DNA from: Mantamonas sphyraenae STR306 | Lineage: Eukaryota; Protista; CRuMs | Assembly: GCA_026936335.1 (NCBI GenBank) | Contig: JAPMXV010000072.1 | Coordinates: forward strand, 186,001 to 250,000 | Reading direction: 5' to 3' | Length of the DNA: 64,000 bases | Part shown: positions 1 through 64,000 of the stretch, piece by piece | Layout: each line of letters opens with the position of its first letter | How positions within the stretch are numbered: position 1 is the stretch's first letter | The notes under the pieces: generated by a model | The model's database searches: none | What the model was told of the DNA's origin: nothing | Seen by the model: the letters and a program-made list of their open reading frames with translations, nothing else | Position numbers and translations under genes: made by a program

Positions 1-1
1 G

Positions 2-2935
2 ATGAGTGGAATGGATGAGGAGGAGGAGTTGAAGGCGTATGGGGAGCTGAAGGAGCTTCTGGGAGGGATGGCGCTGGCAGTGCGACAAGCAGCGGCTGTG
101 ATTGGGAAGGGTAGAGGAAGAGGACGGGTGGGCAAGTACAGGAAGAGACTGGGGAGGAACTTGGGGCAGCTGGAGAAAGGGATTGATTCAGATGCTTATG
201 ACAAGACGACGATGGCAGTGTGGAAGTTGGCGATGGAGGCAGCTGGGGAGAAGAACGAGGATGCAGAGGGACTGATGCAGTGTCTGGCACTTTTGGATGG
301 GAGTGGAGTGCAAAGGAGAGTGGTGGTGACGCTGATGGAGAATGTGGAGGGCGTGGGGGACAGGGACGAGGCAGAGGAGCGGGCAGAGGATGCGATGGAA
401 TCGTTGGAGCGTGTGTCGCTGGTGCAACGGGCTGTGGATGGGGATGGTTGGCAGGTGCATGGACTGGTGCAGTTGATGACGCGGGGAGGGGAGGAGCTAC
501 AGGTGGAGGCAGACGGGGGTATGGAGGCATGCCAGCGTGTGTTGAAGATGATGGGGAAGGAGTTTGCCTTTGACCCAAGTAGGTCACTGGAAGAGCTTGT
601 GTGGCACAGGGAGATGCTGATGCATGGGGAGCGGGTGTGGAGGGTGTGTCAAGCAGCGTGCCAAGCTTCAGGTGAAGTTAACAACGTGCGTTGGGTTGGG
701 CAGAATGTGGCAGCGGTGCATGATTGGATGGGAGCATACGGGAAGGCGGAGAGGGTGCTGGAGGAGGTGATTGAGGTGCAGAGGAGGGCAGGGATGGATG
801 GGGAGGAGAATACGGGATGGGCAAGGAGCATCCACAACATGGCTGGGGTGTACGAAGCCAAGGGAGAGTACGATCGGGCACTGGAGCTGCATGAGCAGGC
901 ACTGGAGATCATACGACGGGTGCATGGTGGGGATGCGCACCCGTCTGTGGCCACGAGCATCCACAACATGGCTGGGGTGTACCAGGCCAAGGGAGAGTAC
1001 GATCGGGCACTGGAGCTGTATGAGCAGGCACTGGAGATCATACGACGGGTGCATGGTGGGGATGAGCACCCATCTGTGGCCACGAGCATCCACAACATGG
1101 CTGAGGTGTACCAGGCCAAGGGAGAGTACGATCGGGCACTGGAGCTGTATGAGCAGGCACTGGCGATCGAGCGACGGGTGCATGGTGGGGATGAGCACCC
1201 ATCTGTGGCCACGAGCATCCACAACATAGCTAGTGTGTACGATGACAAGGGAGAGTACGATCGGGCACTGGAGCTGTATAAGCAGGCACTGGAGATCGAT
1301 CGACGGGTGCATGGTGGGGATGCGCACCCGTCTGTGGCCACGAGCATCCACAACATAGCTAGTGTGTACGATGACAAGGGAGAGTACGATCGGGCACTGG
1401 AGCTGTATAAGCAGGCACTGGAGATCAAGCGACGGGTGCATGGTGGGGATGCGCACCCGGAAGTCGCAGCGAGCATTCACAACATGGCTGTGGTGTACCA
1501 GGCCAAGGGAGAGTACGATCGGGCACTGGAGCTGCATGAGCAGGCACTGGAGATCGATCGACGTGTGCATGGTGGGGATGAGCACCCGTCTGTGGCCACG
1601 AGCATCCACAACATGGCTGGGGTGTACAAAGCCAAGGGAGAGTACGATCGGGCACTGGAGCTGTATGAGCAGGCACTGAAGATCGATCGACGTGTGCATG
1701 GTGGGGATGAGCACCCGTCAGTGGCCACGAGCATCCACAACATGGCTGAGGTGTACCAGGCCAAGGGAGAGTACGATCGGGCACTGGAGCTGTATGAGCA
1801 GGCACTGGAGATCGAGCGACGGGTGCATGGTGGGGATGAGCACCCGTCAGTGGCCACGAGCATCCACAACATAGCTAGTGTGTACGATGACAAGGGAGAG
1901 TACGATCGGGCACTGGAGCTGCATGAGCAGGCACTGGAGATCAAGCGACGTGTGCATGGTGGGGATGAGCACCCGTCAGTGGCCACGAGCATCCACAACA
2001 TGGCTGAGGTGTACAAAGCCAAGGGAGAGTACGATCGGGCACTGGAGCTGCATGAGCAGGCACTGGCGATCGATCGACGGGTGCATGGTGGGGATGAGCA
2101 CCCGTCAGTGGCCACGAGCATACACAACATGGCGTTGGTGTACAAAGCCAAGGGAGAGTACGATCGGGCACTGGAGCTGCATGAGCAGGCACTGGCGATC
2201 GATCGACGGGTGCATGGTGGGGATGAGCACCCGTCAGTGGCCACGAGCATACACAACATGGCTGAGGTGTACCAGGCCAAGGCAGAGTACGATCGGGCAC
2301 TGGAGCTGCATGAGCAGGCACTGGAGATCAAGCGACGTGTGCATGGTGGGGATGAGCACCCGTCAGTGGCCACGAGCATACACAACATGGCCATGGTGTA
2401 CGAAGCCAAGGGAGAGTACGATCGGGCACTGGAGCTGCATGAGCAGGCACTGGAGATCAAGCGACGGGTGCATGGTGGGGATGCGCACCCGGAAGTCGCA
2501 GCGAGCATCCACAACATGGCTGTGGTGTACCAGGCCAAGGGAGAGTACGATCGGGCACTGGAGCTGTATGAGCAGGCACTGGGGATCGAGCGACGGGTGC
2601 ATGGTGGGGATGAGCACCCATCTGTGGCCACGAGCATCCACAACATAGCTAGTGTGTACGATGACAAGGGAGAGTACGATCGGGCACTGGAGCTGCATGA
2701 GCAGGCACTGGAGATCTATCGACGTGTGCATGGTGGGGATGAGCACCCGTCTGTGGCCACGAGCATACACAACATGGCTCGGGTGTACACAGCCAAGGGA
2801 GAGTACGAACGGGCACTGCAGCTACTCAAGCAGGCAAAAGATGTCCTCCGATCGACACAAGCACCCCGTTCACTCATACAATCTGTCGAGAATGGCATCC
2901 GATATTGCAAGATCAAGCTCCAGGATCGACGATGA
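2..2935 (+). CDS. NLR-like protein (C-terminal part of NB-ARC plus 16 TPR repeats); 5' end probably lies outside the window
   Basis: LLGGMALAVRQAA resembles the NB-ARC GxP region (Pro replaced by Ala) and WQVHGLVQ resembles the MHD motif; both are followed by 16 tandem 43-aa TPRs. No P-loop is present in the window. Confidence 0.8.
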   Translation: MSGMDEEEELKAYGELKELLGGMALAVRQAAAVIGKGRGRGRVGKYRKRLGRNLGQLEKGIDSDAYDKTTMAVWKLAMEAAGEKNEDAEGLMQCLALLDGSGVQRRVVVTLMENVEGVGDRDEAEERAEDAMESLERVSLVQRAVDGDGWQVHGLVQLMTRGGEELQVEADGGMEACQRVLKMMGKEFAFDPSRSLEELVWHREMLMHGERVWRVCQAACQASGEVNNVRWVGQNVAAVHDWMGAYGKAERVLEEVIEVQRRAGMDGEENTGWARSIHNMAGVYEAKGEYDRALELHEQALEIIRRVHGGDAHPSVATSIHNMAGVYQAKGEYDRALELYEQALEIIRRVHGGDEHPSVATSIHNMAEVYQAKGEYDRALELYEQALAIERRVHGGDEHPSVATSIHNIASVYDDKGEYDRALELYKQALEIDRRVHGGDAHPSVATSIHNIASVYDDKGEYDRALELYKQALEIKRRVHGGDAHPEVAASIHNMAVVYQAKGEYDRALELHEQALEIDRRVHGGDEHPSVATSIHNMAGVYKAKGEYDRALELYEQALKIDRRVHGGDEHPSVATSIHNMAEVYQAKGEYDRALELYEQALEIERRVHGGDEHPSVATSIHNIASVYDDKGEYDRALELHEQALEIKRRVHGGDEHPSVATSIHNMAEVYKAKGEYDRALELHEQALAIDRRVHGGDEHPSVATSIHNMALVYKAKGEYDRALELHEQALAIDRRVHGGDEHPSVATSIHNMAEVYQAKAEYDRALELHEQALEIKRRVHGGDEHPSVATSIHNMAMVYEAKGEYDRALELHEQALEIKRRVHGGDAHPEVAASIHNMAVVYQAKGEYDRALELYEQALGIERRVHGGDEHPSVATSIHNIASVYDDKGEYDRALELHEQALEIYRRVHGGDEHPSVATSIHNMARVYTAKGEYERALQLLKQAKDVLRSTQAPRSLIQSVENGIRYCKIKLQDRR
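827..2835 (+). repeat. Tandem coding repeat, 129-nt period, 16 units (last one degenerate)
   Basis: agcat(c/a/t)cacaacat recurs every 129 nt from 827 to 2762. Confidence 0.97.
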
Positions 2936-3112
2936 AGCCCCCTCTCAAATCCAATGCACTTGTGTCACCCCACAACCCACCCACCCAACCATCAGTCCAT
3001 GCCATCCGCCTTTGCGTTTTCTCCGTCTCTGCGCCCGCTCCAGCAACTTGCACCTCCATCACAAGCAAATCCCCCCTACCCCCCTTTAAAACTTTCTCAA
3101 CAAAGAAGAACA

Positions 3113-3761
3113 ATGATCAGTCTTTCAGTGGAAATGGACTACGTGGCCGTGTTTGGCACGGCGGTGGCTGCCTGGATCTGCGGCGCCGTCTGGTATGGCA
3201 TCTTTGGCGAAAAGTGGATCAAGCTGTGCAAGCTCGACCCCAAGAAGATTGCAGAGAACCAGTCTCCCATGCCCCATCTCGGCTCCCTCATGACCACGGT
3301 GCTTTCCAGCCTCATCATGTTCCACTTTTTGCAGCACCTCAAAATCACAACCTACGTCGACGCCTTCCGCCTCAGGTGAGTGTCTCACAACACCGTTGAC
3401 CCCACCCTGTGCATCTCTTGGTCGCATGTATTCCCTTCTTCCGCCTGCCGAATCCAGACACTGCGCCTGCGCCTCGTTGGAGCCCTCCCAGCCGGAAAGA
3501 AACGCTGAGAATCTGACACGAAATTTCGACACTTTCCCCATTTCCTCCGGCGGCCCCTGCAGCTCGTTTGCGGTGCTTGGTTTCGGTCTCACCTTCCAGT
3601 TCATCCACTTTATCTACGACGGCCGTCCCCTGGGTCTGTTCTTCATCGACGGTGGCTACGACTGGATGACGGCCGTTGTCCTTGCCTGCGGCCATGTTTT
3701 CTTTTCCCAGCGCAACATTGTGGCTGCTGCTGAAGCTGCTGCCGCTGCTGCCACTGCCTAA
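3113..3761 (+). CDS. DUF1761-family membrane protein; exons 3113-3375 and 3563-3761
   Basis: AWICGAVWYGIFGEKW ... RPLGLFFIDGGY is typical of DUF1761. Intron GTGAGT(3376)..CTGCAG(3562) joins the two ORFs in frame. Confidence 0.75.
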
Positions 3762-3889
3762 GCGCTCCCTGTGTGTATCACACACAGCTGGTTCACGCCT
3801 GCACTGCAAACGTGTGCAAGAGAGCACTGAGAGCGCCGGGAGGAGCAAAAATGAAAGGCCCAAGCTGTGGTTCCCGGGAACTCGATTTT

Positions 3890-5719
3890 TCATTCGTCGT
3901 CTTCGTCCTCGTCGTCGTCTTGGCCTCCGGATGCACTGGACTCGCCGTTCTCGTCGCTGCTGCTGCCGCTGCCTCCACTCTCGTGCTCCAGCTTGGCCTC
4001 TTCGTACTTGACAATGCGTGCAGCAAGCTGGTCAGCGTACCGTTTGTAGAATTTCTCAAAGTAGAACCCGGCGCCGTTCCACACGCTTTGCCAGACGATG
4101 ACTGCGGACGGAAAAGGGAAAGGGAGTGTGTGAAAAGGTTGTGTGAGCATCCAAAGGAGCGAGCGCATGGGGGGAGGGGGGACGAGGGGGAGGTGGACGT
4201 ACAGATCAACCAGGCTGTGTTTGCCCAGTAGTGTTCAAACATAAACTTGATGGGCAGAATGGTGAGAATGGTGTAGACGCTTTGGCCGGCCATAAAGATG
4301 AGCACGTGATATTCCTCTGGGGTGCCTGTCTTGGCCAGGATCTTGTGGACAAAGCTCTTGCGCGAGGCAGAGAGCCAACGCAGCGAGGTCTGCAGACGTC
4401 CATCCTTCTCCAGCTTCTCCTTGTCCACATACTCGGTCTTGAGGTAGTAGGCCACCTGCCAGAAGAGGTACATGAGAAAGGGGAGCAAGAGGGAGTAGCG
4501 CCACTCCAAGGTGCACTCCTCTGTGCTGCACACCGAATAGCCCGGCAGATCACTCCAGCGCAGAGTCCATGTGACAATGGGTGGGAAAATGTGGATAAAG
4601 ATGGATGTCATCTTGTCCAGGTCGTGAAAGACGACCGCGTTGCCCCAGACGATGATTGCCCACGCCAGGGGCCCATTGCTGTGTGCGGTTGGGTTGGGAG
4701 GGGGGCACATGGGGGTTAGGGTTGTGCCAGTACAACTGTGCATGTGTGGAATGGTGTGGATGAGTCAATCGCCTACCTGAGCGCAAAGATCAAGGTGAAC
4801 AGCTGGTCCTCCATGGGGTACAGAAACAGGTAGAATCCCATGATACACTGGGTAAAGTAGCAAAAGTCTGTGGAAGGGAAACGGGAGGGGTGAGCAATGT
4901 GAAGAGCCACCGTGTGTGTGTGTGTGTGTGTGTGTGGCTCGATGGAAGCACGTACCCAGGAGAAAGTAGTGCCACTTGTTGCGGTGGTAGATGATCCAAC
5001 GCATAATCATAAGCTGGGGGGGGGATGGAATGAGTGATTGCGCACAGGATGGGATGTATGTCGAGGGCAGATGGGCAACACAGCAACGTACAGTGACAAT
5101 CCAAAAGGTGTAAAAGGGCACCATCCACTGCGGCGCCTGCAGGGCGACGGCTTGCGTCACAAGCATGTTGATGACGCCCACTGTAAACATAAACTTGTCC
5201 AACCACTGTTGGATGGCCGGTCGTTTGGCCTTGAGCTGCAACTCCTGTGGCGTAGGAGGGCCAGCGTGACGTGTCAGCAGGGGCTCATTTTTCGCGCTTC
5301 CGGCATTTTTTGCCACCACGCCTGTACCTTTGTTCGTTCCTTGAGCTTTTCTGTGTTGCGTCGCACCATATCCTCAAAGTTGTCTGTGCGCTCGTCGAGT
5401 TTGAGCAGGTTGATGACCTGTTCACGGCGTTCACGAAGGCCGTCCTGGAATCGTTCGCGCTCACGCGACACCATGGCTGCCCACTTGTCCAGCACCTTGT
5501 TCGGTGCCCCCTCTGTACTGTGCGATCCCACTGTCTGTTCCAACAGGCTGTACGACTGGCCAATCGACTCCCACAGTTCGTCCTCGGCGCTGAGCGGGGT
5601 GTTTGCGAGGGGTGTGTGTCAGAATCAGCCTCCAAAAGTGCATCTCAAACTCGGGTGCATCCCACAACCTACGTCAGATACGCCTCCACAAACTCGGAAT
5701 CTGCATCCGATGAGGTCAT
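3890..5719 (-). CDS. GPC1: Glycerophosphocholine acyltransferase (DUF2838), multi-intron
   Basis: Spliced motifs DKFMFTVGV, WHYFLL/DFCYF, NGPLAWAIIVWGNAVVFHDLDKMTSIFIH and SVWNGAGFY; first intron 5590-5672. Confidence 0.88.
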
Positions 5720-5798
5720 GGCTGCGGGTGACTCTGAGTAGTTGGATTTGCGGCGCAACCGCAGCAAAACAAAGAACCCATCGCACACCTGCCATCCG

Positions 5799-8003
5799 AT
5801 GGACGTGGATCCGTTCCAGTTCAGCATGCAGAGTGTGCCTCTGCCGGACCTGGACGACGTGTCGTTGTCGTCCCAGGAAACGGTGGGTGAGGCAACCACG
5901 ACGGCGGCGGCGGCGGCGGCGGCTGATCCCGTGCAGGCCAAGCTGGATCGTGTCATGGCGGTTCGTTCTCGGTACGACGGCCACCAAGCAGAGGCCATGG
6001 AGAAGCCAGATGCCCCGCGTGTGCGACCAGCCAAGCGCACCATGGCACGATTGGGAGGCACACGTCAAGGTGTGCAGCAAGTCGTCGCTCGCAGCCGCTA
6101 CAGAGAGACACGGCCCATGCAGCCACAGGTCCATGAGCCGTCCATGATGCGTGTGCCCACCCTGCCAGAGTCGGAGAGGAGTAAACGGCCGCTGGCGGCG
6201 AGTGGGGCGGCACGAAAGGACGGGGCGGGAAATTGGCGCGAAAATCGCGCGTTTATCGACATGGAGCTGGAGCGCGCGGGCAGGGAGCAAAAGGAGGCAC
6301 AGGAGACGTGGAAGCGCAAGATGACAGAGATGATGAGGGAAGGCAAGGCGAGGACGAGTGGAAACAATGGTGTGGCAGCAGGAGTGGACTTGGCGGAGCT
6401 GGACGAGTTGGACGGGCCAGAAATCGTGCCGGCGACCACAGGACGCAGCAGTAGCAGGAGCAGCGTGGACGAGGCGAGGGAGGATGGACGCAATGTGTCT
6501 GTACAGGTGTTGCGGCAGGGGAATCTGACACGCTTTGTGGGGCTGGATGGGAATAAGCGGGAACCGGAACGGGAATCGCAAAGACCCAAGAAGCGCTCAC
6601 CTGGGCGAAAGGCAAAGCAGGTGAACACGCTGACGGAAATGGCCGTGGTTGAACAGACCATGGATTGTCCGGTGTGTCCCAAACGGCTGCCCATGAGTCT
6701 GCTTCAGCAGCATGTGAACAGCCACTTTGAAGCAGAGGTGGAGGCGGTTGTTCCTCCAGCCCCTGTGATCAGTCAGGAAGAGGTTGTGATCACACCTCCT
6801 ACGAGTTCCTCGTCACACGCCGTGACACCGTCATCGTCGTCTCGACGTCGCCAACACAGTGGCCGTGTGCATACACCGAATCAAGGAGGCGCGTCGGCAG
6901 AGGAGAGAGCATCGACACCAGGACGATCGGCCAAGAAACTGAAAATGAGTCTGGTTGCATGCAGCAAGAGTCTAAAGGAGAAGAAGCCACGCATTGAGGA
7001 CACGTTGTTTGACTCGGAGGAGGATGACTCGCAAACACGTAGGCAAACGCTGATGGAGGGGTTTGTGGAACGCAGGGTAGGAGGAGGGGCCGATGGGAGT
7101 GGGCATGGGACGACACAGCAGGTGCGGAGGCTGCCGACGGGCTTTGCAGGACGCAAGGCATCGTCGGTGAGGCGGAAGAAGAAACCGCAACGGAGGGCGA
7201 ACAAACGGGAACGGGAGCAGGTGAGCATGATGGCAGTGGCCATGGAAGGAGAGGAAAGTGGCAAGAGAGCACGTGTGGATGTGGATGTAGATGCAGAGAC
7301 GGAGGATGAGGAGGATTTCGACGAAGAGGAAGAAGTTCCTGGGAATGGTAGTCAGATCATGGACATGCCAATGACAGACGACGAAGTGGACATGGTACCA
7401 GAGTCGCAAGAGGAGGGCACAGTGGATGGGTTGGATGGGTTGGATGGGTTTGATGTGGATGTGGATGTGGTGGAGGACAGCGAACAGGAGAGTGAGCTGG
7501 AGGGCGACGCACAGGACGTGCTGGGTACGCAGGATGGAGAGGATGGAGAGGATGGAGGGGACAGCAGCAGCGACGACAGCGAGTACTTTGACGAAGTGCC
7601 ACTGTCGTTCAAGGCGTTGTTGAGTGGAGGCAGTGGGGAGGAGGACGGTGCCGATGAGCAACAACGAGTGCGCATGGGCGGCAAGCTGGACACGGGAGGC
7701 ATCGAGGATGGCGATCTGGCTTCGTGGGTGGCTGCGCATCCAGAAAGCGTAGAAAAGGGCAAAGGCAAAGGCACGGGGACGAAAAAGTCGCGGAGCAAAT
7801 GGGCCGGGTTGAGTGCCGATGAGTTGATTGCACGGAACCTGGAAATGGTGGAGAAGAATGAGAACAAGCGGCAGCAGGGACAAGGGGGTGGGGGCAAGAC
7901 CAAGAGGAGTGGAGGGCGAGGGAAGAGCAAGGGGGGAAAGAGTCGCTCGTCGTACTGGTACTGGCGGTCGCGGGGAAGGGGTAGGGGACGAGGGAGAGGA
8001 TGA
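5799..8003 (+). CDS. Largely disordered protein with a UBZ4 (Rad18-type) zinc finger and a basic RG-rich tail
   Basis: CPVCPKRLPMSLLQQHVNSHF at about 6666-6729; acidic tracts; C-terminal RGRGRGRG; first plausible ATG at 5799. Confidence 0.65.
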   Translation: MDVDPFQFSMQSVPLPDLDDVSLSSQETVGEATTTAAAAAAADPVQAKLDRVMAVRSRYDGHQAEAMEKPDAPRVRPAKRTMARLGGTRQGVQQVVARSRYRETRPMQPQVHEPSMMRVPTLPESERSKRPLAASGAARKDGAGNWRENRAFIDMELERAGREQKEAQETWKRKMTEMMREGKARTSGNNGVAAGVDLAELDELDGPEIVPATTGRSSSRSSVDEAREDGRNVSVQVLRQGNLTRFVGLDGNKREPERESQRPKKRSPGRKAKQVNTLTEMAVVEQTMDCPVCPKRLPMSLLQQHVNSHFEAEVEAVVPPAPVISQEEVVITPPTSSSSHAVTPSSSSRRRQHSGRVHTPNQGGASAEERASTPGRSAKKLKMSLVACSKSLKEKKPRIEDTLFDSEEDDSQTRRQTLMEGFVERRVGGGADGSGHGTTQQVRRLPTGFAGRKASSVRRKKKPQRRANKREREQVSMMAVAMEGEESGKRARVDVDVDAETEDEEDFDEEEEVPGNGSQIMDMPMTDDEVDMVPESQEEGTVDGLDGLDGFDVDVDVVEDSEQESELEGDAQDVLGTQDGEDGEDGGDSSSDDSEYFDEVPLSFKALLSGGSGEEDGADEQQRVRMGGKLDTGGIEDGDLASWVAAHPESVEKGKGKGTGTKKSRSKWAGLSADELIARNLEMVEKNENKRQQGQGGGGKTKRSGGRGKSKGGKSRSSYWYWRSRGRGRGRGRG

Positions 8004-8045
8004 TGAGAGGCAACAAAGGGATCGAATTGCATTCTTGTTCGTTCA

Positions 8046-9205
8046 TTAGGTTGTTGAGGGTGTGGAGGGTGCAGGGGTTGCACTTGTTGCGTAGGAAAAG
8101 AACCAGAACTTGAATGCGAGTGCAACGAGGGCATGGACAAAGAGGAGAAAGGCGAGGACGATGACGTAGGCGCCACTCATGTACTGGTTGAGGATGGGTT
8201 TGAGATTGGAGAGGAGAAACCAGCCGGAACTGGCAAAGGTGACGGCGACAATGGTCCATCGCAGACCCTCGCTGGGGATGACACACAGCACAGCGGCAAG
8301 GACAAAGGAGGTGAGGCAGTAGCCGTATAGACAGATGAGTTGGAGGTAGGTGACAGGGACAGCCACGTAGCGCAGGTAGGCGTACAGGGCAAGGGTAAAC
8401 AGGAACAGATAGCCGTAGGACAGCATGCAGGCATATGTGATCTGGTTAAAGTCATACTGCCATGCAGCTGTGTCTGCACCAGACTCACCCGTTGGGTTAA
8501 AGGCAAAGTAGGAGGCCATGTTTCCGGAAACGGCGATGGCAAAGATGAGCGTGGTGGCAATCCAAAACGGCCCATAGAGATCGGCATTGCCACCCACTCG
8601 TTCCAGAAAGTTGCCCACCATGGGGTTGATGCTCAGCACAAGCCGACGTGCCACGTCCGCACTGTCCACGTCGTACATGGCTTTGTAATACTCCAAAGAA
8701 AAGATGGAGGCCGAGTTGCCACCGGCGCCGCTGCTGCTGCTCCCGTCTGCCCCTGTGGAGAAGCCAAGGTCTGAACGGGATGGGGTCAGCCACGTCACAC
8801 GGGTGTGTATGTGTGTGTGTACAGTCAGTGTGTGTGTGTGTGATTGCGTGTGTGTGTGTGGGGGGAATGAACAACGCAGGCCCACGCACCATCGTCCTGC
8901 TGGCCAATGTATTTGATCGTCGGCTTGGGCCGCTTCGCCTTGCCCAGCTTGGCGGTGGACACAGGTGTGGATCCAGGCGGAAGCTCTGTGTGTGTGTGTG
9001 ATGATGGGCAGCGCATGGGCAGGGAGGGATGGGTGTAATTGTCAGGGAGGGGTGGGTCAGGGAGGGAGAATGGCCGTGGGAACCCCGACGCAATAACAGG
9101 TGGTGGTGGGGGGGATGGGGAGTGTTGAGCAGGCGGACACAGAGACAAGGCGGGAAACCTACCTGCAAACTCAAGGGCGTCCGTGCTCTGGTTGTTGTCG
9201 GACAT
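8046..9205 (-). CDS. YIPF1: Yip1-domain protein (YIPF1/2-like), 3 exons
   Basis: SIFSLEYYKAMYDVDS, DLYGPFWIATTLIF and ICLYGY motifs; two upstream exons with GTAGGT and GTGCGT donors. Confidence 0.85.
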
Positions 9206-9359
9206 GAGTGTGTATGATGAGTTGGGTCGGCTTGCGTGCCGCGACACAACTCAACGACACCCGACTGAGCATCACCTTCTTGGGCAGCTCAACAGACACA
9301 CAGCAACTAGCACACACAACCACACGAGTTCACACACACACATTCACACACATTTTGTA

Positions 9360-9627
9360 ATGTCATCTTCGTCGGGATCATCGGCGGGCGGGCTTGGCGC
9401 GTCGTTCCGTCCGAACACAGCACCAGCCAGGACGACCAAGCATCAGATTGTGGGAAACTACGACAGCAACATTTTCGTGGCCGTACGGTATGTGGAACCC
9501 GAGCGCAGGAGGGGGGAGGGTGTGTTGGCCATGCACACGCGTGGAGAGGTTGACGGGTTGGCGCCAAAACGAAGCAACGGATTTTTTTGATTTTCGCGGG
9601 CGCGGATTTTGTTCACACACACACACT

Positions 9628-9661
<34 letters not shown>

Positions 9662-12457
9662 GGGAACAGAGTGAGGCCTGCGACGGTAAAGGAGGAGCGC
9701 AGTGGCAAGCACCGGGAGATTGTCAAGACGATGGACGAGCACGTGCTTGTGTTTGATCCGAAAAGCAACAAGGAGGATGCGCCTCGTCGCGGGGTGCCGA
9801 CGGGCAAGCGAGCGAAAGACGAGGTGCTTGCGTTTGACCGGGTGTTCCAACAGGACGCATGTCAACGGGAGGTGTACGAGGCTACGACGAAGCCACTGTT
9901 GGACAGTGTGATGGATGGGATCAACGCGACGGTGTTTGCGTACGGGGCGACGGGGGCGGGCAAGACGTTCACCATGATTGGGACGGCGGAGAAGCCCGGG
10001 GTGATGGTGCACACCATTGAGGATCTGTTTGAACGGATGGAGGAACGACGTCTGGACAAGGAGTTCAAGCTGGTCATGACCTACCTGGAGGTGTACAACG
10101 AAACCATCCGGGATCTGCTGGACTTTGACGGGGACCGCAAGCCACTGTCGCTGCGTGAAGACCCACGCAAGGGCCCCGTGGTGGCAGGCATCAGCAAGCA
10201 TGTGATTGAGTCGCCCGACGAGGTGTTTGATCTGCTGGAGGCGGGCAATCGCCATCGCACGCAGTCGCCCACAGAGGCAAACGCGGAATCGTCGCGCTCG
10301 CACGCGGTGCTGACCATTCACATCCACGGCACGGAGCGGACCAAGAACACGTCGTCGTCGGTCAAGGTGGGCAAGCTGTCCCTGATCGATCTGGCCGGGT
10401 CGGAGCGCGCGAGTGTGACCAAGAATCGCGGGTCCCGGCTGATCGAGGGGGCAAACATCAACAAGTCGCTGCTGGCGCTGGCCAACTGCATCAACGCACT
10501 GGGGGCGTCGTACAAGAAGGGCGGCCACGTGCCGTACCGCAACAGCAAGTTGACGCGTCTGCTGAAGGACTCGCTGGGGGGCAGTTGCAAGACGGTGATG
10601 ATTGCCAACGTGTCACCCTCGGCCTGCTCCTCCGAGGATTCGTACAACACGCTCAAGTACGCCAACCGGGCCAAGAACATCAAAACCAAGATTGTGAAGA
10701 ATGTGGTCAAGGTGGACCACCACATCAGCGAGTACACACGCATCATCGAGGAGCTGCGCAACGAGAACCAGAGCCTGAAGGAGCAGATCCGCGTGTACGA
10801 ACCCCACACGTACCGTGGCGGTGAGGATGGCGAGGAGGGCGGCGGTGCGGGTGCAGCTGCGCGTGAGGAAGCCATGCGGGAGAAGATTGAGGAGTTTCGC
10901 ACACACATCCAGATCTGCTTCAGCACACGGGCAGAGATTGTGCAGGAGCTGGTGGACATTGAGCGGGAGGAGAGCAGCACGTCGGCGCGAATTTACCAGT
11001 TGCAGTCGCGTGTGGATGCGCTGGAGGCAGAGGCAGAGGAAGCGGATGCGGGGGCGGAGGAGGATCAGGAAGAGGCGGCAGAGCGTGCGGAGGAGTTGGA
11101 AGCACTGCGTGCCGAGGTGGAAGAGGCAAACGAGACGATGGAGCTGATTATGTCGAACAAGAACAGGTACCTGAGTTTGTTTGAGCAGAACGGACGGGAT
11201 CGGGCGCTGATTGAGCTGGACATCAAGAAGATGGTGCGGGACCCCGTGCACCGGGAGTTTCTGGCGCAGGAGTTCAACGTGCAGCGGCTGCAGTGCGACT
11301 CGTTGGAGATGGAGCGTGTGATGTTGGTGCGCGACAGCGAACACGCGGCACGGGAGGCACAGTTGCAGGCGTACGAGGCGCAGATGGAAAAGATGATGGC
11401 CACCATGCGGCGGCAGCAGGCGGCGCTGGCACAGGGCAAGCCCTTGGACGATGCTCTGCAACGGGAGTATGTGGCAAGCAAGAAGACGTACGAGAGTGTG
11501 TTGGTGAACGGCACACACCGGCGTCGGGGACACTTTGCCACGTTTCGCAAGGATGTGGGACGATTCAAGACCCCGGGCAAGGGCAAACTGATGGAGAGTG
11601 TGGGTGGAGGCGTGGGTGGCGACGGCCATTCGTTGTCGTCCATGCGAGGCAGGCGCAAGGTGGGATTGAGCAGCAGCGCAGGTGGTGCTGGTGGTGCTGG
11701 TGGTGCTGGCAGCATGAGCAAGAAGGGCGAGGGTGGAGAGCATGTGCGCAGTCCGTGGCGCAGCCAGGCGTCGCGTCGTGCTGAGAGCAGGGCACGTGTG
11801 AGTGGCGGGTCGCCGTTGAAGGCACATGGCAACGCAGGGGCGGTGTTGGAGCGAATCAACCGATGGAAGGAGAGCACGCCCGGACGCAAGATGGGCAAGA
11901 GTGTGGCCACCATGCGCATGGGAAGCAGCAGGCGAGACAACGAGGAGGAGGAGGAGGAGAACGAGGAGGATGAGGAGAGTGTGTTGGATCAGAGCAGCGC
12001 CAGCAGCAGGGTGGACGAAACACTGGAGAGCGTGATCCTGGAGGATGTGAGCATCAACTCGTCGTTGGCATCGGTGCGAGGCATGGATTCGCAGCAGAGG
12101 ACACTGGCCAAGCTGTTTGACGAGGTGGGTGGCAGCAAAACCAAGGCGGAGCGTGTGGTGCGTGGTGGCGGAGGTGGTGGTGGATTGCGACGTCCCACCT
12201 CTCGCAGCCGCAGCAGCAGCAAGGAGAGCAAAGAGAACAGCAGCCAGCCGCAGCAGCAGCAGCAGCAGCAGCGTGTGCGTCCTGTGACCAGCAGTGGGAT
12301 CAGCAGCAGCAGCAGCAGTCGACACGGCATGAAGAAGAGCAACAGCAGCAGCAGTGGACTGGTGGGTAGCTCAGGCAGCCATACGTCGCGTGCGCAGAAG
12401 GAGCATGTGCGACGCATGCGAGCGCAGCGTGAAAAGGCAGTGAGTGCGTGGCGATGA
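9360..12457 (+). CDS. Kinesin-8 family motor (KIF18/KIF19-like); intron 9488-9669
   Basis: Splicing restores IFVAVRVRP. Motifs YGATGAGKT, SSRSH, LIDLAGSER, EGANINKSLLALANCINAL and HVPYRNSKLTRLLKDSLGG, then coiled coil. Confidence 0.93.
9614..9660 (+). repeat. Intronic (CA)n microsatellite; similar CA/GT tracts at about 4912-4936, 8803-8860, 8987-9000, 14543-14570, 15876-15890 and 15962-16000
   Basis: Read directly; all lie in predicted introns. Confidence 0.9.
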
Positions 12458-12495
12458 GGAGAGGAAGGAAACAAAAGGACCTTGAGTTGAGCTGT

Positions 12496-14199
12496 TTATG
12501 GGCCGACGTACTGCGCCACATCGTCGTAGGAAAGGGTGTAGATCTGCATGTCGTCTGGGGATTGGAGGGTGGCCTGTGCAGAGGATTTGTTGCGTTGGAG
12601 CAGGGTGCACACCTGGCCGTAGAGGGGTGAGGAACGGGAGAGGACTTTGACGAGGCCGCCCTTCTTGGGCAAGGCAGTCTCGAGCTGGTTCTGGTGGGCA
12701 TGGACAAGTGGCGTATGGTCGTCAAAGCGTATGGTGCAGGTGTAGGGAGAGAGCACATCCACAATGCTGGCCTTTTTCGTGTAAAAGGCCCCGTTTTCCG
12801 TGTGTTTGTCCACAAAACGCACGCGGATGTCCGGAGCCAGCCACGATGGGCCTGTGGGGGTCATTTGGAGAGATGATGATGATGAGGATGAGGATGAGGA
12901 TGCTGTGTGGTTGCTTGGGTTGGGTTTGCTGCGTTTGGTGGCGTGCGGATGTTGTTGTTCCTCCTGTTGATCATCATCATCATTGTCACGTGGCCGTTTG
13001 CTTGTGGATGAGGAATCCTGTGTGTTGGCACTGGTGGTGGTGGTGGTAGTGGTGGTGGTGGTGGTGCCATTTTGGTCAAAGTAGGGATGACCATCGTGAC
13101 GCAACTGGGCCTCGTGGAGGATGGTCAGGTGTTGCCGTTTGACCTTGACATCCTGTCCGTTCTTGAGGGTCACCATGGCTGAGGTGAGACCTGCCAACAG
13201 TCGTACCCTGCCCCACAGTCCTTCATGCTTGCCCTGTGTGATTTCCACCAGGACCCCCTCGTCCAAGGCGGAGGGTTTGGCAGCAATCAACTCCTGGTCC
13301 AGGGTGCGATAGTGTTGCACACGACCATCCTTGGAAGTGGGCATGACCTGCACCCCCGATGCCCCTGACCCTGCCCCTGCCCCTGCCTTGTGTTCCGATG
13401 GTTTCTTGTGTCGCTTCTTGTTCCGCGATGGCGGTGGAGGCACGTCTTTGATCTCCGCGCCCAGGCCGGCGCGGTCGGGGCGTGGCACAAACTCGATGGG
13501 TTGGACAAGGGTGGAGTTGGATGCGGAACGACCCACACCCATGCCCTGAGACCATCCCATGCCACGCATCATGGCAGCCCCGAAATTGTCCACCGGCACT
13601 CGTTCGTAGTCGGCCAGCGAGGCCTGTTCGGGGCGCGAAAGAAGGTCCAGTTTGAAGAGACGGTCATCATCCACACCCTGGGATCGTGCCTTTTGGACCA
13701 GGGGATGGGCAGCTGTGGCAAGGATGGGGGCATTGGATGAGGAGGAGGTGGTGGAGGTGGAGGAGGACGACGGAAGGTGAGCGTGTGTGGAGGAGCCGTC
13801 GTCGGCCGACTCTGCTGTGTCTGCTGCTGTGACATTGGTATTCTGCAACAGGGATTGTGCTGCTTGGGCATCCAATGAAAGGGTGGATTGAAGGGTGGCA
13901 GCATCCACTTCCTTCCACTGCGGCGTGCGTTGCAACGGGATCACCAGATTGTCCGCCGCCGACTGCTTCTTGCGACGCTCTTGTTCTGCCAGAGACACCC
14001 CATGGTTGACAAGGGAATCCACAGACGCAGACGACGACGATGATGAGGCGGAGGCATTGCTCTGGCCATTGCTGTTGCTGGAGGAGGAGGAGGAGGAGGA
14101 GGAGGCAAAGGCACTGACGGAGCCCGCCCGTGGCTTTGGTTTGGACTTTGCCTTGGCCGTGTTGATGGTGAATGCCACAGAAGGTGTGTCCTGGGACAT
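12496..14199 (-). CDS. GPKOW: G-patch and KOW splicing factor (Spp2/MOS2/GPKOW)
   Basis: DYERVPVDNFGAAMMRGMGW..GLGA G-patch; KOW motifs (VEITQGKHEG, WLAPDIRVRFVD, QLETALP). Confidence 0.9.
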   Translation of the reverse strand: MSQDTPSVAFTINTAKAKSKPKPRAGSVSAFASSSSSSSSSNSNGQSNASASSSSSSASVDSLVNHGVSLAEQERRKKQSAADNLVIPLQRTPQWKEVDAATLQSTLSLDAQAAQSLLQNTNVTAADTAESADDGSSTHAHLPSSSSTSTTSSSSNAPILATAAHPLVQKARSQGVDDDRLFKLDLLSRPEQASLADYERVPVDNFGAAMMRGMGWSQGMGVGRSASNSTLVQPIEFVPRPDRAGLGAEIKDVPPPPSRNKKRHKKPSEHKAGAGAGSGASGVQVMPTSKDGRVQHYRTLDQELIAAKPSALDEGVLVEITQGKHEGLWGRVRLLAGLTSAMVTLKNGQDVKVKRQHLTILHEAQLRHDGHPYFDQNGTTTTTTTTTTTSANTQDSSSTSKRPRDNDDDDQQEEQQHPHATKRSKPNPSNHTASSSSSSSSSSLQMTPTGPSWLAPDIRVRFVDKHTENGAFYTKKASIVDVLSPYTCTIRFDDHTPLVHAHQNQLETALPKKGGLVKVLSRSSPLYGQVCTLLQRNKSSAQATLQSPDDMQIYTLSYDDVAQYVGP

Positions 14200-14293
14200 T
14201 CTCTTGGGTGAATGAGAGAGAGAGAGTGTGTGTGTGTGGGGGGGAAGGATTGGGCTGGGGCGGCGGGTGCTGCGCTGGGGCTGGCACGGCAAG

Positions 14294-14537
14294 ATGTTTT
14301 CCAGAGCTGTGAACAGAGTTGGAGTCAAACAGGGGATGCAACTGGGCCTGGGTGTGCAGAGTACAATGTCATGGCTGGGTGGCCAGGGAATGGACGTGCA
14401 GGTGGCCTGGTATAGCAATGGCAATGGCGGTTGTGCACAGTGCGGAGGTGGAGGCACGGCCGACCTGCTGGTGTGCTCAGAGTGTGGACGTGTGCAGGAT
14501 CTTGGGGATGACGTCGACTACTTTGCGCTGTTTGGGT

Positions 14538-14573
<36 letters not shown>

Positions 14574-15117
14574 ATGGCGTGGCAGGTGAGCGAACGGAAG
14601 GTTTGAAATTGGAGCAAACCGGAACTGACACGGAAAGGGGACACACGGGCACAGGGAGGCTGGGTACAGAGTCGACAGCAACCAGCTGCACAAAGAGTAT
14701 CTTGGGGTGTCTAGAAAGACGCACCCCGACCGATTTGAGCGTGAGGGAGGGGAGGAGGTGGCACGTGCGGCAGGGACGTTTGCTCGGATCAACACAGCAT
14801 ACCAAACACTGAAGGATCCGCTGAAGCGGGCATTGTACATGTTGGAGCAAATGAGTGGGAGTCCCGAGGTGGACAGTGTGGAGAACGATCCGATGCTGCT
14901 GATGGAGGTGATGGAAGCACGGGAGACACTGGAGGAGGCATGGGAGGAGGGAAACACACAGGTGATGGAAGAGATGGTCAATGAGATGGACAAACGGATG
15001 CAAGAGACGAGTGGATTGTTGGCAGAGGCATTTGAGGCCAAGGAGGTGGAGGAAGCACGGCGATTGACACACAGACTGCAGTACTGGACCAAATTGCGAT
15101 CGGAAGCCATGGGATGA
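14294..15117 (+). CDS. HSCB: Mitochondrial Fe-S co-chaperone HscB/Jac1; intron 14539-14654
   Basis: Mitochondrial-type leader MFSRAVNR; CAQC..CSEC; DYFALFGL; HPD; INTAYQTLKDPLKRALYML; LLMEVMEARE. Confidence 0.92.
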
Positions 15118-15217
15118 TCATGAGAGAGGTGATGGTGGTGATGGGGTGATGGGGTGGGGATGGGGATGGGATGAGGTTGTGTGTGGGGTGCGCTGGTGGA
15201 GGCAGTGGAACTTGAAG

Positions 15218-16718
15218 ATGGGCATGTCGTCGGAACTCGTGGCGTCGTACAGCCGGGCAGCCTTCTTTGGACTGGCATACATCTCATGCACCACCATTGT
15301 GTCCATGTTCAACAAAAAGGTGTTTGACGCAGGCTTCCGACTGCCCGTCTCCCTGTGTTTCTTTCAACAACTGGGCAACCTGGTCTTTCTCCTCGTCGGC
15401 CAGTGGCTCATGCAGCAGATGTACCCAGACAAGTATGGGGTCTCCAAATCCGACATGCCCTCCCGTCCTGTGGAAGTGCCCATGTACCACACCGACAAGG
15501 TGAGTGAGGTGTCATCCCCTCCGCGCATGGCCGTGTGTGTTTATTCCCTGGCTCACCAAAATGTGCGTTTCGTCCGCGCCCTTTGCCACTCTCGTTGGAC
15601 ACCACCACGTGCAGTTTTGGCAACGTGTGCACATGCTGTTCCCTGTGGCTCTGTGTTTGGCATTGAACATTGTTCTGACCAACTGGAGTCTGTTCAAGCT
15701 CGATCTGAACGTGTTTATTGTGCTGCGTGCGTCGACCATTGTCTGGATTGTCCTCCTGGGCTACCTCATGCTCGGCCAGCGCGTGTCGGCCATCAAGGCA
15801 CTGGCCTGTTCCCTTGTGCTCGTCGGAGGCTTGGCCGTGGCCATTTCTTTTGCCAAGAGTGCGTTGTGGTGACTCTGTGTGTGTGTGTGCGGTTGTGCCC
15901 AAGCGAAAAAGGGAGCGGGCGCGCGGAACGGGGCGTCGGGGAGCCAAAGCAAAGACCCACTCACACACACACACACGCACACACACACACACACACACGC
16001 ACCCGTCTCACTCATGCTCGCATGCTCCCACGATGACCTACTGCTCCCCTTGGCCACGCTCTGCGTCCACACAGATGCACCGACAAAGCGCACGCGCACG
16101 GTGACGGACAAGGTGGCGGGGGTGGCGTTCTGCTTGGCGTCGACGATTGCCAATGGCTTCATGCTCATTCTGATGAAAAAGGTACTGGCTGGCCCAGGGA
16201 TGGCCAATGACACCAGTGGGACGAGTGGCAATGGCAGCGATGAGGAGGACGTGGAGGGTGGGCAGAGTGCAGCGGCGGCTCCCGCAAGCGACAACCTCAA
16301 GTTTGCCAAGTTTGACTTTTTCTTCTACCAAAGCGTCAACTGTGCAGCGGTGCTGGGCGTGACGGCTCTGATGCTGGAGGGCCTGCCTCTGTTCCAGGTG
16401 CTGCAGAGCGACAGCGCAGGAGAGATCCTGCAGGTGCTGGCGACGTCCTCGTTCATGTCTATCTTTTACCAACTGTCGCTGATTGGACTGGTGCAATCCA
16501 CCACGCCCCTGAGCAAGGAGATCATCTCGCAGAGCAAGATCGTGCCGCAGACCATGCTGGCCATTGTGTTTTTCGACGAACACTACACCAGCACCACGGT
16601 CCTGGGCCTCATGGTGGCTGTCTGCGGCTTGGCGCTGTATTCGTATGTGTCCTTCAACGAGGACAAGCGCGCGGTGCAGTCCAAGAGTCTTGTGGTTCCG
16701 TCCAAGCACCGGGAGTGA
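15218..16718 (+). CDS. TPT/nucleotide-sugar transporter (SLC35/DMT); introns 15500-15614 and 15859-16074
   Basis: IVSMFNKKVF..FRLPVSL, NIVLTNWSL and TTPLS..IISQSKIV patterns; about 10 hydrophobic segments; splicing keeps the frame. Confidence 0.8.
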
Positions 16719-16807
16719 AAGTGCACAGCGGAAATGGAACATAATTTTTGATTGACAGCAAAATCACGACTATGGTGAGAATGTTGAATTTGTAGATGAA
16801 TCAAAAT

Positions 16808-17575
16808 TTACATATCTTTGGCATCCTGCGACGAGCAGGCTACCAAGCCATCGCCAGACACGAGGTAGTCCACGCAGTAGTCATGGTCGTCGACGTGAAA
16901 GGCGTCCTCTTCGAGGATCTGCACCGTGTGGCAGACTCCGACAAGGACCGGGGGAGGCCGGTTGTTCCGATGGGCAAGGTCGACGGCAGCGGTGAGCCAG
17001 CGATCGTAGAAGCCCTTTCCACGACCACAACGCTTGCCTGACGGGGTAAAGGCTAGGCCAGGCACAAGAACGAGGTCGGGGCCATCGGGGTGGTCGAGGA
17101 CGTCGGCCGAGGAGAGAGATTCGTCCTGGTCGTCGCCGTCGGGCTGTACAGTGTCCTCCACGGGCTCGGCAATGCCCAAGGCGTTTGTGTCAAAGGAGGA
17201 TGCGTCGGATAGGCGAAGCATGCGCATCTGGCCGTTGTCCAGGTCATCAATGCGTGGCGCGTAGGCGGTGTGGGTTGAGCTTGCAAGGAGGTGCTCGACG
17301 ACTGGGCCCACGTCGAGCTCACGCTTCATGGCAAGGTAGACGACGACGTGGTGTGCGTCGGCCAAGAGGTCTGACCCGATGAGCGAGTCGTTCACAAGCT
17401 TTGCTTCTGTGTGCGGGTCGGAAACGGGAACCCGGTCCGCGTCTGCGGCGTCTGAGGAGGATGTGGACGAGATGGAGGAGGAGGAGACAGTGAGGGAATG
17501 GTGAGGGGAGGCAGAGTCATAGAGGGCTCGCAGAGTGGCACGCATCTGCTTGCGCAACGCGGGTTTGGCCAACAT
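16808..17575 (-). CDS. MTHFS: 5-formyltetrahydrofolate cyclo-ligase
   Basis: KPALRKQMR; GIAEP; DLVLVPGLAF..GKRCGRGKGFYDRWL; HD. Confidence 0.93.
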   Translation of the reverse strand: MLAKPALRKQMRATLRALYDSASPHHSLTVSSSSISSTSSSDAADADRVPVSDPHTEAKLVNDSLIGSDLLADAHHVVVYLAMKRELDVGPVVEHLLASSTHTAYAPRIDDLDNGQMRMLRLSDASSFDTNALGIAEPVEDTVQPDGDDQDESLSSADVLDHPDGPDLVLVPGLAFTPSGKRCGRGKGFYDRWLTAAVDLAHRNNRPPPVLVGVCHTVQILEEDAFHVDDHDYCVDYLVSGDGLVACSSQDAKDM

Positions 17576-17619
17576 TTTGCGAGTTCCCGAGAACCAACAA
17601 AGCGAGAGAGTTGGGCACG

Positions 17620-20600
17620 ATGTCGCGGTTCAAGCTAAAGAGGAGCAGTGGGCGTGCGTACCAATCTCTATCGCAGGCAGAAGCGAGAGAAGGGGACGGG
17701 GCGACAGGAGTGATGGTGGGGCTGGGAACACAGGGTGCAGGAGGGAGGCAAGGGCAGGTGCAGTCGCAGTCGAGCGCGGTTCGGAAGACGGGCATGGGGA
17801 AACACAAGGGAAAGGACAAAAAGAAGAACATGATCCAGAGCAGCATCACACGACACATCTTGTCGAGTGACATTGCATCGTGGAAGCGGTGGGAACACGG
17901 GGCGGCTGTCGAAAGCGAGTACTTTGGCGGGGCGGGGAGCAGCAACAAGCGCAAGCTGGAGCTGCTTGTAGAGGCAGCAGAGGAGGAGGAGGAGGCGGAG
18001 GAGGCAGAGAGGAATAGGGGAAGGAGGAAGGGTAAGAAGAAGAAGAAGGTGGTTGGGGTGCAACAGGGTGGTGGGGACGCAGGAAGGGTGGCACGGGTGT
18101 GGGCAACGGTGAAGCACACGAGCAAAAGGGCACGTGCAGAGGCAGAAGGAGTGCAAGCAGCACGGGATCGTGTGGTGGCAGAACAGGTGGCACGTGCTCG
18201 ACGCAATGGAACGGGGGGTGGTGGCGGTGGTGGTGGTGGAGAGGAGGGGGAGGGGGAGGGGGAGGAGGTGGGGTTGAGTGATCTGCCAAGCGAGGTGCTG
18301 GAGAACATTGTGGGATTCATGAGTGCAGAACAGATGCGGAAAATGAGCACATTGCCTCTGTTTACGAGTTTGTACGAGAACAACATGCGTATGGTGTGGC
18401 AACTGGCGTACCATGGGGATCACGGGGCACGCAGGGTGATTGCCGAGCAGAAGTTGACGCCTGGAGATCTGTCCCAAGGCAAGACGCTCGTGCATGTGCT
18501 ACGTGCACTGAGCAAGGACAAGAGACACCAGAGAGGGGAGCACACGTCTGTGTTTTATGCGCTGTTGGCAGGAGGGAGCGAACACGGGTTGCCCGTGGAG
18601 ATGGAGACGTTGAACGCAGCGTATGCGCTGTGCGAAGAACACAGGATCGACGTGGAGCGCATGGAGGCTGTGTTGTTGCTTCTGCTGTTGTTGTGCAAGG
18701 ATGAGGAACAGATGTATGCGCTTGTGCACCGGTTGACGACGGCATGTAGGCAATGTCAGGCGCATCTGCAGCCGAATGGGCAGCCTGTGGCCAGCTACTG
18801 CTACGGAGATGCAGGGAAGGTGTCGATGTGGAACGCAGCTGTGATGGAGTGGGCAGAGGAGCCTGGGATGGTGGCTTCGTTGCCACCAAACAGGCGCAGG
18901 GAGCTGAGGGAAGCCGAGAGTGCCCTGGAGACAGGCAGCATGCGACGATGCAACGGCCCAAGTGGACACTTGCGCATGCATTTGAGGTCGCAGAGGGTGT
19001 GGGCACGCAATCGGGTGGGTGTACAGCAGTCGTGGACGGCGGCAGAGGTGAAGGAGGTGTTGTATGCGGCGCTGTTGCGGTTCCGTGAGGGGAACCTGGC
19101 ACAGACGACGGGGCGAGCAGGGATTGGGTTTGGAAGGGACGTGGAGGCAGTGTTGGCACGCATGGACACGTATAGTCTGCCCTGGGCGCCGTTGAGCAGT
19201 GGGATGCTGAGCAACGAGCAGGTGCAGGTGGTGGCGTGCGATGTGAAGCCTGGCCAGGTGCTCAAGGTGACGGCGTATGCAGGGACAGGCAAGACAACAA
19301 CGCTGGTGCACTACTGTCGACTGAGGCCGCGCTTGCGGTTCCTGTACCTTGCGTTCAACAAGGCGATTGCCGAGGAGGCCAAGAGCAAGTTTCCGTCGAA
19401 TGTACGGTGCAGCACGTTCCATTCGATGGCGTGGCGGTACACGGGTAGGCTGTACCAGCACAAAGTCAAGGGGCAGGTGAGCCCGTCCGAGGTTGTGAAC
19501 TGCCTGGACTTTCAGTTTGCGCGGGTGATGACGGTGTGCAGGATGGTGGTGGCGACGGTGGTGGGCTTTCTGGCGAGTGCAGACGACAACCTGGGCAAGA
19601 AACACATCCCGGAGCAGGCCAAGCGGTACCACCACACAGTGACCCAACAACTGGAGAAGCTGCAGCAGGACTTGGGAGTGGCGACGCCGTCCGAGGCAAC
19701 CAAGAAGCAGAAGCGGATGGAGGAGATCACCGAGGCGTACAAGGCACTTGCAGAGTGTGGACTGACGTTGTCAGACAGCGAAGCAGTGAGTCTGGGCGAG
19801 TTTTACTGCTCGGTGCGGCGGAAGCGTACGCGTTTGGATGTGAGCAAGCTGCCGTTTCCAGACTATGTCAAAATGGGGCGTACGGTGTGGCAGGAGATGC
19901 AGCGTGTGGACAGCACTGCGGTCAGCATGACATTCGATGGGTACTTGAAGCTGGCACAGCTGGAGAGGGAGCATCTGAAGCTGGAAGAGGAGTACGATGT
20001 GATTCTGGTGGACGAGGCACAAGATCTGACACCGGCCAACACGTCGCTGCTGGAGGCCCAAACCGGCTGTGGCCGCATTTACGTGGGCGATTCACACCAG
20101 CAAATCTACTCGTGGCGTGGCGCTGTGGATGCGTTGTCCAAGGTGGACGGACAGGAGTTGTTTCTGACACACAGTTTCCGATTCGGGCGTCGCATCGCAG
20201 CGGTGGCGACGCAGGTGTTGCATGCGATGGACCCGAAAGCACCGGACGTGGTGGGGCGGAATGGGAATGGGGTTGTGATGAGTTCGTTGGTGCAGGACGG
20301 GGTGTTAAGCGCACTGGCGGCCGAGGAGCAGACGTACGAGGACGAATGGCGAGCAGGGATGAGCAGCGGGGATGGTGTGGATGTGTGCAGCAGCAGCAGC
20401 AGTAGCAGTAGCAGTGAGGTGGGCAGTCAGGAAGAGAGTGGGTCGGATGGGAACGAGGATCTGGACGATTTTGACATGGGGTTGGGGGTGGACCAGAGTG
20501 TGAGTGCGCTGAGGGTGAACTATGGGCGTGTGCGTGTGTATGGGGAGCAGGAGGCAGCACGTGGCACGGCGCACTTTGTGCCGTCGTTGAGTGTGAAGAA

Positions 20601-21768
20601 GGGCAAGGAGGATCCGCGTGCTGGGATGGTGTTGGAAGACACATCATCGTCGTCGTCGTCGTTGTCGCAGCAACGGGGAGCAGGGGGCGTTGTGCGGAAG
20701 GAGGTGCGACGCAAGGTAGGCTGTGCTCGGTTCATGGTGGTGTTGTGTCGATCGAACGCAGGGATGTTTCGGGAGGCGATCCGGTATGTGGGGACACACC
20801 AGGTGCGGTTTATGAGCAAGGGTGCGTTTACACGATTTCAGGAGCGTGTGCGGCTGATCCGAGATCTGGTGTATCTGATGACGGGCCAGACACAGCTGAT
20901 TCGCAAGAAGGAGCTGCGTGAGTTTGGGTCGCTGGAAGAGGCGTTGCAGAGCGCAGAGGCGTTGGAGGACATGGAGATGGAGTCGTGCATTCGATTGGTG
21001 GAGAAACGTGGGGAGGCGCTGTTGGAGGAGCTGCGTGGGGTGGGTGGGAAGCTGGCGGCGGTGACGGATCTGCAGGATCTGCAGTCTGTGTTGGACGCAG
21101 AGATGGAGCAGGAGCGGAGGGGCGAATGGTGGAAGCCTGTGGTGTTGCTAAGCACAACACATCAGTGCAAAGGGTTGGAGTTTGATCACGTGAGGCTGAG
21201 CGACGACTTTGTGGATTTGGTTGGGATTGCGTCGGGATTGGAGGAGATGAGAAGGAACAAGGGGAGGAGCAGCAGCAACGGCAGCAGCAGCAGCAGCAGC
21301 AGCGATGTGACTGTGAGTATGCCGCGGCGGCAGAAGGAAGAGTTGAACCTGTTGTATGTGGCATGCACACGAGCACGCAAGGTGTTGGAGTTGTCACCTG
21401 GATTGGAGCGCGGGTTGGTGCACCTGCTGGGGAGCAACCGACGGCCTGTGTTGCGTCCGCCTGGCCTTGTGTTTGGGATGGGCAGTGACGTGTGTGTGCA
21501 GGATGACAAGGACGCGGTGCGGTGTGTGGAGTGTCTGCGTGCAAGTGGAGCAGACAGGGAGGACGACGGGTTGGTGTGGAGTCGTCCCTTGTCGTCGTGG
21601 TGGCGCTTCTGTGGGGATGGGATGGCTGACCATGCGTATGGGTTTGTGTGTGGCATGTGTGCGTTCCAGGGAGGGGGGAAGGTGTTGTGCAGTCTGCGTC
21701 GAGCGGGACGAGGCGTGGGTGAGGCCGAGGAGGCTGAGGAAGGGGATGAGGAGGCATTTGAGCCCTAA
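17620..21768 (+). CDS. FBH1: F-box DNA helicase 1 (UvrD-like SF1 helicase)
   Basis: F-box LSDLPSEVLENIVGF; AYAGTGKTTTL; YLAFNK; LVDEAQD; VGDSHQQIYSWRGA; SFRFG; TTHQCKGLEFD; NLLYVACTRA. Confidence 0.9.
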   Translation: MSRFKLKRSSGRAYQSLSQAEAREGDGATGVMVGLGTQGAGGRQGQVQSQSSAVRKTGMGKHKGKDKKKNMIQSSITRHILSSDIASWKRWEHGAAVESEYFGGAGSSNKRKLELLVEAAEEEEEAEEAERNRGRRKGKKKKKVVGVQQGGGDAGRVARVWATVKHTSKRARAEAEGVQAARDRVVAEQVARARRNGTGGGGGGGGGEEGEGEGEEVGLSDLPSEVLENIVGFMSAEQMRKMSTLPLFTSLYENNMRMVWQLAYHGDHGARRVIAEQKLTPGDLSQGKTLVHVLRALSKDKRHQRGEHTSVFYALLAGGSEHGLPVEMETLNAAYALCEEHRIDVERMEAVLLLLLLLCKDEEQMYALVHRLTTACRQCQAHLQPNGQPVASYCYGDAGKVSMWNAAVMEWAEEPGMVASLPPNRRRELREAESALETGSMRRCNGPSGHLRMHLRSQRVWARNRVGVQQSWTAAEVKEVLYAALLRFREGNLAQTTGRAGIGFGRDVEAVLARMDTYSLPWAPLSSGMLSNEQVQVVACDVKPGQVLKVTAYAGTGKTTTLVHYCRLRPRLRFLYLAFNKAIAEEAKSKFPSNVRCSTFHSMAWRYTGRLYQHKVKGQVSPSEVVNCLDFQFARVMTVCRMVVATVVGFLASADDNLGKKHIPEQAKRYHHTVTQQLEKLQQDLGVATPSEATKKQKRMEEITEAYKALAECGLTLSDSEAVSLGEFYCSVRRKRTRLDVSKLPFPDYVKMGRTVWQEMQRVDSTAVSMTFDGYLKLAQLEREHLKLEEEYDVILVDEAQDLTPANTSLLEAQTGCGRIYVGDSHQQIYSWRGAVDALSKVDGQELFLTHSFRFGRRIAAVATQVLHAMDPKAPDVVGRNGNGVVMSSLVQDGVLSALAAEEQTYEDEWRAGMSSGDGVDVCSSSSSSSSSEVGSQEESGSDGNEDLDDFDMGLGVDQSVSALRVNYGRVRVYGEQEAARGTAHFVPSLSVKKGKEDPRAGMVLEDTSSSSSSLSQQRGAGGVVRKEVRRKVGCARFMVVLCRSNAGMFREAIRYVGTHQVRFMSKGAFTRFQERVRLIRDLVYLMTGQTQLIRKKELREFGSLEEALQSAEALEDMEMESCIRLVEKRGEALLEELRGVGGKLAAVTDLQDLQSVLDAEMEQERRGEWWKPVVLLSTTHQCKGLEFDHVRLSDDFVDLVGIASGLEEMRRNKGRSSSNGSSSSSSSDVTVSMPRRQKEELNLLYVACTRARKVLELSPGLERGLVHLLGSNRRPVLRPPGLVFGMGSDVCVQDDKDAVRCVECLRASGADREDDGLVWSRPLSSWWRFCGDGMADHAYGFVCGMCAFQGGGKVLCSLRRAGRGVGEAEEAEEGDEEAFEP

Positions 21769-21771
21769 GTG

Positions 21772-21773
21772 TC

Positions 21774-21826
<53 letters not shown>

Positions 21827-22335
21827 TTTGTAGATATCTTTGGGTTGGGATTGCTGCTGCTGTCGTCGTTGATGTGTTGGAGGTCTGCGTCTTGTTCGCC
21901 GCCAATGTTTGTGTCGAGGTCGTCGAGGGCGCGAAACTCGTGCCAGGCCTGGTCTGAAGCTTGGTCAGAGGCGTCCATGGAGGAGAGGAGGGGACGAAAG
22001 ACGTGTGTGAGGGCAGTCTCAAAGAGGGAGACGTCGAGGTCGGCCAGCCAGGCCAAGCGCGGGCAGAGGGTTTGGTTGGCGGTGTACTCGCCAATGAGAA
22101 AGATGGAGTCACCGGGCACAAAGGAGAGGGCTGGGAGGAGATGTGTGTCGACGGTGAGGACCAGAGAGTCGTCGTGGAGGTCGGCAAGGAGGAGGAGGTC
22201 TTCGGAAAGGCGAAGGGAGTGGACGGTGCCCCAGGTGCGGACGGTGACCTTTTGTTGGGGAGTGTCCATGGCAAGGATCTCCTGGACGGTGGTGAGCTGG
22301 CCGTGGGTGACTGCAGGGCTGTCGTAGAAGGTCAT
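21772..22335 (-). CDS. TEN1: CST complex subunit TEN1-like OB-fold protein
   Basis: VRTWGTV..LTVDTHLL..GDSIFLIGE..CPRL...LDVSLFETAL follows the TEN1 pattern as recalled; size is compatible. Confidence 0.65.
21775..21825. repeat. (TGA)17 microsatellite encoding the poly-Ser tail of TEN1
   Basis: Read directly. Confidence 0.95.
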
Positions 22336-22404
22336 TGTTGGAGAGTTGGAGAGTGAGTGTGGTTTGGGAAGCGCACGCGCAAGCGCAGGTACGCACAGAA
22401 GAAA

Positions 22405-23295
22405 ATGGCTGCGAATCTGCTGACAGTGTGTGCGAGGGGTGATGCGACTGAAGAGGAGGTGGAGGAAGCAGTGCAGGCAGCGGGAGGGCGTGTGGACATG
22501 CGGAATAGGCGTAGGAGGACGCCGTTGCTCTGTGCGGTGTCGTGCAAGAATGTGGGGGCCATGAGGGTGTTGTTTGGGCATGGTGCAGACGCAAACGATG
22601 TGGACTCTATGTACATGTGGGCGTGTGTGCACCAGGCGGCCAGTGGAGGCAGTGTGGCGGTGCTGGAGGAGTTGGCGCGCCACGGGGCGGATCTGGAGGT
22701 GTTGACGCGATCGAATGAGAACTGTGTGTTTTTGGCGGCGGGCAAGGGACACACAGAGGCAGTGAAGTGGTTGTTGTGTCATGGGGTCGATGGCAGTGTG
22801 CCAAACATGCATGGGCGGTCGGGGCTGATGAAGGCAGTGGAGAAGGGCCACCTGGACACGGTGCTGCTGATGTTGGTGGCACGGTGTGAGACGAAGCATG
22901 GGTTTCTGCGTGGGAACAGCGAGTTTTGGGCAGCATTGGCCAAGTTGGAGAGTGGCGGGGCAAAGGAGATCCACAGGGAGCACCCGCGGTTGTTGGAGGG
23001 GATGGACATCGAGTGGGGATGGGATGTGCATGATTTGCTGCCTGAACAGGTGGATGTGGAGGTGGAGAGTGTGTTGGTGATGAATGAGGTGGAGGAGGAG
23101 GAGTTGTTTGCAGCTGGGAACGTAGAGTCGTATGTGCCGAGTGGATTGTGGCATGCACAGCCACAGGAGGTGTTGGACAGGATTGTGGCACATGTGGGGT
23201 CGTGTGTGGTGGCGGGTGGTGGGCAGGATGGTGAGGATGGGGAGGACGGGGAGGCGATGGGGGAGACACCTGAATCGTTGGGAAACGCAAGATGA
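22405..23295 (+). CDS. Ankyrin-repeat protein with a C-terminal F-box-like tail
   Basis: About 4 ANK repeats (TPLLCAV, CVHQAASGG, FLAAGKGH, LMKAVEKGH). Tail QVDVEVESVLVMN..LWHAQPQEVLDRIVAHVG aligns with the tails of the LRR-ANK family at 39.6-53.7 kb. Confidence 0.8.
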   Translation: MAANLLTVCARGDATEEEVEEAVQAAGGRVDMRNRRRRTPLLCAVSCKNVGAMRVLFGHGADANDVDSMYMWACVHQAASGGSVAVLEELARHGADLEVLTRSNENCVFLAAGKGHTEAVKWLLCHGVDGSVPNMHGRSGLMKAVEKGHLDTVLLMLVARCETKHGFLRGNSEFWAALAKLESGGAKEIHREHPRLLEGMDIEWGWDVHDLLPEQVDVEVESVLVMNEVEEEELFAAGNVESYVPSGLWHAQPQEVLDRIVAHVGSCVVAGGGQDGEDGEDGEAMGETPESLGNAR

Positions 23296-24290
23296 GTGAA
23301 CAAGTTTCGTCCGCCAATGGCACGCGCACCCTGTTTGTGGGAGGCAACTGGAAGATGGTGAGTGTGGGGACGAGTGGGGACGAGTGGGGACGGGGGAGGA
23401 GGGTGGGGATTGGGAAGCCGGAAAAAAAGCGGGGAGGGAGAAAGGAAGAGTCACGGGAGCTGACACACAGAGATGGGGACGTGGTTGGACGCACGACGAC
23501 GACGGCGGTGGGGGCATGTGTGCTGGATGGATGATGTGGCCTGCAGAATGGCAGCAAGGGCTTTGCAGGTGAGCTTGCAGGGGATTTGAAGGCGGCGACG
23601 CTGGAGGTGGAGACGGAGGTTGTGATCTTCCCTCCTGCGCTGTATGCAGGGCAGGTGGCGGAGGCTGTGGGAGAGCGTATCCAGGTGGGACTGCAGAACT
23701 GTGCACACGTGCAGTCGGGCGCGTTTACGGGAGAGCTGTCGCCGTCGATGGTGAAGGACAGTGGGTTCGAGTGGGTTCTGATTGGCCACAGCGAACGTCG
23801 GCACGTGTTTGGCGAGTCGCAGGAGCTGCTGAACCAAAAGGTGGCATTGGCACTGGAGACGGGTTTGAAGCTGATCTACTGCATTGGAGAGACAGAGGAG
23901 GAGCGGGAGAACGGGGCAACCGAGTCTGTGCTGCAGGCTCAGATGGACGGCCTGGTGAGCAGTGTGGCCTCGGAGGAGGGATGGGCCAACGTGGTGGTTG
24001 CGTATGAACCGGTGTGGGCCATTGGCACAGGCAAGGTGGCCACTCCCGAGCAGGCAGGTGAGACACACGCCATGCTGCGAGAGTACCTCAACGCACAGGT
24101 GAGTGCCAAGGTTGCCTTTGACACACGCATCCTGTACGGAGGGTCTGTGAAGCCGGACAACAGCGAGGATCTGATTGCCATGCCCCACATCGATGGGTTC
24201 CTTGTGGGCGGCGCTTCCTTGAAGCTGGAACCGTTTGTGGACATTGTCAACTCGACGGCCAAGAGCCAGGGCTTTGATTGGAGTGTGTAG
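23292..24290 (+). CDS. TPI1: Triosephosphate isomerase; intron 23358-23546
   Basis: FVGGNWKM/NG restored by splicing; GAFTGE; GHSERR; AYEPVWAIGTG; YGGSV; DGFLVGGASL. Confidence 0.98.
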
Positions 24291-24331
24291 AGTGTCTACG
24301 GGAGGAGGGGGAGGATTGGGAAATGGAATCA

Positions 24332-24934
24332 TCAGACTTTCATGTCGTACGCAAGGATGTCGGCGACCGAGTCGTAGTCGTACGTGTCGGTGGCGTAGTA
24401 GGGGTCGTTGACAATGAGTTGCTGGGAGGAGGCGTCGTAGCCGGTGACAAGGACAAAGTGGCTCTTGTTGCGGACATGGGCAATGGAGACGCGAGTGACA
24501 GAGTCGATCCAGGACTGGAGAGTGGCAAAGGAGGGCTTCTGGGCCTCCGAGACAAAGGAGACGCCGGAAAAGGCGTTGACGCTGTCGAGGACAAGGTTGG
24601 CACAGTCACCATCGATGCACGTGTAGCCCTTGTTTGCACGGAGCCACTGGTTGAGGAGACCAGGGTTCACGCGTTGTCCAGCCACGGTGTGGTTGCGTGA
24701 CGCGAGGGCCATGGAGACGCAGGACATGGCACAGCCCTGTTGACAGATGGTGATGTGGTCGGCCATGGTGTTGTTGGCCCAGTGGGGGTCGCATTGGAGG
24801 AAGTGCGGGTAGGGGAAGGGGACGAGGGAGGAGGAGGAGGAGGCAGCAGCAACACACATGGCGAGAGAAATGAGGAGGAGGAGGAGGAGGAGGAGGAGGA
24901 GGGGTGTGGGGTTGGGTTTGTGATGGGATGTCAT
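24332..24934 (-). CDS. Secreted peptidase C39-like (papain-fold) protein
   Basis: Poly-Leu signal peptide; FLQCDPHW; TICQQGCAMSCVSMAL; HFVLVTGYD; VNDP (Cys-His-Asp). Confidence 0.8.
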   Translation of the reverse strand: MTSHHKPNPTPLLLLLLLLLLISLAMCVAAASSSSSLVPFPYPHFLQCDPHWANNTMADHITICQQGCAMSCVSMALASRNHTVAGQRVNPGLLNQWLRANKGYTCIDGDCANLVLDSVNAFSGVSFVSEAQKPSFATLQSWIDSVTRVSIAHVRNKSHFVLVTGYDASSQQLIVNDPYYATDTYDYDSVADILAYDMKV

Positions 24935-25000
24935 GGGTGGACTGATGGTTGGGTTGGATGCGGAGGGGGAAGCACGTTTTCCATTGGGAGAAGAGCTGAG

Positions 25001-26465
25001 ATGTTTGCACGAAGCGGACGAAAGAGTGTGGTCAAGGGAGCCATGGCAAGCGTGATGAAGCAGCAGGAGGTGAGGATGGCACACAGTGGAGCCAGCAATC
25101 TGCTGGTGGAGGATCTGACAGAGGCAGTGGCAGCCATGAAGGAGGCCGGGACGTACAAGCGGGAACGAGTGATTAGCTCGCCGCAGGCTTCCAACGTGCG
25201 TGTGCAGGGCAACGATGCAGAAATCCTCAACTTTTGTGCAAACAACTATCTGGGATTGGCAGATGATCCCAGTGTGATCAAGGCAGCCCACCAGGCGCTG
25301 GACGACTTTGGGTTTGGGGTGGCCTCGGTTCGGTTCATCTGTGGCACGCAGACAGTGCACAAGGAGCTGGAGAGGAGCATTGCTCGCTTCCATGGCATGG
25401 AGGACTGCATTTTGTATCGTAGGTTGAGAGGGAAGGGGTAGGGAGGGAGAGAGAGAGGGGCGGGGGAGAGGGGAAAGGGGTAGGGAAAGGGAGGGGAGGA
25501 ATGTGGGAGGGAGAGGGGGCAAAGGGAAGAGCGGGTGGAAGGGGAGGGGAGGGAAAGGGGAAGGGGATGCCTGACAAGGAAGAGGTGTATTGGACACAGC
25601 ATCGTGCTTTGATGCCAACGCAGGGTTCTTTGAAGCCATCCTTGGACCGGAGGATGCACTTGTAAGCGACAAGCTGAACCATGCGTCGATCATCGACGGG
25701 ATCCGGCTGTGCAAGGCGCAGAAGAGGCTGTACGAGCACTTGGATCTGGGGGACTTGGATGCAAAGCTGGGGGAGGTGAGTGGGGCAAGGCACAAGGTGG
25801 TTGTGACGGACGGGGTGTTTAGCATGGATGGGGACATTGCACCGTTGGATGAGATCTGCAACGTGGCGGAGAAGCACGGAGCACTGGTGTTTGTGGACGA
25901 ATGCCACGCAACTGGGTTCCTGGGAGAGACGGGCCGTGGGACGCCCGAGTACCACGGGGTCATGGAACGAGTGGACGTGATCAACTCGACGCTGGGCAAG
26001 GCGTTGGGAGGCGGGCAAGGAGGGTACACGGTGGCACGGAAGGAGATTGTGGAGGTGTTGAGGAACAAGGGACGGCCGTACTTGTTCAGCAACTCCATCA
26101 CACCGTCGGTGGCGGCAGGGACCCAGGCAGTGTTTGACATGCTGGAGAAGGACACGTCGCGACGGGATCAGCTGGAGGCCAACACGAAGCAGTTCCGAAC
26201 GGCGATGACACAGGCAGGGTTTACCATCATGGGCAAGGACCATCCGATTGCACCTGTGCTGCTTGGGGATGCTCGTCTGGCGTCTGAGTTTGCAGAGAGG
26301 ATGCTGGCCAAGAACATCTACGTGATTGGCTTCTCGTTCCCTGTGGTGCCGCACGACACGGCACGCATCCGTGTGCAGCTGTGTGCAAACCACACGTCGG
26401 AGCAGATTGATCAGGCGGTGGCTGCGTTTGTGGAGGTGGGGAAGGAGTTGGGGGTCATTGAGTGA
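25001..26465 (+). CDS. GCAT: Mitochondrial glycine C-acetyltransferase (2-amino-3-ketobutyrate CoA ligase); intron 25419-25599
   Basis: LNFCANNYLGL; SVRFICGTQ; ILYPSCFDAN after splicing; NHASIIDG; DECHATG; STLGKALGG; RPYLFSN. Confidence 0.96.
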
Positions 26466-26479
26466 TGTACTGTTGAATT

Positions 26480-28336
26480 CTATGTGCCTTGGTGGTAGAG
26501 GAGGAGGTAGGCGGCACTGCCTTCGTCCAGGACGTCTTGTTGGGAGACGGTGGAGACGTGGGAGTCGTCGAAACACAGCCAGTCGCCGTAGGGCTGTTTG
26601 ACCATGGCGACATAGTGGCCGCCCGAGGGAGAGTCGCCGTAGTGGGAGACAATGGCAGCGAGGGAGTAGCTGTGTTGTTGCTGTTGGTCGGAGTAGAGCT
26701 TGCCCAGGCGCAAGGAGAGGGGAAACTCGACGAAGCGATCGACCTTGTGGACGCCGTTGTGGTCAAAGGCAAAGCGTTTCAAATGTACAAGGAGGCTGTG
26801 GGGGCAACGGTGGATGAGGGTCTGCTTGCTGGCAGGGGTCTCTTGGCCTGTGCGTTCGCTGACATAGCCATGCAGGGTTTCCTTGCGGACAAAGGCGCGC
26901 AGCGCTTGGTCGAGGGTGTCGATGCCCTGGTCGTCAATGTCCAATGGCAAGCAGACAAAGGGTTGGGTGCTGCTGGACGGTTGTTCACCCTCTTTGCGCA
27001 CAATGCTCTTTAGTTGGCCACCAAAGATGGAGGAGATGGGCGAGGCCACCTGTGCATCCTCCACCTGTTTGCTCATGTGCACCGTGGCTTGGTTGTGCGA
27101 GCCCACCTCCAGCCAGTCTTCCGAGTCGGAGTCTTCGTCGGGCAGGTTGGATGGGTACGGCGACGTGGAATCCGTGTCTTGGGACGGGGGTGAGGGAGGT
27201 GCTTCCTGGGTCTCGTCGTCGGTGGAGGTGGAGGCCAGGAGGGCTGCCCAGGATGAGGTGGACTGGGTTGAAGTGGAGGAGGATGGGGTGGATTTGGGTT
27301 TGGAGGAGGAGGTGGTGGTGGAGGTGGAGGAGGTGGTGGTGGGGGTGGGAGGTGGGAGGCTGCAGAAGCAAGCTCTTCGTGAAGGGCGTCGAGGAGGAAA
27401 CTGAGGAATTCCTGGGCATCCTGCTGTTGGCCAGTGATGGAACTCATGAGACTGTTGGAGTTGGCAAAGTCGGTGAGGAGTGGGTGGAAGTGGAGAGGGG
27501 TAAAGGCGCCGCCAGCGCTGAGGAAGCGGGAGGCAAGCTGTTGTTGCGACGTGTACGTGGTTGTGTCAAACAGGGCGATATGATCAGTGCTATGGGTGGG
27601 GGTGGGGGAGGTGAGTGAGTTGTGGTGTGTGGGGATTAAAGGGCAGGAAACGGGGGTGACGCACAAGGCTCGGGTTACTGGGAAAGCACTTTCCGGCAGG
27701 GAGAGCGGGACCAGGTCGCGCAGGAGGTGGACAAAGGGCTGAGAGCCCATGAGAAGCTGCAGGGTGGAGTTCATGAAACAGGAGTTGCCTCGGTTGATGA
27801 GACCACGTGGTTTGATGGCAGAGAGGACAGGCGAAGGGCAAGCGGCAAAGAGATCACTCAGAGTCTGCAGAGCCTCAGCGTCCATGAGTTGATCGATTGG
27901 TTTGGTGGAAGGAGAGGAGGTGAAGAGAGGAAGAGGAGGAGGAGGAGGAGGAAGAGGAGGTGGTGGTGGAGTTGGTGGGTTTGACGCCACGTGCTTCCGG
28001 ACTGGCGTCGTCGGGTACGTTTTTGCTGACGACACTGGTCCAGGAGAAGCCACTGGAGGTTTTCAGAGAGGGCTTGGACGGGGTGGAGGATGAGGGCTGC
28101 TTGGTGGAGTTGGAGGCGCGTGTGCTGGTCTGTGTCTGTGTCTGTGGCTTGGGTTTGGGGTTGGGTTTGCTTCCCCTGGTACGGGGTTGTTGTTGATCCG
28201 TGTGCTGCTGCTGCTTCTTGCCACCACCATGCGACTGACCCTGGCTGGTGTTGCCAGACGCATTGCGGTTGCGGCGGCGGCGGTTGCGGCGACGTGGATT
28301 TGCAGAGGAGGAGGAGGAGGATGGACGAGCGCTCAT
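26480..28336 (-). CDS. USP10: Ubiquitin-specific protease USP10/Ubp3-like; intron 27590-27664; two apparent frameshifts (about 27925 and 27345)
   Basis: PRGLINRGNSCFMN Cys box; QQDAQEFL..LLDALHEE; SPISSIFGG; VHLKRF; HYG..GGHY His box; WLCFDD; AYLLLY. Confidence 0.85.
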
Positions 28337-28378
28337 GGAGGCAGCATTGCATCGACGAGCGCATAGGGAGACAGGAGC

Positions 28379-30929
28379 ATGTCACGTCGAAGCACACGAG
28401 CAGGACGGCGACGCAAGGAGGAGGAAGTGGCGAGGGCAATGGCTGCAGAGGAGGAGGAGGAAGAGGAGGAGGTGGAGGTGGAGGTGAGGCGGCGTCAAAG
28501 GGCACATGCGCAGACGCGGACGACGCGGAAACGAAGCCGTGCAGCGGCGGAGGAGGGATGGCAAGGCGGGAAAGCAGGACACAGGGGTCGGCATGTGGGC
28601 AAACATGCACCTGCAGAAGAGGCGGCGGAACAAGGGGATGCAAGCGGAGAGGAGGAGGAGGAGGAGGCGTGGGAGTCGGATTCGGACGACGAGTCGTTCA
28701 TCTCGCAGTCGAGCGACTCGAGCGGAGACGAGGCGGAGGAGGAGGTGACCACGGCAGCAGATGTGTTGGCAGCAGCAAGGCGTGGACAGGGCAGCAGCAG
28801 CAGCAGTGGTGGTGGCGGTGGTGGTGGTGAAGGGTGGGAGGAAGAAGGGGAGGAGGACGAGGAGAGCGGACCGAAGGAGCAACCGAACTATTTGACGGCG
28901 CGACACGGGTTCCCAGCACCGCAAGCGGACGAGGACGGAACGTTTACAGACTCTGATGAGGAGGAGTGGGCAAATCCGCCACGAAACCGGATTGGAAACA
29001 TCCCCATCGAGTGGTACGACGACCTGGACCACGTGGGGTACGACATTCACGGGCGGAAGATCATGAAGAAGAAGGCAAAGGACGCCCTGGACACATTCAT
29101 CGACCGGTCGGACGACCCTTACGACTGGCGCAAGGTGCATGACTATGTGAACGACCAGGACATCACGCTGACGGAGGAGGAGATTGAACTGGTGAACCGT
29201 GTGGTTCGCAGGGAAGCATGCAGATGGGTCATACGACCCGTATGCAGACTATGTGGAATGGTTCACAGACACACCGAGCATCCATCCAATGGTCAACAAG
29301 CCTGAGCCAAAGAGGCGATTCCAACCGAGCAAGATGGAAAACGCACGGATCATGCACATTGTGCGTGGTCTGCGCAGGGGCACCATCAAGACCAAAGCTC
29401 AATGGGAGGCGGAGCAAAGCAAGGAGAAACCTCTGGAGTTGGCGTGGACCGAGGACGAGGTGGACAGTCTGCAGGACGACACAAGGCACATTGCGGCGCC
29501 CAAGCGTGTGCTGCCCAGCCATGCCGAGTCGTACAACCCAGCCGTGGAGTTTCTGCCCACAGAGGAGGAGCGTCTGCAGTGGCAGATGATGCCCAAGGAG
29601 GACAGGCCGTACAACTTTGAACCGACACGATACGACGCCCTGCGCAAGGTGCCGCTGTACACGCAACTGCTGCGGGAGAACTTTGAACGCTGTCTGGATC
29701 TGTACCTGTGTCCACGCACCAAGAAGCGCAAGATGAACGTGGATGCAGAGGATCTGGTGCCCAAGTTGCCCAAGGCGGCCGACCTGAAGCCGTTCCCCAC
29801 GCAGCTGAGCATGGAGTACAAGGGCCACACGGACATGGTGCGTGCCTTGGATGTGCATGCGGCAGGGCAGTGGCTGGCAACGGGGGGAGCAGACGGCACA
29901 GTGCGCGTGTGGGAAGTGGCCACAGGCAGGTGTGTGCGCATGTGGCGCTTTGGGTCGCAGACGGTGCAATGTGTGGCATGGAACCCGGCTGTGGATGTGT
30001 TTGTGCTGGCCATCGCCGTGGGCGAGCGTGTGCTGCTGTGCAACGCGTTGGTGGGCAGCGACGAGGCGAATGTGAACAGCGATGTGTTTTTGATGGGCGA
30101 TGTGGAGGAGGGTGATGAAGGAGAGGGAAAGGAGGAGGAGGAAGAGGAGGGAGAGGACGAGGAGGAGCAGGAGGAGGTGGTGGAGGAGGAAATGGCGAGT
30201 GAGAGCAAGATGGCACCCGTGGTGTGGAAGAAGCTTGCGGTGGGACGGGGAAAGAAGGACAATGGGAAGCGATGGGTGGTGGAGCACAAGTTTGAGGTGA
30301 AGCATGTGGCGTGGCACAGGCGGGGAGACTACTTTAGCACGACGGCGCCGGAAGGAGAGAGCAGGGCGGTGGTGGTGCATCAGTTGAGCAAGCGGAGCAC
30401 TCAGAATCCGTTTAGCAAGTCGTTGGGACGTGTGCAGGCCAGTGTGTTTCATCCCACCAAGCCACTGTTCTTTGTGGCGACGCAACACTATGTGCGCATC
30501 TACAACCTGGTGCGGCAGGAGCTGGTGAAGAAGCTGCAGACGGGAGTGAAGTACGTGAGCACACTGGATGTGCACACGAGTGGAGACCACGTGCTGGTGG
30601 GATCGTTTGACAAGCGTGTGGTGTGGTTCGACCTGGACATGGGCAGCAAACCGTACCGTACGCTGCGGTACCACGCAAAGGCAGTGCGCAGCGTGGCATT
30701 CCATCCACGGTACCCGCTGTTTGCAAGCAGCAGCGACGATTGCCGTCTGCATGTGTTCCACGGCCGTGTGTACAACGACCTGACGCAGAATGCGCTGATT
30801 GTGCCCCTCAAGATCCTGCGTGGGCACAAGGAGGTGGACCACGTGGGCGTGTTGGGTGTCAAGTGGCATCCGACGCAGCCATGGTTGTTTTCCGCAGGGG
30901 CGGACAACCGTGTGGTGATGTGGATGTGA
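28379..30929 (+). CDS. BOP1: Ribosome biogenesis protein BOP1/Erb1; apparent 1-nt frameshift at about 29203
   Basis: NRIGNIPIEWYDDLDHVGYDIHG; PEPKRRF; HAESYNP; FERCLDLYLCPR; DLKPFP; WD40 repeats ending HPTQPWLFSAGAD. Confidence 0.95.
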
Positions 30930-30962
30930 AAGAGAGGAATGAAGGGAGTTTGTGCATTGACA

Positions 30963-31640
30963 TCAACGGACAAGAGTGAGCTTGCCGGTGATCTTGTCGA
31001 CGTCTTCCTTGGCTGCAGGCCCAATGCCAATGACCGTGCGGCTGCCTGGGGCAAGCTGTGTGCGGCCTGCGTCTGCAATGACGGCGTAGGGGAGATCGGT
31101 GTCGCGTAGGGCGGCAATGACGTCGTCAAACTCCTGTTCGTCGTTGACCTTGACGACAATCTTGGCTGTGCCCTCGATTTGCCAGTGTTGCACGCGGAGG
31201 GCGTTGTGGCGTGTCTGGAGGGCACGCTTGTAGGCACCGAGGGAACCGTGGGCCACCTGAGCGGCCATTTTGCCCGGTTTCATGATGGCTTTCTTGCCCC
31301 CGCGGATGAGATCGCCTCGGACAACCATGATCTGGCGTGGGTTTGTGCCATGGCCAGCCATGAGTTCTTCTTCGGTGAAGGAGAAGGCGGGGAAGGGCAG
31401 GTCGGAGTCTGTGGAGGACACAGAGCAGGAGTCATCGTCGGATGGGGTTGGGGAGGAGGAGGGGGTGGTGGGGGTGGTGGGGGTGGTGGTGGTGGTGGTG
31501 GAGGAGGAGGATTGGTTGGCCAGTGGGGTTGACGGGGTGGCGGAGGCTGGGGTGAAGAGACGGGCAAGGCCGTAGCCGAGGGCCAGGCCCACACTCATGG
31601 CCAGAGCGAGTTTGGGCAGGTTTGCGTCTGTTTGGGACAT
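30963..31640 (-). CDS. PTRH2: Peptidyl-tRNA hydrolase 2
   Basis: N-terminal TM helix; MVVRGDL..MKPGKMAAQVAHG; KIVVKV; IADAGRTQLAPGSRTVIGIGP; DKITGKL. Confidence 0.95.
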   Translation of the reverse strand: MSQTDANLPKLALAMSVGLALGYGLARLFTPASATPSTPLANQSSSSTTTTTTPTTPTTPSSSPTPSDDDSCSVSSTDSDLPFPAFSFTEEELMAGHGTNPRQIMVVRGDLIRGGKKAIMKPGKMAAQVAHGSLGAYKRALQTRHNALRVQHWQIEGTAKIVVKVNDEQEFDDVIAALRDTDLPYAVIADAGRTQLAPGSRTVIGIGPAAKEDVDKITGKLTLVR

Positions 31641-31666
31641 TAGCCAGGGAGAGGGGGGGGAGGGCG

Positions 31667-33294
31667 ATGGGTTGCGTAGGTTGGGGCAGCGTGAAGCAGA
31701 AGCAATGGTAAGAGGGAGCAGAGAGCGAGAGAGAGGGTCATAGGAGAGGGATCACTGATACAGATGGGGCTCATTGGGGGGGGGGTGTTGGGACCCGCGG
31801 GGCCCGTGTGGTGTATGCAGGATGCCGCAGATATCCTGTTGGGACAGGAGCACAAGGAGGAGAGCAAGAAACAGGCGCGGCAGAAGGAGAAGGAGCTGAA
31901 GCGGGCGGTGGCACGAGCAGCCGCGGCCAAGAAGCGGAGGAAGCAGAAGAAACGGCCGACAGGACTGCACAGGGAGTTGGCCATGTTGAAGGACGGAGAG
32001 GGAGGAGGGGAGGTGGAGACCATGGTGCCATCGGCCACGGTGGAGGAGGCGTTTCAAGCCAAGCGGACGATTGTGGATCCGTCGCAGGAGGTTCACTGGA
32101 AGGAGGAGGCGTACAGGACGAGTGGTGGGATCGTGTTGCGGAATTGGATGAAAAGGGTGGGACGGGAGGCGGTGGAGGAGGAGGTGGTGGTGGAGGGACA
32201 GAGGGGAGGAGGCGGAGGCAGGGAGGGAGAGGTGGAGGGGGAGGGGAGGGTGGTGAAGGAGGACCCGTTTGCACGGTACAGAGTGGGGTTGGATTGGCAG
32301 AGAAGGTACAGCGACAAAGAGTACGAAGAGTACTTTGTGAGCAAGGAGTGGAGCAGGGAGGAGACGGATGAGCTGATGGAGGCGTGCGAGGCGTTTGACA
32401 ACCGGTTCGTGGTGGTGGCGGACCGGGTGGGGTTTGAGCGGAGTGTGGAGGCGATCAAGCAGAGGTACTATCACATTGCACGGACACTGTTGGAAATCCA
32501 TGGCGGGGAGGAGGCACGCAGTCATCCGCTGCGTACAGTGCGGTTTGATGCAGAGTACGAAACACGACGCAAGGCACACCTGCACCAGCTGGCGTCCAGG
32601 CCAAACAGCTACGTGGCACGGCAGAGGGAACTGAAAACAGAAATGGCAAGGATCCAACAGGAACGGACTCTGGCGGGACTGCCAGCAATCATCGATCCGA
32701 ATGATCTGGAGGAAGGGGGAGGGCGGCGACGCAAGCGGAAACGCAACAGGACACGAGGTGGAGGGGGCAGAGGATGGAGACGACGAGGATGATGATGATG
32801 ATGAGGAGGAGGGACGTGGAGGAGGGGGTGGGAATGGAGAGGACGGGAAGGGCAAACAACATCAGCAGCAGCAGCAGCAGCAGCAGGAGGGGAACGGTGG
32901 GACAGGGAGCAGCAAGAGTGCCCTGCCAAGGTTCCTGTGCAATGAGAAACAGCGTGCGAAAAAGGTGGATGTGGCAGGACTGTACACAGTGTCGCAAAAG
33001 CTGTTTTCGCCTGTGCCGGGGATCTCAGCCAAGGCAAACGAACGTGTGGACCTGGCACTCACCGAGTTGGGGATCCCCAGGCAGCCCATGCCCTCGGTGG
33101 AGGTGCTGGAGGCGTTTGAGAACCTGAGGCAGGACATTATGGAAGTGCATGAGCAACGCAAGGTGCTGGAGAAGAAACGGGGAGACCTGCTCAAGGCCAA
33201 GAAGAGGCTGCAGGAGTTGCAGGATGCGACGGGTGGCCTTGCTGTGGCGGCAGCGGGTGAGGCGAGGGGAAGGAAGAGGCAGAGGGTAGGGTGA
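31667..33294 (+). CDS. DMAP1: DMAP1/Swc4 (SWR1/NuA4 subunit); 9-nt first coding exon, intron 31676-31820; apparent frameshift at about 32765
   Basis: MGC/DAADILLG; RPTGLHREL; SANT domain WSREETDELM..FDNRFVVVADR..RSVEAIKQRYY; FDAEYETRRK; PMPS..V..FENLR. Confidence 0.85.
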
Positions 33295-33355
33295 CGGGTG
33301 ACGGGTGGAGGGAGGGATGGATGCGCAGAGTTGGATACCAAAAAGTTAGAAGAGA

Positions 33356-34930
33356 ATGGACACGGAAAAGACAGTGCAGTTTGTGCAGGAGCAGTTTCAG
33401 TGTGAGTGGAGGGAGGGGAGAGGGAGGGGAGAGGGAGGGACAGCGTGCTGACATGGCTGTGCAGCGACGGTGTTGCCGACGCTGGAGGAGTTTATCAAGA
33501 TCCCGAACCAGTCGCCCGAGTACGACGAGGAGTGGGCAAGCAATGGTCTGCAGGAGCAGGTGGTGGAGCTGTTGACGGGCTGGGTCAAGAGCCAGGAGGT
33601 GGAGGGGCTGACGATGGAGGTGATGGCAGAGGAAGGACGTACGCCACTGATTTACATGTCGTTGGCCGGGACAGGTCAGGAAGACGACCCGAGCCAGCCG
33701 ACTGTGCTGCTGTACGGCCACTTTGACAAGCAACCACCTCTGACGGAGATGTGGGACGATGGCATGGGCCCGTACACGCCGGTGCAGAAGGACGGGAAGC
33801 TGTATGGAAGGTAAATGGCAACGGGAAGGGAGGGAGGGGAAAGAGAGGGGAAACGCAGGGGTGCTGACACGGGAGGGGACAGGGGTGGAGCGGACGACGG
33901 GTATGCAATCTTTGGAGCGGTGACTGCGATGAAGGCGCTTCAGGCACAGGGGGTGGCACACGCACGGCTGGTGACGATCATCGAAGGGTCGGAGGAGAGC
34001 GGGTCGCCAGATCTGCCGTTCTACGTGGATCTGCTGAGCGAGCGGATCGGAAACGTGGAGCTGGTGGTGTGCCTGGACTCTGGGGCGCTGACGTACGATG
34101 CTCTGTGGACGACGACAAGTCTGCGCGGGTACATCGGAGGCACTCTGCGTGTGTCGCTGCTGACGGAAGGCGTGCACAGCGGAGATGGCAGCGGAATCGT
34201 GCCTGGGACCATGCGTGTGATGCGGCTGCTGCTGGACAGGCTGGAGGACGCCAAGACGGGCGAAGTGCATGAACTGTTCCAGGTGGAGATTCCGGAGGAG
34301 CGTACGGCACAGGCCAAGGCGCTTGGGGAGGAGATGGGAGAGACGGTGTGGAAACACTTTCCGTACCAGGAGGGAGCGCAGCCGGTGAGCAAGGACGCGA
34401 CGGAGCTGCTGCTGAACAGGACGTGGAAGGCACAGCTGGCGGTGGTGGGAGCAGACGGGTTCCCCAAGCCTGCAGTGGCAGGGAACGTGCTGCGCTCTGT
34501 GTCTGAGCTGAAGCTGAGCGTGCGCATCCCGCCGACCCTGGACGGGGCCAAGGGGGCTCAGGCGATGAAGGAATTGCTGGAGGCGGATGCACCGTATGGA
34601 GCCAAGGTGGAGTTTGTGGACGTGGAGTACGCAAACGGGTGGAACGCACCGGCGACGGCGGAGTACCTGGAGACGGCGATCGAAAAGGCCAGCCAGGCGT
34701 TCTACGGCAAGCAGGCGTTTGGGTTTGGAGAGGGAGGGTCGATTCCGTTCATGGGCATGCTGGGAGAAAAGTTCCCCGAGGCGCAGTTTATGATCACGGG
34801 AGTGCTGGGACCCAACTCGAATGCGCACGGCCCGAACGAGTTTATGCACATCGAGATGACTGAGCGGGTGGTGGAGTGTGTCGCCTCGGTGATTGCCGAC
34901 CATCGGGTGTACGTGGATGGGCGAGAGTGA
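33356..34930 (+). CDS. M20 metallo-dipeptidase; introns 33402-33464 and 33811-33882
   Basis: FIKIPNQSP; YGHFDKQP; LYGRGGADDG restored by splicing; EGSEESGS; LDSG; GVHSG; GEGGSIPFM; SNAHGPNE. Confidence 0.93.
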
Positions 34931-34935
34931 GGCCA

Positions 34936-37900
34936 ATGCAGTTTGAGATGTTGAAACCGGTGGTGCTTGCGTTTTTGCTTCTGGGCTGCTGCGTGCAGAT
35001 TGCCATGGGTGGGTGTGCAGAGAGGACACAGTTGGTGGGGCTGTTGGAGAGCACGGGCACGTCAGTGGTGATGAACAACAAGTGCTACTGTGAGTGGAGT
35101 GGCGTCGACTGCAACGCAACCATGAGTTTCAATGCAACAGAGGCATGCTGTGGCAGCGGAAGGTTTGTGACAGGAATAACGTTGCGTGCAATGTCTGCCG
35201 TGAGTCTTCCGGATTCGGTGCGTGCGTTTGGAGGGCAGCTGAGGCGGTTTGAAATCCTGGGCAGCGTGTCGCCTGTGCCAGTGCTTCCGGAGTGGCTTGG
35301 AGATTTTGCGGCTCTGCAGGTGCTGAAGGTGACAAACGTGGGTCTGGCAAGGGTGCCAGATGCACTGCAGAAGCTGACGGAGCTGCAGGAGTTGGTTTTG
35401 TACGGGAATGTGCTGGAAAGGGTGCCGACTTGGGTTTGGGCGCTGCCGAGGTTGAGCACGCTGGACTGGAGCGAAAACAGTCTGAGCGAGCTGGACGATG
35501 GAGTGGCAAACGCCACGCAGCTTCAGTCGTTGAAGCTGTGGAAGAACGCGTTGGGAACGTTGCCTGAAAAGTTTGGCGAGATGAGGAATCTGCGCACTTT
35601 GGACGTCAGCGAGAACCAGCTGCAGGCGTTTCCAGCGAGCATGGAAGGACTTGGATTGCTTGAGTCGCTGCTTGCGAGCCAGAACCAACTTGCGGCGTTT
35701 GATGCAACGGGCATGGTGTCGCTGGAGACGCTTGTGCTGAACAACAACATCGTGTCGAACCTGAGCCTGTCGTTGGGGAGCCTCCGCCGCCTGAAGCAGA
35801 TCGACATGAGCGACAATGCTCTCGAGTCGCTGCCAGAGGAGATTGGGCAGCTGGGAGCATCGCTTGTGTCCTTGGATGTGACGGGGAATCCGAGACTCCA
35901 GCGTGTTCCCGATTCGATTTGCAACTTGTTCTCTCTGCAGCGACTGGCAATGACAGGGTGTCCCGTGGTGGAGCTTCCAGCAAACATCGGGCGTTTGGGC
36001 AATCTCACGTCGCTGTTGGTGACAGACAGCGAGTTGACGCACGTGCCAGAATCGATTGGGCAGCTGGCAAAGCTGACGGCGCTGTGGTTGGCAGGGTCCG
36101 CGGCGTTGAAGGAATTGCCCGCATCGATGGGCAAGCTGCGGAACTTGGAGTCGCTGTTCTTGAGCTATCTGCCGTTGTCGGAGGTGCCTGGGTGGGTGTG
36201 CAACCTGACGCAGTTGCGTGCTGTCGATTTCAGCTACAACCGGATCCGCACGTTGCCAGCATGCATCGGGGACCTGCAGAAGCTGAATGGACTGGTGCTG
36301 AACAACAACGAATTGGAAACGCTGCCCGAGTCGTTTGTGCAGCTCAAGTCTCTGAACACGCTGAATTTGAAGTTCAACCGGCTGAAGGTGTTGCCACGCG
36401 GATTCGGTGGGCTGTCATTGCTGCACACGCTGGAATTGAGCAACAACCCGTTGACTGCTCTTCCAGATGATCTGACATTGTTGTCTTCGCTGGATGTTCT
36501 GCGTCTGGACAACACAAGCTTGGTGCGACTGCCCGACGGGATGGACGTCATGCGGCTGTCGTGGCTGACGATGGACAACACGCCGCTGAAAAGACTACCT
36601 GCATCCCTGGGCAACCTGGTGACGCTGAGAATCCTTTCTGTGGCACATGCAGAGTTGGAGGAGTTGCCTGCAGAGATGGGGAGGCTGACGAATTTGTCAC
36701 AGATCACCCTCACGGCGAACAGGCTCACCTCGCTGCCTGAACTGGGCCTGATGAAGAGATTGACCTTTTTGGATGTGAGCAACAACTCGCTGAGACATCT
36801 TCCAGAGTCGTTGTGTGATTGTACGGCGCTGAACATCGTGGACGCGAGCGACAACTTGCTGACGATGCTTCCGAGCAAGATGCATCAACTGGTGCGGCTG
36901 AGCACGCTGGACGTGAGCAAAAACATGATCACGGAACTGCCGTTGAGCATGTCAGGGTTGGTGAAGCTGGACACGCTTCTTGTGGATCACAACCTGATCG
37001 CAGGGAGCATGCCCCGTTGGATCTACCGCCTGGCCTCTCTGGTGACCCTGCGTATGGCCAACAATTCGTTGGATGACTTGTTGGCGGGCTACACCTGTTC
37101 TGTGTCGTTCAAGAAGCTTGTGACGCTGGATGTGAGCGGAAACAAGATTGCCGGGAAAGTGCCAGCTTCGTTCTTTTCGTTGCCAGCGCTGCGCAGTCTG
37201 AACTTGGCGCGCAATAGGCTTGTGGGATTTTCACACCTGTGCGGGTCGGCGCTGACGAGGTCCAAGACGTTGGTGAGTGTGGACTTGCACTCGAACCAGT
37301 TTGTGTCGCTGGACGAGGCCGTGCTGAATTTGCGCATGTTGGAGACGCTGGACGCACGTGGGAATCGTCTGAGGGATGTGTTGACTCTGGGAGGGCGGTC
37401 GTTTGCCTCGACACGATTGCGCACGCTCATCCTTCGGGACAATCAACTGCCACGGATCCACTTTGACGCGCGTTCGAGTGCGTTTTCGCAGCTTGTTGAG
37501 CTGGATCTGTCGAACAACACGCACATGTACGGAGACGTGCTTACGATGCCGCGGATGCCTGTGGCGGAGCAGATCGACCTGTCCGACACGGCGTTGGAGG
37601 GCGATTTGAACGGGCTGCCTGTGATTGCCAGCCTTCGTCGACTGGACGTGCACAACACGAGGATCAGCGGTGCATTTGGCGCGTCGTACAACCACATTGG
37701 GTCGTCGAATAGTCTGTGGTATGCGGACGTGCGCAACACGAGCATTGTGCTGGCGAGCGGGGCGACGGACTGGCTGGTCGTGCAAGCGGGCAAGCAATTT
37801 GCCAACGGAAACGTGACGTGCCCCGAAGTGTCAGACACGCGTGGAACGTTGCAGTTCTACTACGAGCCATCCAACTGGATGGAACGGTGCTGGTGCCGCA

Positions 37901-39594
37901 CTGGGTTCTTTGGGTGGCATGGAGAATGCGTGCCGTGCGCCACGTCGGTGCGCCAGTGCAGCTGCGTCGACCAATTCATCCAGGGATGTCGGTTGGTCAC
38001 GGGAAGTGTGCTCCACAGGCCCCAGTCGATCATGAACGGGTCTGACACCTTTGTGGGCGTGCTGCCATGTCCTGTGGCGAGCGCGTGCTCGGCGCTGGTG
38101 CAAAACAATGCTGGACAGCGCAACAGCACACTGTCATGCTCTCCGGGGTACCGGAATGGATCGAGATTGTGTTCAGAGTGCGACCATGGGTACTATCGGA
38201 GTGGAAAGGCGTGTGCGGCATGCCCTGCGGGCGGAGTGTTTGCGGTGAGCGTTGTGGCGTGGGTGGTGATCTTTGTGGCAGCAGTGGTGGTTGTCAATCG
38301 GCTGCAAAAGTACAGCGGTGGCGAGACGGCGACGCTGAAGATTCTGCTGTTCTTCTGGCAGGTGTTTAGTGTGATTGAGACGAGCGCCATGAGCCTGGGA
38401 GCGGTTCTGGACAGCGCGGTGTCTCACCACGAAATCGACGGCGGAGTACTCGCGTCTATATCGCGTGTGCTCCATTGGATTCTTGTCGAGGTGGCCGGAC
38501 TTGTGAATTTGTCACCGACCTCGGCGGCGTGCATGTTTGCACCACCAGCCGGTTTCACCGAACCGTGGGAAGCCGAGTTTTTCCTGGGAGGTGTGCTGAT
38601 GCTGCCAATGGTGGCGATTGGGGTTTTTCTGTCCTACATGTACAACCGGTGGGCGCGATTTCGCGATTCGGATGGAAGGCGCGGACGGGAGTTTGTGGAG
38701 CTGCACAACGGGGTCGCCTCTGCGGACGACGATGAAGATGGTCTGAAGGGGGTGCCAGTGACGATTCGACATCATGTGGGTGGGGTGCTATTGTTTGCGA
38801 TGCACGTGGCGTATGGGCCGGTGCTGTTGCACAGCATGTCGCTGATGATGTGCACAGACACAAACACGGGGGCGGCGGAGCCGGATGGGCTGATGTTTTT
38901 GAACATGATGCCCTTTCTGGCTTGTCAAGGGCCAGAAAGCAGGCACGGGGCGCTGCTGGGGGTTCGGACGACTGCGTGGATGCTGTTTTTGGTCATTGGC
39001 GTGGGGTTGCCGGTCCTTGACGCGGCCGTCCTGTGGCGGCTGCGCAGAGAGAGGCAGCTGGAGCAAGCGTGGGCCAAAACGACGTTTGGATTTCTGTACC
39101 GATGCTACCGGGACGAGAATGTTTTGTACGAGCTGGTTGTGTTGCTGCGTCGATTTGTGATCACGCTACTGGTCACCGCGGTACCGTACTATGCATCGGT
39201 GACGTTCTTCATGTTGTTGTTTGCCACTCTGACGGCCTCCATTTGGTTCCATGCCAAGAGGATGCCGTTCCGGCGAAGACTGGACAACCAGCTGGAGAGC
39301 GTGAGTCTGCATTGCCTGAACGCGCAGCTGGTCGTGGGCGCGGCAATTGTGCTCAGCAACGACACGTTTGACAGTTCGATGATCGGATTGGCGACAGTGG
39401 TGATCGTGACGGCAACGTTTGTGGTGGGGATGCTGCTGTTTGCGGTGATGGGTGGGAAGCAGGTGTGGATGGCTGTGAGGTGGATGCGGGTGAAAGTGGG
39501 AGGACGGAGTCGCCCAGAGGGGTTGTTGGTGGAGAGGCTGTTGGATGGGGAAGAGGGGGAGGAGGATGGAGCGCGTGGGGAGACAGGAAAATGA
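34936..39594 (+). CDS. Intronless LRR receptor-like protein: signal peptide, about 30 LRRs, Cys-rich region, multi-pass TM domain
   Basis: Hydrophobic N-terminus; CEWSGVDC LRR cap; LxxLxLxxNxLxxLP repeats; CSPGY..SRLCSECDHGYY..C; about 9-10 TM helices including KILLFFWQV and FGFLYRCY..YELVVLLRR. Confidence 0.85.
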   Translation: MQFEMLKPVVLAFLLLGCCVQIAMGGCAERTQLVGLLESTGTSVVMNNKCYCEWSGVDCNATMSFNATEACCGSGRFVTGITLRAMSAVSLPDSVRAFGGQLRRFEILGSVSPVPVLPEWLGDFAALQVLKVTNVGLARVPDALQKLTELQELVLYGNVLERVPTWVWALPRLSTLDWSENSLSELDDGVANATQLQSLKLWKNALGTLPEKFGEMRNLRTLDVSENQLQAFPASMEGLGLLESLLASQNQLAAFDATGMVSLETLVLNNNIVSNLSLSLGSLRRLKQIDMSDNALESLPEEIGQLGASLVSLDVTGNPRLQRVPDSICNLFSLQRLAMTGCPVVELPANIGRLGNLTSLLVTDSELTHVPESIGQLAKLTALWLAGSAALKELPASMGKLRNLESLFLSYLPLSEVPGWVCNLTQLRAVDFSYNRIRTLPACIGDLQKLNGLVLNNNELETLPESFVQLKSLNTLNLKFNRLKVLPRGFGGLSLLHTLELSNNPLTALPDDLTLLSSLDVLRLDNTSLVRLPDGMDVMRLSWLTMDNTPLKRLPASLGNLVTLRILSVAHAELEELPAEMGRLTNLSQITLTANRLTSLPELGLMKRLTFLDVSNNSLRHLPESLCDCTALNIVDASDNLLTMLPSKMHQLVRLSTLDVSKNMITELPLSMSGLVKLDTLLVDHNLIAGSMPRWIYRLASLVTLRMANNSLDDLLAGYTCSVSFKKLVTLDVSGNKIAGKVPASFFSLPALRSLNLARNRLVGFSHLCGSALTRSKTLVSVDLHSNQFVSLDEAVLNLRMLETLDARGNRLRDVLTLGGRSFASTRLRTLILRDNQLPRIHFDARSSAFSQLVELDLSNNTHMYGDVLTMPRMPVAEQIDLSDTALEGDLNGLPVIASLRRLDVHNTRISGAFGASYNHIGSSNSLWYADVRNTSIVLASGATDWLVVQAGKQFANGNVTCPEVSDTRGTLQFYYEPSNWMERCWCRTGFFGWHGECVPCATSVRQCSCVDQFIQGCRLVTGSVLHRPQSIMNGSDTFVGVLPCPVASACSALVQNNAGQRNSTLSCSPGYRNGSRLCSECDHGYYRSGKACAACPAGGVFAVSVVAWVVIFVAAVVVVNRLQKYSGGETATLKILLFFWQVFSVIETSAMSLGAVLDSAVSHHEIDGGVLASISRVLHWILVEVAGLVNLSPTSAACMFAPPAGFTEPWEAEFFLGGVLMLPMVAIGVFLSYMYNRWARFRDSDGRRGREFVELHNGVASADDDEDGLKGVPVTIRHHVGGVLLFAMHVAYGPVLLHSMSLMMCTDTNTGAAEPDGLMFLNMMPFLACQGPESRHGALLGVRTTAWMLFLVIGVGLPVLDAAVLWRLRRERQLEQAWAKTTFGFLYRCYRDENVLYELVVLLRRFVITLLVTAVPYYASVTFFMLLFATLTASIWFHAKRMPFRRRLDNQLESVSLHCLNAQLVVGAAIVLSNDTFDSSMIGLATVVIVTATFVVGMLLFAVMGGKQVWMAVRWMRVKVGGRSRPEGLLVERLLDGEEGEEDGARGETGK

Positions 39595-40405
39595 ACTTGG
39601 ACGTGGCCGGAAGAAAGCGGCTGCTGACCCTTGTCCGCGAGGGTGCTGGCGAGGAGGAGCTGCTCGAGGTGATTGGAGGGATGACGAGGGTGCGTCTGCG
39701 TGGGGAGTTGGACTTGTTCAACTCGATGGTGCGTGGGAAGGACTTGGAACAGGTTTGCAGGGCGCTGGCCTGCTTTTGGACGGGGTGTCTGGGGCAAAGG
39801 CAGTGGGTGCGTTTGGAGAGATGCTGAAGAAGAACACGACTTTGCAGGAGCTTGCGCTAGGGAGGGAGGCGCGGGATGAAGAGAACCAGGCCGCCCTGCT
39901 GAAGGGATTGGAGGACAACTGGACGTTTTGGAGGCTATCGTCTGTTGGAGCAAGCTCGGGTTTGCTACGGAAGCTGGCTGAGAACCAACGGCTGGGGGCG
40001 ACGTTCTCAGCAGCGGCAGAGGCAGGGGATGTGGAGTGGATGGAGAGGTTGAGGGAGAAGGGTGTGGATGTGAACACCAGGGGAGGGGCCAGAACGGCGT
40101 TGGAGGGAGCTGTGATGGGAGATCAGGAGTTTGTGGTGGAGGTGTTGCGGGCGTGGGGCGCGAGGCCAAGGGAGAGAACGAGGGAGCTGGTGAGGGGGAA
40201 AGGGTGGAGAAAGGCGTGGCATTGGATTGGGTGGGGTGGACAGGTGGATGAGGCGATGGAGGTGGCGTTGGTGATGAACGGGGAGGAGAGGGAGGTGATG
40301 TTTGGGTGTGGTGGGATGGAGGGGTACGCACCGACTGCACAGTGGATGACACTGCCGGATGAGGTGATGGAGAGGGTGGTTGGGTGGGTGGGGAGGGGAG
40401 GGTGA
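39591..40405 (+). pseudogene. Degenerate or short LRR-ANK-F-box-like paralog (frame break at about 39775, most LRRs missing)
   Basis: MNLDV..GELDLFNS in one frame; NTTLQELALG, ANK and the WMTLPDEVMERVV tail in another. An assembly indel cannot be excluded. Confidence 0.55.
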
Positions 40406-40454
40406 GAGAGTGGGAGGTGAATCAAGCGCAGTGGCATCCAACGTGATTGACAAG

Positions 40455-40520
40455 GTAGAGGAGTTGTTGGGTCGGTTGGTGTCGACGGTTGGTGGCGTTC
40501 ATGCTGACGGGGAAATGCAG
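40455..40520 (+). other. Putative 5'-UTR intron (duplicate at 42294-42359; analogous one at 51574-51691)
   Basis: AAG/GTAGAG..GCTGAC..TGCAG ending 10 nt before the ATG; the upstream frame that would join the CDS contains a stop. Confidence 0.55.
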
Positions 40521-40530
40521 AGTGGACGAG

Positions 40531-42244
40531 ATGAGCTCACAGGAGATTGTTGATTGGGGTGTCCTGCTGCAAAGTGGGGACCATGAACGCATTTGCAGTC
40601 AATTGAACGCAATGGGAGAGGTTTGTTTTCCTGAGGGACCGGGAGAGCGTGATGGGACGCGTCCTGACACATGGTGAACAGGGACTGAGCCTGTTTGGAA
40701 AGAAGCTGGGAGGAAGACAACAAGCAGCGGCTCTGGCAAAGGCGTTGAGCGGGAACAAGAGCCTGCGGAGGTTGAATCTGTACAACAACTGCATCGACGA
40801 CGAGGGAGCAGAAGCAGTCGCAGAGGCTTTGAGAAGGAACCGCAGCTTGCAGAGCTTGAATATGGGTCACAATCGAATTTGCGACGGAGGTGCAGCTGCT
40901 CTGGGGCAGGCACTGAGTGAAAACTTCACCTTGAAGGTGCTGTATCTGCAAGACAACAACATCACTGGCTTTGGGGCAGCAGCTCTGGCAAAGGGATTGA
41001 GCGGGAACAAGAGCTTGCAGACCGTGAACTTGAGCAGCAACGGAATTGGCTCAGAAGGAGCAGTGGCCTTGGCCAAGGCTCTAGGTGAGGGTGATATGTT
41101 GCAGACACTGTCTCTCTGTAGTAATAGCATTGGTGCAGAAGGGGCCGCAGCTCTGGCAAAGGCGTTGGCAGTGAGCAAGAGCCTGCGGAAGTTGATCCTG
41201 TACACAAACGGCATTGGTGCGGAAGGAGCAGCAGCACTGGGACAGGCATTGGCAAAGAACTGCAGCTTGACGATGATGGATGTTGGGAGCAACAACATCG
41301 GTGCGCAAGGGGCAATCGCTCTCTTGCAAGGAGTGGGCAAGAACCGCAGCTTGACTCGACTCGACTTGTGGAGCAACAACGTCGAATCAGAGGGAGCCAC
41401 GGCACTGGCCAAGGCATTAGCCCAGAACAGCAGCTTGCAGATGGTGGACTTTTGCGATAACAACATTGGCGACCAAGGAGCAGCAGCACTCGGGGAGGAG
41501 CTCGTCAAGAACAGCAGTTTGCAGAGCCTGAACCTAGGATACAACGGCATTGGGGCCGAAGGAGCAGCTTCACTGGCCAAAGCACTGTGTATGAACAGCT
41601 GCTTGCAGACCCTCTTTCTCAACGGCAACGGGATTGCCGATGAAGGAGCAGCAGCAGTTGCGCAAGCACTCAGTGAGAACAGCAGCTTGCAGACACTGAA
41701 CCTGGGCAGGAATAACATTGGACACACAGGTTTGGCGGCACTGGCGAAAGCGATGGAGGGCAATCGATCGTGCTGGAGCATGCGAGAAATCGGCAGCGAC
41801 GCAATTGCGTTGTGCACTCGGAGGAACGAGGAGAAACACAGGGAGTTTGTGGAGTGTGGGGATGTGAAGAAGATGCGAGAGTTGAGGGAGTGGGGCGTGC
41901 CACTGGACACGTCTGCGGGGGAGCGAGAGAGGACGGCGATGGAGAGAGCAGTGCAGCGAGCGGATGACGGGATTGTGGAGGAGTTGCGGGCGTGGGGTGC
42001 GAGGCCGAGGATGGAAACGGTGGAGATGGTGAGGGAGGAAGGGTGGAGGAAGGCGTGGCATTGGATTGGGTGGTGTGGGCAGGTGGATGAGGCGATGGAG
42101 GTGGCGTTGGTGATGAATGGGGAGGAGAGAGAGGTGATGTTTGGGTGTGGTGGGATGGAGGGGTACGCACCGACTGCACAGTGGATGACACTGCCGGATG
42201 AGGTGATGGAGAGGGTGGTTGGGTGGGTGGGGAGGGGAGGGTGA
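40531..42244 (+). CDS. LRR(RI-like, 12 repeats)-ANK-F-box-like protein, copy A; intron 40621-40681
   Basis: 90-nt exon 1 splices in frame to 28-aa RI-type LRRs; ANK-like WGVPLD..TAMERAV; tail WMTLPDEVMERVVGWV. Confidence 0.85.
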
Positions 42245-42369
42245 GAGAGTGGGAGGTGAATCAAGCGCAGTGGCATCCAACGTGATTGACAAGGTAGAGG
42301 AGTTGTTGGGTCGGTTGGTGTCGACGGTTGGTGGCGTTCATGCTGACGGGGAAATGCAGAGTGGACGAG

Positions 42370-44083
42370 ATGAGCTCACAGGAGATTGTTGATTGGGGTG
42401 TCCTGCTGCAAAGTGGGGACCATGAACGCATTTGCAGTCAATTGAACGCAATGGGAGAGGTTTGTTTTCCTGAGGGACCGGGAGAGCGTGATGGGACGCG
42501 TCCTGACACATGGTGAACAGGGACTGAGCCTGTTTGGAAAGAAGCTGGGAGGAAGACAACAAGCAGCGGCTCTGGCAAAGGCGTTGAGCGGGAACAAGAG
42601 CTTGCACACGTTGAATCTGTACAACAACTGCATCGACGACGAGGGAGCAGAAGCAGTCGCAGAGGCTTTGAGAAGGAACCGCAGCTTGCAGAGCTTGAAT
42701 ATGGGTCACAATCGAATTTGCGACGGAGGTGCAGCTGCTCTGGGGCAGGCACTGAGTGAAAACTTCACCTTGAAGGTGCTGTGTCTGCAAAACAACAACA
42801 TCACTGGCTTTGGGGCAGCAGCTCTGGCAAAGGGATTGAGCGGGAACAAGAGCTTGCAGACCGTGAACTTGAGCAGCAACGGAATTGGCTCAGAAGGAGC
42901 AGTGGCCTTGGCCAAGGCTCTAGGTGAGGGTGATATGTTGCAGACACTGTCTCTCTGTAGTAATAGCATTGGTGCAGAAGGGGCCGCAGCTCTGGCAAAG
43001 GCGTTGGCAGTGAGCAAGAGCCTGCGGAAGTTGATCCTGTACACAAACGGCATTGGTGCGGAAGGAGCAGCAGCACTGGGACAGGCATTGGCAAAGAACT
43101 GCAGCTTGACGATGATGGATGTTGGGAGCAACAACATCGGTGCGCAAGGGGCAATCGCTCTCTTGCAAGGAGCGGGCAAGAACCGCAGCTTGACTCGACT
43201 CGACTTGTGGAGCAACAACGTCGAATCAGAGGGAGCCACGGCACTGGCCAAGGCATTAGCCCAGAACAGCAGCTTGCAGATGGTGGACTTTTGCGATAAC
43301 AACATTGGCGACAAAGGAGCAGCAGCACTCGGGGAGGAGCTCGTCAAGAACAGCAGTTTGCAGAGCCTGAACTTAGGATACAACGGCATTGGGGCCGAAG
43401 GAGCAGCTTCACTGGCGCAGGCACTGTGTATGAACAGCTGCTTGCAGACCCTCTTTCTCAACGGCAACGGGATTGCCGATGAAGGAGCAGCCGCAGTTGC
43501 GCAAGCACTGAGTGAGAACAGCAGCTTGCAGACACTGAACCTGGGCGGGAATAACATTGGATACACAGGTTTGGCGGCACTGGCGAAAGCGATGGAGGGC
43601 AATCGATCGTGCTGGAGCTTGCGAGAAATCGGCAGCGACGCAATTGCGTTGTGCACTCGGAGGAACAAGGAGAAACACAGGGAGTTTGTGGAGTGTGGGG
43701 ATGTGAAGAAGATGCGAGAGTTGAGGGAGTGGGGCGTGCCACTGGACACGTCTGCGGGGGAGCGAGAGAGGACGGCGATGGAGAGAGCCGTGCAGCGAGG
43801 GGATGACGGGATTGTGGTGGAGTTGCGGGCGTGGGGTGCGAGGCCGAGGATGGAAACGGTGGAGATGGTGAGGGAGGAAGGGTGGAGGAAGGCGTGGCAT
43901 TGGATTGGGTGGTGTGGGCAGGTGGATGAGGCGATGGAGGTGGCGTTGGTGATGAATGGGGAGGAGAGGGAGGTGATGTTTGAGTGTGGTGGGATGGAGG
44001 GGTACGAACCGACTGCACAGTGGATGACACTGCCAGATGAGGTGATGGAGAGGGTGGTGCAGTGGGTGGGGAGGGGAGGGTGA
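42370..44083 (+). CDS. LRR(12)-ANK-F-box-like protein, copy B; intron 42460-42520
   Basis: Near-identical to copy A. Confidence 0.85.
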
Positions 44084-44279
44084 GAGGGGGGAAGCGCTGT
44101 GGGGAGCAAGGCATCCAACAACCGTCACATTCCAACAGGAATTCGAATGTAGGTAGAGTGAAGCTGGATAGAGAACGTGCGGGATGGGGAGCGTGGCTGC
44201 AGAAGGGGAAGAATGAGAAAAGTCTGCATTCGCGCTTCGCGCTCACCCAATTTTCGACACAACGCGCAAACAAAGGACA

Positions 44280-46080
44280 ATGAGCTCTCTCGAGGTTGAT
44301 GACTGGGTGGCTTTGTTGCAGAACGGGGATCTTGACCAGATTTGTAGTGCACTGGAGGCAGAGGGGGAGGTTGGTTGGAACGAGTGGGTGGATTGCGGGC
44401 CAGCAAACGGCGTGTGCGCTGACACTCGGGGCACAGACGTTGGGAATTTGTGACAAGGGGATAGGAGACAAAGAGGCAATGGCGCTGGCCAAGGCGCTGG
44501 GGAAGAACAGCAGCTTGAAGAGTCTGGACCTCCACAGCAACAGCATCGGGGCAGAAGGCGCAGCAGCGTTGGCGCAGGGACTGGCCGAGAACGGGAGCTT
44601 GCGGGAGCTGAACCTCAGACACAACAACATCAGAGCAGGAGGAGCAGCAGCACTGGCACAGGCACTGAGTGAAAAGAACAGCTTGCAGACGCTGGACCTC
44701 AGACACAACCGCATCGGGAACGAAGGAGCAGGATATCTTGGGCAAGCACTGAGTGGGAACACGAGCTTGCACACTCTGATTCTCTGGGACAACAGCATCG
44801 GGGCAGGAGGAGCAGCAGCGCTGGCGCAGGGACTGGCCGAGAACGGGAGCTTGCGGGAGCTGGACCTCGTGAACAACAATATCGGGGACGACGGAGCAGC
44901 AACACTTGCGCAAGCACTGAGTGGGAACACATCCTTGCGGACACTGAACCTCTGGAACAACAGCATCGGGGCAGGAGGCGCAGCAGCGATGGCGCAGGCA
45001 CTGGCCAAGAATGGCAGCTTGCGGGCACTGAACCTCGTCAGCAACACCATCGGAGATGAAGGAGCAGCAGCACTTGCGCAAGCACTGAGTGGGAACACGA
45101 GCTTGCAGAAACTGGACATCTGGGACAACGACATCGGGGACGAAGGAGCAGCAGCACTGGCGCAAGCACTCGGTGCGAACACGAGCTTGCACACTCTGAA
45201 CCTACCCGGAAACAGCATTGAAGCAGAAGGCGCAGCAGCGCTGGCGCAGGGACTGGCCAAGAACGGCAGCTTGCGGGAGCTGAACCTCATGAACAACAAT
45301 ATCGGGGACGAAGGAGCAGCAGCAGTTGCGCAAGCACTGAGTGAGAACAATGGCTTGCAGAGACTGGGCCTCAGCATCAACAGCATTGAGGCAGAAGGCG
45401 CAGCAGCGCTGGCGCAGGGACTGGCCAAGAACGGCAGCTTGCGGGCACTGAACCTCGTGAACAACAATTTCGGGGACGAAGGAGCAGCAGCATTTGCGCA
45501 AACACTGAGTGTGAACACGAGCTTGCAAGTGCTGGACCTCCGCTTCAACAACATTGAGGCAGAAGGGGCAGCAGCTCTGGCCACGGCAATGGAAGGCAAC
45601 CGAGCTTGCTGGGAGATCAGAGGTGTCAGCGACGAAGCACTGGAATTGATCTTGAAGAGGAACAAGGAGCAGCATGTGGAGTTTGTGGAGTGTGGGGATG
45701 TGGAAAAGATGCAGGAGTTGATGGAGTGGGGGGTGCCTTTGGACACGTTTGCGGGAGAGCGAGAGGAGACTGCGCTGAAGCGAGCTGTGCAGCAAGGAGA
45801 TGAGGGGATTGTGGAGGTGTTGCGGGCGTGGGGTGCGAAGCCGAGGTTGAGAACAGTGGAGATGGTGAGGGAGGGAGGATGGAGGAGGGAGTGGCATTGG
45901 ATTGGGTGGGGTGCGGAGGTGGACGAGGCGATGGAGGTTGCGCTGGTGATGAATGGAGAGGAGAGGGAGGCGATGCTTGTGTCTGGAGGGATGGATGCGT
46001 ATGAACCGACTGCGCAGTGGATGACACTGCCAGGAGAGGTGATGGAGAGGGTGGTTGGGTGGGTGGGGAGGGGAGGGTGA
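44280..46080 (+). CDS. LRR(13)-ANK-F-box-like protein, copy C; intron 44370-44436
   Basis: Same 90-nt exon 1 (MSSLEVDDWVALLQNGD) and same intron position; tail WMTLPGEVMERVV. Confidence 0.85.
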
Positions 46081-46121
46081 GAGAGGGAGAGGGTGGCGAA
46101 TGCCAGCCCAAACGAAAAAGC

Positions 46122-49100
46122 ATGAGATCCCAACTCCATGCCCTCCTCCACAAGAATCAACTCCTCTTGACACGGAGACGCGCATTCATCGTGTCTCTCG
46201 TGCTGGCCCCGACGATCTTTCTCTCGATGCTTGTCCTCCTGCAACACTCGCTGCTCCTCGCGTCCACGCAACCGCAGCCCTTTGCACGCAACCCTCCCTC
46301 GTTGTCCCTGCGCAACTCAACTTCTCTGCGCTGTGTGGTCATCAATTCTCTCCTGCGCCACGATGCGAACGCGCCTTGCGTTGCCTTGGCTTTCACGCCA
46401 CAAACACCCTTTTCCGACGCCGTCGTTGCGCATATCCGCTCCTCGTACGGTCTCTTGAAAAATGAGACGCTGTCGTTCGACACGCCAGAGTCAATGGCCA
46501 TGCATATTGCGCTGCGCCCAGGCCATGTCGGCCTTGCCCTCACGCTGAACGCCACCGTGCAGGACGAAATTTCGTACGAAATCTGGTCAAACAACACGGC
46601 ATCGTTCTACGCGGCACAACTGGGTCTGGATCGCGTGCTAGAGACGTACTCACTGGACGGACAGGCTATGTTGCTAGATCTAGCGGTGCAGGAGGCTCTG
46701 ATTGCGCAGCACACGCCGGTGCGTCTGCACACAAACATTCAGGCGTTTCCCCAGCTCATCTCCAACGGGATCCAGCAAACACAGCAGTTACTGTCCGATT
46801 ACGGGGCCTTGGTCTTGTTGGCCGGCTGTATGATTTTGTATGTGGCCATTGTCAACGTCGTGGCGGACGAAAAGGCGCGTGGAATGCTTGGCCTGATGCG
46901 CAGCATGAACCTGCATGAAAGTGTCTACTGGCTGTCGTGGTTTGTCGCCCTTGTGCCTGTGGCCCTGTTGACGGCGGTTGCCCTTGTGGGGGCGGGACAC
47001 GCCATGGATGTGCCCCTTTTCACCCGCTCAGATCCCTGGGTGTTGCTGACGCTGTTTGCGTTGTTTCTGTTGTCCACCATTCCGTTTGCCTTTGTGGCAA
47101 CCAACATGCGCACCGTGCGCGGGGCAAACGTGTGTGCGCTGAGCATGGTGGGTGTGGGCGTTGTGTTGCAGGTCTATGTGCAGGCGGCGCCCCAGCTTCT
47201 GAGTGCCGGCATGCTTGCCATCAACACGTTCTACGACCCTGTCAACGCCACCATCCTGATGCGCATCGTGACGGCTCTGCTGCCACAGTTCCATCTTATT
47301 CGAGTGCTGGAAGACATCCGTCTGCAGGTTGCGGACAAGGTGGTGTACAGCACCGCCCTGAAGAAGCAGACGGTGATTCCTGGCGGGCGCTATGTGTGGG
47401 CTGACCTGTGGAAGGAGAGGACTCAAGCGTCGTGCTGCACGCTGAGCGACGGGCTGCGGCCTTCACCGTACACGTACGTTGTTCCGCCCGCGGAGGAGTC
47501 GCTTTGGCTGCTCGTGCTGGACGTTTGCCTCTACCTGATTTTGGCATGGTATCTGGGCATGGTGGTTGACTCGGGAGACGGAACGGCTCGCCCGTGGTAC
47601 CTGTGGCGTCGGGAGCGTCGATCTGACGAGACGCCTGTGGCGGGCGACTTGAGAGCAGCAAACATGGTTCGCAGCCGCCAGGAAGGGAGCATTCGCGTGC
47701 ACAAGCTGAGCAAGTCGTTCAAGAGCGTTTCCGCGGTGCGTGAGGTGACGCTCGAGATGGCGCGTGGAGAGGTGTTCTGTCTGTTGGGGCAAAACGGGGC
47801 CGGCAAGACGACCATCATCAAAATGTTGACGGGCATGGAAAAGATCAGCCACGGCTACGCACATCTGTTGGGACTGGACGTCGGGCGAGACGTGGGCAGA
47901 GTGCGAGGCCTGATTGGCATATGCCCGCAGGGCGATGTCCTGTGGAACGAACTCACCGCAGAGGAACATTTGCTGATCTTTGCTCGCTTCCGCGACGTTG
48001 AGGCCACGTGGGGTGCTGAACGCATGCGTGAGGCGCTCGAAAAGACGGGACTGTTGGAGGATGCCGGTGTGGCTGTGGGCAACTTTAGCGGTGGCATGAA
48101 ACGACGAATGTGTGTGGCCATGGCTGTGGTGGGCGATCCCGCCGTGGTGTTCCTGGACGAACCGACGGCTGGGCTGGATCCGTTGTCACGGCGCCAGCTG
48201 TGGGCATATGTACAGGAGCTGAAGGCGGAGCGAATTGTGTGTCTGACCACGCACTACCTGGAGGAGGCGGAGCTGCTGGGCGATCGGGTTGGAATTCTGT
48301 CGCAGGGGAGGCTCTGTGCACTGGGATCGCCGTCATTGTTGAAGTCTGTGTATGGGGGAGGTTTCCACGCAAAACTGCTGTGCGAAGCAGACCGAGCTGC
48401 CGAAGTCGAGAGGCTTGTGAAGCGGTTCCTGCCGTTTGCTGAGATTCTGGACCAGAGCGCAGGCAGTTTTTCTGTGTCGATTCCTGCTGGTGAGGCGGGC
48501 CAGGTACGTCGTCTGCTGCTGACGCTGGAAGAGGCCGGCGAGGCGAGTGCGGTGAAGGAGTGGGACGTCAGCACAACGACGCTGGAAGAGGTTTTCCTGC
48601 GTGTGGCGCGGCTGGAGCAAACCGTGAACCGTAACGATGGGGATCGAGGGAATGTGTGTGCGGTGTGTGGCGAGAGGCCCGCAGGGCGTGTGATGCTGTT
48701 TACGCGGAGCGGGAGCGCCGTGCGCACAGAAGGGCTTGTGTGCACGACGTGTGCGGAGGAGGAGGAAAGGGATGAGGAGGAGCAAGGCGATGGGGTGGAA
48801 GAGGAAGACACGAGGACGGAGGAGGAGGAGGAGGCTGCTTTCCTCGGGCGGGACAGCGAGGCGTTTTCAACGGACCACTTGTTTGCCAAACAAGTGCGAG
48901 CGCTGTGCATCAAGAACGCACAAGTGAAGCGCCGGGGTAACCGATGGGTGCTCGGGTGTCAGTTGCTGTTGCCTGTGCTTGTGGTGGTTGTGTCTGTGTT
49001 GATCCAGCGGGATTTGTACCGGACGGCCTCGTTCACAGGGGCGAACTGTGATTTTGGCAGCGAGTACCGCACGTCTTGTACGCCGGATGCGTTTGTGGAT

Positions 49101-51503
49101 GTACTGTTGAAGAAGGTGGTGGGGAGGTCGACGGCCATGGGATTCTGGGACAAGAGTCCACCGCCCTCTGGCTGGCACCGGGAAACACCGCCAGCAGTGG
49201 GACCTGCCTGGGACCAGTACATGGCACCATATGTCCAATCGCTCTACTTTTACGAGAATGCGACGGCGCAGGACCTTTCACACACGGTGCGAATGGAAGT
49301 TCAGGACGCGAGCACGTCTGGGCAGTGGGCAATGCTGGATCCGCTTCTCCCTCGCGTCCACTCTAGCCGGAACGACATGTCTTGGCGCTTCACGGATTGG
49401 TACCTGAAGACGACGCTGCCAGAGGTGAGTGTGGTGAGTTCGATGGCAGACGTGGAGCGGAAGATTTGGGAAGCACAAGAGGAATACGCAGCTGGAGCGG
49501 ATACCTGGTCCCAGGATGTCGGGTACCTCGGAAGCATTCGCAAGATGAGGCATGCGTTTCCGGGAGTGGGACTTGAGGTGCACGAGTGTGGTGCGGACTG
49601 TTTGAACGTGACGATCAAGACGTACTACCAGTCATTGTACTCGGGCAACCGGACGTGGGAAAATGCACGTTGGCGACTGGGAGGTTTGCAGTTGGATCCT
49701 GTGCAGAAGATGCAACCGACACAGGCGCACCTTGTGGTGCAGCAGGCTGTGTCTTGTGCATTTGGGCGGCTGGTGACTGGTCATCGATGGCTGAACATAA
49801 CCTCGTCACACAAGAGCATGCCGGGGGTCGGGTCCGAGTTTCGGCGGTCTGTGGACAAGGCAGTGCTGACGATTGCCAACCTGCTGGTGGGGCTTGGGTC
49901 GTTGAGTTTGGTGGCGACGCTTGTGGCGGGGCTGGTGAATGAGCACGAAGGCGGCCAGGTGTTGCTGATGCGCATGATGGGGATGGACATGCGCGCGCAC
50001 TGGGTCGCGACGATGGTGTCGATGGTTGTGCAGCAGATGGCAAATGGGTCTGCCATTCTTGTGCTCGGGGCGCTGTTGGACATGCGATCGATGAGCAAAG
50101 GTGGCGAGGTTGCCGCTGTGCTGTTTGTGTGGGCGTACGTGCAAGCGTGCATGTGCATGTGGCTTGCGCTGTGGTTCAAGAGGCAGCAGACGGCGATGCT
50201 GGTGACACTCGCGTTTGTGGTGCTGTCGCTTGCGCTGGGGTCTGTGATCAACGCCGCGTTCGAGTCGATGCCGCTCTGGTTGGGCATTGTGCCAACGCTT
50301 GGCTTTTTGCGTGCGCTGAACCTGGCAATGGGTGGATTGCCTGCGCGAGACGACGAGACGGTGGGCGCTGTGCTGGCGGTGCTTGTGGCTGTGGGAAGCG
50401 CACTGTTGGCGTGGGCCATGTTCCTGGAGCGAGAGCGCGTGAAGCGTGGGCCACGGTGGTGGCAGGCGTGGTGGGGATGGCGTTTGCGTGGCGAGACAGC
50501 GTACAGCGCGATGGAGATGGATGAGATGTGGGAGGGGAGCGGTGCAGTGGAGGCGCGCGGCTTGGGCAAGGTGTTTCCAGGCAGCCAGCGTGCTGCACTG
50601 GTGGATGTGGACTTGAGTGTGCGGGAGAGCGAGTGCCTGGGACTGCTGGGACCCAACGGAGCGGGCAAGAGCACGCTGATCAACATCCTGACAGGCGCAA
50701 TCGAAGCGAGTAGCGGAGTGGCCCGGGTGGGCGGGGCGGATGTGAAGAGCGAGACCGCACGGGTGCACCAACTGTTGGGCGTATGCCCTCAGTTTAACGT
50801 GTTGTGGGATAATTTGACCACAGAAGACCACTTGCTGTTGTTTGCACGGCTGAAGGGTGTCTCGAGCCGTTTTGAGAGCGCAGTGGCGCAGACGGTGTCC
50901 GCAGCGACGTTCCTGGATGGCGACCCGTACGGGCAGCGGAGCAAGGAGCTGAGCGGGGGAACGCAGCGGCGGCTGTGTCTAGCGATGGCACTGGTGTCGG
51001 ACCCGCCGGTGCTGTTTCTGGACGAACCGACCACCGGATGCGACCCGCTGAGCCGCAAGCTTGTGTGGCGCGTGATTGCCAAGGCCAGGGCGGGTAGGAG
51101 CATCGTGTTGACGACGCATTCGATGGAAGAGGCGGATGCCCTGTGCACAAAGATTGGCATTGTGGTGCGCGGACGGCTGCAGTGCGTAGGAACGCCCGTG
51201 CAGCTGAAGCGTGAATGGGGAGGCGGGCACGTGGTGTCGTTGCGGGCGCAGGATGTGGAGCAGGCGCGCGCGTATGTACGCGAGGCGCTGCCTGCGGCTG
51301 TGTTGCGCAGGGAGACGGCGGATGGTGTGTTGGAGTGGGTGATTCCCAGCGGGGAATGTGAAGCTTCCAAGCTGTTTGCGGTGTTTGGGGACATGGGCGA
51401 GGGCGGCGGGGGCGGAGGCGGAGGCATGGGGTGGACGCTGGGACACAGCAACTTGGAGGATGTGTTTGCGCGGGTTGTGGAGGACGCGGGGGAGAGTGAA
51501 TGA
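46122..51503 (+). CDS. Full-length ABCA-subfamily transporter
   Basis: Two TMD-NBD halves; LLGQNGAGKT/FSGGMKRR/LDEPTAGLDP and LLGPNGAGKS/LSGGTQRR/LDEPTTG; TTLEEVF and SNLEDVF. Confidence 0.95.
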   Translation: MRSQLHALLHKNQLLLTRRRAFIVSLVLAPTIFLSMLVLLQHSLLLASTQPQPFARNPPSLSLRNSTSLRCVVINSLLRHDANAPCVALAFTPQTPFSDAVVAHIRSSYGLLKNETLSFDTPESMAMHIALRPGHVGLALTLNATVQDEISYEIWSNNTASFYAAQLGLDRVLETYSLDGQAMLLDLAVQEALIAQHTPVRLHTNIQAFPQLISNGIQQTQQLLSDYGALVLLAGCMILYVAIVNVVADEKARGMLGLMRSMNLHESVYWLSWFVALVPVALLTAVALVGAGHAMDVPLFTRSDPWVLLTLFALFLLSTIPFAFVATNMRTVRGANVCALSMVGVGVVLQVYVQAAPQLLSAGMLAINTFYDPVNATILMRIVTALLPQFHLIRVLEDIRLQVADKVVYSTALKKQTVIPGGRYVWADLWKERTQASCCTLSDGLRPSPYTYVVPPAEESLWLLVLDVCLYLILAWYLGMVVDSGDGTARPWYLWRRERRSDETPVAGDLRAANMVRSRQEGSIRVHKLSKSFKSVSAVREVTLEMARGEVFCLLGQNGAGKTTIIKMLTGMEKISHGYAHLLGLDVGRDVGRVRGLIGICPQGDVLWNELTAEEHLLIFARFRDVEATWGAERMREALEKTGLLEDAGVAVGNFSGGMKRRMCVAMAVVGDPAVVFLDEPTAGLDPLSRRQLWAYVQELKAERIVCLTTHYLEEAELLGDRVGILSQGRLCALGSPSLLKSVYGGGFHAKLLCEADRAAEVERLVKRFLPFAEILDQSAGSFSVSIPAGEAGQVRRLLLTLEEAGEASAVKEWDVSTTTLEEVFLRVARLEQTVNRNDGDRGNVCAVCGERPAGRVMLFTRSGSAVRTEGLVCTTCAEEEERDEEEQGDGVEEEDTRTEEEEEAAFLGRDSEAFSTDHLFAKQVRALCIKNAQVKRRGNRWVLGCQLLLPVLVVVVSVLIQRDLYRTASFTGANCDFGSEYRTSCTPDAFVDVLLKKVVGRSTAMGFWDKSPPPSGWHRETPPAVGPAWDQYMAPYVQSLYFYENATAQDLSHTVRMEVQDASTSGQWAMLDPLLPRVHSSRNDMSWRFTDWYLKTTLPEVSVVSSMADVERKIWEAQEEYAAGADTWSQDVGYLGSIRKMRHAFPGVGLEVHECGADCLNVTIKTYYQSLYSGNRTWENARWRLGGLQLDPVQKMQPTQAHLVVQQAVSCAFGRLVTGHRWLNITSSHKSMPGVGSEFRRSVDKAVLTIANLLVGLGSLSLVATLVAGLVNEHEGGQVLLMRMMGMDMRAHWVATMVSMVVQQMANGSAILVLGALLDMRSMSKGGEVAAVLFVWAYVQACMCMWLALWFKRQQTAMLVTLAFVVLSLALGSVINAAFESMPLWLGIVPTLGFLRALNLAMGGLPARDDETVGAVLAVLVAVGSALLAWAMFLERERVKRGPRWWQAWWGWRLRGETAYSAMEMDEMWEGSGAVEARGLGKVFPGSQRAALVDVDLSVRESECLGLLGPNGAGKSTLINILTGAIEASSGVARVGGADVKSETARVHQLLGVCPQFNVLWDNLTTEDHLLLFARLKGVSSRFESAVAQTVSAATFLDGDPYGQRSKELSGGTQRRLCLAMALVSDPPVLFLDEPTTGCDPLSRKLVWRVIAKARAGRSIVLTTHSMEEADALCTKIGIVVRGRLQCVGTPVQLKREWGGGHVVSLRAQDVEQARAYVREALPAAVLRRETADGVLEWVIPSGECEASKLFAVFGDMGEGGGGGGGGMGWTLGHSNLEDVFARVVEDAGESE

Positions 51504-51699
51504 AGCGATCGGTGGTGGGTGCGTGAGTGCATCCAGGGTTTTGGGGATACACACAGTACAGAACATTTACAGGGTAGGGAAGGGTGGGGGTGGGGTGGGC
51601 TTCGAGACCTTGCGTGTGTGTGGGTGAGGGGAGGGAGGGGGGAAGTTGGGATGAGTGTCGCGCAGAGTTGCTGACTCACGGCAAATGGCAGCCGTGGAT

Positions 51700-53711
51700 A
51701 TGCGCCTAGACAAGTACGAATGGGCGAGAGTGTTGCAGAGTGGGGACCACGGGCGCATTGTGGATGCTTTGGAGGCTCAAGGAAGGGTGAGTTGGCGTGG
51801 GAGGGAATGGGTGAGGTTGCAAGGAGAGGGAGGGGGAGGAGGGATGGTGCAGGGTGGGGAGGACATGCGTTGACACGGTACACACAGGAGTTGGACCTCG
51901 TTTGTTTGGAGCTGGGAGGCAAGGAAGCGGTAGCTCTGGCCAAGGCGCTGGCTGGGAACGCCAGCTTGCAGAAACTGGACCTCAACCACAACAGCATCGG
52001 GGCAGAAGGAGCTGTAGCACTGGCCAGAGTGCTGGCAGAGAACACAAGCTTGCACAGACTGTCCCTCGATGACAACGGCATCGGTGCAGAAGGAGCAGCA
52101 GCACTTGTGCAGGGACTGGGTGGGAACCGCAGCTTGCAGACACTGAACCTCGGCTTGAACGACCTTGGTGCAGAAGGAGCAGCAGCACTGGCGCAGGGAC
52201 TGGGTGGGAACCGCAGCTTGCAGGTACTGGGCGTTCAGAACAACAACATCGGGGCAGAAGGCGCAGCTGCGCTGGCGCAGGCTCTGAGTATGAATTCCAG
52301 CTTGCAGAAACTGAACCTCGGAGGCAACAGCATCGGGGAGGAAGGAGTAGCAGCAGTGGCGCTGGGATTGAGTGAGAACAGCAGCTTGCAGACAGTGGAT
52401 CTCGGCTTGAACAGCGTCGGTGAAGAGGGTGCAGCAGCACTGGCGCAGGTTCTGAGAGAGAACAGCACCTTGCGGGAGCTGAATCTCGGCTTGAACAGCG
52501 TCGGTGAAGAAGGTGCAGAAGCAATTGCGCAGGGACTGAGCAGGAACTGCAGCTTGCAGACGCTGGGTCTCCAGAACAACAACATTGGGACACAAGGAGC
52601 AGCAGCGTTGGGGAGGGCGTTGTGCGAGAACTGTGGCTTGCAGACACTGAAGCTCGGTGGCAACAGGATCGATGCAAAAGGAGCAACCGCACTGGCGCGG
52701 GGACTGATTGAGAACAGCAGCTTGCAGACGCTGATCCTCTGCGCCAACAGAATCGCGGAGAAAGGAGCAGCAGCACTGGCGCAGGGGCTGGGAGAAAACA
52801 ATAGGTTGCAGACGCTGGACCTCAGCCGCAACAATGTCGGGAACAAGGGAGCGGCAAAACTGGCCATGGGCCTGTACAAGAACAGTAGCTTGCAGAAACT
52901 GGACCTTGTTGGCAACAGCATCGGAGCAGAAGGAGCAGCAGCGCTGGCGCAGGCTCTGGGAGAGAACAAGAGTTTGCAGGCACTTTATCTCGCCTACAAC
53001 AGAATCGGGGATGAGGGAACAGTAGAACTGGCGCAGGCACTGGATGAGGCAAGCAGCTTGCAGACATTGGACCTCTGCAAGAACTCCGTCGGGGCGGAAG
53101 GAGCAGCGGCACTGGCAAAGGCACTGAGGACGAGCAGCAACCTGCAGACACTGAACATAAGCTCCAACAGCATCAGGGCAGATGGTTTGGCAGCATTGGT
53201 GCAGGCCATGGGAAGCAATCGTTCGTGCTGGAAGGTTGAGGGCGTTTACAGTGACTTGGTGCAGTTGCTGGTGGAGAAAAACATGGAGAAGCATGTGGAG
53301 TTTGTGGAGTGTGGGGATGTGGAGAAGATGAGAGAGTTGAGGGAGTGGGGGGTGCCTGTGGATACGTTTGCAGGGGATGGAGGGGAGGAGACTGCGTTGG
53401 AGCGAGCCGTGCAGCGAAGGGATGAGGGGATTGTGGAGGTGTTGCGGGGGTGGGGTGTGAAGCAGAGGGTTGAAACGGTGGAGATGGTGAGGGAGGAAGG
53501 GTGGAGGAAGGCGTGGCATTGGATTGGGTGGGGTGGACAGGTGGATGAGGCGATGGAGGTGGCGTTGGTGATGAATGGGGAGGAGAGGGAGGTGATGTTT
53601 GAGTGTGGAGGGATGGAGGCGTATGTGGAGGAGGGAGGGTGGGAAGGGTGGGTGACACTGCCGGATGAGGTGATGGAGAGGGTGGTGGAGTGGGTGGGGA
53701 GGGGAGGGTGA
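51700..53711 (+). CDS. LRR(15)-ANK-F-box-like protein, copy D; intron 51787-51887
   Basis: Exon 1 WARVLQSGDH is homologous to copies A-C; same intron position; tail WVTLPDEVMERVV. Confidence 0.85.
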
Positions 53712-53728
53712 CAGAATGAAGGTGTGGT

Positions 53729-55111
53729 TCATTCGAGGCGTTGGCGTTTGGAGGAGGAGGAGGAGGAGGAGGAGGAGGAAGGGTCTTTGCGCTTGGGAAG
53801 GGTGAAGGAGGGGATGGGGTAGGCGTTGACGAGTGCGTAGGTAGTGGGGCGGGTGTTGATGTGGGGTGTGATGCGGTCGATGAGGGTGTGGAGGAGGGTG
53901 TGCAGTGTGGCGTCGCTGGGTTGGGGTTTGTCGAGCCAGGCGATCTTGAGGGAGAGGGAGGTGACGCCGCGGGTGAGGGTGGAGCTGATGGCACCAACCA
54001 CCTGCTGGTAGGTGAGCTGTGGCCTGAGGAGGCGGACAAAGAAGGCCAGGTCGACAGGCGGCATGCCAACGTTGCCCAGCGCCAGGATGATGTGTCGCAC
54101 AAGGGACAGCTTGCTGCCGTTGTTGATCAGTTCAAGCAGTGTCTGGTGCTCGTGTGTGTGCTGATGGCGAGGGTGCTTGGCTGCGCGTGCCTTCATGTGT
54201 GCCAGCAGCGTCTGGAACTCCCGCGCCGTGCAGCTGCCTCGCTCGTCGCCGGCTTTGCTCCAGCCACTGCGCACAGACTCGGGATGCCACTTGTCCACCT
54301 CGGTGGTGGTGAGGTGGTGGTCGTAGTCGCATTTGGTCCAGTGTGGATCGCTGTTGTTGCCAGCAGGGCGTCGTGCTTCCTGCAGCCACAGTTGGGTCTG
54401 CTTGTGCTCCTTCCAGGTGGTGGGATGGGCCCTGTCGCCAAGAGTGTCCATTTCTGTCATGAGCAGGTGGAGGAGGGCGTAGTTGGGGTCGCCGTGGTCG
54501 TGTGGCTCCTCCAGCCAGCACACCTTCAACCCAGCCTTTGTCACACCCATGGCCAGACCAGCGTTCTTGATGATGGCAAGGCTGCACGCCTGTTGATCCA
54601 CATCATGGCCGAGAAGGGTGAGGCACATGGCCATGTCGCCTTGGGAGAGGGGAAGGTTGCCCACAGCGAGCAGGATCTGTCGGATCAGCGTGGTCAGGGT
54701 GCCATGGCAGACCACAACCCGCGCCTGCAGCGTCATGAGGTCTGGGATGTTGTCGATGGGATGCTCGTTGGCCAGGGTGTGCATGTGCTTCAGCAGTGCC
54801 GTGTGCTCCTTCTTGTTGCTGTGCATGCGCTCGCTCTTGCGCCAGGACTTCCAGCCACTGCGCACAACGCCGTCTGGCAGTCCATCCCCCGCCGCCATCT
54901 TCTCCTCCTCTGTTGGCTCGGGCAGAGCAAGCTCGGCGATGTCAAGGGCATTGACGGCGTCGACGGTGGTGGGGCGGGTGGTGATGTGGGGTGTGATGCG
55001 GTCGATGAGGGTGTTAAGGAGGGTGTGCAGTGTGGCGTCGCTGGGTTGGGGGTTGTCGAGCCAGGCGATCTTGAGGGAGAGGGAGGGTGCGATTGAACTT
55101 GACAAGTACGT
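53729..55111 (-). CDS. Unknown HTH-like tandem-module protein, copy 1 (partial B module plus one A+B unit; start uncertain)
   Basis: Homologous to 58576-62164 and 62470-64000. Homology begins abruptly at SLSLKIAW; first in-frame ATG at 54898; ends PKRKDP(S)nKRQRLE. Confidence 0.7.
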   Translation of the reverse strand, partial: TYLSSSIAPSLSLKIAWLDNPQPSDATLHTLLNTLIDRITPHITTRPTTVDAVNALDIAELALPEPTEEEKMAAGDGLPDGVVRSGWKSWRKSERMHSNKKEHTALLKHMHTLANEHPIDNIPDLMTLQARVVVCHGTLTTLIRQILLAVGNLPLSQGDMAMCLTLLGHDVDQQACSLAIIKNAGLAMGVTKAGLKVCWLEEPHDHGDPNYALLHLLMTEMDTLGDRAHPTTWKEHKQTQLWLQEARRPAGNNSDPHWTKCDYDHHLTTTEVDKWHPESVRSGWSKAGDERGSCTAREFQTLLAHMKARAAKHPRHQHTHEHQTLLELINNGSKLSLVRHIILALGNVGMPPVDLAFFVRLLRPQLTYQQVVGAISSTLTRGVTSLSLKIAWLDKPQPSDATLHTLLHTLIDRITPHINTRPTTYALVNAYPIPSFTLPKRKDPSSSSSSSSSSKRQRLE

Positions 55112-55152
55112 CTGTCATGGTGTGGAGGGAAGCAGAGAACAAACCATGGTGT

Positions 55153-58051
55153 TCAAGACAACAATTGTGCATTTTCATCCAGCTCTCGCACCTCTGCCTC
55201 CACAAATGGCAAGGCCATGAACCCCTGCATCAGCTCGCCGTAGTACCCACGATGGTTTTTTCCATGCACCACAAACACGTTCTTGTCCGCTGTCCACCAA
55301 CCACCGAGCTTGCCCAGCAGTTGATCCTTCAAGTCACCTGTGGGCGCCTTGACGCTGCTCAACCCAAACACCACATGCACCTTGCCTCCAGGACCAGCCA
55401 GGGGTTGAAACACCTCCTCGATCAGCTTCTCTGTGTCTCCTTTGCCCGATTTCCAGCCAGTGTTCCTCGTGGCAGATGAAGAGTGGTTGGTGCCCATCAC
55501 CTTGTCGTACTCCTCCTTGATCATCCCAAGGTCCACCTTGTCGTTCGCGTGCTCTCCATACTTGCTGAACTTGCACTGAATGCACTCCACCACGACGCCA
55601 TCCTCGGTGGGATGCACTGAAATCACATCCGCGAAGGGTGCCTTCTCTGCGTTGAGAAAGTGGATGCTGTGGTGCAGTCCATCCGTGTCCTGCTCTGCAT
55701 GCTTCTGCACGATGCCAGCCACTTCATCCACATGGGTGGGGAAGCGCTGTTTCAGATCCACCAGCTGTGAGCCAGTCACACGCGTGCTGTACTTGATGTT
55801 GCGAAGTGGAGGACTGCAAATCGCTCCACGATGCCATTGTGAGCCACGCATCGTGCTGTGCGATGGTGGGCACTCCACCAGCGCCTGTGCCCGCAGGCGG
55901 TGGTAGTTCTGTGCGAATTGCTCGTACTTTTCCCAGTGATTCACTGGATCTAGGCGATCCATCCAGCGAAGCAGGATGCTGTCATCACCCATTTCTTCCT
56001 CCAAACGCAGAGGAATGGGCACAACTTGTCCACCATGCACAATCACCAGTCCACAGTCCATGTGCTCCTGCACTGTCGAGTCCCCAATCACATCCGTCAG
56101 CTGCACAGGCTCCTTGAACAGGTTCATGCGGATCAGCTCCTTGGCCACCTCGCCAGGAAACACCTTGGAGTTGATGTGATTCTTCACCCGCTCCAATGTC
56201 GCATTTAGATCCTTGGCGATGAGACCCACCTCCCAGTGCTTCTTGGCGTCGTACTCTTTGGCAATAATCTCCACAGCACGTGGGACACCAAACACACGGC
56301 GCAGGGTGTTGACCAGCACACTGTCATGGCCTTGTTCTTGAGCCTTTTCCAGTGGAATGTTCACAAAGCCAAGCACGGCATGCAGGGATTCAGCCAGACT
56401 GAGTGTGGGCACAGCCAGTGAGTAGGCCCTGTACGTGGATGTGCGCTGCAGTGCACCAAGCAGATACAGGTCTCGAGTGCCAGCCACAGCAACCACAGCT
56501 CGGCACCGGTGTTCTTGGCCATTGTGGGTGCCACGCAGATTGTTTGTGGATGGCATGATGCCAGCAACAGAGCGAATCACCTGCTCCAATGTCTCGCGTT
56601 CGGATGCGTTGTTGTCCACAATCTTTTGCACTTCGTCAAAGCCCACATAGAGAAGGACAGGCCTGCCGTTGTTGTGTTTCTGCGCGTGTTGGATGATCAG
56701 CCTGGCGGCATCCACGGGTTCTGGCAGACTGATCAGTGACCTTTCCAAGGTTTTGACGTGGTCTGGATGCAGCCGCCCATCGTTTCCGTTGTCAACCGCG
56801 TACTGGTGCAACATGCGCACACCAAGGCCTCGGTCACTCCAGGTGCGTTCAATCTCTGGAGAGTTCCTGTTGTTGAGCGTGAGGAGCACGGGGACGACAT
56901 GAAGGTGTGCCAAGTCACGCCTCCTTGCCACGTCCTCCAACGTGTTGACCAGTTCCATGAGCATGCGAGTCTTGCCTGACCCTGGCATGCCTGCTAACGA
57001 GTACAGCCACGTGTCGGCCCGGTTTTGAACCTTGCGGAGAAGCTGAGACTGAACCTCCTGGCTGAAGCTGTCCAGTGCATCCTGCCGATTCTGAAGTGGG
57101 ATCTGCATGGCCAGTTCCGTGGACTCCACGTCTCCCAATGGCGTGTTCTTCTTGCTGAGATCGAAAAAGGGTTCCTTGCCCAACAATTCGGCAAATTGCT
57201 CCACGGACGTCAACTCCACCCGCTCCACTGCGTGTTTGTCAATGCACAGAGTGTCAGCGACGTCATGGACGGCCAATACAAACGCTGGAACCTACCATGA
57301 GGTGAAACAAGTGCAGCGGCCTCCCACAAGCCTGTGGGGAGTGGGGCAGGTGTCAGCAAAATGGCGCGGCGCGAAGAATTGTGGGTGTCAGGAACTCACG
57401 CTCATGGTGCGCCTGGGCCTTGTGCTGTTCCGTTCTCGCGTCATCCACCCGACGTTGGTACACCGCAACAGCATCCTCATCCCCCTTTCTCTTTGCATCT
57501 AGCAGCAACGCCTCTGCGTTTGCGGCTTCCGCCTTTGCCACTTCCGCCTCTGCCTTTGCCACTTCCACCTCTGCCTTTGCCACTTCCTTCTCTACCTTTG
57601 CCACTTCCTTCTCCTTCTCATCCACAAGACTCTGCAAGGCCTCCTTCTCTCCTTGTGCGCTCAGTCGCAGCTGTTGGCGAGCTTGGCCAAGTTCTGCGGA
57701 CAACGACTCTACACGGTCGCGCAACCTCTCCAGGCGCTCCTCACGCTTGTTCAGCTTGCTTCTGGCCTCCAAAAACAACTGCTCAGCACTGATGGTGACG
57801 GTGGACATGCTGCAGCGCTGCACGACAGCGGCTGTGCCGTTGAGCCATGGTGATGATGAGGACGACGTGTTCCTGCCCTGCCACGACCGGGTCGCATGCA
57901 AACTGGCACCCATAACCACGTCGTGTCGAGGACGCATCGTGCTATGATGAGCAGTGACGTGCCCCAGCGTGGTTCGCACTCGTGGAGTGCCTGTGCGAAG
58001 GGTTCGGCACAGCAAGGAGCCTCCTCGATTGGACACCCTGCGTGCGAACAT
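55153..58051 (-). CDS. Crinkler-like P-loop NTPase plus PD-(D/E)xK nuclease with coiled coil and mitochondrial-type leader; exons 58051-57400, 57331-57296, 57227-55153
   Basis: Walker A GMPGSGKT; Walker B LYVGFDEVQ; FGVPRAVE; nuclease NAEKAPFADV..ECIQCK. Two 68-nt introns, each with a GCTGAC branch, join three exons in frame. Confidence 0.75.
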
Positions 58052-58575
58052 TTGGCTTGGATGGGGCAGCATGCTTCGCCCATCCACATAATTCAACCGT
58101 GCGTGACGTGTGGGAGACCATGGGTTCTGCGTAATGCATTGCTTGTCCCATGCACCAGGGACGACTTTCTGTGCGCCCTGTGGCACAACAAGGCACACAG
58201 TCCAGAATGGGGGCATTCGTCAGGTGATGAGCGTGATAGGGACGTCAGCGTGTCTTTTGCAAGGTGCCAGTGCATGGTCAAATGCGTCGGATGGCCAGGA
58301 CGAGGACGAGGAGTGCAGGATGGACACACACACCAACAACAACGTTGCGACGGTGATGAGCAACAGCGCAAACAACACCAACACCAGCAGCACCACCAAC
58401 TTGACGGCGATGTCGATGCTGAGCAGGGGACAATCCAAGATGAACACCTCAGTGTCTGTGGGGTCGGCAAAAGGGCTTCGGAGCGGCGGAGCGAGGCCCT
58501 GTGCCAAGAAGGGGAACGGAATGTGATGTGTGAAGGGCAGCAAATGATGGAGTGGACCGGAAGGAAGAAGGGGGT

Positions 58576-61500
58576 TCATTCGAGGCGCTGGCGTTTGGAG
58601 GAGGAGGAGGAGGAGGAGGAGGAAGAGGAGGAGGAAGAGGAAGGGTCTTTGCGCTTGGGAAGGGTGAAGGCGGGGATGGGGCAGGCGTTGACGAGTGCGG
58701 TGGTGGTGGGGCGGGTGGTGATGTGGGGTGTGATGCGGTCGATGAGGGTGTGGAGGAGAGTGTGCAGTGTGGCGTCGCTGGGTTGTGGGTTATCGAGCCA
58801 GGCGATCTTGAGGGAGAGGGAGGTAACACCGCGGGTTAGAGAGTGACTGATGGCAGTGGAGGCATCGTTGTAGTTGAGGTGTGGTCTGAGGAGGCGGACA
58901 AAGAAGGCCAGGTCGACAGGCGGCACGCCAACGTTGCCCAGCGCCAGGATGATGTGTCGCACCAGGGACATCAGGCTGCCGTTGTTGATCAACTCACGCA
59001 GTGCCTGGTGCTCGTGTGCGTACTGATGGCGAGGGTGCTGGGCTGCGCGTGCCTTCATGTGTGCCAGCAGCGTTTGGAACTCCCGCGACGTGCTGCTGCC
59101 ACGCTCGTCGCTGTTGGCTCTGCTCCAGCCACTGCGCACAGACTCAGGGTGCCACTTCTCGCCACCAGCGGTGTTAAGGTGGAGGTCGTAGTCGCATTGT
59201 GTCCAGTGTGGGTCGCCGTCGTTGGCAGCAGGGCGTTGTGCTCCCTGCAGCCACAGCTGGGTCTGCTTGTGCTCCTTCCAGGTGCTGGGATGGGGCCTGT
59301 CGCCGAGTGTGTCCATTTCTGTCATGAGGAGGTGGAGGAGGGCGTAGTTGGGGTCGCCGTGGTCGTGTGGCTCCTCCAGCCAGCACACCTTCAACCCAGC
59401 CTTTGTCACACCCATGGCCAGACCAGCGTGGTCAATGGCAAGGGTGCACGTGCGTTGATCCATTTCACGGCCGAGAAGGGTGAGGCAGAAGGTCATGTCT
59501 CCCTGGGAGAGGGGAATGTTGCCGAGTGCAAGCTGAATCTGTCGGACCAGCGTCAGCAGGGTGCCATGGCAGACCACAACACGCGCCTGCAGGGTCACGA
59601 GGTCGGGGATGTCGTCGATGGGATGCTGTTTGACCAGAGTGTGAATGTGGTTCAGCAGTGCCGTGTACTCCTTCTTGTTGCTGTGCATGCGCTCGCTCTT
59701 GCGCCAGCGAGTCCAGCCACTGCGCACAACGCCATCTGGCAGTCCATCCTCAGCGGCCATATTCTCCTCCTCTGTGGGCTCGGGCAGAACAAGCTCGGGG
59801 ATGTCGAGGTTGCTGACGGCGTCGATGGTAGTGGGACGGGTGGTGATGTGGGCTGTGATCCGGTCGATGAGGGTGTGGAGGAGGGTGTGCAGTGTGGCGT
59901 CGCTGGGTTTGGGTTTGTCGATCCAGGCGATCTTGAGGGAGAGGGAGGTGACGCCGCGGTTGAGGGTGAAGCTGATGGCACTTTGCACCTGCTGGTAGGT
60001 GAGGCGTGGTCTGAGGAGGCGGACAAAGAAGGCCAGGTCGACAGGCGGAAGGCCAACGTTGCCCAGCGCCAGGATGATGTGTCGCAGAAGGGACAGCTGG
60101 CTACCGGTGTTGATCAACTCACGCAGTGCCTGGTGCTCGTGTGTGTGCTGGTGGCGAGAGTGCTTGGCTGCGCGTGCCTTCATGTGTGCCAGCAGCGTCT
60201 GGAACTCCCGCGCCGTGCAGCTGCCACGCTCGTCGCTGGGATTTCCCTTGTTCCAGCCACTGCGAATAGACACAGGATGCCACTTGTCCACCTTGGTGGT
60301 GGTGAGGTGGTGGTCGTAGTCGCATTGTGTCCAATGTGGGTCGCTGTCGTTGTCAGCAGGGCGTCGTGCTTCCTGCAGCAATAGCTGGGTCTGCTCGTGT
60401 TCCTTCCAGCTGGTGGGATAGGGCCTGTTGCCGAGAGTGTCCATCTCTGTCATGAGCAGGTGGAGGAGGGCGTAGTTGGTGTCGCCGTAGTCGTGTGGCT
60501 CCTCCAGCCAGCACACCTTCAACCCATCTTTTGTCACACCCATGGCCAGACCAGCGTTCTTGATGGCAGTTCTGCACGCCTGTTGATCCACATCACGGCC
60601 GAGAAGGGTGAGAAACAAGGCCATGTCGCCCTGGGAGAGGGGAATATTGCCCAGAGCGAGCAGAATCTGTCGGACAAGCGTCAGCAGGGTGCCATGGCAG
60701 ACCACAACACGCGCCTGCAGGGTCATGATGTCGGGGATGTTGTCGATGGGATGCTGGTTGGCCAGAGTGTGCATGTGGTTCAGCAGTGCCGTGTGCTCCT
60801 TCTTGTTGCTGTGGCTGCGATCACAGTGGTCACCACCAACCGCCCACCCTTTACGCACAACGCCATCTGGCAACTTGTTCTTCTTGTCCTCGCCTGATTT
60901 CTTCCGTGCGCCGGTGTCTCCGTTCTTGGCCCTCCTTGCCAGTGTGCTCGACGTTCCTGTCTCGGTGCCACTGTCAGCCGTGACCCTGCGCCTGCGCTGT
61001 CCGCTGCCTTTCATCTTTTGTGGACCGGTGAGTCGGCTGGTGTGGCACCTGCGTCGTTGTGCGTGGCCTCTACTTGTGCGTCTCAGCTGCCAATCGTCCG
61101 TGTCCTCCTGCTCCATGTCGTCTGCGTCGCCGTCACCGTCGTCTTGCGGCATGTACTCCTCATACATGGCTTCAGCAGTATCTGCAAAGAAGAGTGGGCC
61201 GTGAGTTTCAAACTCGTCGTCCACGTGCTGCTGGGTTGTGTCGTTTGCCTCGCCGTCTTCTTCGTACGCCTCCATCCATGAGCTGGTCATCCACTCTGGG
61301 TTGCTGGTGATTGACCGTGGTTCACGGTGGCCAAAGTTCAGGAACATCAGGTCTTCCACCTCGCCAGTGTCATGTGTGTGTGTGTCCTGGTCTGCGTCTT
61401 CGTCGCTGTCTCCAGTCTGCCGTGTGGCCTGGTGGGAGGAGGACGACGATGTGGTGGTGGATGTGGTCCGTGTGATGCCTACAAAGGCAGGGCTGATGCG

Positions 61501-62164
61501 TTTGGGGACGCGGTTGTGGTTTGTGGTGGGTTGAGCAGGCGGACGGGGCAACGGAGTCTGAGCGAAGTGCACCTGGGCGGTTTGTCGCGGCTGAGGAGGA
61601 GGCGGAGGAGGGTAGGCGTAGTGTGGATGGTGATGGCCGTATGCGGAGTGCTGCTGCGGGTGGGTGTTGACAGGGACCCAGATGATGGGTAGTTGTGGGT
61701 GCTGGTACGGGTTTTGTACGCCTTGGACGGACAGCATGTTCGGAAACGGCTGGGCAGCCATGGGAGGGACCATGTACGCGTAGCTGTGGGGGAGATGGGA
61801 GGTGCAGGGCGGGGTGGGAACGGTGAGCGGAAGGCGGAATGGACGCCGTCAGGGCAGAAGCGGGGAGAAAGGAGGCTGGAACGAGCAGAGAGGGAAAGAG
61901 GAGAAGATTGGCAGACGGGGAAACTGGCAACGGGGAGGGCAGTGACAGGGGAGACGGGATCGGAGTAGAGCGGAGAAGGCAGCGGCGGTGGTGATGGGGA
62001 AGTGGAGATGCAGGACAGGAGTGCAGTGAAGCGACGGAGGCATGGAGGAGGCAAAGAAGTGGGAGGAGCGGGCAGTCAGAAAACGGAGTGGAAGGCAGAA
62101 CGCACGCTGGGTAGGTGTTGGGTGTGTGTTGTTGCTTCGGAGTGCTTGAGTAGTCTTTGTCCAT
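58576..62164 (-). CDS. Unknown HTH-like tandem-module protein, copy 2 (complete: low-complexity N-terminus plus A-B-A-B); intron 61784-62105
   Basis: 59-nt exon 1 (MDKDYS..) with GTGCGT..CTGAC..CACAG splices in frame; internal period 1131 nt (377 aa); bipartite NLS-like C-terminus. Confidence 0.78.
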
Positions 62165-62265
62165 GATGGTAGTGGTGGTACTGGAGTGTATGTGGATTGT
62201 GTTGGACTGGTGGAGGGTGTTCTGGGTGTTGGTGATACTTTGGTTGCAGGCGGATGTGGGCTGCA

Positions 62266-62439
62266 CAGGTGGACGAGGCTAAAGGGACGGCGTTGGTGAT
62301 GAATGGGGAGGAGGGGGAGGCAATATTTGGGTGTGGTGGGATGGAGGAGTATGTGGAGGAGAGAGGATGGGAAGGGTGGGTGACACTGCCGAATGAGGTG
62401 ATGGAGAGGGTGGTTGGGTGGCTGGGGAGGGGAAGGTGA
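62266..62439 (+). pseudogene. Orphan F-box-like tail fragment of an LRR-ANK gene (closest to copy D)
   Basis: QVDEAKGTALVMNGEE..YVEERGWEGWVTLPNEVMERVVGWLGR with no upstream ANK or LRR. Confidence 0.8.
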
Positions 62440-62469
62440 GTGCGAAGGGTGTGGGAATGAAAGGGAGGT

Positions 62470-64000
62470 TCATTCGAGGCGTTGGCGTTTGGAGGAGGAG
62501 GAGGAGGAGGAGGAGGAGGAGGAGGAGGAGGAGGAAGGGTCTTTGCGCTTGGGAAGGGTGAAAGAGGGGATGGGGAAGGTGTTGACGAGTGCAGGGGTGG
62601 TGGGGCGTGTGGTGACGTGGGGTGTGATGCGGTCGATGAGGGTGTGCAGGAGGGTGTACAGCGTGGCGTCGCTGGGTTTGGGTTTGTCGAGCCAGGCGAT
62701 CTTGAGCGAGAGGGAGGTGACGCCGCGGGTGAGGGTGTCGCTGATGGCAGGTTGCAACTGCTTGTAGGTGAGGCGTGGCCTGAGGAGGCGGACAAAGAAG
62801 GCCAAGTCGACAGGCGGCACGCCCACGTTGCCCAGCGCCAGGATGATGTGTCGCACCAGGGACATCTTGCTGCCGTTGTTGATCAGCTCACGCAGTGCAT
62901 GGTGCTCGTGTGCGTGCCGATGGCGAGGGTGCTTGGCTGCGCGTGCCTTCATGTGTGCCAGCAGCGTCTGGAACTCCCGCGCCGTGCAGCTGCCTCGCTC
63001 GTCGTTGGGATTGTGCGTTGCCCAGCCACTGCGCACAGACTCAGGATGCCACTTGTACACCTTGGTGGTGGTGAGGAGGTGGTCGTAGTCGCATTGTGTC
63101 CAGTGTGGGTCGCTGTCGTTGTCAGCAGGGCGTCGTGCTCCCTGCAGCCACAGCTGAGTTTTCTCGTGCTCCTTCCAGGTGGTGGGATGGGTTCTGTTGC
63201 CGAGAGTGTCCATCTCTGTCATGAGGAGGTGGAGGAGGGCGTAGTTGGGGTCGCCGTGGTCGTGTGGCTCCTCCAGCCAGCACACCTTCAACCCAGCCTT
63301 TGTCACACCTACGGCCAGACCAGCGTGGAGGATAGCATGGCTGCACGCATGTTGATCCATCTCAAGGCCAAGAAGGGTGAGGCAGAGGGCCATGTCGCCC
63401 TTTGAGAGGGGAACGTTGCCCAGAGCGAGCTGAATCTGTCGGATCAGCGTGTTCAGGGTGCCATGGCAGACCACAACACGCGCCTGCTGGGTCATGAGGT
63501 CGGGGAGGTTATCGATGGGATGCTCGTTGGCCAGAGTGTGCATGTGGTTGAGCAGTGCCGTGTGCTCCTTCTTGTTGCTGTGGCTGCGCTCGCTCTTGCG
63601 CCACTGCGTCCAGCCACTGCGCACAACGCCATCTGGCAGTCCATCCTCCACGGCCATCCTCTCCTCCTCCGTGGGCTCAGGAAGAACAAGCTCGGGGGTG
63701 TAAAGGGCGTTGACGGCGTCGGTGGTGGTGGGGCGGGTGGTGATGTGGGGTGTGATGCGGTCGATGAGGATGTGAAGGAGGGTGTGCAGTGTGGCGTCGC
63801 TGGGTTGGGGGTTGTCGAGCCAGGCGATCTTGAGGGAAAGGGAGGTGACGCCACGGGAGAGGGTGTTCTTGATGGCATTTTGCACCTGCTCGTAGGTGAG
63901 GCGTGGTCTGAGGAGGCGGACAAAGAAGGCCAGGTCGACAGGCGGCACGCCAACGTTGCCCAGCGCCAGGATGATGTGTCGCACAAGGGACTGCAGGCTG
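62470..64000 (-). CDS. Unknown HTH-like tandem-module protein, copy 3 (runs off the window end)
   Basis: Same modules (..B-A-B) and same C-terminus as copies 1 and 2. Confidence 0.78.
   Translation of the reverse strand, partial: SLQSLVRHIILALGNVGVPPVDLAFFVRLLRPRLTYEQVQNAIKNTLSRGVTSLSLKIAWLDNPQPSDATLHTLLHILIDRITPHITTRPTTTDAVNALYTPELVLPEPTEEERMAVEDGLPDGVVRSGWTQWRKSERSHSNKKEHTALLNHMHTLANEHPIDNLPDLMTQQARVVVCHGTLNTLIRQIQLALGNVPLSKGDMALCLTLLGLEMDQHACSHAILHAGLAVGVTKAGLKVCWLEEPHDHGDPNYALLHLLMTEMDTLGNRTHPTTWKEHEKTQLWLQGARRPADNDSDPHWTQCDYDHLLTTTKVYKWHPESVRSGWATHNPNDERGSCTAREFQTLLAHMKARAAKHPRHRHAHEHHALRELINNGSKMSLVRHIILALGNVGVPPVDLAFFVRLLRPRLTYKQLQPAISDTLTRGVTSLSLKIAWLDKPKPSDATLYTLLHTLIDRITPHVTTRPTTPALVNTFPIPSFTLPKRKDPSSSSSSSSSSSSSSSKRQRLE

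What the first reader, a model, noticed from the sequence alone, without database searches (positions are those of the whole stretch)
53729..64000. Unrecognised protein family built from tandem HTH-like modules with hypervariable putative recognition helices (candidate modular DNA-reading system)
Seen: three minus-strand copies are made of a 377-aa unit that is itself two homologous ~190-aa halves. A: VRSGW..KEHTALLNHM..TLVRQILLALGNIPLSQGDMALFLTLLG..AI..GVTKAGLKVCWLEEP. B: VRSGW..REFQTLLAHM..SLVRHIILALGNVGVPPVDLAFFVRLLR..AI..GVTSLSLKIAWLDKP. Units are highly similar, with variation concentrated in two windows. One is the helix after the turn (B: YQQVVGAISS, YQQVQSAISF, YNDASTAISH, YEQVQNAIKN, YKQLQPAISD; A: QQACSLAIIK, QQACRTAIK, QRTCTLAID, QHACSHAIL). 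The other is the loop after SGW (B: SKAGD, NKGNPSD, SRANSD, ATHNPND). The complete copy has a Pro/Gln/His-rich then acidic disordered N-terminus. Established: the pattern helix / P-L-S-x-x-D helix / turn / helix / strand is that of winged HTH domains, where helix 3 reads bases. Inference: these are diversifying nucleic-acid-binding arrays, loosely analogous to KRAB-ZNF or TALE arrays, possibly directed at viruses or transposons. I recognise no named family.
Basis: partly seen in the sequence, partly recalled or inferred. Interest (0 to 1): 0.9.

Follow-up and report, generated by a model that had tools for sequence, protein, structure and literature searches.

The report
Telomere-capping family of diversifying winged-helix proteins
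Almost every chromosome end of a deep-branching flagellate starts with a copy of the same previously undescribed gene, whose protein has four helical modules that differ between copies mainly on one exposed helix face, which suggests (but does not prove) a large, shuffled repertoire of DNA-reading proteins.

Summary
Observation confirmed and extended. The genome matches Mantamonas sphyraenae (inferred from size, contig count, GC, telomere repeat). The gene (about 1,065 aa in one open frame; A-B-A-B modules; acidic then basic N-terminus; C-terminal bipartite NLS pattern) has roughly 150-190 copies. It lies at 68 or more of 78 left ends and 30 of 31 located right telomeres, starting 0.66-0.98 kb from the located right telomeres and reading inward. 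No homologue was found in any library searched. Across 56 units the scaffold is conserved (pN/pS 0.40). Three patches are hypervariable at matching positions in A and B, including one exposed helix face. Copies are heavily recombined: 55 of 56 units have distinct patch combinations. Diversifying selection survives most recombination-aware controls. An AlphaFold model (pLDDT 64) gives a three-helix core whose best structural neighbours are mostly winged-helix domains, but only at Z 3-5, with the wing unresolved. DNA binding, expression and targets are untested. Best reading: a nuclear repertoire of sequence-specific DNA readers (0.55), like PRDM9, KRAB-ZNF or DUX4 but a member of none. The scan noted this family in many other windows of this genome.

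The parts
58576..61773 (-). Complete gene copy, 1065 aa in one open frame: P/Q/H-rich (aa 1-100), acidic (101-230), basic (231-300), modules A1-B1-A2-B2, C-terminal NLS pattern
   Evidence: 147 scored N-terminal matches at 76-86% identity
60406..60879 (-). Module A1
59821..60288 (-). Module B1 (modelled: helices 26-41, 45-61, 64-74, 82-92, 98-110, 130-150; wHTH-like core about 60-130)
59278..59748 (-). Module A2
58696..59160 (-). Module B2
59968..59997 (-). Hypervariable helix of B1 (putative recognition helix); equivalents at about 60559-60585 (A1), 59431-59457 (A2), 58843-58872 (B2)
58576..58656 (-). Bipartite NLS-like tail: KRK, variable poly-Ser spacer (9-22 aa across copies), KRQR; homology between copies ends within a few nt after the stop
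   Evidence: 147 exact matches of the stop-codon motif genome-wide
61774..62256 (-). Conserved 5' region, shared by telomere-adjacent and inner copies
62257..62469 (-). Junction segment derived from the reverse complement of an LRR-gene 3' end; same junction in at least 29 tandem inner copies
62470..64000 (-). Telomere-adjacent copy (3' part: tail of B1, A2 63175-63645, B2 62590-63057); starts outside the window at G000:C72:251670
53729..55086 (-). 5'-truncated copy (tail of B1, A 54413-54886, B 53834-54295, NLS pattern); its stop is 17 nt from the stop of a convergent LRR gene
55153..57276 (-). Neighbour: P-loop NTPase plus probable C-terminal REase, Crinkler/RHS (CR)-like; about 10 copies, all within ~12 kb of a module-gene copy
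   Evidence: weak AAA/NB-ARC hits; REase assignment from motif and PMC5289972 (inferred)
51720..53711 (+). Neighbour: RNI-like LRR gene, convergent with the truncated copy

Best explanation
An orphan family of nuclear, transcription-factor-like proteins that read DNA sequence with four winged-helix-type modules. It sits as the outermost gene of nearly every chromosome arm, where ectopic recombination shuffles its specificity patches. SHOWN: copy number, position and orientation; conserved scaffold; three hypervariable patches per module at matching sites in A and B; fine-scale mosaicism; NLS pattern and acidic/basic N-terminus in the sequence. LIKELY (weak structural support): each module has a wHTH-like core with the variable helix as helix 3. 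INFERRED: helix 3 reads bases in the major groove, while the N-end of helix 1 and the loop after SGW touch the backbone or minor groove. A and B may pair as an intramolecular pseudo-dimer through their flanking helices, so one protein reads up to four sub-sites. The disordered N-terminus would recruit chromatin or transcription machinery, since there is no enzyme domain. Selection for new specificities implies a moving target, most plausibly invading DNA (viruses or mobile elements) or a selfish conflict among chromosome ends.
For: Occupancy and uniform orientation. Framework pN/pS 0.40 against variable-face pN 0.38-0.47 and background pS 0.15. Third codon positions often stay fixed while positions 1-2 vary. 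A sites homologous to B's variable sites have pos1+2 diversity 0.47 against 0.07 in neighbouring codons (p 1e-6). 10 codons have entropy above 2.4 bits against 0-2 expected under neutral coalescent models with no or moderate rate variation. M2a vs M1a 2dL 326 and 296 exceed all 10 recombination-only controls, 18-178. Helical period 94 degrees on the exposed face. Residues at selected sites are 69% Q/N/H/K/R/D/S/T and about 1% aromatic, closer to base-reading helices than to protein-binding paratopes (own knowledge). About 30 of the top 50 VIA neighbours are wHTH domains (NsrR, Cdc6-WH, F-93, BrxR, MarR, Fur, FOX, SAMD1-WH, H1), aligned to model residues ~60-130; FUR appears again in the Atlas. 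B modules carry net positive charge. KRK-x9-22-KRQR tail in all 30 copies parsed.
Against: Best Z is only 5.1, below the typical background of 7-8. Foldseek E-values are 0.3 or worse. The wing region is low-confidence and modelled without strands. There is no sequence-level wHTH hit. A modules are near neutral in charge. Pro and Gly are common at one selected helix position (column 305). wHTH folds also serve protein-protein binding (cullin WHB, MAGE). The strongest rate-variation models reproduce part or all of the entropy tail if every codon is taken as neutral. No RNA data were found. The genome looks poor in retroelements (one RVT_1 hit), which weakens a KRAB-ZNF-style anti-retrotransposon target.
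Confidence: 0.55

Rival explanations
1. Intracellular protein-recognition receptors or adaptors: tandem WH-like modules (MAGE-like WH-A/WH-B) whose variable face binds viral or parasite proteins in the nucleus, working with neighbouring LRR, HECT and CR-type conflict genes.
For: Same selection pattern fits any ligand. WH domains that bind proteins are among the structural neighbours (cullin WHB, Apaf-1). Neighbours include LRR, HECT and CR-like genes. A modules are not basic.
Against: Selected residues are polar or basic with almost no aromatics. The variable helix is the one that aligns with the helix-3 region of DNA-binding wHTHs. A basic linker and TF-like N-terminus are present. No effector or ubiquitin-ligase domain is in the protein.
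Confidence: 0.2
2. A selfish or domesticated chromosome-end element (HeT-A- or Y'-like): a ~3.9-kb unit that caps ends, with the ORF acting as a Gag-like or end-binding protein and diversifying in a conflict among ends or with the host.
For: Present at nearly all ends, 5' end distal, in head-to-tail arrays, the orientation of telomeric retroelements. Homology stops within a few nt of the stop codon and is joined to 13 different flank classes in 29 loci. 5'-truncated copies exist.
Against: No RT, nuclease, helicase or Gag zinc knuckle in the ORF. No poly(A) tail or terminal repeat was seen. Only one RVT_1 hit in the genome. At least 29 tandem junctions share one breakpoint, as expected from unequal crossing-over rather than independent retrotransposition. 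Many flanks are intact convergent genes with short intergenic gaps, which alone could sharpen the boundary.
Confidence: 0.15
3. An ordinary subtelomeric expansion with relaxed constraint on surface residues; the variable patches are neutral.
For: Heavy recombination inflates tree-based tests. pS is also raised at the variable codons. Strong rate heterogeneity can produce some high-entropy codons.
Against: Other exposed helices are nearly invariant (helix-2 entropy 0.1-0.3 bits). The same positions vary in A and B, which are 62% diverged. Interleaved codons are conserved. Diversity at the variable sites is three times the four-fold-site level.
Confidence: 0.07
4. A diversity-generating-retroelement-like mutagenesis creates the patches.
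For: Many variable codons look like NNY with a fixed third base.
Against: Third-position adenines next to the patches are stable (for example CAA codons). Variation is not confined to adenines. No template repeat or adjacent RT was seen.
Confidence: 0.03

Closest known systems
DUX4 / D4Z4 subtelomeric arrays (PMC13558733)
   Same: Single-exon ORF in a 3-4 kb subtelomeric repeat unit, tandem HTH-class domains, transcription-factor layout, some positively selected codons
   Different: Homeodomains with a C-terminal activation domain, on one or a few chromosome ends, homogenised copies. Here there is no homeodomain match, nearly all ends carry a copy, and almost every copy has a different variable helix.
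PRDM9 and KRAB zinc-finger arrays (PMC6116924)
   Same: Tandem modules with a conserved scaffold, positive selection at helix positions spaced 3-4 apart, shuffling by unequal crossover and gene conversion, variable module number
   Different: C2H2 fingers of 28 aa with KRAB/SET effector domains. Here the modules are ~150 aa, all-helical/wHTH-like, with no recognised effector domain and no shown DNA target.
Candida albicans TLO genes (PMC4335505)
   Same: Lineage-specific subtelomeric expansion of a nuclear transcriptional protein, spread by subtelomeric recombination
   Different: TLOs are Med2 subunits, 14 copies, with no DNA-binding array; this family has about ten times more copies and focal diversification.
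Winged-helix superfamily (Rrf2/NsrR, MarR, Fur, forkhead, H15, SAMD1-WH; double-wHTH E2F7/8 and MAGE from own knowledge)
   Same: Three-helix core of matching topology in the model; the A-B pairing resembles double-WH proteins
   Different: No sequence similarity; wing not resolved; two extra N-terminal helices and one C-terminal helix per module.
Telomeric elements HeT-A/TART, yeast Y', fungal telomere-linked helicases (own knowledge; PMC5537684 and PMC1635262 seen as abstracts)
   Same: Outermost unit of chromosome ends, head-to-tail, 5' end distal
   Different: No RT, Gag or helicase domain; TTAGGG telomeres are intact; tandem junctions point to recombination.

Membership tests
Winged HTH domain | Three-helix bundle with HTH (H2-turn-H3) | tested here: inconclusive
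   Helices 64-74, 82-92, 98-110 at pLDDT 70-79; ~30 of 50 top neighbours are wHTH but Z is 3-5.1
Winged HTH domain | C-terminal beta-hairpin wing | tested here: inconclusive
   Residues 112-127 have pLDDT below 50 and no strands
Winged HTH domain | Sequence match to a known wHTH family | tested here: not met
   Pfam, PDB, PHROGs, NCBIfam blank
Winged HTH domain | Helix 3 contacts DNA bases | not testable with these tools
   Exposed, variable, polar face is consistent; no binding data
Linker histone H15 domain | PF00538 match | tested here: not met
   No Pfam hit in members; genome search blank but its control did not ring; H1 is only rank 31, Z 3.2
KRAB-ZNF / PRDM9 | C2H2 zinc fingers plus KRAB or PR/SET domain | tested here: not met
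   No such Pfam domains
KRAB-ZNF / PRDM9 | Positive selection on helix surface residues with concerted evolution | tested here: met
DUX4 / D4Z4 | Double homeodomain | tested here: not met
   No homeodomain hit except one member at E 0.063 to HTH_NDX
DUX4 / D4Z4 | Single-frame ORF in a subtelomeric 3-4 kb repeat | tested here: met
   3.9-kb unit
TALE | 33-35 aa near-identical repeats with a two-residue variable site | tested here: not met
   Modules are ~150 aa with three variable patches
Telomeric non-LTR retroelement (HeT-A/TART type) | Head-to-tail at chromosome ends, 5' end distal | tested here: met
Telomeric non-LTR retroelement (HeT-A/TART type) | Gag and/or RT ORF, poly(A) 3' end, independent junctions | tested here: not met
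Diversity-generating retroelement | Adenine-specific variation with a template repeat and RT | tested here: not met
   a genome-wide template search was not done

The most novel reading that the evidence does not exclude
A new class of re-targetable DNA readers built from winged-helix modules, with a residue-to-base code in helix 3. One or more is placed at every telomere so that subtelomeric recombination continually generates new specificities, as a heritable anti-viral or anti-element surveillance library or a chromosome-end conflict system. In a minority of loci a two-module unit sits directly behind a CR-type NTPase-nuclease gene, which might couple reading to cutting.
Probability: 0.3. 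Interest if true: 0.93.

Novelty: new variant of a known kind. Interest (0 to 1): 0.78.

Why it matters
Diversifying DNA-reading arrays are known from zinc fingers (PRDM9, KRAB-ZNF) and TALEs. A winged-helix version in CRuMs, a lineage near the base of Amorphea, would be an independent invention and a possible new programmable DNA-binding scaffold with several hundred natural variants for deriving a code. Whatever it binds, a gene that occupies nearly every chromosome end, makes up roughly 2-3% of the genome (my estimate) and is under focal diversifying selection points to an unrecognised conflict. It is absent from protein databases, perhaps because repeats were masked before gene prediction (PMC10492846; inference).

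Tried and rejected
No homologues found: word-index searches with the unit, the module alignment and the full protein; hmmsearch over 1.84 billion representatives (zero hits); PDB sequences; Pfam, PHROGs, NCBIfam; ESM Atlas features; metagenome and viral contigs; exact look-up. Single-sequence AlphaFold failed (pLDDT 35). Foldseek against PDB and BFVD gave nothing significant. The antisense ORFs are not the gene: stops occur in 30-56 of 56 units. My tree-based M2a test is inflated by recombination, so I rely on the tree-free tests. DGR-type mutagenesis and autonomous retrotransposition were considered and are not supported. The possible splice link between the CR-like gene and the truncated copy was not joined or searched as a joined protein, and the CR-like gene and its upstream ORF were left unjoined.
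Full report
SOURCE. The window is G000:C72:186001-250000 of a 25,061,354-base eukaryotic assembly in 78 contigs with TTAGGG telomeres. Size, contig count, GC (59%) and telomere repeat match the Mantamonas sphyraenae assembly (25.06 Mb, 78 contigs, 59.19% GC, 59 contigs with both telomeres and 14 with one; PMC10492846). The identification is inferred from these figures.

OBSERVATION. All three minus-strand copies, the 377-aa unit and the quoted variants are real. A and B align at 38% identity, E 2e-25. The complete copy (58576-61773) has a P/Q/H-rich stretch, an acidic stretch (37 D/E in 130 aa), a basic stretch (22 K/R in 70 aa), four modules, and a tail KRK-(poly-Ser)-KRQR. The tail fits the bipartite NLS pattern, with spacers of 9-22 aa in 30 copies. 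The antisense ORFs are broken in most or all units, so the minus frame is the gene.

GENOMIC ANATOMY (new). The N-terminal region gives 147 scored matches from 189 candidates, the stop-codon motif 147 exact matches, and the module profile 748 candidates. Copies lie in the first ~5 kb of at least 68 of 78 left ends, all on +, mostly starting at 0.8-0.95 kb. Of 31 right telomeres located, 27 have a minus-strand start 0.66-0.98 kb from the repeat and three more have modules at the expected place. The gene is therefore normally the outermost gene and reads inward. Inner tandem copies repeat at about 3.9 kb and share one junction made of an LRR-gene tail plus the 5' region in at least 29 places, the signature of unequal crossing-over. 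Homology between copies ends within a few bases after the stop. Flanks fall into 13 classes among 29 loci, often intact convergent genes such as LRR, aldehyde dehydrogenase, kinase and HECT genes. Module number varies: open frames run from about 400 to 3224 aa.

EVOLUTION. In 56 units from 30 loci the framework has pS 0.149 and pN 0.059. Variation concentrates in three patches per module at homologous positions: the loop after SGW, the N-end of the first core helix, and positions i, i+3/4, i+7/8 of the third core helix. Entropy there has a 94-degree period and points 160 degrees away from the hydrophobic face. Codon positions 1-2 vary while position 3 often stays fixed. Sites picked in B predict the variable sites in A (diversity 0.47 against 0.07 in neighbours and 0.14 at four-fold sites; p about 1e-6). 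My M2a fit gives omega 4.5-7 on 4-10% of codons, 2dL 326 and 296. Recombination alone gave 18-178 in ten simulations, on somewhat shorter trees, so that test is inflated, though the observed values exceed the controls. In tree-free simulations, 10 codons exceed 2.4 bits against 0-2 expected without or with moderate rate variation, and 7-17 under the strongest rate-variation models if every codon were neutral, which it is not. Linkage decays within 30-100 bp, segments are uncorrelated, units 1 and 2 are as alike as copies from different ends, and 55 of 56 units carry a distinct patch combination. The part of the N-terminus available is weakly constrained (pN/pS 0.74, 14 copies).

FOLD. No sequence relative exists in any library searched. 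AlphaFold2 on a 117-row A+B alignment gave pLDDT 63.6, pTM 0.64: two N-terminal helices, a three-helix core (64-110), an unresolved segment (112-127) and a C-terminal helix. Foldseek found nothing significant. The exhaustive VIA search peaked at Z 5.1 (NsrR, rmsd 3.0, 74 residues), below the usual background. However, about 30 of the 50 rows are winged-helix domains by my knowledge of those families, and they align to the same residues ~60-130. I read this as a probable wHTH-like core, not a proven one. An earlier agent (s1-578101) judged the fold unsupported; I find weak, class-level support.

MECHANISM. The best reading (0.55) is a repertoire of nuclear, sequence-specific DNA readers. Helix 3 would read bases and the two other patches would touch adjacent DNA. 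A-B may act as a single-chain pseudo-dimer, the disordered N-terminus would recruit partners, and subtelomeric recombination supplies new combinations. Residue use at the selected sites (69% Q/N/H/K/R/D/S/T, about 1% aromatic) favours nucleic acid over protein ligands. Binding, expression and target are all untested; no RNA run was available. The genome has only one RVT_1 match, so retrotransposons are a less likely target than viruses or a conflict among ends (inference). Rivals: protein-recognition receptor (0.2), selfish or domesticated telomeric element (0.15), neutral surface variation (0.07), DGR-like mutagenesis (0.03).

NEIGHBOURS. A CR (Crinkler/RHS)-like NTPase-nuclease gene (55153-57276; architecture per PMC5289972) precedes the truncated copy by about 70 nt. 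The same order is seen by coordinates at C12, C17, C30 and C34, but the junction DNA itself is not conserved. A splice link is possible at this locus. I left the joined model out: it was neither built nor searched.

COMPARISON AND NOVELTY. It works, by inference, like PRDM9 or KRAB-ZNF arrays (PMC6116924) and is laid out like DUX4/D4Z4 (PMC13558733) or the Candida TLO genes (PMC4335505), but it fails the defining-domain test for each. A paper search for a selected winged-helix subtelomeric family in protists found nothing. I class it as a new variant of a known kind: an orphan family with an unusual one-per-telomere placement. Interest 0.78; the most novel reading (a coded wHTH reader library) has probability about 0.3.

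LIMITS. Counts from genome searches are lower bounds.

Noticed in passing
window 55153-57276 and 57353-58216 (-): CR (Crinkler/RHS)-like NTPase-nuclease gene with an upstream coiled-coil ORF in another frame; about 10 copies (49-87% identity), each close to a module-gene copy. Left unjoined.
   Followed up: partly
window 55086-55200; G000 C12, C17, C30, C34: CR-like gene followed closely by a 5'-truncated A-B unit at five loci; a GT...AG stretch here could link them by splicing, but the junction DNA is not conserved and no RNA was available.
   Followed up: partly
G000:C3:7371-7718 (-): The only RVT_1 match in the genome (963-aa frame, probably TERT, unverified) is itself subtelomeric and convergent with a module-gene copy whose stop is at C3:6743.
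   Followed up: no
window 39591-53711 (+): Expanded RNI-like LRR family with a conserved non-LRR C-terminal region; its 3' tail forms the shared junction of the tandem module genes.
   Followed up: partly
window 1-53700: Strong positive GC skew; most long genes lie on the + strand, reading toward the telomere, so the module gene is often convergent with the last ordinary gene.
   Followed up: no
G000:C29:76744-104644: A + array followed by a - array of module genes, with open frames of 1902-3224 aa; either a long inverted end structure or an assembly artefact.
   Followed up: no
run X5 (biofilm metagenome): Low-depth contigs at roughly 85-95% identity to the gene: a related Mantamonas population in an independent study.
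   Followed up: no
window 2-2935 (+): Protein with 15.5 tandem 43-aa TPR-like repeats (129-bp period, 91% matches), resembling the sensor end of an NB-ARC/TPR protein.
   Followed up: no
L018: The two A modules of one gene are identical, indicating a very recent intragenic duplication or conversion.
   Followed up: no
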